DNA of 64,000 bases from Candidatus Aminicenantes bacterium (GCA_963715635.1 OY970261.1:1994471-2058470); one strand, 5' to 3'; shown: positions 1 to 64,000, numbered from the stretch's first letter. Numbers and translations: made by a program. The notes: generated by a model from the sequence alone, not told the origin.

Positions 1-2985
1 GAATTCCGCCTCGAATTGAAAATCCTGGATGGCGGGCGCCCGGAGTTTAGCTTTAGAAGAATCCAACCCCAGCGCTTTCCAGTCGATCATCAATTTGCAC
101 ATGACCGGCATTCGAGCCCAGCTGGCGAGGGAAACGAGCGCCTTGCCTTTTTTCACGTAGGCTGTGGCCAGAACGTCCGGATGATCTGTTTTGATGGGAC
201 AGGAATCTGCCCAATAGCCGACCATTCGGGAATCCTGCATCCCGAAATCATCCCAGATTTTCCAGATCCGGGCCGGGTCGTTTCCGGACCAGGGAAGGCG
301 GTTGGTCATGCCATAAATCATTCCGCGCCACGGGTTGCCGCCATCCTGGAGCATCTCCCCCATTAGACCAAAGGGGATGCCGGAGATCTCGATCAACCAG
401 TAATCGGGAGGCGAATTGAAGTAATCAAAATATTCGCCGAACCAAAGCCGGTTGATGTAGGGAAAATGCTCCAGATACAGGTTAGCGCTCGAGGCAAAGC
501 CATCCCTGGGATTGTACTGACTGGCCGAGTGGAGGTCGATGAGGGCGCCGGGCCTCGTCCGGTCCAGGACCTTTCTCACCCGTTTCATCGTGGTCCGGTC
601 GAATGCGACGTCGTCGATATACAGCCCATCGATCCCCACGTTCTTGGCCAGCCAGTTCAGCCCTTCCAGATAATAGTTGTGCCAGCGAGACATGCCGCTG
701 TTGATGATGGCCGCGTCTTTGAGCTGAGGCACAAACCAGGCGGCAATATAGTCGGACCCGACATGTTCCTGAAGCCAGGAATATCCTCCGCCGGGGCCGC
801 GCGAGAAAATTTCGCTGCCCAAACTGCGCAAAGCAAAGAGCTCGGCCGCCCGGTTGGACAGTTCGCGGATCGTGTTGTAGATCTTGACCTTGAACCCGCG
901 CCGGTGCGCCTCGTCGATGTAGGCCTTCATCTCTTTTGACCGCAGGAAAGGATAGTTGATATAGGGGTTGATGTTGTTGGCGTGGTGGATATTGATCGTG
1001 TTGGCGCCCGTTCGGGCTATCTCGTCCAGGGTTCTAAAGGCATGGATGAATCGCGTTAACCACTGAGCGTTCGTATCGATGGTTTTGAACGGCGTCAACA
1101 GGAGAGTGAAATCAAAATGCAATTCGTCGCCGGGCCTAAGCGTGCGCGGCCCGCTCGAAGCGGTGAACAGGACCACGCCGCTGCCCGATTCTTTCACCCG
1201 GCAGCCGCCTTTGCCGCCGTTCGACCAGGACGGAGGCATGTTCAGCGGCTTGCTCAGATAAAAATTCGTGTTCAGCGGACGGGAATAGTTTTCCGCCCGC
1301 AGGGAGCATTGCAGGCCCGCGCTGACGTCGCCGATCCAGAGCGCATCCTGGTTTTTCCTCTGGTCCCAAGACCACTCGAATTCGGGGGGGCGGAGACCGC
1401 CCTTGAAGCCGAGTCCCATCATATATTTGGCGGCATTCTTCGATATGGGGATCTCCAGCCGAATGTCCTTGACGTCCAGCGGCTTGACCGCGCTCAGTTT
1501 GACCTTGAATTCGATATAGCCGTCCATCTCCATCTGAGCCCGGCATTCCATGGTCACGGCCTCGCAAATATTTTTTGATTCCCAGGCCACGGCTCCGGGC
1601 TTCTGTTTGGTGAACGCAAAGCCGGCCTCTTTCCAGGACAGAATCGCCCCGGCGGAGTCTTCGAGGGCCAATTGGACAGGGCTGGCCAGGACATCCCGGC
1701 CCTTTTCCACAAGGCGGGTCACGTCGGATGCAAAAAAGCTCTGGATGCGCTGGGGAAAACCGGAAGGCCCGAGGGTAACACTCCGTCCCAGGCAGCTGAC
1801 TGTGTTTCCTCGGACCGCGAGCTGCGTAAACGGCGCCACGACCTCATCATCAAAAGCGATGCGCGAATCCAGCCAGCGCAGTCGTGACTGCCGCCCGGGC
1901 TCACTGTCCCCCGCGTCAAGAAGGGCGTCGTTTCCGACTTTGAGGGATATCCTAACCTGTCGCTCTGCAATTCCCGTTGGGGAAACACTCACCGTCCCTT
2001 CATAAAGTCCCGGCCGGCAATCCCCTGGAACCTGGACGCCGCACCAAAAGGCCTGGATTTTTCCCTTTTCAACAGCGCAGACTTTTTGGAGCGGCTCACC
2101 GTTCCAATCGATGCCGCCGGTATTGACACATCGGAGAGCAGACGCAGGAATCGAGACTCCCGCTTCCGTATTTTTCAGATCGCTGAAGCGAACCGCCAAA
2201 TCCGGAATCGCTTGCCGGCAGGCATAGACGCCGATCTGAAAGGCGTAGAATTCGCCGCGCGCCGCTTCGCCGCGGAATATTTTCTGGGGACCGGTTTGGG
2301 CCCATCGGAGGGGCAAATCGTCAGCCATGCGGATGGGATACTTGCGGTCCTCCGGAAACAAAAGGAACGGCTCACTGGAATACCTGCCCAGGAGGGCATG
2401 CGTCTCTCCGGCCATAGCGATAACTTCCATGGGATAAACGCTGCTAAACTCATCGACGGACTGGAACTCGACAACCTTCGCCTCGGGAAATTTCTTGAGC
2501 TCGTTCACAGAAAGGCCTTTGGCGGCCAGGCCGTTGCGGACGAGCCAGGCCGTCTCTGCGGTCAGCTCGGGCTCGAGATATTTGGCATTGGGATAATTCC
2601 TGCCGCCAGCGAGTCGATAAGGCATATAGTAAAGGAAATAATCCGCCGGAACGGCGGAAGGCTGAAAGATAATCTCCCCGAACTCCCTGTTTATATCCAC
2701 AGCCAATACATTTTTCAGGCGAAAGCCCGACTTGGCATCAAACACCAGGATCCGTTTCTTTTCCGGCTGCAGATCCCTTCTCCGCCAGGAAACATGGGCC
2801 CGGACGGCATCGGCCTTGGCCTCGACCCGGAGAACGGCGCGCTGGTTGCCGAGCTCATCGCCATTCCACTCCCCCGTCTTGTAGGGAATCTCCTGACTGA
2901 ATAACAGACAGCAAAATTGCAGGGCCATCCCTAGCCAGACCCGTCTTCGAACCAAAGCTCTTTTTCTCTCCGCCAACATGTCCAT
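1..2985 (-). CDS. DUF6067 / glycoside hydrolase family 123-like secreted protein (3' end runs off window)
   Basis: Absent from the ORF track because there is no stop in the window. Read manually: GAGGAG RBS, ATG at 2985, MDMLAERKRALVRRRVWLGMALQFCCLLFSQEIPYKTGEWNGDELGNQRAVLRV...WRRRDLQPEKK; C-terminal part has LPYINRLWFGEYFDY, YWLIEISGIPFGLMGEMLQDGGNPWRGMIYGMT; frame is sense-coding at position 1. Confidence 0.75.
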   Translation of the reverse strand, partial: MDMLAERKRALVRRRVWLGMALQFCCLLFSQEIPYKTGEWNGDELGNQRAVLRVEAKADAVRAHVSWRRRDLQPEKKRILVFDAKSGFRLKNVLAVDINREFGEIIFQPSAVPADYFLYYMPYRLAGGRNYPNAKYLEPELTAETAWLVRNGLAAKGLSVNELKKFPEAKVVEFQSVDEFSSVYPMEVIAMAGETHALLGRYSSEPFLLFPEDRKYPIRMADDLPLRWAQTGPQKIFRGEAARGEFYAFQIGVYACRQAIPDLAVRFSDLKNTEAGVSIPASALRCVNTGGIDWNGEPLQKVCAVEKGKIQAFWCGVQVPGDCRPGLYEGTVSVSPTGIAERQVRISLKVGNDALLDAGDSEPGRQSRLRWLDSRIAFDDEVVAPFTQLAVRGNTVSCLGRSVTLGPSGFPQRIQSFFASDVTRLVEKGRDVLASPVQLALEDSAGAILSWKEAGFAFTKQKPGAVAWESKNICEAVTMECRAQMEMDGYIEFKVKLSAVKPLDVKDIRLEIPISKNAAKYMMGLGFKGGLRPPEFEWSWDQRKNQDALWIGDVSAGLQCSLRAENYSRPLNTNFYLSKPLNMPPSWSNGGKGGCRVKESGSGVVLFTASSGPRTLRPGDELHFDFTLLLTPFKTIDTNAQWLTRFIHAFRTLDEIARTGANTINIHHANNINPYINYPFLRSKEMKAYIDEAHRRGFKVKIYNTIRELSNRAAELFALRSLGSEIFSRGPGGGYSWLQEHVGSDYIAAWFVPQLKDAAIINSGMSRWHNYYLEGLNWLAKNVGIDGLYIDDVAFDRTTMKRVRKVLDRTRPGALIDLHSASQYNPRDGFASSANLYLEHFPYINRLWFGEYFDYFNSPPDYWLIEISGIPFGLMGEMLQDGGNPWRGMIYGMTNRLPWSGNDPARIWKIWDDFGMQDSRMVGYWADSCPIKTDHPDVLATAYVKKGKALVSLASWARMPVMCKLMIDWKALGLDSSKAKLRAPAIQDFQFEAEF

Positions 2986-2997
2986 CGGAATTCTCCT

Positions 2998-5388
2998 CTA
3001 GTTCTTGCAGACGATCTCGTTGATCGACCAATGGCGGGCTTCATGAGGGCGGGTCAGCGTGATCCTCAGGTAGCGGATCAGGCACGTTTCGAAACGAATC
3101 TCCACTTTGTATTTGGAAAAGTCCTCGATCATCGACCGGTCCAACGGCGGGAAAAACGAAGGATTTTCGCGAAGCGTCGTCCACTGTGTCCCATCCAAAG
3201 ATCCTTCCACGACGAAACTCCTGGGAAAATCCAAGGGGTTGTTGTTCAGCAACAGCTCGACCTGCCGCAGACGAAGCGGCGAGCCAAGGTCGAGTCGAAA
3301 ATAATCGCCCTGGCGCTGGGGATAGCCGGTGGACCAGCCGGTATTCAAGTCGCCGTCAAAGGCCTGCGCGGCCAAAAGCTTGTTCAAGTTGGCCTCGGCT
3401 TTCCATTTCGTCCGGTCGCCGACTTTGACCAGCTGTTCCTCGTCCTGCCTCTTGGTGGCGACCGGGAACCGCCTGATCAAGAAATCCCCGTCGCTTTGGG
3501 CGACCAGCTCCACGCGGCTGGCAAAATTCCGGAGCCGCCGGACGATCTCTTTCCCCTTTTCCGGACGGTATCCCTGCGTATGGACCAGCAGATATTCGAC
3601 CGCTAGGCCGTTCAAAAGCTCAAATGTGGATTCTGAGGGAAATTGCTCCATGGCTTCCCGGATTATGCGATAACCCGGCGGAGCATACCCGCTGTATCCG
3701 TTGACGATATTCTTCCAATGATAGATCGAATAATATACCGCGGCTGCATCCTCGAACTCTTCCCAATCATGGGCAGGCATGGGAAGCTCGACGAGCGATG
3801 CCTCCTTGGGCAGCTCCCGGACCGCCGCATAAATTTTGGGGATGCGCCTTCCAATATTCACCTTGGCCAGAGGCAAGGGGAACGAAGCATAGTCAGTCAG
3901 AATCAGGAGAGCTATTATTCCCATCCCGATCATTCGAACCCGCGGACGTTTCCATTTTTCCAAAAAGAACAAAACGCCCCAACCGCTTAAGACGGCCAGG
4001 CCCAGCATCATGAGAACAGCAAAGCGGCTTGGGACTCGCAGGTTCTGGAAGCCGGGCACCCAGCTGTAGAACAGGCCGTATACCCCGCCGATGATCTCCC
4101 GGCCAAGAAGTTTGGCGACCGGCCCGAGAGAAAGCAGCCAGGCAACAACGGCGACGAACAGGTAAAATTTCTGGGGAGGGCTCGCGGCCCGGAAGAAATT
4201 GGCCCAACGGACCCTGAGAGTCGTGTCGAGCAAGACCCTCAAAAGAAGCGAAATCAAAAGTATCAAGACTGGATTTCTTAGCTGATGGACGGAAACATGA
4301 AGCCCGCCCAGCTTCCATTCGAACCCGCCCGTGACTCCGACGATAACGGCAAAAACAAACAGCAGGAGATTCAAAACGTCCCACCAAATCAAGCGCCGCT
4401 TTGGGCTGCCTGTTTGGAGCGAGCCTGCACTCCTGATTTTTTTTGTTCTTCGCCACCAAAAGAACGTCAAAGCGATGGGCACGAAGCCCGGATAGAGCTG
4501 CCATTCCTGCGCTCCCAGCGTTCCCGTCAGCCATCCCCAGGGCACATTCCAGGCGGGCGCAGCCAGGAAATGCTGAAGTTCCGCAGAATAAAACTTCACT
4601 TCCCACAACGGCCTCGAAAATAGCATCCTCGCATGAAGCTTGAAATAAGAATAGAAATACGGAAAAAGCAGGGCAGCGCACAAAGCAGCGAGCAGGGCCA
4701 TTTTCGCCCAAAAGGACCCGCTTCGCCAAACTCCCTGTTTCAGGACAAGATAAAGGAACAAAAATCCAACAAAAAGCGTCAAGTGCTCACCATAATAGCT
4801 ACAACTGAAGACCTGGAGCAGGTAGAAGAAGGCCACCCCCAGGATATTTCGGACGGTCGGGTTCTCAAAAAAACGGTGGATGAACAGAAAGCACAGCGGC
4901 ATCCAGGCAAAATAGAGAAGCTCCAGGTGGCTGATATGGGCGAACCGGTAAGGGAAAAAGGCAAAAACCAGGCCGGCCGCAAAGCCCGCCGCCCGCGAAG
5001 CTGTCAGATGCCTCACCAGATAATACATGCCCAGCCCGCAGAAAAAAAATGACAATATGAAAAGAACATTATAGGTTAGGACCGGATTGCGGCTGAGGAG
5101 TAGGACGGGAGACCCAAGAAGGGCCTCGGCGGGAAGGCTGTCGCCGTAATACAGGGTGCTGCGGTGGGGATAAAAGATATTCGCATCCGCAATTTGCGCA
5201 AACCCGGAACCCGCCGCGCGGACCTCCCAAGACAACAGCCAGACGGTATATAGAGGGTCCCTGAGGTCGGATGGGACATGATCTTCCATATGAAAAAGCA
5301 AGGGGTAGGTCATGGCCAAAGAAAGGAGCATTAGGAGCAAGACAACAGCCCAATCCTTTTTTCCTGCTTTTAAAACCACCCGATTCAT
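2998..5388 (-). CDS. GT-C fold (YfhO/PMT-like) integral membrane glycosyltransferase with C-terminal F5/8 type C (CBM32/discoidin) domain
   Basis: 796 aa; DLRDPL in first loop, many TM helices, RVPSRF motif, VNGYSG, C-terminal AFDGDLNTGWST...FRLDLGS...SLDGTQW...RYLRI..WSINEI. Confidence 0.75.
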   Translation of the reverse strand: MNRVVLKAGKKDWAVVLLLMLLSLAMTYPLLFHMEDHVPSDLRDPLYTVWLLSWEVRAAGSGFAQIADANIFYPHRSTLYYGDSLPAEALLGSPVLLLSRNPVLTYNVLFILSFFFCGLGMYYLVRHLTASRAAGFAAGLVFAFFPYRFAHISHLELLYFAWMPLCFLFIHRFFENPTVRNILGVAFFYLLQVFSCSYYGEHLTLFVGFLFLYLVLKQGVWRSGSFWAKMALLAALCAALLFPYFYSYFKLHARMLFSRPLWEVKFYSAELQHFLAAPAWNVPWGWLTGTLGAQEWQLYPGFVPIALTFFWWRRTKKIRSAGSLQTGSPKRRLIWWDVLNLLLFVFAVIVGVTGGFEWKLGGLHVSVHQLRNPVLILLISLLLRVLLDTTLRVRWANFFRAASPPQKFYLFVAVVAWLLSLGPVAKLLGREIIGGVYGLFYSWVPGFQNLRVPSRFAVLMMLGLAVLSGWGVLFFLEKWKRPRVRMIGMGIIALLILTDYASFPLPLAKVNIGRRIPKIYAAVRELPKEASLVELPMPAHDWEEFEDAAAVYYSIYHWKNIVNGYSGYAPPGYRIIREAMEQFPSESTFELLNGLAVEYLLVHTQGYRPEKGKEIVRRLRNFASRVELVAQSDGDFLIRRFPVATKRQDEEQLVKVGDRTKWKAEANLNKLLAAQAFDGDLNTGWSTGYPQRQGDYFRLDLGSPLRLRQVELLLNNNPLDFPRSFVVEGSLDGTQWTTLRENPSFFPPLDRSMIEDFSKYKVEIRFETCLIRYLRITLTRPHEARHWSINEIVCKN

Positions 5389-5400
5389 TTTAAAAATGAT

Positions 5401-6126
5401 TTATTCAAGCGAAACTAAGCGCTTGAGATGCCGGACTTCGTTCCTAGTTAACAGCCTCCATTTTCCGGACGGAAGGTGCTCCAGCTGGAGGCCGGCAAAG
5501 GCGACTCTTTTCAGCCATAAAACGCGGTGCCCGACCGCCTCGAACATCCTCCGGACCTCGCGCTTTCGTCCCTCATGGACCTCCACCTGGAGAACGCTCG
5601 TCTGAGGATTATGCTCGAGCGGAGAAATCTTGGCCGGCGCCGTTTTTCGGCCGTCCAAAAAAATCCCATTCTGAAGCTTTGAAATTTCCCCGGGGGGAAT
5701 ATCCCCGGCGACGCGGACGAGATACGTTTTCTTCACTTCATACCGGGGATGGGTCAGCCGGAAGGCCAATTCTCCATCATTGGTCAAAAGGAGCAGCCCT
5801 TCGCTGTCCTGGTCCAGCCTGCCCACTGGAATAACGCCCCTTTCGAGTCGCGGAATTAATTTTCGGATGGTCGGCCTCCGGAACGGATCGTTCAGCGTCA
5901 CTAAGAAGCCCGCCGGTTTGTTCAGCATGCCATAGACAAAGGTCCTCTCAGTCCGGACCTTCTTGCCGTCCACGTCGACCCGGTCTTCGATATCATCGAC
6001 TTTGACACCCAGGTCTTCGACGACCTGGCCGTTGACCGCGACGCGGCCTTGGCTGATCAGCTCGTCCGCTTTCCGCCGAGAAGCGATCCCCCTCTGGGCC
6101 AAAAATTTGTTGAGCCGGATCTGCAT
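5401..6126 (-). CDS. rluB: rRNA pseudouridine synthase (RsuA/RluB family)
   Basis: S4 domain RLNKFLAQRGIASRRKAD; LNKPAG; catalytic GRLDQDSEGLLLLTNDG; EGRKREVRRM. Confidence 0.88.
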   Translation of the reverse strand: MQIRLNKFLAQRGIASRRKADELISQGRVAVNGQVVEDLGVKVDDIEDRVDVDGKKVRTERTFVYGMLNKPAGFLVTLNDPFRRPTIRKLIPRLERGVIPVGRLDQDSEGLLLLTNDGELAFRLTHPRYEVKKTYLVRVAGDIPPGEISKLQNGIFLDGRKTAPAKISPLEHNPQTSVLQVEVHEGRKREVRRMFEAVGHRVLWLKRVAFAGLQLEHLPSGKWRLLTRNEVRHLKRLVSLE

Positions 6127-6690
6127 TTAAAAATAAACGTTCAGGCCGGCGCAGAAGGTAAAATCACCCAGCCCCAGCTGGATGCTCTTAATATTCACGG
6201 TGACTTTGTGGTACTTCCCTTCGGCTAGGATGGAAAACTTGTTGCCCAGCATGATCTCGAGCCCCGCACCGAAATTCCAGCCTCCTTCGGTGTCTTTGTT
6301 GATGTTGTGGATGTCCGCGGTGTAATAGCCGTAGCCGGCGGTCAGATAGGGATGCAGCATGGCCAGCGCAAAAATACATCTCAGGTTGAGGCCAATATAG
6401 CTGTAACTGTTTGTCTTGCCATCCCAGTTGAAAAGAAAATAGTCCTCCATCTTGATATTGTGGTCAGCCGTGAAATAATTGAGCTCGGCGGCGAACATCA
6501 GGAACTTGATCCCGGCATGGAGCCCATACAGGAACGTCGTGGTCGTATCGAATTGCACGCCTTCGAAGCTCGGCTTTTGGGCCGACACGCCGCCATACCC
6601 GCCGAGATAAATCCCGACCTGGGAGTAGGCGGTCGCGGTCAGCGTTACTAAAAGAATCAGGGCCCACACAGGAACCGTCCATTTTTTCAT
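6127..6690 (-). CDS. outer-membrane beta-barrel (OmpA/OMP_b-brl-like) protein
   Basis: Signal peptide, amphipathic beta strands, PYLTAGYG, C-terminal Phe (GLNVYF). Confidence 0.75.
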   Translation of the reverse strand: MKKWTVPVWALILLVTLTATAYSQVGIYLGGYGGVSAQKPSFEGVQFDTTTTFLYGLHAGIKFLMFAAELNYFTADHNIKMEDYFLFNWDGKTNSYSYIGLNLRCIFALAMLHPYLTAGYGYYTADIHNINKDTEGGWNFGAGLEIMLGNKFSILAEGKYHKVTVNIKSIQLGLGDFTFCAGLNVYF

Positions 6691-6864
6691 TGACTTCTCC
6701 TTCGTCCAAGCATCGATTCTTCTCTTTATATTGGTCGAGGCTTGGCCAAGATTTTGATCATCTTCTTCAACGCACTTCCATTTTGTTCACTTCCTCAGCT
6801 CTTGTCAAGAAAACTCATTCTTCTCTTCTTCGTATAGAATAGTGTAGAATAGTGGGCTTGAACT

Positions 6865-8100
6865 ATGGCGAGAATCAACCTGGGCGAGTCGTTCGGGATG
6901 GCCATGGGATCTCTGTGGTCGAACAAGCTGCGGACGTTTCTGACCCTGCTGGGGATCATCATCGGCGTCTTGACCATTATTTCCGTCGTCTCGGTCATCC
7001 AGGGCCTGAATAACTACGTCTACACGAAAATGTCTTTTTACGGGGCTAATGACTTCTCCGTCTCCAAATTCAGCATGATCGGTTCCTCGCTCAAAGACTT
7101 CAAGGAGCAGCTGAAAAGAAAAGACATCACGCTCGACGAGATGCTCCTTCTCCGGAGCACCTGCCAAACCTGCCAGCTCGTCGGCGCGACCGCCAGCACG
7201 AGCCGGACCGTCAAGTACGGAAACGAGCAGGTCAAAAGCGTGGAAGTCCGGGGCGTGACCTATCTCGATCACATGATCGGCTCGGTCCTGGAGCTCGATC
7301 GGGGACGGCACATTCAAAAAGATGACGAAGATCATTCCCGCTATGTCTGCGTGATCGGCGCCGACATCACCGAGAAGCTCTTCCCCTATCTTGACCCTCT
7401 GGGCCGATGGATCAAGGTCGGCAACCAGAATTTCCAGGTCGTGGGCATCGGGAAAAAGCTGGGGAAGGTCCTTGGATTTAGCCAGGACAACTTTGTCCGG
7501 CTTCCGATCACGACCTTTCTCAAGATCTATGGCTCCCGGCGCAGCATCAACATCAATATTCATACGGCCTCCCAGGAGATGATGCATGGCGCCCAGGAAG
7601 AGGTGCGGACCATTCTCCGGTCCGCCCGGAAGGTCACCTTTGACAAGCCGGATGATTTTTCCTTCCGGACTTCCGAAACATTCATCCAATTCTATAAGAA
7701 TGCCACCTCCGGCATCTATTTCGCCATGATCGGGATCGCCTCGATCGCCCTTCTGGTTGGAGGGATCGTCGTCATGAATATCATGCTGGTTTCGGTGACT
7801 GAGCGGACAAAGGAAATCGGCGTCCGGATGGCCATCGGGGCCCGCCGCAGGGACATCCTGTTCCAGTTCCTGATTGAATCATCGACGATCGCCGGGATTG
7901 GCGGCCTCATCGGCATCGTCTGCGGCCTTATCCTGGCCAAGGGCGTTTCGGCCTTGACCCCCCTGCCCTCGGTCGTCGATCCGTTCTCCGTCCTGATGGC
8001 TATCGCCATGTCCACGTCGCTGGGGCTATTCTTCGGCATCTATCCAGCCAACAAAGCCGCCAAGCTGGACCCGATCGAAGCCCTGAGGTCCGAACAATGA
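6865..8100 (+). CDS. MacB/FtsX-family ABC transporter permease
   Basis: LRTFLTLLGIIIGV; VGGIVVMNIMLVSVTERTKEIGVRMAIGA; LDPIEALRSE. Confidence 0.92.
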   Translation: MARINLGESFGMAMGSLWSNKLRTFLTLLGIIIGVLTIISVVSVIQGLNNYVYTKMSFYGANDFSVSKFSMIGSSLKDFKEQLKRKDITLDEMLLLRSTCQTCQLVGATASTSRTVKYGNEQVKSVEVRGVTYLDHMIGSVLELDRGRHIQKDDEDHSRYVCVIGADITEKLFPYLDPLGRWIKVGNQNFQVVGIGKKLGKVLGFSQDNFVRLPITTFLKIYGSRRSININIHTASQEMMHGAQEEVRTILRSARKVTFDKPDDFSFRTSETFIQFYKNATSGIYFAMIGIASIALLVGGIVVMNIMLVSVTERTKEIGVRMAIGARRRDILFQFLIESSTIAGIGGLIGIVCGLILAKGVSALTPLPSVVDPFSVLMAIAMSTSLGLFFGIYPANKAAKLDPIEALRSEQ

Positions 8101-9347
8101 CCCTCAGACACGGCATCCTCAAAGAGATCTTCTCCATGGCCTTCGATTCCCTGAGAACCCATAAGCTGCGCTCGTTCCTGACGCTGCTGGGCATCATGAT
8201 CGGCGTCATGACCGTTATCGGAATGGTCTCCATCATCCAGGGACTCAATGCCTCTTTCCTGAAAGAGCTCGAGTCGGCCGGCTCGGACCTCATCCTGGTC
8301 CAGAAATACGAGCCCGTTCAAATGCGCGAGCTGACCGAGGAAGAGCGAAAGCGCAAAGACTTGACCTATGACGATGCCATGGCCATCGAGGAGGAGGCCC
8401 CTTTGGTCAAAGCGGTCGCCGTCAGCCTGTCGCCGTCTATATTTGGAAATATCGAGATTAAATATCAGAACCTGAAGAGCGACAGCTCTTTCCTTGCCGG
8501 CGTTAATGAGAAATATCCCGTCGTTTTTAATATTAATTTAAAGGAGGGCAGCCGGTTTTTTGCGGCATCCGAAATCAACCATAACAGCCGAGTCGCGATC
8601 GTCGGCTCTGAACTTGCCGACATCCTTTTTCCCCACCAGAATCCCCTGGGCAAAGAGATCCGGATCGGGCCGGAAAAATTCACGGTCATCGGCGTCTTTC
8701 AAAAAAGAGGAGAGATCTTCGGGCAGAGCCGGGATAATTTCGCCGTGATCCCCATCACCACCCTTATGAAATATTATCCTTATGACAAATCGAGCCTGTC
8801 CATCGGCGCCACTCCCAAAGAGCCCGGCACCATTCAGACGACGATCGAACAGATCGCGAGTGTACTCAGGCAGCGGCGGAAGGTCGGCTACGGCAAGCCC
8901 AACGATTTCGCCATCTTCACCCAGGATACGATGTTGGATCTCTATAATCAAATCACGGGCGCGGCGTATCTGGTGATGATCGTCATCTCCTCGATCGGGC
9001 TGCTCGTCGGCGGCATCGGGGTCATGAATATCATGCTTGTCTCGGTCAAAGAGCGGACCCGGGAGATCGGCATCCGGAAAGCGCTCGGAGCCAGGGCCAG
9101 TGACATCATGAAGCAATTCTTGATCGAATCCATGTTCCTGACCGGAATCGGCGGCATTCTGGGCACGCTGCTCGGCTTCGCCGTGGCCTTTCTTGTCAAG
9201 GCGGTGACACCCCTGCCCGCCTCGGTCACGCTCTGGTCGGTATTGCTCGGGTTGTTTGTATCAATCTCGGTCGGCCTGTTTTTCGGGATCTTTCCTTCTC
9301 AAAAGGCCGCCAAGTTCGACCCCATCGTCGCCCTCCGCTACGAGTAA
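8097..9347 (+). CDS. MacB/FtsX-family ABC transporter permease (paralog, ATGA-coupled)
   Basis: LRSFLTLLGIMIGV; VGGIGVMNIMLVSVKERTREIGIRKALGA; DPIVALRYE; 4-bp overlap with upstream gene. Confidence 0.92.
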   Translation: MTLRHGILKEIFSMAFDSLRTHKLRSFLTLLGIMIGVMTVIGMVSIIQGLNASFLKELESAGSDLILVQKYEPVQMRELTEEERKRKDLTYDDAMAIEEEAPLVKAVAVSLSPSIFGNIEIKYQNLKSDSSFLAGVNEKYPVVFNINLKEGSRFFAASEINHNSRVAIVGSELADILFPHQNPLGKEIRIGPEKFTVIGVFQKRGEIFGQSRDNFAVIPITTLMKYYPYDKSSLSIGATPKEPGTIQTTIEQIASVLRQRRKVGYGKPNDFAIFTQDTMLDLYNQITGAAYLVMIVISSIGLLVGGIGVMNIMLVSVKERTREIGIRKALGARASDIMKQFLIESMFLTGIGGILGTLLGFAVAFLVKAVTPLPASVTLWSVLLGLFVSISVGLFFGIFPSQKAAKFDPIVALRYE

Positions 9348-9465
9348 AATCCGGGATCAAAGCTACACCTTGGACACATCCGCTAGGAAGAAGAAACGGG
9401 TGTTTCAATTTTATCAAAAAAAGAAATATCCTTATGGCATTTGTCAAATGTGTAGCTTTGATCCC

Positions 9466-10659
9466 TTAGGAATGCTTGATAATATCCTCGACTTTGAGGA
9501 GGATGGCGGCCAAATCGGCGTCCGGCTCGCCGGCTATTTCGACGAGCGAGGAGCTCCCTCCCCCTTTTCCGTTTATCAAAGGGGCGACGATAGAAACAAG
9601 CGGGCGCATATCGAGCTTCAGGTTTCCCGATGCGGCCAGGATCAAGTGACTCCGGGCCTCGGACTTAGCGCCAAAGAGGACGATATAATCGCCCTGCTTG
9701 AGGATATTGAGGGCCAGGAATTTGGCAGCCTCGGGAATTTTTTCTGTGAAGACGTCCTTGATGACCCTCCCTTGGGCCTTTTTTATGAATTCTAGGGCTT
9801 CAAACTCGGCCAATTTCTCCTCGCTCTTTCTGGCCAGTTTTCGGACGGATTTTAAGTCCTCGGCGAGCTTCCCGACGGAAGAAGGGACATCCGCCTCTTT
9901 CACGCTGAACTGATTCGAAAGCTGCCGGACAATCGCGTTTTTCTGCCGATAATCCGAGAGCGCCCTCCAGCCGCAGACGAACTCGAAGCGGAGGTTGTTC
10001 CGGATCCGCTCCCATTGCGTCATTTTGATCAGCCCCACCTCGCCCGTCCTCCGGCAGTGTGTCCCACCGCAGGCCGAATAATCAAAGCCGTCCACTTCTA
10101 CGACGCGGATCAAACCCTCTTTTTTGGGGGGCTTGCGCAGTGGAATGCCGCCGATTTTTTCCTGAGCGCAGAAATACGTCTTGATCTCTCGGCCCTCGAA
10201 AATAATTTCGTTGGCCCGCCGTTCGATCCGGTTGAGCTCGTCGTCGTGAATCTTGACGATTCCGATCTCCACGGTCGAAACTTCGGCGCCGAGATGGAAC
10301 GACAGCGTCTCGCCCTTGACGATCTCATAAAACGCCTGGGACAAGATATGCTGACCGGAGTGCTGCTGCATGTGGTCAAAGCGCACGGCCCAGTCGATTG
10401 TCCCCGCAATTTGAGGAGCCGCGACATCTGTCTCCAAGACGTGGACGATCTTCTCCCCGTCTTCAAATATCTTGAGGACGGCCACCCCTTCGATTGTCCC
10501 TTTATCCGAGGGCTGCCCGCCGGATTCCGGGTAAAAACAAGTCTGGCTTAGGACAAGTGCCGGCCGGCCTTCCACAAGGGACCGCTCCACGACATCCGCC
10601 TGGAATTGCACCCGATAGGGATCTTCAAAATAAAGCCTTCGTGTTTCGTTCGAGTCCAT
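9466..10659 (-). CDS. alanyl-tRNA editing protein AlaX-L (tRNA_SAD + DHHA1)
   Basis: TRRLYFEDPY, FYPESGGQPSDKG, MQQHSGQH and ACGGTH zinc motifs, GKGGG; start reset to ATG 10659 (AAGGAAG RBS). Confidence 0.88.
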   Translation of the reverse strand: MDSNETRRLYFEDPYRVQFQADVVERSLVEGRPALVLSQTCFYPESGGQPSDKGTIEGVAVLKIFEDGEKIVHVLETDVAAPQIAGTIDWAVRFDHMQQHSGQHILSQAFYEIVKGETLSFHLGAEVSTVEIGIVKIHDDELNRIERRANEIIFEGREIKTYFCAQEKIGGIPLRKPPKKEGLIRVVEVDGFDYSACGGTHCRRTGEVGLIKMTQWERIRNNLRFEFVCGWRALSDYRQKNAIVRQLSNQFSVKEADVPSSVGKLAEDLKSVRKLARKSEEKLAEFEALEFIKKAQGRVIKDVFTEKIPEAAKFLALNILKQGDYIVLFGAKSEARSHLILAASGNLKLDMRPLVSIVAPLINGKGGGSSSLVEIAGEPDADLAAILLKVEDIIKHS

Positions 10660-10670
10660 CGCTTCCTTCC

Positions 10671-11891
10671 TTATGATAAGACACGGAAAATGACCAGGAC
10701 CAGGAGCGCCGCACAAAAAACGACGCTGACCGGCCAAATGAGGATCTTATAGACGTCGCGAAGCTCGGCCTTGAAATAATCCGCAGTCAACGCCAGGCAG
10801 AGATGAGCCGGCGACAGCAGGATGCCGACAAAGCCGCTGACATAGGCGAACATGAGCAGAACCATGTCCGGATGCCCTTTGCCGATAATCGGCACGAGCA
10901 GAGGAAAGGCGATGGCCACAAACGCCTGGTTGACGCCTGTCAGCAGGCCGACGAAAAAGGGCGCTCCGAACAGGAGAAGATAGGCCGAAACGCCGTGAGG
11001 CGGAAAGACACGGACCACGGAATCCAACGCTCCCGAGACCTCCAGGACTCTCTTGAAGACCATGAGAGAAGCGGTGAGCAGGACGATCTTCAACGAAACG
11101 CTCTTGACAATGAGATCGACTCGCTCCCGCCACTTCATCCTGGAAAAAACTTGAGTCAACAGGCTGGACACCGCGAGCGCCAGCAGCATGTTGAGCTTGA
11201 AGACGAAAATCAGAATGATCGTCAGGAAAATCGGCCAAATGCTGAAGAAGACTTTAAAGGTATCCGTCCAACTTTTCGGGCTATTGGTCTCACGGGGCAG
11301 AAAAGGCACATGCCGGAAAAGAATGACCAGACCGGCGCCTGCGGCGATCACCGTGAAAGCGAATTGATGCAGGCAGATGCTGATGATGGGGACCTGGACA
11401 ATCGCTGCGGCCAGGATCAGGTTGACATAGAGAGGCCAACTGTATTCCCAGATATGCCGGAACCAGTAATTAAAGAACGTCTTCCAGGCTGGCGTCAATT
11501 TCCAACGCTGGGCCGCCTCTTCAACGATCGGCGCGCCCATCATGGCCCCGGCCGTCATCGGCAACAGCCCGATGAATGCGGATGGGATCGCCAGGATCAG
11601 GCGCGGGTCGCGGACCAGATTCTTCAGGGCGTCCACCATTCTGCGGAAATGCCCGCCGGCCTGAAGAACGTCGCCCAGGTAAAGGACAAGGACCAGGATG
11701 CCGACGAGGCTCAGGGTTTCGCCGGCCACGAGCGCCCCCATCACATTTTTCACGAAGATCTTGAGATTGAGCCCAAATAGGACCGCAGTCAGAACCGAAT
11801 CGAGGAAGAGCGCCAGGCCCAGGTCCCACTTGATCTTGATGAGAAAAAGAAGGACGAAGATGATGGCGGCGATCTTGAGCAGGACGATCAT
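10671..11891 (-). CDS. DUF401 family membrane protein (putative transporter)
   Basis: About 406 aa, polytopic; PSAFIGLLPMTAGAM, NYWFRHIWEYSWPLY, LSPAHLCL motifs. Confidence 0.75.
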   Translation of the reverse strand: MIVLLKIAAIIFVLLFLIKIKWDLGLALFLDSVLTAVLFGLNLKIFVKNVMGALVAGETLSLVGILVLVLYLGDVLQAGGHFRRMVDALKNLVRDPRLILAIPSAFIGLLPMTAGAMMGAPIVEEAAQRWKLTPAWKTFFNYWFRHIWEYSWPLYVNLILAAAIVQVPIISICLHQFAFTVIAAGAGLVILFRHVPFLPRETNSPKSWTDTFKVFFSIWPIFLTIILIFVFKLNMLLALAVSSLLTQVFSRMKWRERVDLIVKSVSLKIVLLTASLMVFKRVLEVSGALDSVVRVFPPHGVSAYLLLFGAPFFVGLLTGVNQAFVAIAFPLLVPIIGKGHPDMVLLMFAYVSGFVGILLSPAHLCLALTADYFKAELRDVYKILIWPVSVVFCAALLVLVIFRVLS

Positions 11892-11990
11892 TTTACAATA
11901 CTCGCAAGGCCATGGCCAGGAGCGAAGCGACACGGCCTTCCCGCCTTTGGGAAGCGCCATCCGTCCTTCGTCGGCACGCGATGGCTATGG

Positions 11991-12653
11991 TCACATCGAT
12001 TTGACGATTCGTTCGGTGAGCTTGAAGTGTATCTTGGCCGCTTTGGCCAAGGCTTCGATCCCCTGCAGCTTGACGAGCTTCAGCCCCGTTTCTTCCGCCA
12101 GCGGCGAGGACCCTTTGGGAAGGTCCACCCCCAAGTCCTTGGACAAGAAATACAGCCTTTTCAAAAATTCCGCCCGGGCCAGGATCGAGGCCGCCGCGAC
12201 CGCCAGGTCCTCTTCGGCCTTCGGCCGTTGGATGAGTTCGATCGCTCTGCCCTTTTTCATCAAGGCATTGACCACGTAGAGCCGGTCGCCGAACTGGTCT
12301 GTGATGGCCTGGCTGCTGGGGACTTTGGCCAGGATGTTTTCGATCACCCGGGCGTGGCCCCAGGCCAATAACTTGTTGAGGTTCCTGAGCTTTTCGTAAA
12401 GCTCATTGTATTTTTCCGGGCCGATGGCGACGATCGAATGCGTGTAGCCCTGCTTGAGGATTTCTGCCAGTTCTCGGACCCGGTTGTCCGAGAGGCCTTT
12501 GCAATCCTTGACCCCCAGCTCACGGAGAACACTCTGCTGCTTGTCCTCGAGGAAAACGCCGGCGATGACGAGCGGGCCGAAATAATCCCCCTTGCCGGAT
12601 TCGTCCGTGCCGATGTGTCCCTTGACCGGCGGAAAGAGCTCAGGCTGGTGCAT
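11991..12653 (-). CDS. rnhC: ribonuclease HIII, short form lacking the N-terminal TBP-like domain
   Basis: HIGTDESGKGDYFGPLV, LGVKDCK, YNELY..NLNKLLAWGH, ITDQF, VAAASILAR, LPKGS, AKIHFK. Confidence 0.85.
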   Translation of the reverse strand: MHQPELFPPVKGHIGTDESGKGDYFGPLVIAGVFLEDKQQSVLRELGVKDCKGLSDNRVRELAEILKQGYTHSIVAIGPEKYNELYEKLRNLNKLLAWGHARVIENILAKVPSSQAITDQFGDRLYVVNALMKKGRAIELIQRPKAEEDLAVAAASILARAEFLKRLYFLSKDLGVDLPKGSSPLAEETGLKLVKLQGIEALAKAAKIHFKLTERIVKSM

Positions 12654-12667
12654 GCCGATGGCGGGCT

Positions 12668-13510
12668 TTACGTATGGCCAGTGTACATCTGCGCATGCAA
12701 CCGCTGTAAAGCCTGTTTCTCCTCATTGAGAAATGCGGCCTGTCGTTCCTGCAATTCGTGGAAATCGACCTGATGAGCATCGAACTCCGGACCATCCACA
12801 CATGCGAACCGGGTCCTTCCCCCAACGTTCACCCGGCAGGCCCCGCACATGCCCATTCCGTCTACCATGATCGGGTTCAAGCTGACGATCGTCTTGATGT
12901 TGAACGGCCTGGTGGTATCAGCCACCGTGCGCATCATCACGGTCGGGCCGATGGCATAGACGATGTCAAACGGATGCCCTTGATCAACCAGGATCTTAAC
13001 CATATCGCAGGCGAAGCACTTCTGGCCCCTCGATCCATCGTCGGTGGATAGATAAAGCTCATCGGCCGCCTGGCTGGTTTCCTTCTCAAGGATCAGCATG
13101 TCGGCCGACTTGGCCGCGATAATCGCGACAACCCTGTTCCCCGCTTTCTTCATGGCCTTGATGATGGGGAGGGCGGGAGCTGCGCCTACACCTCCCCCGA
13201 CAACACAGACTTGACCATATTTCTTGACCTCACTGGGATTCCCCAAAGGTCCGCAGACATCTATAATTTCATCGCCCACGTTTAGCGCGCCCATTTTCTC
13301 GGTGGAGGCTCCCACCTCTTGGAAAATCAGGGTCAAGGTCCCTTTCTGCCCGTCCCAATCTGCCAAGGTCAAGGGAATTCGCTCGGCCTTATCATCCACC
13401 CTCAGGATCACGAACTGCCCCGCCTGAGCTTTCTCTGCGACAGCCGGCGCCTCCACCGCGATCAGCTTGATTTTCCGCGCCAATTCTCTTTTTGCAACAA
13501 TCTTATGCAT
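12668..13510 (-). CDS. nfnA: NfnA/SudB-type FAD/NAD-binding [2Fe-2S] subunit of ferredoxin:NADP+ transhydrogenase
   Basis: AGQFVILR..ERIPLT, GPLG, VGGGVG, IGPTVMM, MVDGMGMCGACRV...CVDGPEF. Confidence 0.88.
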   Translation of the reverse strand: MHKIVAKRELARKIKLIAVEAPAVAEKAQAGQFVILRVDDKAERIPLTLADWDGQKGTLTLIFQEVGASTEKMGALNVGDEIIDVCGPLGNPSEVKKYGQVCVVGGGVGAAPALPIIKAMKKAGNRVVAIIAAKSADMLILEKETSQAADELYLSTDDGSRGQKCFACDMVKILVDQGHPFDIVYAIGPTVMMRTVADTTRPFNIKTIVSLNPIMVDGMGMCGACRVNVGGRTRFACVDGPEFDAHQVDFHELQERQAAFLNEEKQALQRLHAQMYTGHT

Positions 13511-13652
13511 AACTTACTAACCTTCCCGTGATTTTATTAAGGCCAAAAGTCTACCTCAATCTACTATAAAATGCAAAAATCTTTTTGTCGCCGAACTACT
13601 CGCTGGAACGATTGTATCAATAAGTCTTCTTCCATTTCGTGTGGGTTGAAAA

Positions 13653-13719
13653 GGGAGACGATCCGGGAACGGCGTGAAAAACCCGGATGGGGAGCGAAGC
13701 CGTCTCTGAATCGTCTCCC
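13653..13719. terminator. intergenic stem-loop downstream of the CoA-transferase gene
   Basis: GGGAGACGAT (13653) ... ATCGTCTCCC (13719) perfect 10-bp outer stem with inner ACGGC/GCCGT pairing. Confidence 0.45.
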
Positions 13720-13727
13720 AGGCGATT

Positions 13728-15026
13728 TTACTTGATTAGGTTGCGGTTCTTTGCTTCCCAGATGAGATCAGCCCGGAACTTGGGATGGGCGATGTTGATC
13801 AGGGCTTTGGTCCGTTCCTGCAGGTTCTTGCCATGGAGATAAGCCACGCCGTATTCGGTGACGATATAGTGGACATCGCCGCGAGTCGTCACGACGCCCG
13901 CGCCCTGCTTCAAAAAGGGGACGATCCTCGTCATCTCCCCCTCCTTGGCCGTCGAGGGCATGGCGATGATCGGCTTTCCGCCTTTGGAATGGGCGGCGCC
14001 GCGGATGAAGTCCACCTGTCCGCCGAAGCCGCTGTAGATGTACGTTCCGATCGAATCCGAGCAGACCTGGCCGGTGATATCGACCTCGATGGCCGAATTG
14101 ATGGCGATCATATTGTCGTTCTGCGCGATAAGGAAGGGATGGTTGACATAATCCGTCGGATGCGCCTCAATGACGGGGTTGTTGTCGATGAATTCATAGA
14201 GCCGCGAGCTTCCCAGGGCGAAGGTAATGACGACCTTGTTGGGATGGAACGTTTTCTTGGCGCCGGTGATGATGCCCTTCTCGATGGCCTCCATGACGCC
14301 GTCCGAAAGCATCTCGGTATGGATGCCCAAATCGCGCCGGTTGCTGAGCGAGGCGAGGACAGCATCCGGAATGCCTCCAATGCCCAGCTGTAGCGTGCTG
14401 CCGTCATCGATCAGGTCGGCGATGTATTTGCCGATCTTCATCTCCACTTCCGTGGCCGGGCTATTCTCCAGCTGCGGCAGCGGCTCGTCCACTTCGACGA
14501 TCTTGTGGACTCGGGAGACGTGGATGAAGGAATCGCCCAGCACCCGCGGCATTTTGTCGTTGACCTGGGCGATCACGATCCTGGCCGTTTCCGCAGCCGC
14601 TTTAGACGCCAGCACTTCGACGGACAAGCTCATGAATCCGTGCTCGTCCGGAGGGGACAAATGCAGCACGGCCACGTCGATCGGCAGCAGGCCCTTCTTG
14701 AACAGGCCCGGAATCTGGTGCAGGAAAATGGGGACATAATCGGCCCGCCCCTCGTTGATCGCTTTTCGATCTGCCGGCCCGACGAACAGCGAATTGTGGC
14801 GGAAATGTCCTTCCATATCGGGCTTGGAGAGAGGGTCTTCGCCGAGGAGAAGGACGTGGGTGAGCTCGACGTCCTCCAGCTCGTCCTTTCTCTTGGCCAG
14901 GGCCTTCATCAAGACATAAGGTGTGGCAGCGTTTCCGCTGATATACACGCGGTCATGACTTTTAACGACGGACACGGCTTCTTCGGCCGTGCACAAATTT
15001 TTTTTATAATCATCGACCCAACTCAT
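13728..15026 (-). CDS. acetyl-CoA hydrolase/transferase family CoA-transferase (4-hydroxybutyrate/acetate CoA-transferase-like)
   Basis: TLQLGIGGIPDAV, LGIHTEM (catalytic Glu), SGFGGQVDFIRGA, IVTEYGVA, IAHPKFR. Confidence 0.9.
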   Translation of the reverse strand: MSWVDDYKKNLCTAEEAVSVVKSHDRVYISGNAATPYVLMKALAKRKDELEDVELTHVLLLGEDPLSKPDMEGHFRHNSLFVGPADRKAINEGRADYVPIFLHQIPGLFKKGLLPIDVAVLHLSPPDEHGFMSLSVEVLASKAAAETARIVIAQVNDKMPRVLGDSFIHVSRVHKIVEVDEPLPQLENSPATEVEMKIGKYIADLIDDGSTLQLGIGGIPDAVLASLSNRRDLGIHTEMLSDGVMEAIEKGIITGAKKTFHPNKVVITFALGSSRLYEFIDNNPVIEAHPTDYVNHPFLIAQNDNMIAINSAIEVDITGQVCSDSIGTYIYSGFGGQVDFIRGAAHSKGGKPIIAMPSTAKEGEMTRIVPFLKQGAGVVTTRGDVHYIVTEYGVAYLHGKNLQERTKALINIAHPKFRADLIWEAKNRNLIK

Positions 15027-15099
15027 TTAAACCTCCAAACTGTATGAGCAATTTGTCTTAAACAAAAAATAGCGATAAAGACGGCTCCTTGCTCGCTGT

Positions 15100-16614
15100 T
15101 TATGGCGTATGTTTTCCTACGTTCAATAAATATTTATGCATTTCCGAGGCCGCCACGCGTCCATCGCCCATGGCCAGGATGACCGTGGCTCCGCCGCGGA
15201 CGATGTCCCCGCCGGCATAGACGCCTTCCAAGCTGGTGGCCATGGTCTTCCAATCCACGTCGATGTTGCCCCACTTCCCCATTTTCAGCCCGGGGATCGT
15301 CTGGGGGATGAGCGGATTCGGGCTCTGGCCGATGGCCACAACGACCAGGTCCACGTCGGTGACGAATTCCGAGCCCTTGACCGGGACCGGCCGGCGCCGA
15401 CCCGATGTGTCGGGCTCGCCGAGCTCCATGCGCAGGCATTCCATGGATTTGACCCGGCCCTTGCCGTCGCCGACATAACGGATCGGCGAGGTCAGAAAAT
15501 GGAATTTGATGCCTTCTTCCTCGGCGTGCTTAACTTCCTCGATACGGGCGGGCATTTCCTGGCGGGAGCGGCGGTAGATAATGATTGCCCGCTCCGCGCC
15601 CAGCCGCTTGGCCGTCCGCACCGAATCCATGGCCACGTTGCCGCCGCCGATGACGGCGGCACACTTGGCTTTATACACGGGTGTATCGTAGTTCGGAAAA
15701 TCATAGGCTTTCATCAGGTTGACACGGGTCAGATATTCATTGGCCGAGAAAACGCCGACCAGGTTCTCCCCGGGGATCCTCATGAAATTCGGGAGGCCCG
15801 CTCCCGAACCGACGAAAAAGGCCTCGTAGCCTTCGGCCTTGAGGTCGTCGATCGTGGCCGTCTTGCCCACGACGAAACTCGTCCGGATCTCGACGCCGAG
15901 TCTCTGAAGGTAATCGACTTCGGCCTTCAGGATGGACTTGGGCAAGCGGAACTCCGGAATGCCGTAGACGAGCACTCCGCCGGAGATGTGGAGCGCTTCG
16001 AAGATCGTGACCTGGTGCCCCAGCTTGGCCAAGTCGCCGGCCACGGTCAAACCAGCCGGGCCGGCGCCGATCACGGCCGCCTTCTTCCCCGTCGGCGGCG
16101 GGATGGGAGGCAGGTTGACTGTGCCGCTCCCGCGCTCAAAATCAGCCACGAACCGCTCCAGGTTCCCGATGGCCACAGGAATGCCCGTGCCCTTCTTCAT
16201 GGTACAGACTTCCTCGCATTGCGTTTCTTGGGGACAGACACGGCCGCAGATGGCCGGCAGCGAGTTGGTCTCCTTGATTTTCCAGACCGCTTCGAGGAAG
16301 CTGCCCTTTTCAACCAGTTTGACGAAGCTCGGTATGTCGATGCCGACCGGGCAGCCGGCCACACACTGAGGGTTGGCGCAATCCATGCAGCGCCGGGCTT
16401 CGGCTATCGCGGCTTCGGGACCGAGGCCGAGGTTGACCTCCTTAAAAACTTTGTTCCGCTCCTCGGGCTCCCGCTCCGGCATTTTCTGGCGCGGCAGTTT
16501 CATCCGCTCTTTGACGGCCATGGCCTTGCGCTGCGCTTTCCGCCATTCCTTGTCATATTCTGCTTTCAGTCGCGCTTTTTGTTCGGGGGAAATGTCCTTT
16601 TTCTCGTCTGCCAT
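15100..16614 (-). CDS. nfnB: NfnB/SudA-type (GltD-like) NADPH-dependent oxidoreductase large subunit
   Basis: EARRCMDC..CVAGCPV, CGRVCPQETQCE, IGAGPAG, YGIPEFRLPK, GGGNVAMD, AGGDIVRGGATVILAMGDG. Confidence 0.88.
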   Translation of the reverse strand: MADEKKDISPEQKARLKAEYDKEWRKAQRKAMAVKERMKLPRQKMPEREPEERNKVFKEVNLGLGPEAAIAEARRCMDCANPQCVAGCPVGIDIPSFVKLVEKGSFLEAVWKIKETNSLPAICGRVCPQETQCEEVCTMKKGTGIPVAIGNLERFVADFERGSGTVNLPPIPPPTGKKAAVIGAGPAGLTVAGDLAKLGHQVTIFEALHISGGVLVYGIPEFRLPKSILKAEVDYLQRLGVEIRTSFVVGKTATIDDLKAEGYEAFFVGSGAGLPNFMRIPGENLVGVFSANEYLTRVNLMKAYDFPNYDTPVYKAKCAAVIGGGNVAMDSVRTAKRLGAERAIIIYRRSRQEMPARIEEVKHAEEEGIKFHFLTSPIRYVGDGKGRVKSMECLRMELGEPDTSGRRRPVPVKGSEFVTDVDLVVVAIGQSPNPLIPQTIPGLKMGKWGNIDVDWKTMATSLEGVYAGGDIVRGGATVILAMGDGRVAASEMHKYLLNVGKHTP

Positions 16615-18851
16615 TATCGTCCTCGGATCAATCGTAGCTCTTGAATATCACGGCTCATATCCAAGCCTTTGTAGACGTCGGGGTCGGAGGCAAAGCCCCG
16701 TGCGGGAGTCTCGCTCATGGGGACACCGGACACTGCAAATTTTTTGATGTCGGTCCTCGCGTCCAGGAGAAAGGTCTCATGACTGACATGGTCGCGGCTC
16801 ATCCCTCGGAACGCCGGGACCTGTCCGGACAGCTCATGAAAGACGTCGGAGGTATTTTTGTAGGCAAAGCCCTCCAATCCCATTTTCCGGGCGAGCTCGA
16901 AAATGATCTGCCAGCCGGACTTGGATTCTCCCATCGGCTCTACCGCACGCTCAAATTTCTGCAGCCGGCCTTCGATATTGACAAAAGTGCCATCGCTTTC
17001 GGCAAACGTCGCCTGCGGCAGGATGACATCGGCGATGTGGCTGTTTTTATTTCGATAGCTGTCCTGGACAACAACGAATTCCGCAGGCTTCTTACCAAAG
17101 GCGGGCCATGGCCCGGCCAGATAGAGCGTTTGATAAACAGGCCGGTCGGCCCCCTGATCCGTTGACCCCGGATGATCATCGATCCTTTGAAAAAAAGCCG
17201 AAATCTCCAAAGCTCCGCGGGTATTGCATTCCGAATCCAGAGGAATCATCGTTCCCTGCGTCTGGAGAGCCAGGTTCCAAAGGGCGGCCAGATTGGCAGG
17301 GCCTGACAGGCCTTCGCAGAATCCTGCGCCAAAAAGAAACGCGGGGGGCTTCCGTTTTTCGAGAAACAAAGCCAGCTTGAGCCATTTTTCTTGCGGGATT
17401 CCGAGAGAGGATAGGATGTCAAACACCTTGAAATCCAGCAAGCATTTCTTGAATTCGGGAAAGCCGTCGATCTTGGCGGCTTCCACGGAATTGTTGCTCT
17501 CGATAAGGACTTTGGAGAGGCCGCCGATCAAGGCCTGCTCCTGCCCGGGCTGGGTTTTGATCCAGGCCGATGCGCAGCGCTTGATGCAGAGCTCCTCCGG
17601 CCCGACGAGAATGAGCTTAGCCCCCTTCCGGATGGCACGATAAACCTCGAGCCAGATCATCGGCTGCGTGACCGGAAGGTTTTCGTCGAAGACGATGATC
17701 GACCTCGCCCGGCCTATGTCAGAAATTTTAAAATTCAGGGGCACCTCAAGATCCTGAGCTCTGCCGAAATTGCGCAGCCGGGCTTGGGGCGAACCAGCTT
17801 CCGCGCCCAGAATATGGTCTGTCTTTAATCCGTGGCGCCCGAACTTCTGGAAAGCATAAATATCCTCGCAGGAATCCTGGGCCGAACTCGCCATAGCGAT
17901 GGGCCTGGCCTCGGGGTCGGACAAGTTCTGGGCGACAACTTTCAAAGCCTCTTCCCACGAGCTCTCTTGGAGCCGGCCGTTTTTTCTGACCATGGGCTTG
18001 ACGATTCGGCTCTGATGATAAACCGCGTCCCGGACCAGGAACCGGCCCTTGACGCACGCCTGGCCTAGGTTGACGGAACCCATTTCCGCAGGCCTCGAGC
18101 GCAGGATCCTCCCCCGCTTCAGCTCGAGCGTCAGCTGGCAGCCTTGACCGCAGAACGCGCAGATGGAATTTTTCTCGGCGTCAAGAGCTGGCTCTGCGCT
18201 CGCGGCCTTTTCAGTCAGCGCTCCCGAAGGGCAGACATCGAGGCATGCCCCGCAGAATTGACAGTGGGAATCCATGAGACGGCGACCGAGCGCCGTTCCG
18301 ACTGCGGTTTTAGGCCCGCGGTTGATAAAGGCCAGCGCCGAGACTCCCCTCACCTCGGAGCAGATCCGGACACATCGGCCGCAAAGAATGCACAGGCTAT
18401 AATTGCGGTCAAAGAACGGATCGTCCGTCCGGATGTCTAGATTGCCGTCTAGAGGGGGAAAGCCGGAGCGATCCGGTTTCAAGTATTCGATGACCTTTTG
18501 TAGATCGCATCGGCTATCGTTCGGACCGGGGACGCAGGCCTTCTTCTGGCCGGGGATCAGGCCGGCACCGGGATGCTCGGAGAGGATGAGTTCGAGAATC
18601 TGACGGCGCACTTTCTGAAGGCCGGGGGTCGCCGCGGCGACTTCCATCCCGTCCTCGGCGTTTGTGGCGCAGGCAGACACGACACCTTTCCGGCCCTTGA
18701 TTTCGACGATACAAAGGCGGCAGCCCGCAAAGGGGACGAGCCGGGGATGATGACAAAGCGATGGAATGAAAATCCCATGATCGCGGGCGATCTCTAGAAT
18801 CGTCTTTTTTTCCGCGACGTCGATCCGCCGGCCATCAATCGTAATCTTCAT
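16614..18851 (-). CDS. NuoG / formate-dehydrogenase-alpha-like Fe-S protein without an evident Mo catalytic ligand
   Basis: Start reset to MKITIDG (18851, ATGA overlap); IPSLC..CRLCIVE..SAC [2Fe-2S]; CILCGRCVRIC and CQFCGACLDVCP; CAFCGQGC..CVKG; ADVILP..FAESDGTFVNIEGRLQ. Confidence 0.8.
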   Translation of the reverse strand: MKITIDGRRIDVAEKKTILEIARDHGIFIPSLCHHPRLVPFAGCRLCIVEIKGRKGVVSACATNAEDGMEVAAATPGLQKVRRQILELILSEHPGAGLIPGQKKACVPGPNDSRCDLQKVIEYLKPDRSGFPPLDGNLDIRTDDPFFDRNYSLCILCGRCVRICSEVRGVSALAFINRGPKTAVGTALGRRLMDSHCQFCGACLDVCPSGALTEKAASAEPALDAEKNSICAFCGQGCQLTLELKRGRILRSRPAEMGSVNLGQACVKGRFLVRDAVYHQSRIVKPMVRKNGRLQESSWEEALKVVAQNLSDPEARPIAMASSAQDSCEDIYAFQKFGRHGLKTDHILGAEAGSPQARLRNFGRAQDLEVPLNFKISDIGRARSIIVFDENLPVTQPMIWLEVYRAIRKGAKLILVGPEELCIKRCASAWIKTQPGQEQALIGGLSKVLIESNNSVEAAKIDGFPEFKKCLLDFKVFDILSSLGIPQEKWLKLALFLEKRKPPAFLFGAGFCEGLSGPANLAALWNLALQTQGTMIPLDSECNTRGALEISAFFQRIDDHPGSTDQGADRPVYQTLYLAGPWPAFGKKPAEFVVVQDSYRNKNSHIADVILPQATFAESDGTFVNIEGRLQKFERAVEPMGESKSGWQIIFELARKMGLEGFAYKNTSDVFHELSGQVPAFRGMSRDHVSHETFLLDARTDIKKFAVSGVPMSETPARGFASDPDVYKGLDMSRDIQELRLIRGR

Positions 18852-20587
18852 TTCGCTCGTCGTCCCGTTTTGCGCTTGGGAAGGATTTTGACCTTCTTCT
18901 TTCCCGCCGTTAAACCCCGGCAGACCCGCGCCGGGCAGTTTTTTTTCTTGATGTGAGCTTCGTATTCCTTCCGGAAGGCGCGGAGCAACGTCAGAACTGG
19001 GTTCGACGCAGTCTGGCCCAGGTCGCATAATGACGCCGTCTTGACGGTCTTCGCCAGTTCCTCGAGTCGTTCGATATCGCCGTCCCGTCCCTGGCCTTTC
19101 GTGATACGATCCAGCATACCGAACATCTGTCTTGTCCCGATGCGGCAGGGAGCGCACTTGCCGCAGGACTCCTCGTGGCTGAGCGCTAAAGAATGGCGGG
19201 CGACATCCACCATGCAGGTCCCTTCATCCATCACGAGCATCCCGCCCTTGCCCATCGTCGAGCCGGCCTGGGAGATGGCATCAAAGTCGACGGGAACGTT
19301 GATTCTTTCCGCAGGGATGAATCCTCCGGAAGGGCCGCCCGTCTGAACGGCCTTCAATTTTTTGTTGTCCTTGAGGCCGCCGCCGATATCAAAAATGATT
19401 TCCCGGAGCGTGGTTCCCATGGGGACTTCAATCGTTCCCGCGTGTTTGATGTTGCCGACCAGGGAAAAGATCTTGGTTCCCTTGCTCTTTTCGGTCCCGA
19501 TCCTCGTGTACCAATCCGCGCCCCTGTTGAGGATAATGGGCACATTGGCCCAGGTTTCGACGCTGTTGATATTTGTCGGCTTTCCCCACAAGCCCTCCTG
19601 GTCCGGATGCGGAGGCCTCTGTCGCGGAAATGCCTTCCGGCCTTCAAGGGCGGCCATCAGGGATATTTCGTTGACCGAGAGGAAATCTCCCGCGTCCTCG
19701 ACGATGCGGATGTCGAAATGAAATTCGGACCCGAAGATGGACTGGCCCAGCAGGCCGTGCTTCCGGGCCTGTTCCAAAGCCAGGCTGACGTGTTTTAGGG
19801 CCAAGGGATATTCCCTCCGGACGTACATGAATCCTTCGGAGGCGCCAACGGCGTAGGCGCCGATGAGCATGCCTTCGATCACGCTGTGAGGGTTTCCCTC
19901 CAAAAGGCTCCGGTCTATGAAGGCGCCGGGCTCGCTCCCGCCGGCATTGCAGACGATATATTTGGGATGCCCATGGGCCTCGCGGCAGAATCCCCATTTT
20001 CTCCCCGTCGAGAAGCCGGCGCCGTCCCGTCCCCTCAAGCCTGAAGCCGTTATCTCCGCGATGACGGCATCGGAGGTCATATCAAAGAGCGCTTTGGCCA
20101 ATGCCTGATAGCCGTCCAAAGCGATATAGTCCTCGATCCGTTCCGGGTTGACATGAAAATGATTTTCAGTCAACAGCCGCATCTGTTTCCGATAAAAGGG
20201 CAAGCTCTTCTGCTGAGGGATTTTGCGTCCGGTACCTGGATCTTCAACCGCCAGCGACGGCACGACCTTGTTTTTTAGAATGGTCTGGTCTATGATGGCC
20301 GGAATATCCTTGGCCTCGAGCTTTTTGTAGAATATGCCATCGGGATGGATGACGATACTCGGCTCCATCTCGCAGAAGCCGTGGCACCCCGTGACCGCGA
20401 TGCCCACGGCGTCTTGGAGTCCTCTCTCTTCCAGCTCCCGCCGCAGAGTCTCAAGCACCTTCAGGGCTCCGCTGGTCTGGCCGCACGTGCCCGCGGTGAC
20501 GGCAATCGTCTTTTGATACGAGGGCCGTTCTTCCAGGATTTTCATCTTCCACTCCGTGAGATGATTGGGGTGCGTCAGCATTCTCAT
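18848..20587 (-). CDS. NuoF/HydB-like flavoprotein subunit with degenerate NADH/FMN motifs
   Basis: N-terminal thioredoxin-like GCHGFC; SGLRGRDGAGFSTGRKW; PTNINSVET; QTGGPSGG; ESCGKCAPCRIG...SLCDLG. Confidence 0.82.
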   Translation of the reverse strand: MRMLTHPNHLTEWKMKILEERPSYQKTIAVTAGTCGQTSGALKVLETLRRELEERGLQDAVGIAVTGCHGFCEMEPSIVIHPDGIFYKKLEAKDIPAIIDQTILKNKVVPSLAVEDPGTGRKIPQQKSLPFYRKQMRLLTENHFHVNPERIEDYIALDGYQALAKALFDMTSDAVIAEITASGLRGRDGAGFSTGRKWGFCREAHGHPKYIVCNAGGSEPGAFIDRSLLEGNPHSVIEGMLIGAYAVGASEGFMYVRREYPLALKHVSLALEQARKHGLLGQSIFGSEFHFDIRIVEDAGDFLSVNEISLMAALEGRKAFPRQRPPHPDQEGLWGKPTNINSVETWANVPIILNRGADWYTRIGTEKSKGTKIFSLVGNIKHAGTIEVPMGTTLREIIFDIGGGLKDNKKLKAVQTGGPSGGFIPAERINVPVDFDAISQAGSTMGKGGMLVMDEGTCMVDVARHSLALSHEESCGKCAPCRIGTRQMFGMLDRITKGQGRDGDIERLEELAKTVKTASLCDLGQTASNPVLTLLRAFRKEYEAHIKKKNCPARVCRGLTAGKKKVKILPKRKTGRRAK

Positions 20588-20654
20588 GGCGGTTGCTCAC
20601 TCCATGTCCATTTCTTTCACAGGCTTAGGATTTGGTAATTTCAAACGAAAGGGA

Positions 20655-21764
20655 TCAGGCGAAAAGCTCTTTCCATTTGAGCCCGAACCGTTCAGCGATA
20701 TTCTTCTTCGTCACCGCCCCTTTATAGATATACACGCCGCGGGCCAGCTCGGTCTTGGCCTTCAAGGCATCCTCGATGCCCTTCTCTCCGATCTGGTGCA
20801 GATAGCGGACGACGGTGTTGGACAAAACCTTGGTCAACGTCCGGCTGACCGATGATGTGAAGTTAGGTACGCAGTAGTGGATGATTCCTTCCTCGACATA
20901 CGTGGGGTGATCGAGGGTCGTCGGCCGGCTGGTCTCTATGCATCCGCCCTGGTCGATGGCCAGGTCGATGACGACAGAGCCTTTCCGCATTCCCTTGACC
21001 ATATCTTTGGTGATCATGATAGGGGCTCTTTCTCCAGGCCGCAGGACGGCCCCGATCAGGACATCAGCGACTTTTGTCATCCGGACCAAGTTGTATTTGC
21101 TGCCGATGAGCGTCTGGACGTGGCCATTGGTCATTTCTTCGATTCTGCGGAGACGGTCCATGTCGTGGCCGACGACGATCGTATGGGCGCCGGCGCCCAG
21201 CATGGCCCGCGTCGCGCTCCGGGCGAGCACCCCGCTGCCGATGATGACGACGGTGGCCGGGGGGACGCTGACAACGCCGCCCAGGATCATTCCCCGGCCG
21301 CCCTGGTTGGTCTGGAGATAGTGGCCGGCGATGACCAGGCACATCTGGCCCGCTACTTCACCCAGTCCTTCTATGAACGGAAGCGCATCGTCATCCTGTT
21401 CGACGATCTCGTAGCCGATCATGGTGACGTTTTTGCCGAGCAGCTCTTCGACGAGATTCCTTTTAGCGATAGCCAGATGCTGGAACCCGAACAGGACCTG
21501 GTCCGGCTTGACCAGTTTGATTTCATCGTGGCTGAGCGGAGAAATATTCAAAACGATATCAGAGCGGCCGAAGACTTCCTCTTCGGTAAAGACGATCTTC
21601 GCCCCCTGCGAGGCATAATCTTCGTTGGTGTAGCCGGCTTTCAGCCCCGCGCCGGCTTGGACATAGACCGTATAGCCCTTTTCGACTAGAAACGAGACAC
21701 CGCTGGGAGTCAGGCCGGTTCTATTTTCAATCTTGAAACTCTCATTGATAACACCAACGTTCAT
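20655..21764 (-). CDS. ald: alanine dehydrogenase family protein (divergent)
   Basis: ENRTGLTPSGV, VQAGAG, GGRGMILGGV, ADVLIGAVL.PG.RAP, VIDLAIDQGGCIETSRPTT, HYCVPN. Confidence 0.8.
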   Translation of the reverse strand: MNVGVINESFKIENRTGLTPSGVSFLVEKGYTVYVQAGAGLKAGYTNEDYASQGAKIVFTEEEVFGRSDIVLNISPLSHDEIKLVKPDQVLFGFQHLAIAKRNLVEELLGKNVTMIGYEIVEQDDDALPFIEGLGEVAGQMCLVIAGHYLQTNQGGRGMILGGVVSVPPATVVIIGSGVLARSATRAMLGAGAHTIVVGHDMDRLRRIEEMTNGHVQTLIGSKYNLVRMTKVADVLIGAVLRPGERAPIMITKDMVKGMRKGSVVIDLAIDQGGCIETSRPTTLDHPTYVEEGIIHYCVPNFTSSVSRTLTKVLSNTVVRYLHQIGEKGIEDALKAKTELARGVYIYKGAVTKKNIAERFGLKWKELFA

Positions 21765-21826
21765 CAGAATCCTCCTTCCTTATAAACGTAGGGGCTATGA
21801 TACCAAAATCGGCGGGGCCGGACAAT

Positions 21827-21874
21827 AAAAAAGAGGAGGAAAGACGAGGTCCGGCAACGGTCTCGCTCCCTCTC
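21827..21874 (-). terminator. intrinsic terminator
   Basis: Minus strand GAGAGGGAGCGAGACCG-TTGC-CGGACCTCGTCTTTCCTCCTC followed by TTTTTT. Confidence 0.55.
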
Positions 21875-22130
21875 AGGTTTTTAACGCCGTTTCCTCACGG
21901 CCCTTCTCGGCGCCTGCGTTCCTCACATGCCAGATTTTGGCTCTGAAAAGATGCCCTTGTCCACATTGTGGCATCATTTTTTTCCTGCCCCAGCTCAAAC
22001 ATTCTCGGCGCCCGGCAAAGTGCCGGGTTCCCTCGAAGCGCAGTTCGGAAAGGCTAAACCTTCCATGGTCGCTTCGCGCGTTGCCGGATCTCTCCTGCAT
22101 GAAAGAATCCCCCCTCGGCGAATGTTGTGC

Positions 22131-23807
22131 CTAATCCTTTTTATAGATGACCCGGCCGCCGAGGATGGTCATCCGGACTTTGGCATTGCGGATTTCTTCG
22201 GGCGGAATTTCAAAGAGGTTCTTGTCCAGGACGACCAGGTCGGCCAATTTTCCGGGCTCGATCGATCCCTTGCTCATTTCGGCGAATTCGGCGAAGGCAC
22301 CGCCCGATGTAAATCCCTGAATAGCTTCCTCCAGGGAAATTTTTTGCTCGGGGACCCAGCCGTTCGGGTTCTTATCGTCGATCGTCCTCCGGGTGACGGC
22401 GGCATAGATTCCCTGGATCGGATCAAGCGGGGCCACGGGCCAATCCGACCCAAAAGCCAGCCGGGCGCCCTTCTCCAGAAGCGACTTAAAGGCATACGTC
22501 AACCGGGCGCGCTCCGAGCCGATCTTCTTTTCCGCCCAGCGTCCATCGTCAATGGCGTGATAGGGCTGCATGGAAGCGATGACGCCGAGCCTGCCGAAAC
22601 GGGCAATATCGGCAGGCCGAAGGTGCTGCGCATGTTCGATCCGAAAGCGCCTGTCCCGCGGGCCGTTCTGAGCCGCGGCTTTTTCATAGATATCCAGGAT
22701 GATCGCATTCGCCCGGTCGCCGATGGCATGAACAGCAACTTGGAGGCCCGCCCGGTCTGCCGTAAGAACCCTCTTTTCCATGATCCCTTCCGGATACATC
22801 TGTCCATGGAGCAGCCCTTTGGTCTTCGGGTCATCCATATAGGGCTCGAAAAAGTAAGCCGTCGCTGAGCCGAGCGAGCCGTCGGCAAAACCCTTCAAGC
22901 CGGCCAGCTTCAGGTCGTCGTTCCCGAAAGGCGATTTAAGCTTGAGCCGCTCTAAAATATCGACCTCGGTGACAGGAATATAAACGTACAGCCGGAGCGT
23001 CAATTGATTTTTCCGGAGAAGCTCTTGGTAGACCTCGAAGCTCGACGGGTCCGACATATCATGGACCAACGTCACGCCAAGCTCAGCCGCATGTTTCATC
23101 GCGGCCCCCGCGGCGCGTAGATTCTGAGCCAACGTCGGGGCCGGGATTTTGTTATAGACGAGGTCCATGGCCGCGTCTTTCAGGATCCCGGTCGGCTCGC
23201 CGGTGGCAGGATCCTTGACGATCTCGCCGCCCGGCGGCACGAGAGTGGTCCTAGTCACTCCACCCATTTTGAGGGCCAGGCTGTTGGCCAGGATCATGTG
23301 CCCGTCGAGCCGGTTGATGCAAACAGGATTGTCGGGTGTAACGCTGTCGATCCATTCCTTTCGCGGCAGCTCGGGCGGGCTGAATCGTGTATGATCCCAG
23401 TCGCCGTTTAGGATCCACTCCCCTTTGGCCAACGTTTTGGCCTTCGCGGCGATCCGCGAAATGAACTCATCCTTGGAAGCCGCATCCCGCAGCTGAATGC
23501 TCATCAATGAAAACCCGCCGTTGAGGAAATGGACGTGGCTGTCGATAAAGCCGGGAAGGGCGAATCCCCCTTTGAGGTCGAAGGCTTCGGTTTCGCTCCC
23601 CGCCATTTTCCTGATCGCCTTGTTCGTCCCCACGGCGAGGATGCGATTGCCTTGGAAAGCCACGGCTTCAGCCCAGGGCTGTCCGGAATTTCCCGTCCAA
23701 ATTTTTCCGTTGGCAAGGATTTTATCGGCCATTTTGACCTCGCTGCAAGCGCCTAAAATGAGAATCGATAGGAATAAGATAAATAGAACGCCTCGGCTTT
23801 TTCTCAT
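22131..23807 (-). CDS. amidohydrolase-3 (YtcJ-like) lipoprotein
   Basis: Lipobox ILGAC; PGFIDSHVH; FADGSLGS; HAIGDRA; RIEHAQ; FGSDWPV; GKLADLVVL. Confidence 0.9.
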
Positions 23808-23828
23808 GACGACCTCCTTGGCCAGAAT

Positions 23829-24602
23829 TCATAAGGTATATCTTTCCAGGTCTCTCGGGATGAGGAGCCGGCCTCGATAGTTTCGCCGGACTTCTTCCTC
23901 TATTTCTTTTAGCGAGAATTCGACCTCGCCGAAGAAATGGCAGGGAATGAGGGTTTTGACGCCGGCCTCTTCCGCCAGGCGGCCCAACTCCAGTGAATTC
24001 GTATGCATTGAGTAAAGAACTGGGTATTGTTCAAAAAAACGGGACGGCGAGCTGCAGTCGTGGCACAGATAATCCAGGCTGCCCGCTCTCTTGATGGGAG
24101 AGGAGGCGGCGGGCGTGTCCCCGGAATAAAGGAATTCGATGCCTCCGCTAAGATGGAAATGATAGGCGAGTGATGAAGGATGGTGCGTGGCTTGAAGAGC
24201 CGTGACATTTGTTGTCCCTGAGATCGAAAAATCCTGACCGGGAGCGATGGCCCGAAATTCTGCCCTGGTTTTAAACTTGGGCTGACGCAGACCGAAAAGG
24301 TCCAGAAACCGGATGCAGAATTGAATCGACTCTTCAGATCCATAAACCCGGATCAAGCCCTCCTCGAGCATCAGACTGTGGAAGACGGCCGGCAGACCGT
24401 AGATGTGGTCGGGATGGACATGGGTGACCACGATCGCCTCTAGGTCGCGCGGGTTCAGGCCGAACTTTTGGACCTTCTGGAGGGCGCTTCCCGGGCAGTC
24501 GATGAGAATGATTTTTCTTCCGTTGTTAAAAAGAAAAGAAGCGTTGTCCCTCTCCGAAGTGGACATGGCGCCCCCGGTCCCAAGAAAGCCGATTTCGAAC
24601 AT
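23829..24602 (-). CDS. MBL-fold metallo-hydrolase (RNase Z/BN-like)
   Basis: FLGTGG, LIDCPG, THVHPDH, YSGDT, HTNS, PCHF; start may be 24602 (MFEIG) or 24611. Confidence 0.82.
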   Translation of the reverse strand: MFEIGFLGTGGAMSTSERDNASFLFNNGRKIILIDCPGSALQKVQKFGLNPRDLEAIVVTHVHPDHIYGLPAVFHSLMLEEGLIRVYGSEESIQFCIRFLDLFGLRQPKFKTRAEFRAIAPGQDFSISGTTNVTALQATHHPSSLAYHFHLSGGIEFLYSGDTPAASSPIKRAGSLDYLCHDCSSPSRFFEQYPVLYSMHTNSLELGRLAEEAGVKTLIPCHFFGEVEFSLKEIEEEVRRNYRGRLLIPRDLERYTL

Positions 24603-24610
24603 CGGCTGCA

Positions 24611-24681
24611 TTTATAAATAATTTTTCTCGGAAAAGCAAATCACATTTCGCATTGACAGATACCCGCACTTCGGATAAAAA
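24611..24681. promoter_or_regulatory. overlapping divergent sigma70-like promoters
   Basis: + strand TTGACA(24653-58)-17-TAAAAA(24676-81); - strand TTGCTT(24639-34)-17-TATAAA(24616-11). Confidence 0.5.
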
Positions 24682-25764
24682 ATGGATATGAAGAACGAAG
24701 AGCTGCGGGTCTCCTCGCCGGGCCGGATCTGCCTGTTCGGCGAACACCAGGATTATCTCGGCCTGGCCATCATCGCCGCGGCCGTGAACCTGCGGATCAC
24801 GATCAGCGGGAAGCGGCGGTCCGATAAAATATTCACGATCGACCTTCCGGATATCGGGGAAAAGGAAGAGTTCTACGGCGATCAGGAAATTCCTTACACC
24901 AAAAAAAGGGACTATCTCAAAAGTGCCGTCAATATTCACCGGCGACAGGGCCTGCCTTTGACCGGCTGGGACTGCCTTGTCCGGGGGACCATTCCCATCA
25001 ACGCCGGCACTTCGAGCTCGTCGGCCCTCGTCGTGGCCTGGAACAAGTTCCTACTGGAAGCCGCGGGCGACAAACGCGCCCGGATTCCCGAAGAGATCGC
25101 AGAGCTGGGATACCTGACCGAAGTCGCGGAATTCAAAGAGCCCGGCGGGAAGATGGACCATTACACATCGGCCCTGGGCGGTGCCGTCTGGATCCAGTTC
25201 GATGAGCCGATGAAGCTGACAAAGCTGGACAATCCGCTTCAAACATTCGTCCTGGCCAACTCCCTCGAAAAGAAGGACACCACGGGCACGCTCGGCTTCA
25301 TCAAAAGCCATGTCCTGAATGGGACTGCCCGGGTCCGGGAAAAAATCCCCGGCTTCAGCCTAAAGAGCCCCCTGACGGCTGAAGTGCTCAAGGAAATCGA
25401 CAAGCTGGACGCCGATCACAAACGGCTGCTCAAAGGATCCCTTTTGACCCGGGATCTGACCCTGGAAGGCCTCGCACTTTTTCAAAAACGGCCTTTCGAC
25501 CATCAGAAATTCGGCGCGCTGTTGACCGCGCAGCATGAGGTCCTTCGTGACCTAGTCCAGATTTCGACGCCGAAAATCGAACACATGATGCGTTCCGCCC
25601 TCAACGCCGGAGCGTTCGGTGCTAAAATAAACGGCTCGGGCGGGGGCGGCTGCATGTTCGCCTATGCGCCGAATGAGCCGCAAAAAGTCGCCGAGGCCGT
25701 CGAACGGGCGGGCGGACAGCCCTATATCGTCCACATCGATGAAGGAGCGAGGCGGGAAGTTTAG
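24682..25764 (+). CDS. GHMP-family sugar kinase (galactokinase-like)
   Basis: SPGRICLFGEHQDY, IPINAGTSSSSA, GKMDH, GAKINGSGGGG; start may be ATG 24688. Confidence 0.85.
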   Translation: MDMKNEELRVSSPGRICLFGEHQDYLGLAIIAAAVNLRITISGKRRSDKIFTIDLPDIGEKEEFYGDQEIPYTKKRDYLKSAVNIHRRQGLPLTGWDCLVRGTIPINAGTSSSSALVVAWNKFLLEAAGDKRARIPEEIAELGYLTEVAEFKEPGGKMDHYTSALGGAVWIQFDEPMKLTKLDNPLQTFVLANSLEKKDTTGTLGFIKSHVLNGTARVREKIPGFSLKSPLTAEVLKEIDKLDADHKRLLKGSLLTRDLTLEGLALFQKRPFDHQKFGALLTAQHEVLRDLVQISTPKIEHMMRSALNAGAFGAKINGSGGGGCMFAYAPNEPQKVAEAVERAGGQPYIVHIDEGARREV

Positions 25765-25779
25765 CGAGGAGGAGACGGT

Positions 25780-26349
25780 ATGATCGACGCGACGCAAATC
25801 CGAAAAGGAATGATCATAAAAATGGACGACGGCCAGCTCTACAGGGTCCAGGAAATGCAGCTCATCACGCCCGGCCGATGGAAGGCCATGGTCCAGACCA
25901 AGCTCCGCAGCCTCAGGGACAACACGGTCCGGGATTATAGGTTCCGTTCCGAAGAGCGGGTCGAGCAGGCGTTCATGGACCAAGTCGAGATGGAATATCT
26001 CTATCAGAGCGGCGACGACTACGTTTTCATGAACCACACGACTTACGACCAGGTCTCCCTGACGGCCGAGGCGATCGGCGACGCCGTCAAATATCTCGTG
26101 CCCAACGTCATCTTCACCATCGAATATTTCGAGGGCAAACCCGTCAGCGTCGTTCCGCCCATCACAATCGACCTCAAGGTTACCCATACGGATCCTTTTT
26201 TAAAAGGCGCCACGGCATCGGCCTCCTACAAGCCGGCTGCCCTCGAGAATGGAATGGTCGTTACGGTCCCGCCGTTCATCAAGGAAGGCGACGTGGTGAA
26301 GATCGACACGCGTGAAGATAAATACTTGGAGCGAGTGAAGAGCGCTTAA
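25780..26349 (+). CDS. efp: translation elongation factor P
   Basis: GAGGAGG RBS; ATQIRKGM, TPGRWKAMVQTKLR, EYLY, FMN..TYDQ, KPAALENG.VVTVPPFIKEGD..KIDTR..YLER. Confidence 0.93.
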   Translation: MIDATQIRKGMIIKMDDGQLYRVQEMQLITPGRWKAMVQTKLRSLRDNTVRDYRFRSEERVEQAFMDQVEMEYLYQSGDDYVFMNHTTYDQVSLTAEAIGDAVKYLVPNVIFTIEYFEGKPVSVVPPITIDLKVTHTDPFLKGATASASYKPAALENGMVVTVPPFIKEGDVVKIDTREDKYLERVKSA

Positions 26350-26419
26350 AAAAGTTTTATTCGGGGACGGACATTTTGATAATATAGAATACGCAACTAT
26401 CCGTTAATTCCTGATTGGG

Positions 26420-28471
26420 ATGAGTGGCGGGTTGTCGAAAAAAAGACGTCTTGGCTTTTTCGCGGCTCTCCTGTTTATGTCCGGGGTTGCCCCCGTTCCT
26501 CTTTTCTCTCAAATCAGGGAAATCGGCGCTAAAATTATTGCGGATGAGGAGTTCCGCAAAAACCAGGACTGGAAACTCCGGGCAGAGAATTGCCTGAACA
26601 TGGCATCTGCCGACTTCGAAAGGCTGTTCGGAATCCGGATCCTTGTCAAAAAATTCGAGGATTGGAACTCCGGCCGTTCGGCCAAGTCCTTGGAAGCGCT
26701 TGCCGAAGACCTTGACGCTCATTTTGATAAAGAGAATAACGATATTCTCCTGGCATTCACGGCGCAGGGGAACCTGGATAAGAGCTATACGGGATATTCT
26801 GTTTTCAGAGAGGGCATCATCCTTTTAAAAAATACCGATGATATGCCGCTGCTCGCCAGGACTTTAAAACACGAGCTCGGGCACATCTTCGGCGGCGTCC
26901 ATGTGGCCGATCCAGGTTCGATCATGGACTACTTTATTCAAGGAGATAATTTTGACACCCTGAATGCGCAGGCCGTCTCTCTCAATCGGGAGCGCCTCTT
27001 TAATACCGTTGAATTTCCGATTCCGAAAAAAATGCGGTTGAAAGCGATTGACATCTATGAACAGATTGCTCGTTCGATTCAAATGACCTTGTTTAGAGAA
27101 AAGTCGGACGAGGGCCTCCAGCCGGCGATCAAGGGAATCCTCGCACGAGCGAAGATCCTGGGGGTCCTCGGGGAAGACGGAAGGCGTGATCCCTTCTATC
27201 TCGACGATGCTTGTGTTTTATTGGCTCAGCTCTATTTAGAGACAAAGGAGTATGACAAGGCGATACAGGCCTGTCAGGCCGCCTTAAAAATCAGCCCGAA
27301 AAATCTGGAAACCAAAAATATCATGGGGATCGCTCTCAGAAGAAAAGGACTGATCAACCAGGCCATAGAAAAATACAACGACATTTTAAAAGATAAGCCG
27401 AATCATTCCAGAGTCCTTTATAACTTAGGGATTGCCTATTCGAAGAAAGCCGACCTGGAATCCGCCCAATCGGCGTATGCGAAGGCGATTGAACTCAAGC
27501 CGAATTTCGCCGAAGCTCACAACAATTTGGGGGAAATGTATCTCCGGATGGGCAAAACCGAGGAAGCTGAAAAGGAATTCCTGAAAGCAGTTTCGATTGG
27601 GGCCGAGTTCCCCCTTGCTCATTCCAACCTGGCGGAAGTCTATTGCCGGAAGAAAGACTACGACAAATCCAAGGCCGAGGCTGAAAAAGCCATGGCTATG
27701 AACCCGGAATTGCCCGACTCTTATAATATCCTCGGCAATATCGACCATCAACAGGGAAAGACCGAAGAAGCCATCGAAAAGTATCGCCAGGCTTTATCCC
27801 TAGATCCCAGTTATGAAAAGGCCTATTTCAACCTCGGCATTTGTTGCTTTGATAAGAATCAGTTGGGAGAGGCGAAGAAGCATTTTTTGAAGGCGCTGGA
27901 GATCAATAAGAATTTTGCCGAAGCTCATGCCAGCCTCGGCTATTGCCTGCTCCGGGAAAATAAAACAGATGAGGCCATCGCCGAAATCAAGTTGGGGCAA
28001 ACGCTCGGATTCCGCTCGGCCAAGACCTATACCAACCTGAGTTTTGCCTATTTACAGAAAGGGATGGCCGACCAAGCGATCGAGGAAGCCGAGAGAGCGG
28101 TCGAGCTCGATCCCGGACAGGCGGCGGCTTTCAACAATTCGGGGATCGCCTACATGAAAAAGGGAATGCTCCAGAAGGCGGCGGAGCAATTTCAAAAAGC
28201 CATTGAGATCGACCGGAATAACAAAGAGGCCCTCTTCAATTTGGGAAGCCTCTCGCTCCAGGCCGGAAAATTCGACCGGGCGCTGGATCTCTATTTGGCG
28301 GCCGCCAAGCTCGACCCAAACAACGGGGCACTGTTCAATAATATAGCCGTTGTTTATTTCCAGAAGGGAGAATACGCGCTGGCCTGGAAATATGTTCAAA
28401 AAGCCCAAGCCGCCGGCTTCAAAGTCCAACCCGCTTTTCTGGATGAACTGAAGGCTAAGATAAAGATCTAA
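26420..28471 (+). CDS. secreted metzincin (M12/matrixin-like) metallopeptidase domain + long TPR array
   Basis: Signal peptide; HELGHIFGGVH and SIM Met-turn; about 12 TPRs (AEAHNNLG, AYFNLG, AFNNSG). Confidence 0.8.
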   Translation: MSGGLSKKRRLGFFAALLFMSGVAPVPLFSQIREIGAKIIADEEFRKNQDWKLRAENCLNMASADFERLFGIRILVKKFEDWNSGRSAKSLEALAEDLDAHFDKENNDILLAFTAQGNLDKSYTGYSVFREGIILLKNTDDMPLLARTLKHELGHIFGGVHVADPGSIMDYFIQGDNFDTLNAQAVSLNRERLFNTVEFPIPKKMRLKAIDIYEQIARSIQMTLFREKSDEGLQPAIKGILARAKILGVLGEDGRRDPFYLDDACVLLAQLYLETKEYDKAIQACQAALKISPKNLETKNIMGIALRRKGLINQAIEKYNDILKDKPNHSRVLYNLGIAYSKKADLESAQSAYAKAIELKPNFAEAHNNLGEMYLRMGKTEEAEKEFLKAVSIGAEFPLAHSNLAEVYCRKKDYDKSKAEAEKAMAMNPELPDSYNILGNIDHQQGKTEEAIEKYRQALSLDPSYEKAYFNLGICCFDKNQLGEAKKHFLKALEINKNFAEAHASLGYCLLRENKTDEAIAEIKLGQTLGFRSAKTYTNLSFAYLQKGMADQAIEEAERAVELDPGQAAAFNNSGIAYMKKGMLQKAAEQFQKAIEIDRNNKEALFNLGSLSLQAGKFDRALDLYLAAAKLDPNNGALFNNIAVVYFQKGEYALAWKYVQKAQAAGFKVQPAFLDELKAKIKI

Positions 28472-28483
28472 TTATCTCTAATT

Positions 28484-30691
28484 CTAAAAGATCTGCCGAT
28501 AAACGCCGACGTTCCCGTAGCTGTCTTTGACAAGAAAGGTGACCAGGTCGTCCGAGTTCGTAGCCAGGGTGACTTTAAATTTAAAGCTCTCCTGTTTCGA
28601 ATCGCAAATGCCGTCTTCCGGAAAAACGACATGCCAATCGTCCGGCCGCACCAGATATTTCACCTCTTTGATGGCGGAGAACGCATCTTCCGCTTGAAAG
28701 GCAATGGCCAGCTGGTTCTTGTCCTTGACCGCCTGAAAATTTTTCAGGACGGGCGCCGAATTGTCGATGACAAAAGCCGGGCTGATCTTCTCTGTCTCTT
28801 TGGCCAGGTCCGGCGGGTTGGACGGCAGGTCGGAAGCGACGATCTTCATGAAATAGGTCCCGTCCGGGAAATTCTGTGTTTGAAACGCGTAGAGCGTCCC
28901 CGTCCACTTTTCTTCGAGCAGCCGCCAGCTCTTCTCCCCGTCCTGCCTCAAGAACACGGAGTAAGAAATATTGTCCTCGTTTTCATCAGCAGCATCCCAA
29001 TCGACGGTCTGGTAGCCTTTCCGCTCGACCTTCTTGGCCGGGATGACAAATCTTAGATCATCTTTTTTTGCGGCCGGATCCGGATTCCTTCGTTCCAGGC
29101 CCGAGATGATCTCTTCCTGTTCGGGCGGCTTCAAATACACTTCATTCGGCCCCAGCAGCTCCAACTTGGTGAACGTCGGGGCCACATTGCTCTGAAGATA
29201 GAACAAGGACACCTTAGACAGCGCGGGCGACATTTTTCCCGATTGGGCCTTGAACAGGATTTTGAATTGGAGATAGCGCGCCTTGGGGCTGAGGACCTGC
29301 TCGCCGTCCTTTTTTTGATAAGGAGGCGACCAGTCGCTCCACGTCTGGCTGGGTTCAAACGTATTGCCGCTCCGCGTTTGGAATTGAAGGATAGCGCCCG
29401 CCGGTAGTTCGGCTTCCCAGCCGATCTTGCCCCAGCCCGAAAGAACCTTGGCATCCAGGACCGGGCTGAGATACTCTCCGCTCAATCTCTGTTCGGGGTA
29501 AATAACGCTCAGCTGAGACGGGTTATTAGCGAGCATATAGATCTTTGTGTCGACAGAAAAAAGCTCATAAATCTGCTCGGACGCTTTTTGAAGGACCAGC
29601 GCCGTCTTCTCATCCTTGTTCAGGACATACACGCGCCCCTTGGGCCCGGTGCCAAAATATACTTTCTTCTCAGCCTCATTCCAGAAAAGGCTGTAGATAA
29701 GCTCTTCGGCCGAGGACCACAGCCTCTTGGCCATTCCATCCGGAGCGATTTTATAGAGAGCGCCCGGCTCTTTCTGTGCGGCGCTTAGAATTCCCAGAGG
29801 CCGCGCGGGTGTCGCGGCCGTTTGTGATGTCTGGGCGACTTGCGTTTGCGGTGCGGCCGCCGACGCGGATACGGAGACGGTCACATCCGCGTCCCGGGAA
29901 GGCACGACCACAGGCAGCTCTTCCTTTTTTCCTTTGGTCGCCGTTCCTCCGGCCACCGCATAAATATTTCCCTCGCCATCAAAGACAAGGCTGCGCACCT
30001 CTTCAAAGGGCGACTCGAAAATAACCGCCGCCCGACCCGCTTTCGTGACCCGGTAAACCAGGCCGTTCCCTCCGCTCCCGGCCACGATATCGCCGCTGCG
30101 GTCCAGCTTGAGACATAAAATGTGATTCTCTTCGGCCTTTAAAAGGCGCTTCCCGTTGCCTTGAGGGCCGATTTCGTAGATGCCTCCGCTCTCGCCCACG
30201 GCGGCCAGCAGCGCGCCGTCTTCCCTAAACAAAAGGTCCCAGACGTATTTTTCAGCCGGGTCGAAGAAGACCGCATTCTTTCCGGGCGCCGTGATTGTAT
30301 AGATTTTGCCGTTGGGTGAAGTCCCCGCATAGAGCACGCCTTTTTTGTCCATGGCCAGGCAGGTCACATCCATCTCAGCGGCCTGAAAATAGAGCTCGGC
30401 TTTGCCTTCTTTTGTGATCCTAAAGACCTTTCCCCCATGTCCTGTGCCGAGGTAGGCCGCACCGTCGGGGGCCATGAGAAACGACAGATAAAACTCTTCC
30501 GTCGGTCCCTCGATTTTGTCCTCTCTGGGAGAAAGGGAAAGCAGCCCTTCTACAGATATGGCGACGCCGTCGAATTTGCCCCGCAAGAAATCTTCGTAGC
30601 TGCGGACCGCCCATTTTTGGGGGACGATCGCTTGGGCTCCTGAAGCCAAGAGGAAGAAAAATCCTGCGATGAGGAGAATTGTCTTTTTCAT
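28484..30691 (-). CDS. secreted beta-propeller + FN3/Ig-like protein
   Basis: Signal peptide MKKTILL..AQA; repeated YxGTG..GKVY blades; QTRSGNT..WSDWS..SPKARYLQFK; IDNSAP. Confidence 0.7.
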   Translation of the reverse strand: MKKTILLIAGFFFLLASGAQAIVPQKWAVRSYEDFLRGKFDGVAISVEGLLSLSPREDKIEGPTEEFYLSFLMAPDGAAYLGTGHGGKVFRITKEGKAELYFQAAEMDVTCLAMDKKGVLYAGTSPNGKIYTITAPGKNAVFFDPAEKYVWDLLFREDGALLAAVGESGGIYEIGPQGNGKRLLKAEENHILCLKLDRSGDIVAGSGGNGLVYRVTKAGRAAVIFESPFEEVRSLVFDGEGNIYAVAGGTATKGKKEELPVVVPSRDADVTVSVSASAAAPQTQVAQTSQTAATPARPLGILSAAQKEPGALYKIAPDGMAKRLWSSAEELIYSLFWNEAEKKVYFGTGPKGRVYVLNKDEKTALVLQKASEQIYELFSVDTKIYMLANNPSQLSVIYPEQRLSGEYLSPVLDAKVLSGWGKIGWEAELPAGAILQFQTRSGNTFEPSQTWSDWSPPYQKKDGEQVLSPKARYLQFKILFKAQSGKMSPALSKVSLFYLQSNVAPTFTKLELLGPNEVYLKPPEQEEIISGLERRNPDPAAKKDDLRFVIPAKKVERKGYQTVDWDAADENEDNISYSVFLRQDGEKSWRLLEEKWTGTLYAFQTQNFPDGTYFMKIVASDLPSNPPDLAKETEKISPAFVIDNSAPVLKNFQAVKDKNQLAIAFQAEDAFSAIKEVKYLVRPDDWHVVFPEDGICDSKQESFKFKVTLATNSDDLVTFLVKDSYGNVGVYRQIF

Positions 30692-30741
30692 TCCCTTTCT
30701 CCTGCCAGTCAATTAATTATCCAAATTTCTTCTCCAAGCCG

Positions 30742-32553
30742 TCAGCTTCGAATTTTAATAGGAATGACGGCCATCCCTTTAAATATATAAGCAATCGGCA
30801 GCTGATATTCCATGAGCGTCGAATTGGTGAGTTCGGTGGGAGAGGATGTCGCCGCCCTCGGAGAGGCAAACATGAATTTCATAGACGGCGGCAGGTTGGG
30901 CAGCTCCTCGCCCTTGAGAAAAAGCCCCGGCTTGGAGGCGATAATTTTGAAATAAATCCGGCTGTTCTTCCGCAGATTGTTCAGGATCCGTACCAGCTGG
31001 CTGAGGTTTCTCGGGACAAAACCCGCGGTTCGGTACTGGCTCGTTTCAATCTGGTGCATGGATGCGGCATCGGCCACGACCAGCTGGAATTCCGACCCCG
31101 CCGGCAGGTGCGGCGTGAGGACTCCGACTTCTTCGACGAGGCTCTCTCCCCGGAACGAGCGATAGTACACTTTGATGTCGATGCTCTCCCCGGGTGACGC
31201 TTCATATTTGTCCAGCCACACCCTTTCCAGGGTGGCAAATTTCGGCTGCTCCAAGGCCTTGATGTTCAGGTCGATCCTGAAGATGCCGACGTCTTTAAAT
31301 TCATTGTTGATCAGCAAATAGACTACGGCCGTTAAAAGCCCGGATAGGTCCTGAGCGGACGCGTCAAAATTCCCCGAATACAAATCCTCCAAATGAACGC
31401 TCTGGTTGTTGTCTAAGTAAATCGTCCCGTCCAGCTCGAGCGACAGGTCTCCTGAGGAGCGGCCTTCGCTGCTCAGGAGGGAGGCGACCGAAAGATTGGT
31501 CAGAAGAGGGCTCAAGATCTTATCGTTGATGACATTGAACGTGTATTCCTTGACGTCCGGGCCCTCGCGGGCCAGTTTGACGTTGACAGGGATCATCCGG
31601 GGCATTTTGCCGATCTCTCCCAGAGCGCCCGAGCTGCGGTCCTGGGTGAACGACCCGACCAAATTTCCGGTGGCCGCCAGCTTGAAAGAGCTATCCAGGG
31701 CGGGGACAATGGTCAGGATTTTCGCCTTGGCCATGCCATACTCCACCGGACCCAGGTTGTACATGGGATGGCCAAAGGCCAGAATCTTGTTTCCGTCAAC
31801 ATAAGTAACCGTTCCGACGGCAGACATATCTAAATCGCCGGTGATGAGCTGGATGGCCACAGGGTCACCTTCCTTGAGGCTCAGGTCCGGGGAAGACAAT
31901 TTCTCGATCGACTGTCCGCTGCTCCCGGATAGAACAGGAAAAAAGCCCATTCGTGAAAAAAACGGCCTTGCTTTTTCGATGACGCGCGAGGAAAACCCGC
32001 CAAAAAGAAGAGGGATCTTAAGGAAGCGGCAGGTCTGGCCGTTGGCGATGAAGTCCTGCTGCGGGGCAAAGCCGCCCTGCCAGGCCTCGAATAGGTCTTC
32101 TAAACGGAGCGATGGCGTCAAGGATATTCTGGACGATGGAAATAAAGACGGCTTCGTTCTATCCGTGGAGATGGCCAGCATTTCCCCAATTGGGGTGATC
32201 CCGGCAATCGCCTCCTTCGCGTAGGGGAAACTGAAGGCGACCGCGCCGATGAGCTTCCCCCCGATATAGACCGGGCTTCCGCTCATCCCGGCGACGACGC
32301 CGTTCGTTTCCAGATTCTTCCCCCGGAGCTTGGCCAGGATGACATTCCTCTTGGGCTGGTAGTTGTAGAGAACGCCCAGGATGTCGACGTCGAACTCTTC
32401 GATTTTGTTCTCTTCAAAAACAGTCCGGCCTTTTCCCTTTTGTCCGGCCTTGATCTGGTCCAAAGGCAGGATGTCGGTGAGGGCGGCGGCCAAGGAGGAC
32501 GACAGTGCGGCCAGCAGGACCGCGGCCAAAATTCGCCGGCAATGTTTTTTCAA
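30742..32553 (-). CDS. SpoIVB-like peptidase S55 domain protein
   Basis: GVVAGMSGSPVYIGGKLIGAVA; ITPIGEM; AVGTVTY..ILAFGHP. Confidence 0.85.
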   Translation of the reverse strand: MKKHCRRILAAVLLAALSSSLAAALTDILPLDQIKAGQKGKGRTVFEENKIEEFDVDILGVLYNYQPKRNVILAKLRGKNLETNGVVAGMSGSPVYIGGKLIGAVAFSFPYAKEAIAGITPIGEMLAISTDRTKPSLFPSSRISLTPSLRLEDLFEAWQGGFAPQQDFIANGQTCRFLKIPLLFGGFSSRVIEKARPFFSRMGFFPVLSGSSGQSIEKLSSPDLSLKEGDPVAIQLITGDLDMSAVGTVTYVDGNKILAFGHPMYNLGPVEYGMAKAKILTIVPALDSSFKLAATGNLVGSFTQDRSSGALGEIGKMPRMIPVNVKLAREGPDVKEYTFNVINDKILSPLLTNLSVASLLSSEGRSSGDLSLELDGTIYLDNNQSVHLEDLYSGNFDASAQDLSGLLTAVVYLLINNEFKDVGIFRIDLNIKALEQPKFATLERVWLDKYEASPGESIDIKVYYRSFRGESLVEEVGVLTPHLPAGSEFQLVVADAASMHQIETSQYRTAGFVPRNLSQLVRILNNLRKNSRIYFKIIASKPGLFLKGEELPNLPPSMKFMFASPRAATSSPTELTNSTLMEYQLPIAYIFKGMAVIPIKIRS

Positions 32554-32559
32554 GGGTGA

Positions 32560-33744
32560 TTAGGGAATGATGCCCAAGGCCTTTCCGCTCTTCCTGAAGC
32601 AATCGAGGACATAATCCAATTCTTCATCCGAATGTGTCGCCGAATAGCTCGTCCGGATTAGAGACTGTCCCACCGGCACGGCGGGATAAATCACGGGATT
32701 GGCAAAAATCCCGTGCTCTCTCAAGGACTTCCACAGCATGAACGCCTTCTCATCATCGAAGATCATCAGAGGAATAATCGGCGTGACGCTCGGGCCGGTA
32801 TTATAGCCCATGGCCTGGAAAGAGGATTTCATCTTGTCCGTGATCTCCCACAGCCGCGCCCTTCGGCCCGGCTCCGTCTCGATGATATCCAGCGTGGCCA
32901 GCACGGTCGCCACCGAAGCGGGGGTGATACTGGCACTGAAGATCAGGGCCCGGGCAAAATGCTTGATGTAGGAGACGACCTTTTTATTCCCGGCGACAAA
33001 CCCGCCCAGCGAGGCGAATGATTTGCTGAACGTCCCCATAACCACATCGACATCGTTTTCCAACCCGAAGTGCTCGCTGGTGCCACGGCCGTTCGTCCCC
33101 ATGACGCCGAGGCCGTGGGCGTCGTCCACCATGATCCGGCTATGATACTTCTTGGCTAGCTTGACGATCCCGGGCAGGTCGGCGACATCCCCTTCCATGC
33201 TGAACACGCCGTCGACGACGATCAGCTTTCCCTGGCTGGGATTCAGGGAGGCCAGGATCCTCTCCAGGTCCGCCATATCGTTGTGCTTGAATTTGTAGAC
33301 ATCCCCGAACGACAGCCGGCAGGCGTCGACGATACTGGCATGGTCCATCCTGTCCGTGAGGACGGCATCGCCCTTTCCGATCAACGTGGAAATGATACCC
33401 TGGTTTGTCTGAAAACCGGTGCTGAAGGTCAGCGCGGCTTCTTTTTTCATGAAGGCGGCCAGCCGGTTTTCGAGTTCGACGTGGATATCCAGCGTTCCGT
33501 TGAGAAAACGAGAGCCGCAGGTGGCGACTCCGTAGCGGTCGATTGCGGCCTGGGCCGCCTGTTTGACCTTGGGATGGTCGAGCAGTCCCAGATAGTTATT
33601 CGAACCGACCATGATCATATCTTTATTCCGAACCTTGACCTTGTTGCCCCAGACTTCTTGGATCGGTGTAAAATACGGATAGAGGTCGGCCTCCATCGCT
33701 TCCTCGGCCCGCGTGAACGTATTACACTTATCAAAAAGGTCCAT
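32560..33744 (-). CDS. spt: alpha-oxoamine synthase, serine palmitoyltransferase-like
   Basis: LYPYFTPI, MVGSNNYLGL, GSRFLNGTLDIH, DHASI, DGVFSMEGD, DDAHG, GTFSKS (PLP Lys), IFSAS; start MDLFDK with AGGAGG RBS. Confidence 0.7.
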   Translation of the reverse strand: MDLFDKCNTFTRAEEAMEADLYPYFTPIQEVWGNKVKVRNKDMIMVGSNNYLGLLDHPKVKQAAQAAIDRYGVATCGSRFLNGTLDIHVELENRLAAFMKKEAALTFSTGFQTNQGIISTLIGKGDAVLTDRMDHASIVDACRLSFGDVYKFKHNDMADLERILASLNPSQGKLIVVDGVFSMEGDVADLPGIVKLAKKYHSRIMVDDAHGLGVMGTNGRGTSEHFGLENDVDVVMGTFSKSFASLGGFVAGNKKVVSYIKHFARALIFSASITPASVATVLATLDIIETEPGRRARLWEITDKMKSSFQAMGYNTGPSVTPIIPLMIFDDEKAFMLWKSLREHGIFANPVIYPAVPVGQSLIRTSYSATHSDEELDYVLDCFRKSGKALGIIP

Positions 33745-33795
33745 GCACGCCTCCTGCGTGATTAATTTTTGTCCAACCCGGCCTTCGTTCTCCGT

Positions 33796-33824
33796 TTGAC
33801 CGCTCTGTGCAATTTTCATACAAT
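33796..33824 (+). promoter_or_regulatory. sigma70-like promoter
   Basis: TTGACC-17 bp-TACAAT, 9 nt upstream of ATG 33834. Confidence 0.55.
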
Positions 33825-33833
33825 GAGGAATCC

Positions 33834-34802
33834 ATGAAAGTCCTCGTTACCGGCGGCACGGGATTTATCGGAAGCCATTTGGTTGAATACTTATCCGCCC
33901 GGGACGTCGAAATCTTCGCCCTTGTCCGCGACCCGAGCCGTCTCAAGTTCTTAAAAGGACTCACGATCCAAATTCTCCACGGAGACCTTTTCTCCATTCC
34001 GGATCTTCCGTCTGGCCTGGATTGTGTCTTCCACCTCGCGGGAATGACAAATGCGATTAAATCGGCTGACTATTATACTGTAAACCAGCGGGGGACGGCA
34101 AGTTTTTTTGAGGCCCTGAGACGCCAGAGGCTTTCTCCGAAAATCATCCACCTGTCGAGCCTGGCCGCTTGCGGTCCGTCCATCGACGGCCGCGGCCGCC
34201 AAGAAAACGATTCCCCGGCACCCGTTTCCCATTATGGAAAGAGCAAGCTTCTCGGGGAGGAAGCAGCGCTGGCTTTAAAAGACCATTGGCCCGTGGTCAT
34301 CATTCGGGTCGGCGTCGTCTTCGGCCCCAGGGATGATGATTTTCTGAAATACTTTAAGCCCCTCCGGCAGGGAATTCTTTTATCCCTCGGGCTGAAATCG
34401 CGGTGGATGAGCATCTGTTATGTCAAAGACCTGGTCCGGGCGCTCGATCTGGCCGCCCGGCAGACGCTGCCCAGCGGGACGATCATCAACATCGGAGATC
34501 CGGTCCCCTACCGCTTCGAAGATGTCGGGAGGGTGGCCGGGCAAATATTGGGGAAAAAGTTGAGAAAGATCACCATCCCCTTGCCGGCAGTCTATCTGGC
34601 CGCCCTGGCTTCTGATCTCTGCACGGCGTTCACCGGCCGTCCGAGCATCATCACCCGAAAAAAGTTCCCCGAACTGAAACAGGCGGGATGGACGGCCGAT
34701 GTCCGAAAATCGCGGGAAGTGATCGGCTTCCAAACCCGCTATTCTTTAGAGGAAGCCCTACGCGAAACGATCAGCTGGTACCAGGCAAACGGCCAACTCT
34801 AA
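33834..34802 (+). CDS. NAD-dependent epimerase/dehydratase (extended SDR), CerR-like candidate
   Basis: MKVLVTGGTGFIG, FHLAG, HLSSLAA, YGKSK, VFGPRD. Confidence 0.82.
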   Translation: MKVLVTGGTGFIGSHLVEYLSARDVEIFALVRDPSRLKFLKGLTIQILHGDLFSIPDLPSGLDCVFHLAGMTNAIKSADYYTVNQRGTASFFEALRRQRLSPKIIHLSSLAACGPSIDGRGRQENDSPAPVSHYGKSKLLGEEAALALKDHWPVVIIRVGVVFGPRDDDFLKYFKPLRQGILLSLGLKSRWMSICYVKDLVRALDLAARQTLPSGTIINIGDPVPYRFEDVGRVAGQILGKKLRKITIPLPAVYLAALASDLCTAFTGRPSIITRKKFPELKQAGWTADVRKSREVIGFQTRYSLEEALRETISWYQANGQL

Positions 34803-35305
34803 GGCCGTTTCTTGACGGCCGTGATCCGCGTGTAATACGTGGCCGAAAACCTGAAGGAGCGTTTCAGACACCACCCCTCCTTCTTAGAACGAGCGAAATA
34901 CTTGACTTTTCCCTCGAGGGTATGGATCCCCCGCTTGGCCTTGGGGCTTACCGTGAAAGGGATGACCAGAGGCTTTTTCAGGTCAAGATATTCCTCCCCA
35001 TTCTCTTCCAAAACTTCGATATTCAGGTCAGATGCCGTGAAAAAGTTTTTGGGGAAGATGAGCTCTTCGCCGGGATCGAACTCGATAGTCAGAGAGGGCT
35101 GAGGGCTGATGCTGATGCCCTTCTCGACGCTGATTTTCAGGACCACTTTGCCTTCCTCGCCGCGAGCCGGCCGCAGCGGATTGATACTGCATTCAACCTT
35201 GAGCAGGTCCTCCTGTGAAAAAAGGTAGGCAAAAATTGGAAAAATGCACAGCCCGGCAAGGACCGATATGGAAATCGACAGAAAGAGCTTTTGCCGGCCT
35301 TTCAT
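34799..35305 (-). CDS. DsbD N-terminal-like (Ig-fold) exported protein
   Basis: N-terminal TM/signal; LEGKVKYFARSKKEGWC resembles the nDsbD Y-x-x-C...C segment with the first Cys lost. Confidence 0.55.
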   Translation of the reverse strand: MKGRQKLFLSISISVLAGLCIFPIFAYLFSQEDLLKVECSINPLRPARGEEGKVVLKISVEKGISISPQPSLTIEFDPGEELIFPKNFFTASDLNIEVLEENGEEYLDLKKPLVIPFTVSPKAKRGIHTLEGKVKYFARSKKEGWCLKRSFRFSATYYTRITAVKKRP

Positions 35306-35374
35306 CAAAGGCCAGTTTAATCACGGCGGCCGCTTTAAGTCAAGCAGAGATCGGACCGGACAAGAAGGAAGCAA

Positions 35375-35689
35375 ATATGTGATTTTAAAAAGGCGTCGGA
35401 ATCGCCCCTCGAGCCCCCATAGCGGAGGGGGGCCCCGGACACTCTTGGAGGAGGACCCTTTTGTAGGTTCCCCCTCCAACGGGCGGCGGGAATACCCGCC
35501 GGCCCTGCCACCCCTCCAAGGAACATCCTCCCATGGATTCATCGCCTAATGCTCTATGGAAGGATGGCAGCGAGCAAAGCGAGCGTTGGAAGGAAACCCT
35601 ACGCAAGGGTTTCCTTCCAAGAGTGTCCGACGGGACTGGTTCCCCAGGGGGCCGAGGGGCGATTCCGACGCCGATAGAAAATCACATAT
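35375..35689. repeat. 315-bp nested inverted-repeat element (REPIN/MITE-like or structured RNA)
   Basis: Terminal IR ATATGTGATTTT-N5-GGCGTCGGAATCGCCCCTCG / CGAGGGGCGATTCCGACGCC-N5-AAAATCACATAT; inner IR 35435-35481 vs 35584-35630, each itself a hairpin. Confidence 0.8.
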
Positions 35690-35768
35690 CCGGAGGTGCT
35701 TACGGTTGAGAAAAATGGCTTTATTTTTTTGAGCCTCTCGTTTATAATCCCCGGCTAAAGGCTATGGC

Positions 35769-36770
35769 ATGAGCGCAAGAGCCATCATCTCGGGAATCGG
35801 CCATTACGTCCCTCCTCAAGTCGTCACCAATTTCGACCTCGAAAAAATTATGAACACCTCCGACGAATGGATCCGGCAAAGATCCGGGATCATGGAACGC
35901 CATTATGCCGAGGCCGGAGTGGGCAGCTCCGACCTGGCCTATGAAGCGGCCCTGAAGGCCATCGAAAACGCCGGCATCGATAAGTCCGAGATCGATTTCA
36001 TCGTCGCCGCGACGCTGTCTCCCGACCACTACTTTCCCGGAATCGGGGTCATGATTCAGGCCAAGCTGGGCTTGCCCGGCATCGGCGCTCTGGATGTGCG
36101 GAACCAATGCAGCGGCTTTATTTACGCTCTCTCAGTCGCCGACCAGTATATCCGGACCGGGACTTACAAAAAAATCCTCCTGTGCGCCGCCGAGGTCCAT
36201 TCTCACAATCTGGATTACAGCGATGAGGGACGGGATATCGCCGTCCTCTTCGGGGACGGCGGGGCCGCCCTGATCCTCGAACCCCACCCGGCCGAGGACG
36301 GCCGGGGCATCCTGTCCACGCATTTGTACGCCGATGGACGGTTTGCCCAGGACCTCTGTATGGAAAACCCCAGCTCGAAGAAGAAACCGATATTCAGCCT
36401 GGAGATGTTCCAGCAGAAAAAATTCTACCCGCACATGGACGGGAAGAATGTATTTAAAAACGCCTCGGAGCGCATGCCCGAAGCCGTGGAAACGGCCCTC
36501 AAGTATAACCACCTGAAGATCAACGATGTCAACCTGCTCATCCCCCATCAGGCCAACGATCGCATCTCCCAGATGGTCGCCAGGAAGCTGCAGATTCCTA
36601 TCGAAAAAGTCGCCCGCAACATCGACCGCTACGGGAACACGACGGCCGCCTCGATTCCCATCGCCCTGGACGAAGCCGTCAAGAGCGGACGGGTGAAGAG
36701 GGGCGATATCGTCGTCTTGACAGCCTTCGGTTCCGGATACACGTGGGCATCGGCCGTGATTCGATGGTAG
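35769..36770 (+). CDS. fabH: 3-oxoacyl-ACP synthase III
   Basis: TSDEWIRQRSGI.ER, NQCSGF (Cys), LFGDGG, IPHQAN (His), YGNTTAASIP (Asn), FGSG.TW. Confidence 0.93.
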   Translation: MSARAIISGIGHYVPPQVVTNFDLEKIMNTSDEWIRQRSGIMERHYAEAGVGSSDLAYEAALKAIENAGIDKSEIDFIVAATLSPDHYFPGIGVMIQAKLGLPGIGALDVRNQCSGFIYALSVADQYIRTGTYKKILLCAAEVHSHNLDYSDEGRDIAVLFGDGGAALILEPHPAEDGRGILSTHLYADGRFAQDLCMENPSSKKKPIFSLEMFQQKKFYPHMDGKNVFKNASERMPEAVETALKYNHLKINDVNLLIPHQANDRISQMVARKLQIPIEKVARNIDRYGNTTAASIPIALDEAVKSGRVKRGDIVVLTAFGSGYTWASAVIRW

Positions 36771-36894
36771 GCGCGCCCATTTGCCTCGCAAGCGGCTTTT
36801 ATGCTAGGATTTTGAAGAGAGGTGAAATTGACATAAAGGGGAGAGAATTGGATTGAAAGATGCTTGAACATCCCAACGACAAGAGGAGGAGGTC

Positions 36895-38670
36895 ATGAGG
36901 AAAAGAATCATTCCCGTCCTTATCGGAGCTTTTATCTTCCTTGGGTTCGGCTGGCTCCTGTCCCAACAGAATCCGGAAGATACGAAATTTACCAAGACGA
37001 TGGAAGCGTATCTGGACGACTTTTGGAAGTTTTACCCGACGGCCGCGACCATGGCCGGCTATACCAAGTACAACGACAAACTAGAGGATTTTAGCGAGTC
37101 GGCCATTGAAAAACGGGGGACGGCACTGGACGGCTATAACAAAGACTTTGTCACCAAGATCAACAAAGACAAGCTCAGCCCGGACATCCAAATCGACCGG
37201 GATTTGCTCATGGACGCCATTGACCTGGAGCTGCTCCGGCTCGATAATCTCGTTCCCCAGCAATACAACCCGATCTTCTATAACGAGATCATTCTCCATA
37301 GCATCAGCAGCTTGCTTGTCAGAGAATTTGGGCCGATCGAAGCCCGGCTGAAGAGCGCGACCGAACGGGCGAGACAGCTGCCCGGCTTCCTGAAACAGAC
37401 CAGAGAGAATTTGAAGACGCCTCCCAAAGAATACACGGAAGCGGCGATCAAACAATTCCCGGCCATCGTGGACTTTTATAGAAATGGGGTTCCCAAGCTG
37501 ATCGAGAACGTGCAGGCCGATGTCAAAACGAAATTTCAGACCGAGCTGAACAAGGCCATTCCGGCGCTAGAAGATTACCAGAGGTATCTCCAGGGCGAGC
37601 TGTTGAATAAATCCACGGGAAATTTCCGCATCGGAGGGGATACTCATACCAAGCTCCTCCGCCTCACCTGCCAGGGCAATCTCATGTTCAATGACATCAA
37701 TGCCATCGCCAAGGCCGATTCCACCAACATCCGGAACGAAATGGGCCTCATCGCCATGCCCTTTTACAGAATTATGTATCCGAACCAAAACATGGAGCAG
37801 CTCTCGGTTGTCTATAAGGATAAAGTTGACGAGCTGAGAACGATATTCATCAGAGGCGTTTTGGATAAACTCAAGGGCGACCGCCCCACCAAGGAAAACT
37901 ATATCGACAAGATCAAAGCCGCGGCCGACGAGATTAAGACGTTTCTCACTCAGACCAAGATTCTCGACATTCCGGAAGAAAACCTCGCCGTTGTAGCCAT
38001 GCCGCCCACCTCCCGGGGCCAAATATGGGTCCGGCTCCTTTCGCCGTACCCTTATGAACCGTCGGGTCGTTATGCCGCTCAAATCGACCCCATCCCGGAC
38101 GATTGGTCCACGGACCAGGTCCAGGGTTTTCTGGAGGAATACAACAATTATTTGTTGCCCGTCTGGACGATCGAAAAAGTGTACCCCGGCCAGTTCTTTC
38201 CGCTTTCCTTCACGCGGAAAAACCCGTCGCTTTTGCGCAAACTCTACACCAATCAGCCCCTGATCAAGGGATGGGCCCTTTACGCGGAAGAGATGTTCAT
38301 CAATTCCGGGTTTGGCAACTACGATCTCAAGCTGCGTCTCAACCAGCTCAAAATGAAATTGAGGGCCGTCATCGATTTTCAGCTCGATATTAACATCCAC
38401 GGCGGCGGGTTGACGAAAGACCAAGCTATGAGGCTGATGACGATCTCCGGGTTTCAGACGCAGGCCGAGGCTGAGAGAAAATGGAACATGATCGTCCTCA
38501 ACCCGGGTGAAGCCGCCTATCCCTACATCGGCTACCAGGAGATCCTGGAGATGGAAAAGGATTACAAGAAGCTGAAGGGCGATGCCTTCAGCCAGAAGGA
38601 ATTCCTGCAGAAGCTGCTGAGCTTCGGGGCGATCCCCCCGCGCAATTTGAAGGCCAAGATTTCCCAATAG
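36895..38670 (+). CDS. DUF885 family exported protein
   Basis: YPTAATMAG, VYPGQ, KGWALYAE, LDINIH, PGEAAYPYIGYQEI, FLQKLLSFGAIP. Confidence 0.8.
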   Translation: MRKRIIPVLIGAFIFLGFGWLLSQQNPEDTKFTKTMEAYLDDFWKFYPTAATMAGYTKYNDKLEDFSESAIEKRGTALDGYNKDFVTKINKDKLSPDIQIDRDLLMDAIDLELLRLDNLVPQQYNPIFYNEIILHSISSLLVREFGPIEARLKSATERARQLPGFLKQTRENLKTPPKEYTEAAIKQFPAIVDFYRNGVPKLIENVQADVKTKFQTELNKAIPALEDYQRYLQGELLNKSTGNFRIGGDTHTKLLRLTCQGNLMFNDINAIAKADSTNIRNEMGLIAMPFYRIMYPNQNMEQLSVVYKDKVDELRTIFIRGVLDKLKGDRPTKENYIDKIKAAADEIKTFLTQTKILDIPEENLAVVAMPPTSRGQIWVRLLSPYPYEPSGRYAAQIDPIPDDWSTDQVQGFLEEYNNYLLPVWTIEKVYPGQFFPLSFTRKNPSLLRKLYTNQPLIKGWALYAEEMFINSGFGNYDLKLRLNQLKMKLRAVIDFQLDINIHGGGLTKDQAMRLMTISGFQTQAEAERKWNMIVLNPGEAAYPYIGYQEILEMEKDYKKLKGDAFSQKEFLQKLLSFGAIPPRNLKAKISQ

Positions 38671-38684
38671 TCCGGAAGACGGGC

Positions 38685-38734
38685 AATCCCCCTTCGATCC
38701 CTCTTCCCCTAAGGAGGACGAAGGGGGATTTTTT
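38685..38734 (+). terminator. intrinsic terminator
   Basis: AATCCCCCTTCG...CGAAGGGGGATT stem followed by T-run. Confidence 0.6.
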
Positions 38735-38743
38735 CGGCATTCC

Positions 38744-39598
38744 ATGAGTCCGAAAAATCAGGCACGGGGACCTCATTCAGAAACTGGGAACCAGCTTTCG
38801 AATTTTCATTTTGTCGATTCCCATGCCCACCTCGACATGGATGAGTTCGACCCGGACAGGGATGACGTCGTTCGCCGGGCTTATGAGGCGGGGATCCGGG
38901 CCATCCTCTGCCCCATGGATGTCACCAGCCTGAAAAGCATTCAAACGGCTCTCGAACTGGGCTCCCGTCATCCCTTCGTCTCTTTGGCAGCGGGCATTCA
39001 TCCACATCAAGCCAAACTGTTCAGCCCCGATTTTCTATCCAGGATCAAAGAATTCGCCCGGGCCAAAAACATCCTGGCCATCGGCGAGATCGGCCTCGAT
39101 TTTCATTATGATTTCTCCTCGCCGGACGAACAGCGAGCGGCCTTCCGGAGCCAATTGGCCTTGGCCAAGAATCTCCAGTTTCCGGCCATCATCCACAGCC
39201 GAAACGCAGGCCGAGAGATCGCCGAGACCGTCCAAAGGGAATATTTTTACGGCGGCGGCGTCCTGCACTGTTTTACGGAAGATTGGGAATTTGCCAAGAT
39301 CATGCTGGATTGGAATTTCTATATCTCCTTTTCCGGCATTCTGACCTTTCCCAACGCTCAACCGCTCAGAGACATCGCCCAAAAGCTTCCCCTGACAAGG
39401 ATCTTGATCGAAACCGACTCCCCTTATCTCGCTCCCGTTCCCTATCGGGGTGTCAAAAAACGAAACGAGCCGGCGTTCGTCATCGAGACGGCAAGAGTGC
39501 TGGCCGACCTCAAGAAAGTCTCTCTGGCGGAGATCGCCCAGGCTACGGCCAGGAATTTCTACAAGCTTTTTAAGATCCCCATCGCATCCCCATTTTGA
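38744..39598 (+). CDS. tatD: TatD family hydrolase/DNase
   Basis: VDSHAHL, GIHPH, IGEIGLD, IIHSR, VLHCF, LIETDSPYLAPVPYRG..NEP. Confidence 0.92.
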   Translation: MSPKNQARGPHSETGNQLSNFHFVDSHAHLDMDEFDPDRDDVVRRAYEAGIRAILCPMDVTSLKSIQTALELGSRHPFVSLAAGIHPHQAKLFSPDFLSRIKEFARAKNILAIGEIGLDFHYDFSSPDEQRAAFRSQLALAKNLQFPAIIHSRNAGREIAETVQREYFYGGGVLHCFTEDWEFAKIMLDWNFYISFSGILTFPNAQPLRDIAQKLPLTRILIETDSPYLAPVPYRGVKKRNEPAFVIETARVLADLKKVSLAEIAQATARNFYKLFKIPIASPF

Positions 39599-39627
39599 TT
39601 GAAAAATCACGGCTTCAATGCTAAGAT
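39599..39627 (+). promoter_or_regulatory. sigma70-like promoter (extended -10)
   Basis: TTGAAA-17 bp-(TGC)TAAGAT, 9 nt upstream of the yajQ ATG. Confidence 0.55.
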
Positions 39628-39636
39628 AAGCAGGCC

Positions 39637-40128
39637 ATGGCCGAAGACCATTCATTTGACATCGTTTCGAAAATCGATTTTCAAGAAGTCGCCAACGCCG
39701 TCCATACCACGTTGAAAGAAATCCGGAACCGTTTTGACTTCAAGCACAGCCGGGTCGATATCCTCCTGGAGAAAGAGACGCTGACGCTCGTGGCCGAGGA
39801 CGATTTCAAGCTCAAGGGTGTCAAGGATGTCCTCGAAGAAAAAATGGTCAAGCGGCGCATCCCTCTGAAGGCCGTCCTCTTCCAAAAAATCGAAGACGGG
39901 CCGAACCGGACCGTGAAACAGGAGGTCCATTTTCAGGTCGGCATTCCCCAGGACAAAGCCCGGGAAATCGTGAAGCTGATCAAACAGACCAAGTCCAAGG
40001 CCCAGGCCACCATCCAGAGCGATCATGTCCGGGTATCTTCGCCAAAAATCGATGTCCTTCAAGACATGATTGCCTTCCTCAAATCCCAGAATTTGGGAAT
40101 CCACATCCAATTCGACAATTACCGATGA
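39637..40128 (+). CDS. yajQ: YajQ family cyclic-di-GMP/nucleotide-binding protein
   Basis: SFDIVSKID.QEV.NAV, RFDFK, GIPQDKAREIVKLIK, VRVS..D.LQ, QFDNYR. Confidence 0.93.
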   Translation: MAEDHSFDIVSKIDFQEVANAVHTTLKEIRNRFDFKHSRVDILLEKETLTLVAEDDFKLKGVKDVLEEKMVKRRIPLKAVLFQKIEDGPNRTVKQEVHFQVGIPQDKAREIVKLIKQTKSKAQATIQSDHVRVSSPKIDVLQDMIAFLKSQNLGIHIQFDNYR

Positions 40129-41123
40129 CAGACACCTTGACGCAGAGCAACCACCTGGGCGGACTTTATCAGACGATCCAGGACGAGCTCAGCCAGGTCG
40201 AAGAATCGCTCAAACACATCGGCCGGTCGCCGAACCCCCTGATTGCCGAAGTTAACGCTTATCTTTTCCAGAAGAGCGGAAAACGGATCCGTCCCGCCCT
40301 CTTGATTCTCTGCTCGAAGCTGGCGGGTTACCAGGGGCCCGAACATATCTTTTGGTCGGCCCTCATCGAAGTCATCCATACCGCCAGCCTGGTTCACGAC
40401 GACATTATCGACAATTCGGCCTTCCGGCGCGGCCAGGATACTGTCCATGCCAAATGGGGACCCAACATCACCGTGCTCTTGGGCGATTTTCTATATATCC
40501 AATCGATCGCCCTCGCCCTGGAGAGAAAAAATTACAGGATCATCGACATCATCGCGGACGCCACAGCGCGAATGATCGAAGGAGAGCTCCTGGAATATTA
40601 CATGAGCGGAAAGACGGACATCGCTGAACATCAGCATCTGGACATCCTGGATAAAAAGACCGCTTCCCTTTTTTCCGCCGCCTGCGAGATCGGAGGAGTC
40701 TTGGGGAATACCTCGCCTGCCTTTGCCGACAAGCTAAGGGAATTCGGCCGCTATCTTGGATTGTCTTTTCAGATCATCGACGACCTGTTGGACTACACCG
40801 CGGATTCCGCCACCCTCGGCAAACCCGTCCTCTTGGATTTGCAAGAAGGACGGATCACGCTTCCGCTGATTTATTCCCTGGCTCAGTCGTCCGCTGCCGA
40901 CCGCGCCGAACTCAGCCGGGCCGTTCAACACCGGGGTGAAGAAACAGACTTTGTCAAAAATGTCCTTGGCATCGTCAAGACCAACGGCGCGCTCGACTAT
41001 GCCTACCGGAAAGCCGCCTCCTACTCTCAGAGGGCCAAGGACATCCTGTCCGAATTTCCCAAATCCGATTCCCGGGACGCCCTAGCCCTGCTGGCCGATT
41101 TTGTCCTGCAGAGAACAAAGTAA
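40125..41123 (+). CDS. ispB: polyprenyl (octaprenyl/heptaprenyl) diphosphate synthase
   Basis: GKRIRP, HTASLVHDDIID..RRG, KTASLF, FQIIDDLLD, GKP..DL.EG.ITLP. Confidence 0.88.
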   Translation: MTDTLTQSNHLGGLYQTIQDELSQVEESLKHIGRSPNPLIAEVNAYLFQKSGKRIRPALLILCSKLAGYQGPEHIFWSALIEVIHTASLVHDDIIDNSAFRRGQDTVHAKWGPNITVLLGDFLYIQSIALALERKNYRIIDIIADATARMIEGELLEYYMSGKTDIAEHQHLDILDKKTASLFSAACEIGGVLGNTSPAFADKLREFGRYLGLSFQIIDDLLDYTADSATLGKPVLLDLQEGRITLPLIYSLAQSSAADRAELSRAVQHRGEETDFVKNVLGIVKTNGALDYAYRKAASYSQRAKDILSEFPKSDSRDALALLADFVLQRTK

Positions 41124-41124
41124 C

Positions 41125-41640
41125 GTGCTGGAGATCGAAGTCAAAGTCAAGGTCGAGGACCTCCGGCCTTTCCGGGACGAGCTCCTGGCTCTGGGCGCCC
41201 AACTCGACAAAGAGCGCAGGCACGAGGACAACATCCTTTATGACTTCCGCCCGCCCCGCCTCGTCCGGAAAAAACAGGCTCTCCGGCTCCGGACCATCCA
41301 GAAAAAAACGTTCCTGACATTCAAGGGGACCCCCCATCCATCGAGAAAATTCAAGGTCCGGGAGGAGTTTGAAACCGAGGTCAAGAATGCAAAGCAGACC
41401 AAAAAAATTCTCAAGGCCCTGGGTCTGACACCGGTGTTTCGGTACGCCAAACACCGGACGGTCTTCAAGAAGGGGCGGCTGAAAATCTGCCTGGACGAGA
41501 CCTCTATCGGATCGTACCTCGAGTTCGAGGGGAAACGGGAGGAGATCGCCCGGCTGGCCAGACAACTCCGGATTCCGAAGTCGCGGTGGATCAAAATGGA
41601 CTACATCCAGCTCTTGAAAAAGGCCGGGAAAAAAGGGTAA
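41125..41640 (+). CDS. CYTH domain protein (class IV adenylate cyclase-like)
   Basis: GTG start; EIEVK (ExExK), LRLR, LTFKG, REEFET, ICLDE, YLEFEG. Confidence 0.85.
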   Translation: MLEIEVKVKVEDLRPFRDELLALGAQLDKERRHEDNILYDFRPPRLVRKKQALRLRTIQKKTFLTFKGTPHPSRKFKVREEFETEVKNAKQTKKILKALGLTPVFRYAKHRTVFKKGRLKICLDETSIGSYLEFEGKREEIARLARQLRIPKSRWIKMDYIQLLKKAGKKG

Positions 41641-41654
41641 AAGAAGTCGGGAGT

Positions 41655-42029
41655 TTATTCTTCGTCTTTGTCAACGTCGCCGGCCTCGCCGGGCAGCTCG
41701 TCATCCAGATGATCGATATCTTCTTCGTGCGCTGCTTCGTCTCCGGCGGCATCCTCCTCATCGACGACCCCATCTCCGGCGTCATCGAAGTCCTCCCCGC
41801 CGGCATCCACAGCCAGGACTTGTTCTTCGGGCTGGAGATCGTCGTCCTTCTTGGATTGGAGGATTTCATAATCCACCGCCCCTTCCCGGAGCTCCAGTTG
41901 GGCCAGGCGGATGGGATTTCTGGATTTGGACTTGACCTTGGGTTTGGCGCCCTTGAGCAATTGTTTAGCCCTTTTGGAGGCCAATATCACAAACCGAAAT
42001 TTGCTGTCGATCTTGCCGAAAAGCTCCAC
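41655..42029 (-). CDS. rpoZ: RNA polymerase omega subunit with acidic C-terminal extension
   Basis: IDSKFRFVILASKRAKQL..GAKP..NPIRLAQLEL.EG. Confidence 0.85.
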   Translation of the reverse strand: MELFGKIDSKFRFVILASKRAKQLLKGAKPKVKSKSRNPIRLAQLELREGAVDYEILQSKKDDDLQPEEQVLAVDAGGEDFDDAGDGVVDEEDAAGDEAAHEEDIDHLDDELPGEAGDVDKDEE

Positions 42030-42160
42030 CGCCCGTTGTCTCCTCGTTTTTGAAATCGAATCGGCCTACTACCTTAACAGAAACCCGGGAAAAATTCAAT
42101 CACTTTTCCTGTTGTCTTTTTCCACCGATTTTCCTAAGATGAAAGGGCGCTTTGACAATC

Positions 42161-42358
42161 ATGGACCAAGACCCCCGGCAGAACGTTCCCGAGCCAATCG
42201 CCCTCCGAAAATCGTTTCAAAAACTGGAGATCGAAGATGGGGAAAGAACCCCCCGATTCTGGGAGCGCCTCTGGTCTCGGCTCGGCCTTAAAAAGCAAAA
42301 CAAAGCCCAAGCCCGGCGTTCGATTGAGAAGGATGTGGCCGGCGGCTACAAAGGATGA
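42161..42358 (+). CDS. small hypothetical protein
   Basis: 65-aa ORF filling the gap between rpoZ and a convergent gene; no recognisable motif. Confidence 0.35.
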   Translation: MDQDPRQNVPEPIALRKSFQKLEIEDGERTPRFWERLWSRLGLKKQNKAQARRSIEKDVAGGYKG

Positions 42359-42391
42359 GAAAGGGCCGGCCGATCATTTTTTGTAAGCAAA

Positions 42392-43147
42392 TTAGAATCC
42401 GAATTTCACTCCCAGGCGAAGACCGAAGCCGTTCAAATCCATGCGCGAATAATCCCGCCACTCTTTCACTACGTCGTTATCCGAGGAGCCATCCGCAAGA
42501 GAAGTCGAATCCTCCGGCAGCATTCTATTCAATCCCTTGAATTCTACGAAACGGTAGCTGCCTTCGGCGACGAGCTGGATCTGCCGGGCGAGACGGAACT
42601 CGACCCCGAGTCCTCCCTGGCCGCCCCAAGCGTTCTTATTTTGCCGCTCGCCCATTCCGTGGAACGATCCGAAATAATAGCTCCCGCCGCCGTTCACAAA
42701 AATGTTCCATCTGCGGCCTAAAGGCAGGTCGTAGTAAACGTTCAAGCTCAGCGGGAGCAATTGGAAATCCCGGCGGTATCCTCTCCATTGGCCATCCTGA
42801 TCCTTCCTCCCCTCACAATTGGATTGTTCGAGCTGGCCGGCCATCATTTCCTCACTGCCGTCTTGCCAGTCCCTGTAAAAACCATGTCTTCCCTCGCCAT
42901 TCAAATAGCCAATTCCCAGGCCGAGACGGATCCTCGAAGTAAGGCCGAATTGCAGTTCCGTTTTGAGATCGAGCATTCCCTGATGGCTTTCCGAAAAGCC
43001 ATATCCGCCACCCAGCGAAATGGAAAAGCGATGAAAATCCGAAGATTCATTCCGCCCGTGCCAATAGGCACTCGCGACGCCCGCGATGAGGAGCAGACCT
43101 ATAATCAAGCCGCAAGCGCGTCTGCTAGACGTTGTTCTGAACGACAT
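42392..43147 (-). CDS. outer-membrane beta-barrel protein
   Basis: AAGGAG RBS, signal peptide, alternating beta strands, C-terminal GVKFGF. Confidence 0.7.
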   Translation of the reverse strand: MSFRTTSSRRACGLIIGLLLIAGVASAYWHGRNESSDFHRFSISLGGGYGFSESHQGMLDLKTELQFGLTSRIRLGLGIGYLNGEGRHGFYRDWQDGSEEMMAGQLEQSNCEGRKDQDGQWRGYRRDFQLLPLSLNVYYDLPLGRRWNIFVNGGGSYYFGSFHGMGERQNKNAWGGQGGLGVEFRLARQIQLVAEGSYRFVEFKGLNRMLPEDSTSLADGSSDNDVVKEWRDYSRMDLNGFGLRLGVKFGF

Positions 43148-43245
43148 ATGTTTTTCTCCTTCTGTTTAGAACATACCTTGAATTAGACAACAGCATCCGC
43201 ATATCCTTTGCATTGGAGGGAATTTCGGAAAAGATCGCTGATCCC

Positions 43246-45123
43246 TCAGCGCAAAATTCCCACTTCAACGTGTGACGGCAATTGTCCGGAGCGATAGACT
43301 TTATGCGTGGCTTTCTCGAAATCCGTGTCCTTAGCTCTGTAGATGTTGATGAACTTCTGCGGGTTGCGGTCGATTACGGGAAACCAAGAGCTTTGGATTT
43401 GAATCATGATCCGATGCCCCTTGAGGAATCGATGGCAGCGGTCCCTCAAACTGAACTCGATCTTGGTGGGTTGGTCGGGGACCAGCGGTTCGGGGTTTAA
43501 GAAGCTATTTCTATACCTGCTCCGGAAGACTTCCCCTGCCAGGAGCATCTGGAAATTTCCCATCCGCACCCCCTTGGGATTCGGAGTGTTATCAGGAGCA
43601 TTTCCAGGATACGCGTCGATGAGCTTGACGATCCAATCCGCATCCGTGCCGGTCGAAGAAACAAACAGCGTGGCGATGATCGGCCCGGCAATTGTCACCT
43701 CTTCCGAAAGAGGCTCGGATTCATAAACCAGGACATCGGGCCGTGTTGACGCAAAACGCTGGTCCTCGACCATCCATAAGTGACCCTGGGAAAGCCGGGT
43801 CTCCGCGCTGAACGGCACAGGTTTGGCCGGATCGCTGATAAAAGAATCGAAGCCCTGGCCGGCAGTGCCTGCGGGAGGAACAAAAGAGAGTTTTCCATCG
43901 GTCTGCAAGTACAGATTCTTGACCTCGGTTTTGGCCGGCGGCCAGTGGTCGTAAGACCTCCACTCATTGGAACCGGTCTCGAAAACGAGGGCCTCCGGCA
44001 GCTTCAGGTCGCCCTGGTCTTTCAGGTAATACTCGAAGAAAGGGAGTTCGACATTCTGCCTATAGTACTCGCCCGTCTTAGAACCAAAGCGAAGATCACC
44101 CAGGCTATCACCGGGCATGGACGCCCAACCCCCATGGAGCCAAGGGCCGATGACGATCGTACTCTTGTTAGAGCGATTGTATTTTTCGATATTGCGGTAG
44201 GTTTCCAGCGGTCCGTAGAAATCTTCGGCATCGAACCATCCCGCGACGTTCAAGACCGCATGGCGAATGTTCTTTAGATATTTGACCGGGTTCTGCTTAT
44301 CCCAGTACTCATCGTAATTGGGGTGTTCCATATATTCGTTCCAGGTGGGGACCTCGTTCTGAAGATATTTTTCATTGATGTTCGCAACGCTGCCCAGCTT
44401 GAGAAAGAACCTGTATCCATCGGGCGTGCCGTAATCAAAAAGCGGCGCTCGGTTGTCCACCGGGCCTTTTCGAACGCGAGCGCTGCCGAGGAGCCAAGCG
44501 AAGGTGTACATCAAGCGAAAAGCGCCGTTATGGTGGAAATCATCTCCGATGAACATGTCGATCGCGGGCGCCTGGGGCGAAGAGGCCTTGAGTGCGGGAT
44601 GTGCTCCAACCATGCCCCATACTGTCTGGGACCCCGGGTAGGAGATTCCCCACTGCCCGAGGCGGCCGTTGTGGTCGGGGATATTCTTCAAGAGCCATTC
44701 GATTGTGTCATAGACATCGCTGCTTTCGTCTATGTCGGCCTGGCTCCGCTTGTCTGGTTTTATCGGCCTCATCACCACGAAGTCCCCTTCCGACTTGAAC
44801 TGCCCGCGCACATCCTGGTAAACAAAAATGAAACCTTCTTTGGCAAAATCTATGGACGGTCCGAGGGAGCGTCGGTATTGGTCAGGCCCGTAAGGGCCGG
44901 ACCCGTAGGGAGTTCGATGCAGCAGGAAAGGATATTTTCGTGAGCTATCCTTAGGGGCATAGACGATGGTGAAGAGCCGAACTCCATCGCGCATGGGGAC
45001 CATGGACTCAGACTTCGTGTAGTTAGCCCGGATATCAAATAGCTCTTGTCCCCAGAGCACCGTTCCCAGGGCAAGGAAGAAAAGAATCCAAATACCAGCG
45101 AATGTCCTGGCATTTCTTTTCAT
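43246..45123 (-). CDS. CocE/NonD family hydrolase (alpha-amino acid ester hydrolase-like)
   Basis: VPMRDGVRL, RTPY, QDVRG..SEG, WGISYPG, GDDFHHNGA, GWFDAED, GPWLHG, QSSWFP..DRNPQ. Confidence 0.92.
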   Translation of the reverse strand: MKRNARTFAGIWILFFLALGTVLWGQELFDIRANYTKSESMVPMRDGVRLFTIVYAPKDSSRKYPFLLHRTPYGSGPYGPDQYRRSLGPSIDFAKEGFIFVYQDVRGQFKSEGDFVVMRPIKPDKRSQADIDESSDVYDTIEWLLKNIPDHNGRLGQWGISYPGSQTVWGMVGAHPALKASSPQAPAIDMFIGDDFHHNGAFRLMYTFAWLLGSARVRKGPVDNRAPLFDYGTPDGYRFFLKLGSVANINEKYLQNEVPTWNEYMEHPNYDEYWDKQNPVKYLKNIRHAVLNVAGWFDAEDFYGPLETYRNIEKYNRSNKSTIVIGPWLHGGWASMPGDSLGDLRFGSKTGEYYRQNVELPFFEYYLKDQGDLKLPEALVFETGSNEWRSYDHWPPAKTEVKNLYLQTDGKLSFVPPAGTAGQGFDSFISDPAKPVPFSAETRLSQGHLWMVEDQRFASTRPDVLVYESEPLSEEVTIAGPIIATLFVSSTGTDADWIVKLIDAYPGNAPDNTPNPKGVRMGNFQMLLAGEVFRSRYRNSFLNPEPLVPDQPTKIEFSLRDRCHRFLKGHRIMIQIQSSWFPVIDRNPQKFINIYRAKDTDFEKATHKVYRSGQLPSHVEVGILR

Positions 45124-45224
45124 GTGTGGTCTCCCTTAAGAATTCCCTGATTTCGAATCAATCGCTCCGACCTTTTCCTTACAAATGGAATCTTTATGGT
45201 TTTGAAGCTGATGAGGCGGATTTC

Positions 45225-46652
45225 TCAGCGTATGCCCACGCTGCCCCGCACGGCCTCGATCAGCTTGGCAGAATCATAGCCGATTCCATCTTTGAATACG
45301 GTTTCGACCTTTTCGATATCGGTGATATCTCTGGTCGGATTCCCCTTGATCAACACCATGTCTGCCTGCTTGCCGGCGGCCAGAGTCCCGGTCCGGCCCA
45401 GCTCGTTCAGGTACAGCGCGCCGTTATGAGTTGCAATCTTTATCGCCTCCACCGGAGTGAATCCGGCTTCGACAAGCAACTCAACTTCACGCTGGTCGCC
45501 GAATCCCGGCACCACACCGCCGTAGCCGGTGGGGTCCGGTCCGGCAATAAGCAGCCCTCCCGCCTTCACGAACTCGAGCTCAAACTCCATCTCCTTTTTA
45601 AGCAGGGTGGGCATGGGTGAATCCTTGGACTCGCCGACGCGGGCCCGCTGGGTCAGGTAAGCGATCTGGATATCGGGTGCCATGGCGTCAAGGACGCGCT
45701 GCTGGAGCGGCGGCCGGCCCGGCACGGAAATCTCGAAGACCGGAAGCGTCGATGTCACCGCCACTTTGTGCGCCACCAAGTCGCGAATTGTCTCCTGGAT
45801 TTGAGGGCCGGAGACATCGAGCTTGAGAAGGATTTCCCTTGACTCTCGTGAAGAAGGGCAGCTATCGGGCTTTTTTCCGGGGGCGAACTCCGAATCCGCC
45901 AGAAGCCCGTGCTCCAGGTTGTCAATTCCGAGCGCCGCGGCTTCGCGGAAACCAATCGAGCACAAGTGGCCCGAAATCTTCAGGCCGCGCTTATGAACCT
46001 CCCCGATGGCCGCCGCAAGCTCGGCTGTCGTGATGTTGGTATAGGCCTTGAAGTTATCGATGCCTTGCTCCGCCCAGTACTGGACCATCTTGCGTGCGTC
46101 TTCCGGGCCGGTGAGCTCATGCATCTGCAGGGTAAACGCCCCGGGGCCCTCAAGGTAGGGGCTGGTGACGTGCATTTTGGGGCCGGGCACCGTGCCCCGA
46201 TCAATAGCCTTTTTTAAATTGAGCTCGGTGAATGGCTCCAAGCTGCCGGTGGTGCGGATCGTCGTCACGCCGCAGGCCAGGTACAACCGCGGCGCGCTAT
46301 AGGCCAGCGTGTTATAATGCGCCCGCGCCGCCGGATAAAAGATATGATCGTGCATCCCCACGATCCCGGGAATCACTGTAGCATCACGCATCTCTATGAT
46401 CTTAGCCCCCGTCGGCACCGGAGTCGCGGCCGCGTCGCCGAGCGCTTGGATTTTGCCTCCCGAGACGATGATGGTTTGGTCTTCGCGCGCGGGCGCGCCG
46501 GTCCTATCAATCACACGCACATGGGTGAGAGCGAAGAGGGGCGCATCGACCGTGACAAAGGCTTTGACGTCTGCGGACAGCCCCGGAGGCGTTTGCGCTT
46601 CAAGCGCGAATACGGCTAAAATTAAAGAAACGAGAATGAAAATTCTGCGCAT
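45225..46652 (-). CDS. secreted amidohydrolase family protein
   Basis: PGIVGMHDH, GVTTIRT, ISGHL, LEHG, AGPD, GKQADMVL. Confidence 0.85.
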   Translation of the reverse strand: MRRIFILVSLILAVFALEAQTPPGLSADVKAFVTVDAPLFALTHVRVIDRTGAPAREDQTIIVSGGKIQALGDAAATPVPTGAKIIEMRDATVIPGIVGMHDHIFYPAARAHYNTLAYSAPRLYLACGVTTIRTTGSLEPFTELNLKKAIDRGTVPGPKMHVTSPYLEGPGAFTLQMHELTGPEDARKMVQYWAEQGIDNFKAYTNITTAELAAAIGEVHKRGLKISGHLCSIGFREAAALGIDNLEHGLLADSEFAPGKKPDSCPSSRESREILLKLDVSGPQIQETIRDLVAHKVAVTSTLPVFEISVPGRPPLQQRVLDAMAPDIQIAYLTQRARVGESKDSPMPTLLKKEMEFELEFVKAGGLLIAGPDPTGYGGVVPGFGDQREVELLVEAGFTPVEAIKIATHNGALYLNELGRTGTLAAGKQADMVLIKGNPTRDITDIEKVETVFKDGIGYDSAKLIEAVRGSVGIR

Positions 46653-46713
46653 GGGACACCTCTTTTGATGAATTATATCATACTGTTATTTGACAGTGCT
46701 GAGGCCGCCCTAT

Positions 46714-47403
46714 TTACCAGATCCCAGGAATCAATCGATAGCGCACGCTCCGGGCATACTCCGGATAGCCGGGTAGCTCTCGTTGCAAGGTTTTATCCTC
46801 AAGAGACGTGCGCAGGACAAAGAGGAACGCGATCGACGACGCGGGAATCAAGGCAAAAAAAGACCCGAGGGAAAGCGGGACGCAGAACACGAATAGGATG
46901 ATGGCGGCGTACATAGGATGGCGAACATAGCAATAAGGACCCGTCGTGCAGACGCGATGGCCGCGATCCGCCTGGATCCTGACTTTTTCCGAGAGGAACG
47001 GATTTTGCGTCAGGACCCAGAACAACAGGGCTATAGTTGGAACATAGCCAAGGAACCCGAGCGCCTTCAACGACCACGGGACACGGGACCAGGCGAATCG
47101 AACGGCATCCAAGCCCGCGACGACCACCATGGCGACAAGAAAAAAAGTGTAGAGGACTAGAATTTTTTTATCCCAGCTTTTAGCGTCCTTTTTTCTCGAC
47201 ATTCGTTCCTTGAGCAGATCCGGGGCCTTGTTTTTCATCCAGACGAAAGCCCCCGCGACGGAGGAAAAATAAAGGATAAGGAAAAGCCAGGCCTCCGGCC
47301 AGCGGAGGGTCCCGGCCGGCCCAAAGAGCAAAGCCAGAATGATGAGGATTCCGACGGTCATCCGAGCGATGACTTGGAATTTGGAGGGGAACTGGCTATC
47401 CAT
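46714..47403 (-). CDS. isoprenylcysteine carboxylmethyltransferase/PEMT-family membrane protein
   Basis: AGLDAVRF.WS, TTGPY..VRHPMY, RTSLEDKTL..ELPGY.EY..VRYRLIPGIW. Confidence 0.85.
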   Translation of the reverse strand: MDSQFPSKFQVIARMTVGILIILALLFGPAGTLRWPEAWLFLILYFSSVAGAFVWMKNKAPDLLKERMSRKKDAKSWDKKILVLYTFFLVAMVVVAGLDAVRFAWSRVPWSLKALGFLGYVPTIALLFWVLTQNPFLSEKVRIQADRGHRVCTTGPYCYVRHPMYAAIILFVFCVPLSLGSFFALIPASSIAFLFVLRTSLEDKTLQRELPGYPEYARSVRYRLIPGIW

Positions 47404-47477
47404 GATCTCTATCGAGGAGAAAAATATTCTTATTCTCCAGAAACGATATGTTCTCTCTTAAAACAGGGAAATAAAAT

Positions 47478-47550
47478 TGACCCGTGTAGGACTCGAACCT
47501 ACAACCCGCGGATTAAGAGTCCGCTGCTCTACCGATTGAGCTAACGGGCC
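47478..47550 (-). tRNA. tRNA-Lys(CTT), CCA not encoded
   Basis: GGCCCGT TA GCTCAATCGGTAGAGC A GCGGA-CTCTTAA-TCCGC ... GTAGG TTCGAGT CCTAC ACGGGTC A. Confidence 0.93.
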
Positions 47551-47642
47551 ATCGAAAATCCCCAATAGTGTAGATAACTCGGCCCCTCTTGTCAAACCCG
47601 GATTTTCTCTCTATTATAATGGCTGACAAGAAGGCACCGACG

Positions 47643-48755
47643 ATGAACCTGACGCTTTTTTTGATCCTCTTCCTGGCCGTTTTAGCCGTAGCCTTCGTTT
47701 TTCTGATCCTGACATTGAGAAGCACCCGGGGCAAGATTGAGGAAGTCCGCCGCGGCCAGACAGAGAATCAGGCTTTGACACTGATGCAGCAGCAGCTCGG
47801 CCAGCTCACTATGAATCTTAACCAACAGCTGCAAAACATCAACAGTCAGTTCCTCAAAACATCGGGGACGATCGGCCAGCAGCTGCAAAGCATGACATCG
47901 CAGCTCCTCGATACCACGGGCCAGATCGGTGAAAGCCTGGGCCATGTTCAATCGCATCTGGGGAAAGTGGAAGTCGTCACGCGGGAAGTGCTGGAAAAAT
48001 CGAAAAATATCGCCTCCCTCGAGGACCTGCTCCGCGCGCCTAAGTTCCGGGGCGGCCTGGGAGAGCTATTCCTCGGCGACCTCCTGGCGCAGATCCTTCC
48101 CCCGACGCATTATGAACTTCAGTACAAATTCAAGAGCGGCGAGAAAGTGGACGCGGTCATCAAGATCGGGAACAGCCTCGTCCCCATTGATGCCAAATTC
48201 CCTCTGGAAAATTTTAAAAAGTACGTCGAGGAAGATGACCCTAAGGAAAAAGACGCCCTCAAGAAAAAATTCACCGCCGATGTCAAAAAACATACGGACG
48301 GGATCGCCACAAAATATATCCTCCCGGACGAAAGCACGTATGACTTTGCTCTGATGTACATCCCGGCGGAAAATATCTACTACGAGAGCATCCTCAAGGA
48401 CGAAGCTCTCGGCGAAGAAAAAAGCATTCTTTCCTATGCGCTTCAAAAAAGGGTCATCCCCGTCTCCCCCAATTCTTTCTATGCCTATTTGCAGGTCATC
48501 ATTCTGGGGCTCAAGGGGCTTCGAATCGAGAAATCGGCCCTGTCCATCTTTCAGGCCCTGGCCCGGCTGCGCGGCGACCTCGACCGGTTCACGAACGACT
48601 TCCAGATCCTTGGCACGCATTTGTCCAATGCTAAAAGCAAATTCGATGATTCGGAAAAACGCCTGGAGCGGTTTGCGGACAGGCTGGAGCTCATCGGCGG
48701 AGAGCAACCCGTCGAGCTTATCGAGGAAAAACCGTCGGAAAAGAATTCCGGCTAG
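47643..48755 (+). CDS. rmuC: DNA recombination protein RmuC
   Basis: N-terminal TM + coiled coil; PKFRGGLGE, VDAVI, PIDAKFP, TYDFALMYIPAE; TTGTCA-17-TATTAT promoter at 47589-47617 favours start 47643. Confidence 0.9.
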   Translation: MNLTLFLILFLAVLAVAFVFLILTLRSTRGKIEEVRRGQTENQALTLMQQQLGQLTMNLNQQLQNINSQFLKTSGTIGQQLQSMTSQLLDTTGQIGESLGHVQSHLGKVEVVTREVLEKSKNIASLEDLLRAPKFRGGLGELFLGDLLAQILPPTHYELQYKFKSGEKVDAVIKIGNSLVPIDAKFPLENFKKYVEEDDPKEKDALKKKFTADVKKHTDGIATKYILPDESTYDFALMYIPAENIYYESILKDEALGEEKSILSYALQKRVIPVSPNSFYAYLQVIILGLKGLRIEKSALSIFQALARLRGDLDRFTNDFQILGTHLSNAKSKFDDSEKRLERFADRLELIGGEQPVELIEEKPSEKNSG

Positions 48756-48758
48756 GGT

Positions 48759-49778
48759 CTAAGAACGGCCGGACAGCTTCTCTAATTCCTGGATCATCTC
48801 CGGGCTGGCGATAAAGACAAGCACGTCGTTTTCCTGAAGACGGGTTTTTTTGGGCGGATTAAAATCAAAGTCCTTCGCCCCTCCCCTTCTGAGCGCCACA
48901 AGGAGCGCGCCTGTTTGCTCTTCCGCCCTGGATTCTTCGATCGTTTTGCCAAGAAGAGCCGAATCTTTCTGGACAGTGACTTCATCAAAACGCAGCACGC
49001 GCTCTCTCTCGCGGAGCATCATATCCAGAAACGTCGTGACGGCGGGCCGAATCATCTCCGAAACCATGCGCATACCGCCGATATAGGTTGGAGAAATCAC
49101 GCTGTCGGCGCCCGCCTTGACTATTTTCTTGTGAGACTGAAGGTCGAGGCCTTTGGCCACAATCCGGATCTGCGGATTGAGGCTGCGAGCGGTGATCGCC
49201 ACAAACAGGTTGGCCTCGTCCGTCGGCAGCGAGCACAATACACCCTTGGCCCGCTCGATCCCGGCTTTAAGGAGGACGCTATCTTCGGATGGATCTCCCT
49301 GGATCGAGAGAACCGGACCCAGGGAAGCAAGCTTCTCGAGCTTTTCTTTCGAGCTTTCCACAACGACGAAAGGTTTCCGCGTCAAGAGCATCTCCTGGAT
49401 GACCGTCTGCGCCGTTTCATCACTGCCGCAAACGATATAATGGTTTTGAAGCTTGGCGATCTCTTTTTCCATTTTGCGTCTCCCTAGAATATTCTTCAAC
49501 TCCCCTTCCACAACAAAAGCGGTGATCGAAGACACCGCATAGGCGATCGTGCCCAGGCAAATGATGATAAAAAATATGGCAAATGTCCGCGCGGCTGGGT
49601 GAACCGAGAGGTCATGCACTTCACCGTAGCCGATCGTCCCGATGGTGATGGCCGTCATATAAACGCTGTCCAGGACGGACCATTCTCTGCCGCCTAAAAC
49701 CTTAAACCCGGCGACCCCTATCAGGAATACGAGGAGAAAAATGGAAAGAGAGACGAATAATCGTTTCTTGCTGTTCAT
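48759..49778 (-). CDS. RCK-gated potassium channel (Ion_trans_2 + TrkA-N + TrkA-C)
   Basis: TIGTIGYGE selectivity filter; HYIVCG; GDPSE; AGADSVISP. Confidence 0.9.
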   Translation of the reverse strand: MNSKKRLFVSLSIFLLVFLIGVAGFKVLGGREWSVLDSVYMTAITIGTIGYGEVHDLSVHPAARTFAIFFIIICLGTIAYAVSSITAFVVEGELKNILGRRKMEKEIAKLQNHYIVCGSDETAQTVIQEMLLTRKPFVVVESSKEKLEKLASLGPVLSIQGDPSEDSVLLKAGIERAKGVLCSLPTDEANLFVAITARSLNPQIRIVAKGLDLQSHKKIVKAGADSVISPTYIGGMRMVSEMIRPAVTTFLDMMLRERERVLRFDEVTVQKDSALLGKTIEESRAEEQTGALLVALRRGGAKDFDFNPPKKTRLQENDVLVFIASPEMIQELEKLSGRS

Positions 49779-49796
49779 TTAAGCTATCGAACAAAC

Positions 49797-49872
49797 TGGC
49801 GCGCCTGAGAGGATTCGAACCTCCGACCTACGGATCCGGAGTCCGTCGCTCTATCCGCTGAGCTACAGGCGC
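49797..49872 (-). tRNA. tRNA-Arg(CCG)
   Basis: GCGCCTG TA GCTCAGCGGATAGAGC G ACGGA-CTCCGGA-TCCGT AGGTC GGAGG TTCGAAT CCTCT CAGGCGC G CCA. Confidence 0.95.
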
Positions 49873-50132
49873 GTCTCGTTCATTTCCAATGAGTTACGTA
49901 CGGGCTCTTGTGAGCTGAATCCGGAATTGTGACCAAATTGTGCCTTTCTATTTTATTATTATGACAATTTGAATTCAATCCATTCTTTTTGGAATTTTCC
50001 TATCATTTTCTCAGGTCACAATTTGGACATATCACTCATAAGCGCAGTCAATGTGAAAGGCATACTTTGGTGAAATTGAGTGAATTATATATGGGCAACA
50101 GTCAATAGGACGACGGACAGGAAATCCGATGA
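49833..50132 (-). repeat. direct repeat copy 1 (tRNA-Arg nt 1-40 + about 260 bp upstream with promoter and arm-like motifs)
   Basis: Colinear with 53187-53480; contains TTGAAT-17-TAAAAT (49978-49950) and TTGTGA/TTGTGACC/TTGTGCC repeats. Confidence 0.9.
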
Positions 50133-50158
50133 TCTAGCAAAATTGTTCACGGAAATTA

Positions 50159-50283
50159 TTATTGCTTCAGCTCCGCCAGCCGCTTCTTCGCATCCTCAAC
50201 GTTAGGAGGCAGGAGTTGGCACCTTTCTGTAGGGAAGGGAATTACTCGTAATGCCCTATGGTTTTGGCAGTGTCGCCTTGCCT
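50159..50283 (-). pseudogene. decayed C-terminal tail of a Ser/Thr kinase-TPR gene
   Basis: RQGDTAKTIGHYE*FPSLQKGANSCLL/VEDAKKRLAELKQ* vs intact [40 protein letters not shown]. Confidence 0.75.
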
Positions 50284-50290
50284 CGGTCGG

Positions 50291-51760
50291 CTAAATGTTA
50301 TATTTATTCAACCAAGTAATGAACTCCGCCCATTTTTTTCGCCAAAACTCTAAAGCTCTCTCTTTTTCCTCGGGTCCCATCGCCGAGTAGATGAGTGAGT
50401 TCATCGCAAGTTGTTTAAGACATTTCAAATCCAATCCCCACGCCATGAAGGCAGCATAGAAATCATAAGAAAACGAGCATTTCCAGATACCCGGATCATC
50501 GGGACAGATGACAACCGGTAAGCCACTGTTGATATAGAGCACAGCGGGGTGGTTGCGAAGATCGGCCACATAACCTAGAACTTGGTTGCTAATCGGGCAG
50601 ACCTCGATGGCGATGCCCCGTTCTTTCACTATTTGCATGAGGAGAGGATGCTTGAAAAGCGCGATACCATGCCCTATCCGCCTGGCATCAAGGAGAATGG
50701 CATCTAAAACATTTTCGTTTTCCGTCCAGTTGCTTTCGCCAGAATGAATGTATAAGGGCAGTGTGATATTGCGCTGCTCTGCCTTATGGCGTGCTTCAAG
50801 AAGTTCATTGATAAAGAATAGATTTGTGTGCTCCTTATCCTCTTCATCGGACAAATCAATACCAATAATGAGATCTGGATTTGCCGCCCGCCCGTCGAGG
50901 GCTTTATTCAAGTTCTCGGCGATTCGCTCCCGGGGGGCGGAGCGGCGAGAGGAGGATATGTATTTGACTTTAAATTCAGGGTTGTCGCGCTGTATCTCTT
51001 CTATGATTTTCTGACCCCCAATATCAGCACGGGTCTCGACATACTGCACGTTTTCTGTGATCATATCTCTAAGCATTTTGCGGCAAAAGCCATCCCAGAT
51101 CTCGTCATCTCCGAGCATACCTAAGGATCTAGCGAAACATTTTCTGAATTCAGCCCAGGTATCTGGCAGACCGAGATCTTCTTCACCGAGCGTTACAGAC
51201 CGGTAAAGCTCTTCATCAAATTCCTCAACATTATCTGCGGCTTTGCGGAGCTCGCTGACGAGGCGCCAACCGTCTCCAGGCGGTTCCGTAGAGATCCTCA
51301 TGGACCCTTTGCGAGGTAGTTCCTCCTTTCCCTGGTAAATATAACAGTTCGGCAGATACGTGGCATGCTTGATCAGCCAGCGGAAATCACCCATGGCAAG
51401 ACCGTGGCCATGAAGAATTCCACCTTTAGGCATGCGCTTTATAATTTCCAGTATGGGAGACTGGTCGATCAATTGTCTTGTTTTGGATTTCAGAAAACTA
51501 TGTGCCGGGGGAAAGTATTCACGAGTTCGTTCTATTTCCTCCTGCTTGAGTAGCATCAGCCGACGGTTCGCCTCCTCCTCTTCGGGCGCAAGCTTGATTC
51601 CGGCATCAATTCTCATCGCCAGCTCGGCCTGAATCAGTCGTTTTCTTACTTTCATATAATCATCGACATCTTTATAACGCTCTTGGACAAAACTATCCTT
51701 CTGTACTAGAAATCCACAAAGGAGAAGCGAACATACAAAAAATATAAGACCGCGTTTCAT
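50291..51760 (-). CDS. secreted ADA2/ADGF (CECR1)-type adenosine deaminase
   Basis: Signal peptide; FPPAHSF, MPKGGILHGH, ENVQYVETR, HSGES, RIGHG, EVCPISNQVL..V.DLRNHP, PDDPG, LKQLAMNS; start 51760 or 51778. Confidence 0.85.
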   Translation of the reverse strand: MKRGLIFFVCSLLLCGFLVQKDSFVQERYKDVDDYMKVRKRLIQAELAMRIDAGIKLAPEEEEANRRLMLLKQEEIERTREYFPPAHSFLKSKTRQLIDQSPILEIIKRMPKGGILHGHGLAMGDFRWLIKHATYLPNCYIYQGKEELPRKGSMRISTEPPGDGWRLVSELRKAADNVEEFDEELYRSVTLGEEDLGLPDTWAEFRKCFARSLGMLGDDEIWDGFCRKMLRDMITENVQYVETRADIGGQKIIEEIQRDNPEFKVKYISSSRRSAPRERIAENLNKALDGRAANPDLIIGIDLSDEEDKEHTNLFFINELLEARHKAEQRNITLPLYIHSGESNWTENENVLDAILLDARRIGHGIALFKHPLLMQIVKERGIAIEVCPISNQVLGYVADLRNHPAVLYINSGLPVVICPDDPGIWKCSFSYDFYAAFMAWGLDLKCLKQLAMNSLIYSAMGPEEKERALEFWRKKWAEFITWLNKYNI

Positions 51761-52042
51761 AATTCTAGCCCCTTTCATTGCACGTCAAATGGATCAAAGA
51801 GAAATTCATGATTAATGAAGATTATATGAATTTACTCTTTTGCGAGGCGCGACCTTCCCTCCCGCTAAGCTCGGGATCGATCCCGCCCCTCACCTAAAAA
51901 TGATAATACTGGCTCCGGATCGGTGTCAACATGCATAACCTAGATTCTCTCCCCAGGTGTGCCCTCCTGGGGACAGGGCGGGGACAAAATGGCTAAAAAT
52001 AGCTCAGTTTTGCTAGCTCATCCTAGAAAAAGCAGAGTGTGC

Positions 52043-52078
52043 CTCTAGCCCCGCCAGCCTCTTCCCGGCATCTTCGAT
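52043..52078 (-). pseudogene. short remnant of the kinase C-terminal tail
   Basis: IEDAGKRLAGLE; DNA CCGCCAGCCTCTTCCCGGCATCTTCGA vs CCGCCAGCCTCTTCCTGGCATCCTCGA in the kinase 3' end. Confidence 0.65.
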
Positions 52079-52119
52079 AGAATTGTCTCTTCCCGCTAAT
52101 TTTTTGCTTTTTTCTTCGG

Positions 52120-52961
52120 CTAATAAAGAACCTTGTCCTCGCCGTTCTGCTTGATCATCTCCGCGATTTCGTCCTGGATCAGTTTCTTGCGGGCGATGAT
52201 GGATTCGATTTCCTTGTCGGTCAGATAAGGTCCGACGGCCTGTTTGATACTGGCGAAATCCAGGGCCTTGATTTTATCGAGGAGAACCCGGGGAACCCGT
52301 CGGATGAGGAAAGGCTTGCCGTCGGCTTGAGCCTTTTTTATTCCCTTTATGCCGAGCACGAGTCTCTCGGTATATTCCTTATCCGAGCGGAAGGCGCGAG
52401 AATGGTCGATGAGAATCGTCCGCCAGTCTTCGGTATACCTAGTATTCTGCTGCGTCGGGTCATCGTTGGCGATCAAGCAACACCAGAGCCGGTAGACGTA
52501 TTTCATGTCCTCTGTCTGTTTCCAGGCCGATTCTGGGATTTTGATGCCCTGGTCCATGATTTCCAGGGCGTTCCATTTACTGTCTGCCCATAGAGAAAGG
52601 GCGCCCGTTTTTTTCGAAATTCTCTTTCGACAGTAGGGGGAACCATATTCAAGCCGATGAGCTTGTCAAGACGGTAAGCGGCAATTTCATATCTCCAGCT
52701 GTCCATCACGCCGCCGCCCAAATCCTCGTCAACATTTTTCCAGGCCGCCTTCTTCTCGATGCCTTCTTTTTTCAGATAAAGCTTCCAGGGTTTGGTCACG
52801 CCTTCGGGTATCCGTTCGAACCTGACAATCTCGGCCGTTTTTAAGAATTCCTCCCATTGCTCACGCTGGGCGATCTCCTGGGGCGTAAACTGGCCGCGGA
52901 CCAGAAGGCCCGCCGAAAGATACAAGAGAAAAAGATTAATGATCCATAACCTTTTTTTCAT
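52120..52961 (-). pseudogene. exported atypical kinase-fold protein (Fam20/PI3-PI4K-like), split by a -1 frameshift at an A7 run
   Basis: ORFs 52503-52961 and 52120-52557 join across T7 at 52608-52614 to give ...VEREFRKK-T-GALSLWADSKW...; motifs GVTKP, AAWK, EIAAYRLDKLIGLNMVPPTVER, LIANDD, LIDHSRAF. Confidence 0.7.
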
Positions 52962-52993
52962 GGCCCTTTCTCCCAATTCTGCCGCTTGGCGAA

Positions 52994-53022
52994 AGGATAG
53001 CACCGAAGAAGCGGTGAGTCAT
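52994..53022 (-). promoter_or_regulatory. sigma70-like promoter of the kinase-gene type
   Basis: ATGACT-17-(TGC)TATCCT-TTCGCCAAG, matching TTGACT-17-(TGT)TATCCT-TTTGCCAAG upstream of kinase 56598. Confidence 0.6.
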
Positions 53023-53071
53023 ATCGGCGCCGTGTCTATTTTTTCATCTCTCATTAAATTGTGACCATCCC

Positions 53072-53168
53072 CGGTATACTTCCACGTACTTTGGTATACT
53101 TCTGTATACCTGCAGATAATCTGTAACTTGCTGGATAGATTGACTATTACTTTGTTATCAAGAGGTTA
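53072..53168. mobile_element. att-arm-like region (GTATAC repeats, IHF-consensus site) abutting the tRNA fragment
   Basis: GGTATACTT x2, CGTACTT, TGTATACCT; TATCAAGAGGTTA (53156-53168) = WATCAANNNNTTR. Confidence 0.55.
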
Positions 53169-53186
53169 AGAGAAATGCTCGGTTTA

Positions 53187-53480
53187 GATCCGGAGTCCGT
53201 CGCTCTATCCGCTGAGCTACAGGCGCCTCTTGTTCATTTTCAATGAGTCACGTACGGGCTCTTGTGAGCCGAATCCGGAATTGTGACCAAATTGTGCCTT
53301 TCTATTTTATTGTTATGACAATTTGAATTCAATCCATTCTTTTATGAATTTTCCTATCACCTGTCACAATTTGGACACACGACTCCAAGGCTCAGTAAAT
53401 ATGAAAGTTATAACTCAATGAAATTGAATGGATTATATATGGACAACAGTCAAAAGCTCAACGGACAGGAAATCCGATGA
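53187..53480 (-). repeat. direct repeat copy 2: tRNA-Arg 5'-half fragment (53187-53226) + upstream region
   Basis: 40 nt identical to tRNA nt 1-40, ending 2 nt past the anticodon loop; the following ~250 bp is a diverged copy of 49873-50132. Confidence 0.9.
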
Positions 53481-53493
53481 CTGGCTCCTTCTA

Positions 53494-56400
53494 TTACTTC
53501 AGCGCCGCCAGCCTCTTCCTGGCATCCTCGACTTCGGGAAGGCCGGAGTCGGCGTCTTTCCAGAGCGCTAAAAACTTTTCGTAATTCCGCTGCGCCGCCG
53601 CTTTGTCGCCCTGCTTCTCGGCGATTATCCCCAGTTGATAGAAGCTTCGGGCATAGATATCACCGAAATTCATCCGCCCTGATGTCAAGGAAACGATCGC
53701 CGAGAAGGTTTTCCGGGCGTTATCCAAATCCTCGGTCAGAAGATAGGCGGTTCCCAAGGGCTCGAAATAGATCGCGTCCATTGAGCCGCTTGCCTGAGCA
53801 GTTTGGGAGGACAAGGCCTTCCTGAAATATTCGATGGCCCGGCCATAGTCCTTTTTCCCGAGATCGATTCGGCCCTGAAGATTGTCATAAAAGGCCATGG
53901 CAGGCTTATTGAGCCCCTTCGTGATGAAATCCCTGAGCTCATCCGCGGTCTTTTGCGCCTGGCCAAGGGAATTCATTTTGACCTGGGCAAGCCCTTTCTG
54001 CAGCAGGGCCCTCCTCTGCCAGCCGAGGTCGTCGGCCTGGACGGCCTTGTCCCACATCCGCTCATACAGTTTCAGCGCTTCCCCCGGAGATCCGGTCAGA
54101 TCAAATAGATAGCCCAGATTGTATAGGAAGGTGCATTGGAGCGGCAATTCGCCAGCCTGTTCAGCCAGCTCAAGCCCACGCCGGGATTCCTCTTGGGCCT
54201 TCCCAAATTTCCCCTCGGCTAAATAAAGGGAGTGAAGCCTACCTATGCCCTGGGCTTTCTGCGCACCCTGAGTGCCTTCGAGGGATTTCCGGAACGTGGT
54301 CTCTGCTTCCCGGAACTCCCCCTCCAGCAGGTCGATATTCCCCATAAGACGGAGGGTCCCGTAGTCCGAAGGCGCGACGGAACGGGCCTTCTCGGCCTCG
54401 GCCCGGGCCAGGTCAAATCGGCCCTCATAAAGATAAGTCCAGGCGACTTCACGGCGGAGGCTCAAGGAGTCCGAGTGCTCCCTGGCGTAATCCTCGAGCA
54501 GTTTCCGGGCCTTCTCATACATGCCCTTGGCCTGGTAAGTGCGGGCCAGATTCCAGGTCGGGAGAAAGCCGGCATCCTTCTGCCCAGCGAATTTTTCGTA
54601 AACCGCTTGGGCCTTGTCGCGTTCTGCAATCATATCATAAGCTGTGCCAAGATTGTTGCCTGCTATGCCGTCGTCGGGATAGAGCTTCAGCGATTTTCCG
54701 TAGGCCTCGATCGCTTTTTCTGCCGTCCTCTCGGAGAGCCGGTAGAAGTCCCCTTCGATCGTATATCTCTCTCTTTCCGAGGCCCGTTCGCGCAAATCCA
54801 TGGCTTTCTGGAGATAAGCATTGCCTTTGATCATGATGCCGAGGTTCCTGTAGGCTTGTGCCATGCTCCGGTAAGCCATGGCAAAGCCGGGGTCGATGGC
54901 CACGGCCTTCTCCATGACGGCAACGCTTTGGGAGTAATCCCCCCTCTGGTGATATTCCCGGCCCTGGGTATAGAGGATGAAGGCCTCGGGCGAGCTGGTC
55001 GTGATCTCGGCCACCTTCCTGCCGACGTCCGAAGCGATCTGCTCCGAAGTCAGCCTGAAATCGGCCTTGATCTTCCGCGTCAGTTCGTCCACGGCCTCGA
55101 ACATTCCCTGGTCGCCCTGGGCTTCTACCCTGTTTGTGCCGAGTATTTCGCCGGTCTTGGGGTTTTCGAGGACGGCGTTGATGCGGATGGTGTTGCCGGC
55201 CTTGGCGAAGCTTCCCCGGAGGATATTCTCGACGCCTCCCGCCTCGGCGACCTTTTTCAGATCGTCGGAGGAGTAGCTCTTGGCATCGAGGAGGTTTTCG
55301 CTCCGGAGGATGCTATAGAGCCGGTCGCCTCCCATAACAGTGAGGTATTTGGACTGGCCGATATCGGTCGTGATCAGCTCGGCCAGGGCCTTCCGCCAAT
55401 GGTCCAGGCCGGGATCGCCGGTGTTGTTCTCGAAATACATGACGCCCAGGGAGGGCTTGCCCGACGGGGGCGGCGCGATGGAGGGCTTCTTGAGGACGAC
55501 GAGCCAGAGGACGAGGGCTGCGGCCACGACCAGAGCGCCCGAGATGACCGGCACGGCGACCTTCTTGACGTCGAAAGAGACCGTGACCTGCTTGGAGGTG
55601 TGTGGCCGGTGTCTTGGCACGACCCGCTCGGTCGTCGGCAAGGACTGCTCGATCCGGGCTAGCTCGTCGATGAGCTCGCCGGCGCTCTGGAACCGCTTCT
55701 CTTTTTCCTTCTCGAGCGAGCGCAGGGTGAGGCGCGCCAGGTCCTCAGGGAGCGCAGGATTGAGTTCGCGCGGGTCGCGCGGCTTCTCGCTCTTGTGCTT
55801 GACCCCGATCGTGAACGGCGTATCGCCCTCGAACGGGACGCGCCCGGTCGTCATCTCGTAGAGGATGATCCCCAGGGAATAGATGTCCGAGCGCGCGTCA
55901 ACCGCTTTCCCTTCGACCTGCTCGGGGCTCATGTATTCCGGCGTCCCGATCATGATCCCGGCCCCGGTGATGCCCTTTTTCTCGAGCGAACGGGCGATGC
56001 CGAAGTCCATGATCCGGACGTTGCCGCCCTCGTCGACCATGATGTTCTGCGGCTTGAGGTCGCGGTGGACGATGCCGTGGGTATGGGCCTCGGCCAGCCC
56101 CTCGGCGATCTGGCGGGCGATCGAGACCGTCCGGCCCGCCGGCATCTGGCCGATCTTGCGGATGAGACGCTTGAGGTCCTCCCCGGGAACGTACTCCATG
56201 GTGATGTACGGCGCCCCCTCGGCCCGGCCGATGTCGAACATCCGGCAGACGTTCTTATGGGCGACTTGCCGCGCCGACTTGAGCTCGTTTCGGAAACGCT
56301 CGACCGTATCGGCGTCGGCGGCGACCTCGGGCCGGAGGAGCTTCAGAGCAACCTTCTCGTTGAGCTCGGTGTCGTGGACCTTGTAGACGCGGCCCATGCC

Positions 56401-56598
56401 GCCCCGGCCGAGCTCCTCGATGACCTGGTAGCGGCCGGCAAAGGTGGAACCCGTTGTTAGCTCTTTAATCGGCGTTTGAAGAGTTTCGGTGACCTCGGGA
56501 TGGATATTTCTGGAAGAGGGAAGCTGAGTGCCGCAATCTCCGCAGAATTGTTTGGTCTCTGGATTCTCAGCCTTACATTTCGGGCACTTGATGGTCAC
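53494..56598 (-). CDS. membrane Ser/Thr protein kinase: zinc ribbon + kinase + TM + TolB-N/FlgO-like + TPR
   Basis: CPKC..CGDCG; LGRGGMGRV, VALK, HRDLKPQN, DFG, GTPEYMSPEQ; TM; VMYFENNTGD; TPRs; [23 protein letters not shown]. Confidence 0.93.
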   Translation of the reverse strand: MTIKCPKCKAENPETKQFCGDCGTQLPSSRNIHPEVTETLQTPIKELTTGSTFAGRYQVIEELGRGGMGRVYKVHDTELNEKVALKLLRPEVAADADTVERFRNELKSARQVAHKNVCRMFDIGRAEGAPYITMEYVPGEDLKRLIRKIGQMPAGRTVSIARQIAEGLAEAHTHGIVHRDLKPQNIMVDEGGNVRIMDFGIARSLEKKGITGAGIMIGTPEYMSPEQVEGKAVDARSDIYSLGIILYEMTTGRVPFEGDTPFTIGVKHKSEKPRDPRELNPALPEDLARLTLRSLEKEKEKRFQSAGELIDELARIEQSLPTTERVVPRHRPHTSKQVTVSFDVKKVAVPVISGALVVAAALVLWLVVLKKPSIAPPPSGKPSLGVMYFENNTGDPGLDHWRKALAELITTDIGQSKYLTVMGGDRLYSILRSENLLDAKSYSSDDLKKVAEAGGVENILRGSFAKAGNTIRINAVLENPKTGEILGTNRVEAQGDQGMFEAVDELTRKIKADFRLTSEQIASDVGRKVAEITTSSPEAFILYTQGREYHQRGDYSQSVAVMEKAVAIDPGFAMAYRSMAQAYRNLGIMIKGNAYLQKAMDLRERASERERYTIEGDFYRLSERTAEKAIEAYGKSLKLYPDDGIAGNNLGTAYDMIAERDKAQAVYEKFAGQKDAGFLPTWNLARTYQAKGMYEKARKLLEDYAREHSDSLSLRREVAWTYLYEGRFDLARAEAEKARSVAPSDYGTLRLMGNIDLLEGEFREAETTFRKSLEGTQGAQKAQGIGRLHSLYLAEGKFGKAQEESRRGLELAEQAGELPLQCTFLYNLGYLFDLTGSPGEALKLYERMWDKAVQADDLGWQRRALLQKGLAQVKMNSLGQAQKTADELRDFITKGLNKPAMAFYDNLQGRIDLGKKDYGRAIEYFRKALSSQTAQASGSMDAIYFEPLGTAYLLTEDLDNARKTFSAIVSLTSGRMNFGDIYARSFYQLGIIAEKQGDKAAAQRNYEKFLALWKDADSGLPEVEDARKRLAALK

Positions 56599-56625
56599 TG
56601 GTAACCCCTCTGGTTTCTTGGCAAA

Positions 56626-56654
56626 AGGATAACAACAAACGAGAGAAGAGTCAA
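56626..56654 (-). promoter_or_regulatory. sigma70-like promoter of kinase gene
   Basis: TTGACT-17 bp-TATCCT with TG extension. Confidence 0.6.
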
Positions 56655-56702
56655 ATCAGAACGGCTTACGCTTCGGTTTGGCGCAGCCTATAAGAGTTGG
56701 GG

Positions 56703-56873
56703 CTATCTTAGCCCAGCCAGCCTCTTCCTGGCATCCTCGACTTCGGGCAGGCCGGGATCGGCGTCCTTCCAGAGGTCGAGAAATTTCTTATAGCGGTCTA
56801 TGACTTTGCCCTTGTTGCCTTACTCTCCGAATCTTTCGCCAAGTTAGCAAAAGGCTTTGGTGTATACGTCGCT
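56703..56873 (-). pseudogene. 57-codon remnant of the kinase C-terminal tail
   Basis: [54 protein letters not shown]. Confidence 0.85.
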
Positions 56874-57100
56874 AATATTAGGTCAACTCGAACCTGCTCT
56901 TTACCCACCCCAAACTTCTTCCCATTTATCTCGAAAACAATGTCTTCAGTGAACATAGCATCTATTGCATCTAGGTCGTGGCGATTAGCCGCATCCACGT
57001 AAGTCTTGACCCGACTCAGAAGATTCTCCCTTTGGCATCCGATGAAAGTGGCAAGCAGGATTACGACAGCCAATCCCATCTTTAAAACTCTTTCAACCAT
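56798..57100 (-). pseudogene. truncated SnoaL/NTF2-like lipoprotein fused out of frame to the kinase tail
   Basis: AAGGAGG RBS; lipobox FIGC; VKTYVDAANRHDLDAIDAMFTEDIVF..GKEQVR, then sequence switches to the kinase-tail DNA near 56873. Confidence 0.65.
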
Positions 57101-57615
57101 TTTGACCTCCTTCTTTGTAAAGGGACGAAGGATCGAGCCAAGTCGCCTCAATCCAAAGCTATGTGCTGAATAGAACCTTTCCCTCTCTCCTCACTGTTTT
57201 TATGATCTTATTTATGAATCGTATGATGATGTCAAGAAGCCGTATCATTAACGAGAAATCTGTTGTCATAATTCACTCCTAGGCGGATAATCTAACCAAT
57301 TTCGAGTTCGATATCCTCCTTATTTTACCACCCGGACAGTAAGACTTCCAAGATCCATTGCCCCAGGCGCTGGCGGATCGACGTTAATAGCCATCGAAAA
57401 ACGCACCTTTAGGCACACTGAAGATTCTTCCCTCGCTTTAAATCCGCCCTCTTCTTTCCCCCCTCTCCGATTTGCCCTTGATGTTGATTGTCGTCGTGAT
57501 CGCGGAAAGAAATACGGAAGAAATAAAAAATAAGGAAATGGCTGCTAGTCGCCCGCTAATCACCAGGGAGAATCCGACGTTCCGTGCTCGGATGCCCAGT
57601 TCCCTTAGAAATTTC

Positions 57616-58716
57616 TCAGTAATAGCCCGCCTTTTGGAGTGCCTCCAAAGACTTGAACGGTTTGGGAGGATTCAGGTAACGGGCCAGGAAATTATAAATT
57701 TTCAGCCGGATTATTTTTGCGTTCATGATGTCGAGCCGGTCGAAGGAGTGGCCTCCGGGCGCATCCTTGAAGATTTCATATTCGAACTTTTTGCCCGCCG
57801 CTTTCAAAGCTTGAATGAGATGCTCCACCTCGAGCACATTGACGTCCTCGTCGTTGGTGTTTGTGTGAATAAGAAGCGGCGTCCGAAGCTTGTCAACATG
57901 GGATACAGGCGAGCGGCGGAGGTACTCTTTGACATCCTCTTCCGCCGTCTTGCCGATACTGTATTTGGCCTCAAACTCGTCCCGGTACTCCTGATCTTTG
58001 TATCCCATCCGCGCGACAAGGTCGCTGACCGGCACGCCGGCAAAAGCTACTCTGTATCCTTCGGGATGGTCGAAAACGTTCATCAGGGCGATGAGTCCCC
58101 CGTGGCTCCAGCCGATAATGCCAACTCTGTCTTTGTCCACGATATCATAATTTTCTACCACGAAATTGCGGCTGGCATAGACATCCTCGTTCTCCAACCC
58201 GCCGTAATCGACGAGTTTGTACATCCCGCTTCCATAGCCGGTGCTCCCCCGGTATTCTGGCGCTACGACCACATACCCCTGGGCGACCATCTCTCGGATG
58301 ATGTGCGTGTGGTAGGCGTCAAAATCGGCGTGAGACCCTCCGTGGGGCAGGACGAGGAGGGGATATTTTTTCGACCGGTCTACGTCCCTCGGGATAAAGA
58401 CATAGGTATAAAATTTAATGGGATTTCCTGCGCCCTGCGCCGTGGGATTCGGTTCCTTCCAGCGGGGCGGTCCGACGATGCGGACTTTGTCCACATAAGC
58501 CACGTCGCCAACTCTCTCAAACCAGGTCACATCATCGACGGCCTTCTCCAGCACGTCCAGCCGGTGATTGAGCGCTTCGAATTGCTGGCGCAGATAGCGC
58601 AGCTCGGCGCTCTCGGCTTGTGAAGAGACCTGAGCGAGCACCGGGGAGAGAGGAACAAATCCCAGGGCGGCCATGACGATCGCGGCTGAAAATATTTTTT
58701 CATAAAATTTCTTCAT
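57616..58716 (-). CDS. secreted S9 (prolyl oligopeptidase-like) peptidase, catalytic domain only
   Basis: AAGGAGG RBS; signal peptide; PLLVLPHGG, PEYRGSTGYG, GWSHGG, NDEDV, GGHSF. Confidence 0.88.
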   Translation of the reverse strand: MKKFYEKIFSAAIVMAALGFVPLSPVLAQVSSQAESAELRYLRQQFEALNHRLDVLEKAVDDVTWFERVGDVAYVDKVRIVGPPRWKEPNPTAQGAGNPIKFYTYVFIPRDVDRSKKYPLLVLPHGGSHADFDAYHTHIIREMVAQGYVVVAPEYRGSTGYGSGMYKLVDYGGLENEDVYASRNFVVENYDIVDKDRVGIIGWSHGGLIALMNVFDHPEGYRVAFAGVPVSDLVARMGYKDQEYRDEFEAKYSIGKTAEEDVKEYLRRSPVSHVDKLRTPLLIHTNTNDEDVNVLEVEHLIQALKAAGKKFEYEIFKDAPGGHSFDRLDIMNAKIIRLKIYNFLARYLNPPKPFKSLEALQKAGYY

Positions 58717-58810
58717 CCGAGCACCTCCTTTAGGGATAGAAATACTCTTTTTCCCTCCGCAGGGGAATTCTTTCTTTTGTATTTAAAATCCATGTTTCCC
58801 ATCGCGCAAA

Positions 58811-58840
58811 AATATATCGCCGGCTGGCGAGGAATGTCAA
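58811..58840 (-). promoter_or_regulatory. sigma70-like promoter of the S9 peptidase gene
   Basis: TTGACA-18 bp-TATATT. Confidence 0.45.
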
Positions 58841-58888
58841 TCGCTTGAACTCCTTGTCAATAGAAATCGTTCCTTAGGAATTAGAAAT

Positions 58889-59002
58889 TTAAAATTGTTC
58901 GACGCTCTCCTCGGCCGCCGCAAGGGCGACCTGCTTGAAGACAAGGGACGGCATAGGTCTCTCCGCAACAAAGGTCAGCTTCAGGTGCTCGATGATCCGG
59001 TC
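58889..59002 (-). mobile_element. putative C-terminal remnant of an IS91-family transposase
   Basis: DRIIEHLKLTFVAERPMPSLVFKQVALAAAEESVEQF*; RIIxHLxL...P-x-P pattern resembles IS91/Y2 transposase C-termini (recognition from memory). Confidence 0.5.
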
Positions 59003-61778
59003 ACCGAAGATTCTCCACCAGCCACAAGTCCTGAACGGAATGATCGACTTGTACATAGAGCAAGAACGTTTCGTCAGGTGAAACGGAGAGGCTGGGCCAA
59101 ATGATAAAGCCCACAGGCTTCCGGATTGTAGCTAGTTCCTTTTCTTCGCCGGTTGCGAGATTGAGAAGCCGGATAGAGGTGGTACCATCATCATTCGGTT
59201 TTCCAAAATAGATTCCATTTTTCATCACGGCATATCCTTTTTCAGACCGTAAGACTCTCTGCTCCTCTCCCCCGCCCAATGGAACGCTCCATAAGCCGTC
59301 TCCTTCTTTCGCGTAATAGATACGCGTTCTATCAACGGCCTCAAAAGCAACGGACCAACCCCCGTGCTTCGTTAGCTGAACCGCAATCCCTCTCTCGGCC
59401 GGCATCTTCCAGATCTCCCACTGTGAGGTGCGGTTCGAGACGAAATAGATCCAGCGGCCGTCCCGCGACCAGCTGGGGAATATCTCAACAGAAGGTTCGG
59501 TTGTAAGGCGGCGTGGTACCCCTCCTTGGGCATTGATCACAAAGATGTCGCTGTTGCCTTCGGGGCGAGCATCAAAAGCAATCTGCTGGCCATCAAGGGA
59601 CCATCGCGGGCTACCCACCAGCATGCTTCGGAAAGAAGTCAACTGCAGGGCGTTGGCGCCATCGCTGTCACACACCCAGATTTCCCAATGTCCCGATCGA
59701 TTCGAAGCAAAGGCGATCCGTTTGCCGTCGGGAGAGAAGTCAGGGCTCACGTCCTCCCTTGTAGATTTGATTAACAGCGATGAGATTCCGCGCCGGCCAG
59801 CGGGACCTATTACCTCCATCCTCCAGATGTTTGTGTCCACGAGATTTGCGCTGAACGCCAGCCGAGGAGCACCCTCCGGGCCTTGGCGAGACACACCAGG
59901 GATGACGTTCCTGCCCTGAGTGTCCAGTATCTTTTTCTGTTTTCCTCCGGAGGCGGGAATCTCCCACAAAGCGGAGCTGCCGTCACGCTCGGAAGAGAAC
60001 AAGATACTGCGCCCATGAGGCATATATACTGGTCCGCGGTTCAAGCGACTATCGAAAGTGAGACGCTTGGGGTCTCCGCCGGTCACGGGCACTGCATATA
60101 GGTCGGACACATAATTGCCAGACCATCGGACAAAGACGATGTGGCGGCCGTCAGGAGAAAACGCCGGCGAGTTATCCCAGAACTCCGTGGTCAACTGCGT
60201 CCTCTCTCCCGTCTCGATTGAGACCAAATAGATTTTGTAGCCAGGTTCCCTGGCGGGCGAACTGTCCGCTAGGACCAGGGATTTTCCGTCCAGAGACCAG
60301 TCGAGCGCGCGATCCCCCATGCTAGGGGAGAAATAGTCGGTCAAGCGGCGCTCGGGGCCACCCAACGGGGAGACCGCGAAAATACCGCTGTTAAGGCGAA
60401 CATAGGCAATCTGACTGCCGTCGGGAGACCAAGCGGGGCAGCGTTCCGAAGCCGGATCACGGGTCAGGCGAAGCGGCGTCGTTGAATCCACCCGCATGAC
60501 GAAGATATCGAAATTATCCCCATTTTCGCCGCTCCAACTGAACGCGATCTGCTTGCCATCCGGGGATACCGCAGGATCCCTCTCGATTCCAGGATAACTG
60601 GTCAAAGGGACAGCCCTCGGAGCACCGGCCGGCGCCTGAGATGGCGGGCCTAACACTCGCCACAACAGCCCTGCGCCGACCACGAGCACCAATGCGAGTC
60701 CTGCTACCCACAGCAGCCTCAGGCGTCGCCTCGGCTTTGTGGAACCCTCCGCTTCCATCGCGCCGGAATCAGACTCCTCCTTGACTTCCATTAAAGCAAC
60801 TCTGAGATCCGCCATTGTCTGAAAACGACGCTCCGGGTCCTTCCGCAGGCACCGCTTGACAATCCGCTCCACCTCCTTGGGCAGGCCTTCAACGATCTGG
60901 CTGGCCGGCTGGGGATCCTCGCGCAGGATCGCGGCGATTGTTGAGACCTTCGTGTCGCCCTGAAAGGCTCTCCGGCCAGTTAGCATTTCGTATAGCACGG
61001 ACCCGAAGCTGAAGATATCTGAGCGAGCGTCTACCTCCTTGCCCTCCGTCTGCTCCGGCGACATGTAAGCGACGGTGCCGACGATCTTGCCCTCTTCGGT
61101 CGCCGGCCTCATCGTGCGCGTAGCGTCGTCCTGGGCAGGCGGAAGCGCCGGCCCCACCGCCACCTCGGTGAGTTTCGCTAGGCCGAAGTCTAGGACTTTC
61201 GCCAGCCCGTGCTCGTCCACCATGATGTTGCCGGGCTTCAGGTCGCGATGAATGATGCCAGCGGAATGCGCGCGGCTCAGCGCATCGGCCAATTGCATCG
61301 CATAGCTCAACGCCTCGTTCAGCTTCAGTCCCTTGCGGCCGATCAGTTCATCGAGCGTCCGTCCGTCAACGAACTCCATGGCAATAAAGTCCATTCCGTC
61401 CGCTTGGTCAATGTCATAGATGTGAATGATGTTGGGGTGATTTAAAGCTGATGCAGCCTTAGCCTCTTGGATAAACCGCAGTTTGCGCCTTGGATCGGAG
61501 ACTTTCTCGCGCGGAAGGACCTTGATGGCGGCAAAACGGTTCAGGCGAGTATCGCGGGCTTTATACACGACACCCATGCCTCCCTCGCCGATCTTCTCAA
61601 TAACCTGGTAGCGGCCGGCTAATGTCGAGCCGGATGTCAGTTCTTTAACGGGCGTTTGGACAGCCTCCGCAAGAGAAGCAGAGATTTTTTCTGACGATTG
61701 AAGTGAGGCGGCACAATGACTGCAAAATCTTGCCGGCTCTGGATTCTCAGCCTGACACTTCGGGCACTTGATGGCCAA
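59001..61778 (-). CDS. membrane Ser/Thr protein kinase with TolB-like (PD40) beta-propeller
   Basis: CPKC..CSHC; IGEGGMGVV, HRDLKPGN, DFGLAK, GTVAYMSPEQ; TM; repeated P.xSPDG..IAF blades. Confidence 0.92.
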   Translation of the reverse strand: MAIKCPKCQAENPEPARFCSHCAASLQSSEKISASLAEAVQTPVKELTSGSTLAGRYQVIEKIGEGGMGVVYKARDTRLNRFAAIKVLPREKVSDPRRKLRFIQEAKAASALNHPNIIHIYDIDQADGMDFIAMEFVDGRTLDELIGRKGLKLNEALSYAMQLADALSRAHSAGIIHRDLKPGNIMVDEHGLAKVLDFGLAKLTEVAVGPALPPAQDDATRTMRPATEEGKIVGTVAYMSPEQTEGKEVDARSDIFSFGSVLYEMLTGRRAFQGDTKVSTIAAILREDPQPASQIVEGLPKEVERIVKRCLRKDPERRFQTMADLRVALMEVKEESDSGAMEAEGSTKPRRRLRLLWVAGLALVLVVGAGLLWRVLGPPSQAPAGAPRAVPLTSYPGIERDPAVSPDGKQIAFSWSGENGDNFDIFVMRVDSTTPLRLTRDPASERCPAWSPDGSQIAYVRLNSGIFAVSPLGGPERRLTDYFSPSMGDRALDWSLDGKSLVLADSSPAREPGYKIYLVSIETGERTQLTTEFWDNSPAFSPDGRHIVFVRWSGNYVSDLYAVPVTGGDPKRLTFDSRLNRGPVYMPHGRSILFSSERDGSSALWEIPASGGKQKKILDTQGRNVIPGVSRQGPEGAPRLAFSANLVDTNIWRMEVIGPAGRRGISSLLIKSTREDVSPDFSPDGKRIAFASNRSGHWEIWVCDSDGANALQLTSFRSMLVGSPRWSLDGQQIAFDARPEGNSDIFVINAQGGVPRRLTTEPSVEIFPSWSRDGRWIYFVSNRTSQWEIWKMPAERGIAVQLTKHGGWSVAFEAVDRTRIYYAKEGDGLWSVPLGGGEEQRVLRSEKGYAVMKNGIYFGKPNDDGTTSIRLLNLATGEEKELATIRKPVGFIIWPSLSVSPDETFLLYVQVDHSVQDLWLVENLR

Positions 61779-61808
61779 TGCCGACCCCTTTCCTATTCAT
61801 GTTTAATC

Positions 61809-64000
<2,192 letters not shown>

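Follow-up and report, generated by a model that had tools for sequence, protein, structure and literature searches.

Orphan 3′ tails of a kinase-TPR gene family at recombination seams in Candidatus Aminicenantes

Genes and tail copies at the locus

The window is a 64,000-nt stretch of the genome of a Candidatus Aminicenantes bacterium (GCA_963715635.1 OY970261.1:1994471-2058470). Its genes are all co-oriented, with every feature described here on the minus strand. They include (i) an ADA2-like adenosine deaminase gene (50291..51778; Pfam A_deaminase, 7.6e-26, and A_deaminase_N, 1.9e-09) with a strong promoter-like site (11/12) at 51929..51900, (ii) a “kinase-like” gene of unknown family (52120..53003), (iii) an intact Ser/Thr kinase-TPR gene (53494..56598, 1034 aa; Pkinase, 4e-57, and TPR families) that supplies the reference tail (53494-53575), and (iv) a SnoaL-like ORF (56798..57151), which is truncated, as its SnoaL_2 match is limited to positions 1-40 of 102. 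Farther along, the remainder of the variable block (57616..61778) includes, by Pfam, an S9 peptidase gene (57616-58716) and a kinase-PD40 gene (59001-61778). The gene identities given in a preliminary description are upheld for the deaminase, the kinase-TPR gene and, as a truncated ORF, SnoaL; the “kinase-like” ORFs have zero Pfam matches. One frameshift at an A8 run splits the latter gene; behind 52603, an additional base is present in contigs of X2, X3, and X4. An intact paralog lies at genome 4112610-4113578. With this gene and the SnoaL fragment, two of the three “cargo” items of the window are damaged or doubtful. The signal peptides ascribed to window proteins are a by-eye judgement from N-termini only.

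An intact tRNA-Arg(CCG) gene (49797..49872; ARAGORN, Rfam 71.4 bits) forms a conserved flank common to the congener G002. Its 5′ part and an upstream intergenic region with promoter-like sites (one at 49978..49950) constitute the repeat copy R2 (49833..50132), related to 53187-53480 through the direct repeats D1/D4 at 95% and 81%. The direct repeat as a whole, absent from the preliminary description, measures ~395 nt (49833-50227 vs 53187-53560; BLAST 82% overall and 95% over the 173 nt adjoining the tRNA) and is made up of a tail, intergenic DNA, and the initial ~40 nt of tRNA-Arg(CCG). At 53056..53226, the truncated tRNA-Arg 5′ fragment (53187-53226) adjoins an arm of ~130 nt that carries GTATACC-like repeats, a junction that the relative G001 has too (C579, 82%). 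Part of the block (50.2-53.2 kb) lies between the truncated and the intact tRNA-Arg copies, and the window “array”, probably a patchwork, lies in a hypervariable block that runs from tRNA-Arg to 61789.

Copies of the kinase-TPR gene’s final ~80 nt lie 3′ of the ADA2 gene, 3′ of the kinase-like gene, and at the end of the truncated SnoaL ORF. The tail copies reported earlier behind these three genes are real: the 25-nt core GAGGATGCCAGGAAGAGGCTGGCGG (minus strand) occurs four times in the window, at 50173-50197 (three mismatches), 52051-52075 (two), 53505-53529 (none), and 56714-56738 (one), whereas shuffles give 0.00 expected matches. A tail profile covering the last 84 nt matches at ~50164-50242, 52043-52078, 53495-53574, and 56708-56785.

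Orphan tail 1 (50159..50283), a decayed copy of ~57 codons of the kinase-TPR 3′ end, lies immediately 3′ of ADA2; in the alignment, kinase 3′-end homology, including the “GDKA..YEKFL” part, begins a few nt after the ADA2 stop (50291) and extends to 50159. Orphan tail 2 (52043..52078) retains the core only (model positions 46-81), 41 nt after the kinase-like stop at 52120, so that the gene-to-tail distances first described (7 and about 40 nt) hold. It is followed by a post-tail unit (51947..52042) that is also found 3′ of tails at four other genome loci (446570-446674, 2279053-2279167, 2808128-2808264, and 883538-883598; BLAST 71-82%). Orphan tail 3 and its upstream remnant (56703..56884) comprise a core match and are 88% identical over 175 nt to 2279137-2279311. 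The SnoaL ORF, described earlier as fused to this tail, terminates within the stub in a different reading frame, which makes this a case of adjacency and not of protein fusion. Downstream of orphan tail 3, a 104-nt spacer precedes the kinase start. This is the layout of tandem kinase arrays, seen also at genome 1348712-1349698 and 2649285-2650306. The junctions between 50113 and 53212 are not assembly chimeras, because a 3111-nt contig of an independent metagenome run (X3) spans this interval with 46 letters differing from the window.

The tail family in this genome and its relatives

The tail is the conserved 3′ terminus of the kinase-TPR family and corresponds to the last TPR capping helix, with a conserved element of about the last 27 codons. 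The genome holds 52 tails, 16 of which end intact kinase-TPR genes (ORFs of 877-1171 aa with Pkinase and TPR, the tail in frame in all 16) and 36 of which are orphans. In G002, six of 17 tails are intact and 11 are not, and six genomes of other genera in the order yield 11 tails (four intact, six orphan, and one undetermined). With genes called by a crude longest-ORF caller, 12 of the 36 orphans have a same-strand ORF stop no more than 60 nt upstream (null 3.8-5.6, P ~0.0002), so the proposed placement of orphan tails just 3′ of genes does exceed chance. The upstream neighbor is on the same strand for 26 orphans (p = 0.006) and on the opposite strand for 10. Genes near tails encode ADA2, SnoaL, NHL and PD40 propellers, serine dehydratase, sigma-70, SDR, MBL-fold, amidohydrolase, and M29 peptidase proteins, and no in-frame fusion of a tail to a cargo gene was found.

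Members of the family die frequently and leave stubs. Beyond the orphan tails, the genome contains ~10 short N-terminal kinase stubs as well as internally deleted kinase genes, which point to plain gene decay as a co-cause; an N-terminal stub is fused to a tail at two loci (458 kb and 3501 kb), and no mid-gene kinase fragments were found at high identity. Decay might even suffice. The orphans would then be leftovers of deleted kinase-TPR genes, spared because deletions cannot enter neighboring genes or their signals; the tails would be inert in recombination and would coincide with seams because kinase genes are located in variable regions. Survival of stubs of both gene ends and the internal deletions agree with this account, as do the orphan 5′ ends, which are scattered over model positions 2-54, and the tandem kinase arrays, which explain the tail-spacer-kinase-start layout at 56598-56786. 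The tail DNA of intact genes is not specially conserved at synonymous sites, a point raised in the preliminary description: where residues agree, the codons are identical at a rate of 0.55 vs 0.44-0.60 in the kinase domain, again as decay would have it.

Comparison with relatives reveals gene content varying between constant flanks, as had been proposed. Synteny with G002 stops at 49873 and resumes at 61789 (61789-64000 is 97.6% identical), and in G002 (C14) the flanks of the window locus enclose different genes. A G002 gene 97% identical to the S9 peptidase gene is found on the opposite side of the tRNA block. The window kinase shares 46% and 40% identity with the two G002 kinases at the locus, one of which is far closer to it in the N-terminus and kinase domain than in the TPR part, indicating mosaicism within the family. 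At the ADA2 loci of G001 and G002, the part shared with the window is limited to 50239-51813 (84%). The ADA2-stub junction is common to the three species, as the 5′ part of the stub follows ADA2 in the G001 and G002 alignments too; there the stub breaks off near model position 20 and is joined to another gene. Judged from these alignments, the junction is older than the species split.

Recombination seams and their explanation

Tails lie at recombination seams. Seven of 46 low-copy repeats (at least 250 nt, at least 88% identity) have endpoints within 15 nt of a tail. Counted by endpoint, the figure is 14 of 184 against 0.22 expected, or 1.27 if only intergenic DNA is considered (2000 random placements, maximum 4). 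This corresponds to a ~10-60 fold enrichment of recent duplication endpoints on tails; as a rule, just one end of a duplication is involved. The paired tails of events E1 and E3 are ~15% apart and precede downstream DNA that is 97.6-99.3% identical, which places the join at the tail’s 3′ end. The far ends of the duplicated pieces are abrupt and lack a second tail site in five of the six events examined. Between species, a G002 segment that is 97% identical to G000 469346-469933 ends exactly at an orphan’s 3′ end. Together with the constant flanks and differing content, these observations bear out the earlier view of the tail as a recurrent junction of rearranged DNA. They also render decay by itself unlikely, because recent endpoints fall on the tails themselves more often than a variable intergenic setting predicts, diverged tails at different loci precede identical downstream DNA, and a cross-species block ends at a tail’s last base.

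The preliminary description had gone further and envisaged an integron-like array. A dedicated system of this kind, in which an unrecognized recombinase encoded elsewhere shifts gene cassettes at the tail core, would fit the co-oriented window genes with a tail after each, an 879-bp unit that has a tail at either end and occurs in two copies (446570-447446 and 2278287-2279161), the gene-sized ADA2 segment common to relatives, and the occurrence of orphans across the order. It is nevertheless very improbable. A whole-genome PF00589 search returned five matches (2189694, 2190567, 3467022, 3558124, and 4274354), none in the window or near tail clusters; the closest is ~131 kb past the window end, leaving no tyrosine recombinase within ~130 kb. 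The ORFs between the tRNA-derived repeats are ADA2 and the kinase-like gene, with no integrase among them by PF00589. The core’s only inverted repeat is 5 bp long, and the four window copies have no attC-like fold or stable fold in common. The scattered orphan 5′ ends leave no fixed crossover, and five of the six recent events lack a tail at the far end. Genome-wide, the “cargo” frequently lies in the opposite orientation or at a distance of hundreds of nt from the tail, and near tails elsewhere it includes housekeeping-type genes (such as serine dehydratase and sigma-70). Of the original reading, the recurrent junction of rearranged DNA and the absence of an integrase and of attC sites find support, while the organized cassette array does not.

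Other element classes are disfavored as well. A REP/MITE-type repeat is at odds with a non-palindromic unit colinear with the 3′ coding sequence of intact genes, and a diversity-generating retroelement with the position of the genome’s single RVT_1 match (406056-406676, 1.59 Mb from the window). The four Y1 transposases of the genome are all elsewhere.

Selection on the core itself offers another explanation. The ~35-45-nt core could be a functional DNA or RNA cis element (a protein-binding, repair, or regulatory site) retained even without a kinase gene, its link to seams being secondary. Orphan cores are more uniform than those of intact genes (mean pairwise identity 0.873 over 463 pairs vs 0.772 over 66 pairs), which is not predicted by simple neutral decay, although short orphans are detectable only if they resemble the model and detection is thereby biased to conserved copies. 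The core outlasts a decayed 5′ part in orphans such as the ADA2 stub (0.82 vs 0.62 identity to consensus), but the two differ little in model-length orphans (0.923 vs 0.878). The motif AGG-AAG-AGG is retained even though AGG accounts for only 15% of Arg codons, and other families of the order also contain core DNA with at most three mismatches. Of the 52 tails, 49 lie on the leading strand, compared with 52% of genes overall; the kinase genes as a whole share this bias (52/64), which explains much of it. A structural role is not apparent in the window copies, whose folds are neither stable nor common (z-scores −0.63, +1.06, −0.60, and −2.63). In the alignment, the 5-bp inverted repeat is broken in core variants without compensation; a terminator-like site is present at none of the tails, and the core has no Rfam match. 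On balance, a functional cis element appears quite unlikely. A more specific version is a long shot: the 35-45-nt core (..GAGGATGCCAGGAAGAGGCTGGCGGGGCTGAAG) would be a replication-oriented, cis-acting recombination or repair site of Aminicenantes-type bacteria, which broken or incoming ends invade to prime copying downstream of another copy. Carried by the kinase family, such a site would let gene-sized segments move from locus to locus and from species to species without an integrase.

In the favored explanation, to which we assign a probability of roughly 0.55, the kinase paralogs turn over fast, and their conserved 3′ end both anchors recombination by homology on one side (homology-facilitated illegitimate recombination) and persists in the form of deletion stubs. 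The tails look like a passive recombination anchor combined with a gene-decay leftover, and not an integron-like cassette machine. The kinase-TPR family of membrane Ser/Thr sensor genes is large and quickly turned over, its members often lost through deletions that, bounded by neighboring genes, leave terminal stubs (mostly 3′ tails, but also 5′ kinase stubs and 5′-3′ fusions). The 40-80-nt tails form a co-oriented dispersed repeat and could offer brief stretches of homology at which ectopic and inter-strain recombination is anchored. A segment would be joined through homology in or at the tail at one end and illegitimately at the other, or else by synthesis primed from an invading tail end, with no part for a dedicated recombinase or folded site. 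One-sided joining of this type would bring different genes beside tails and copy tail-plus-neighbor modules around the genome. A homologous crossover within the tail should restore the whole tail, yet many orphans are 5′-truncated, which requires the further assumption of deletions or illegitimate joins within tails. Experiments on homology-facilitated illegitimate recombination reportedly involve anchors longer than the 40-80 nt seen here.

Likeness to known systems and implications

Conserved ends with a variable middle are familiar from the bab/hop outer-membrane paralogs of Helicobacter pylori, in which gene conversion between loci is made possible by almost identical 5′ and 3′ ends. The mosaic similarity of kinase and TPR parts is comparable; however, the H. 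pylori exchange stays within the family, while here unrelated genes come beside the conserved end. Integron arrays likewise have unrelated co-oriented genes with a short repeat copy after each, but the tails lack IntI, attI, an attC-like folded site, and a fixed crossover, and the repeat is a piece of coding sequence. tRNA-gene genomic islands with tandem accretion resemble the 50.2-53.2 kb segment, which lies between truncated and intact tRNA-Arg, has a repeat-bearing arm by the fragment, and carries a direct repeat of a tRNA part at both ends (53187-53226, a 40-nt 5′ part, and 49797-49872). In this case, however, the tRNA 5′ part and ~355 nt upstream, including the tail, are duplicated instead of a short 3′ att repeat, and no integrase is present; an island model explains at most one junction.

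The orphan effector/immunity arrays of the Vibrio cholerae type VI secretion system (T6SS) are another parallel, and their proposed origin is homology-facilitated illegitimate recombination (PMC5361080). As described there, a conserved stretch of a gene family is a one-sided anchor for an illegitimate far join without a dedicated recombinase, and successive events build up arrays of displaced pieces in which a little of the former gene’s 3′ end survives. The V. cholerae anchor is the conserved 5′ (upstream) part and the cargo consists of toxin/immunity pairs (PMC5361080), whereas the anchor here is the sensor-kinase 3′ terminus, the neighbors are unrelated metabolic, regulatory, or exported-protein genes, and many stubs look like plain remnants of deletion. 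Rhs C-terminal displacement and orphan Rhs/CdiA-CT modules, in the descriptions cited, also involve paralogs with a conserved and a variable part, orphan strings beside full-length genes, and rearrangement hot spots (PMC2935791, PMC3150448). The shared conserved tail of the 16 intact genes and 36 orphans is in keeping with such displacement arrays. Their polarity (conserved 5′, variable 3′) is reversed here, where the last ~27 codons are conserved and the upstream part varies, in line with the earlier comparison to a mirror image of Rhs/CDI modules. Rhs/CdiA-CT orphans are expressible toxin modules, in contrast to the short non-coding tail stubs, and no alternative toxin/immunity modules were found among the neighbor genes listed above.

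For annotation, the census carries a warning: non-coding stubs make up about two-thirds of the tail copies across these genomes, and gene callers may report them as tiny ORFs. The lineage concerned is widespread but uncultured and is found in wetland, peat, and sediment metagenomes. If the favored explanation is correct, the model of a conserved anchor plus an illegitimate join would extend past toxin systems, with its polarity reversed, and the conserved 3′ end of an ordinary signaling-gene family would provide genome-wide recombination handles that shape the flexible genome.

Kinase tails in the window and the genome

The features bearing on the tails, that is, the conserved last ~80 nt of kinase-TPR genes, all lie on the minus strand of the window. 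These are an S9 peptidase gene (57616-58716), a truncated SnoaL ORF (56798-57151) that matches only positions 1-40 of the 102 in the SnoaL_2 profile, the intact kinase-TPR gene (53494-56598), a "kinase-like" gene of unassigned family that is split by one frameshift (52120-53003), an ADA2-like gene (50291-51778), and tRNA-Arg(CCG) (49797-49872). The peptidase, kinase-TPR, and ADA2-like genes are assigned by Pfam and the tRNA by tRNA prediction. A 25-nt core from the final codons of the kinase occurs in four minus-strand copies with at most 3 mismatches (50173, 52051, 53505, and 56714), with none expected from 100 shuffles. Core and profile matches, together with alignment, confirm the coordinates and distances of the tail copies in the preliminary description. 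The proposed direct fusion of the SnoaL gene to a tail does not hold, as the ORF ends five codons inside the remnant and in a different frame.

The junctions concerned are not assembly artefacts, an explanation that the preliminary description had raised against itself, because a single contig of an independent metagenome run covers 50113-53212 (46 differing letters) and crosses all three of them, at the ADA2 stub, at stub 2, and at the tRNA fragment. The frameshift of the "kinase-like" gene lies at an A8 run relative to an intact paralog, and contigs from three of four metagenome runs have one extra base behind 52603, the site of this frameshift. The stretch 53765-55520 is nearly uncovered in runs X3 and X4. 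Low-depth contig joints from 52072 to 53534 (run X1) and from 52015 to 53497 (X3), as well as several further joints with sides of at most 31 nt, could equally stem from paralogs or from another organism and are left out of the evidence. Contigs of X1 and X2 skip 87 nt (29 codons) of the kinase-TPR gene at 55215-55303, an in-frame length variant carried by other populations.

The genome consists of one 4.28-Mb contig. Its first and last 3022 nt (1-3022 and 4280286-4283307) match at 99.87% identity and represent the overlap of a circular assembly that was left uncollapsed. Searched with a profile of the final 84 nt, the genome yields 52 tails, and 16 of these terminate ORFs of 877-1171 aa that contain a kinase domain and a TPR region; kinase-domain ORFs number 64 in total. 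The other 36 are orphans, a few of them following family pseudogenes (454, 2645, 2804, and 3805 kb) and the majority being stubs of 28-150 nt. With models from all 16 intact tails or from the 8 diverged ones, no additional short orphans appear; the gain is two significant matches (1744728 and 1925947) and two marginal ones (E 0.04-0.06). By our own tally, 49 of the 52 tails lie on the leading strand, as do 52 of the 64 kinase-domain genes and 52% of all ORFs of at least 100 aa, with strands assigned from GC-skew extremes at 1.48 and 3.61 Mb.

Orphans sit just 3′ of genes beyond chance, as had been proposed: 12 of 36 follow the stop of a same-strand ORF by at most 60 nt (null 3.8-5.6, P about 0.0002). 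Five of these ORFs belong to the kinase family, whole or in pieces; the remaining seven are the "kinase-like" gene, ADA2, SnoaL, a serine dehydratase, a sigma-70, and two NHL propellers. The 5′ ends of orphans are scattered over model positions 2 to 54. A protein-level search outside the long family genes recovers the C-terminal stubs and, in addition, some 10 stubs of the kinase N-terminus (aa 1-120); at two loci, such an N-terminal stub is fused to a tail. No high-identity middle fragments were found. There is evidence that plain gene decay acts as well.

Tails at the seams of rearranged DNA

With the terminal overlap of the assembly removed, the genome holds 46 low-copy repeats of at least 250 nt and at least 88% identity. 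Seven of these have an end on a tail, which amounts to 14 of 184 endpoints, compared to 0.22 expected, 1.27 expected if endpoints are uniform on intergenic DNA, and a maximum of 4 in 2000 random placements. Two events have tails that differ by about 15%, followed by DNA with 97.6% identity over 777 nt in one and 99.3% over 2864 nt in the other, which places the join at the 3′ end of the tail. The far ends are abrupt in five of six events, and a single 879-bp unit carries a tail at each end. A segment of the congener genome G002 that is 97% identical to 469346-469933 ends at the last base of an orphan.

Repeats of other kinds are also present. The congeners G001 and G002 carry dozens of copies, 90-95% identical, of a ~270-nt repeat (2543308-2543577; 11309-11577 of the fetched piece L018), a behaviour like that of a MITE. 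A 1.6-kb element (481604-483210; 8 copies, 99.8-100% identity) and a 1.3-kb element (455409-456721; 3 copies) are presumably active insertion sequences, and one of the two breaks a kinase N-terminal fragment.

Loci with different content between the same flanks, anticipated in the preliminary description, are found in G002. The window flanks are kept there (tRNA-Lys to tRNA-Arg, 82.5% identity; 61789-64000, 97.6%), and they enclose an S9 peptidase of 1008 aa, a kinase on the reverse strand, two tail-bearing kinase-TPR genes, and a further kinase with an orphan behind it. In both congeners ADA2 is found elsewhere, upstream of a repeat protein of 601 aa, and retains the beginning of this stub, which breaks off near model position 20. 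The ADA2-stub junction thus appears to be old, with a later break inside the stub. Searches with L018 and a second fetched piece, L017, find little orthology in either congener. Identity to G002 is 97-97.6% for the S9 peptidase region (57569-58898) and the right flank, compared to 82.5% for the tRNA block and 84% for ADA2; this patchwork suggests recent exchange between species. In G002, the S9 gene is located across the tRNA block.

A ~395-nt direct repeat that the preliminary description missed (53187-53560 and 49833-50227; 82% identity overall, 95% near the tRNA) comprises the kinase tail, a 260-nt spacer, and ~40 nt from the start of tRNA-Arg(CCG), which leaves ADA2 and the "kinase-like" gene flanked by a truncated tRNA-Arg on one side and an intact one on the other. 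A ~130-nt arm with GTATACC-like repeats adjoins the truncated copy, a junction also present in G001 (C579). The segment resembles a worn-down tRNA-linked islet; no integrase was found for it, and it differs in that the duplicated part, the tRNA 5′ half plus about 355 nt, is atypical. Elsewhere in the genome, two orphan tails (883187-883510 and 1228330-1228400) are followed within a few nt by tRNA 3′ fragments (CAT anticodon). Rfam scores partial tRNAs at 883199-883248 and 883443-883500, and with the sequence at both sites this indicates that tail seams coincide there with tRNA-fragment seams.

The tail as a DNA element

The tail DNA shows no special synonymous-site constraint in the intact genes, a property that had been suggested for checking. 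Where all 16 are compared at positions that share a residue, codon identity amounts to 0.55 for the tail, versus 0.44-0.60 for the kinase domain and 0.33-0.46 for most of the TPR region; the value of 0.73 in eight "canonical" genes is circular because the group is defined by core similarity. Orphan cores are more alike than intact cores (0.873 vs 0.772), which is suggestive of special DNA and not decisive, since short copies are detectable only if similar. Model-length orphans match the consensus at 0.878 in the 5′ part and 0.923 in the core. An RNA motif or terminator is rejected, as tRNAs are the only Rfam families found, the tails carry no terminator-like site, and they share no fold.

The core holds GCTGGCGG, which we take to be one letter off E. 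coli Chi. A Chi-like role is unsupported, as this octamer is not over-represented in the genome (observed/expected 0.97) and its strand skew is mild (260 leading vs 171 lagging, about 45 of them from tails). The most replication-skewed octamers of the genome are AAGGGGAG-like (194 leading, 56 lagging) and are candidates for the polar (KOPS- or Chi-type) motif of the lineage. That the core is a true cis-acting recombination site is improbable; the small chance left to it stems from the uniformity of orphan cores, the leading-strand bias, and possible recognition of the core.

The integron-like array put forward in the preliminary description is not supported because a nearby recombinase, a fixed crossover, a folded site, and an in-frame tag are all missing. 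The tag in particular is rejected on the basis of the short database proteins that bear the tail, 75 in all, which have either helical-repeat (TPR-type) Pfam families or none (four accessions, PF28559, PF21033, PF16068, and PF23300, are given by number only) and include no kinase, deaminase, or SnoaL family. An IS200/RAYT origin is rejected on the basis of four Y1_Tnp matches that lie far from tails, and a DGR on the basis of a sole RT at 406 kb. The small ORFs in tail-bounded segments, read by eye only, look bactofilin-like and dCTP-deaminase-like and are not transposases.

A kinase family with conserved ends

The data are consistent with a sensor-kinase family of rapid turnover, in which the ends are conserved and the sensor middle varies. 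The window kinase shares 46% and 40% identity with the two G002 neighbours, with the kinase part much closer in one. The 3′ end of these genes outlives deletions as a stub and, as a co-oriented dispersed repeat, probably anchors one-sided recombination. As the one-sided pattern suggests, a tail end may invade another tail and copy its downstream DNA. A one-sided anchor is likewise proposed for the T6SS clusters of V. cholerae with their orphan immunity arrays (PMC5361080) and for C-terminal displacement in Rhs (PMC2935791). Relative to both, polarity is reversed here and the neighbours are non-toxin.

Among the titles and abstracts listed on Aminicenantes with kinase, or with recombination and repeat, none mentions the feature. 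The core (at most 3 mismatches) has 33 copies in this genome, 14 and 16 in two congeners, and 0-2 in 28 other relatives searched. G002 holds 17 tails, six of which end long ORFs and 11 do not, while six genomes of other genera or families hold 11 (four ending long ORFs, six orphans, and one running off the fetched piece). On these counts, the phenomenon belongs to the order and is expanded in this genus.
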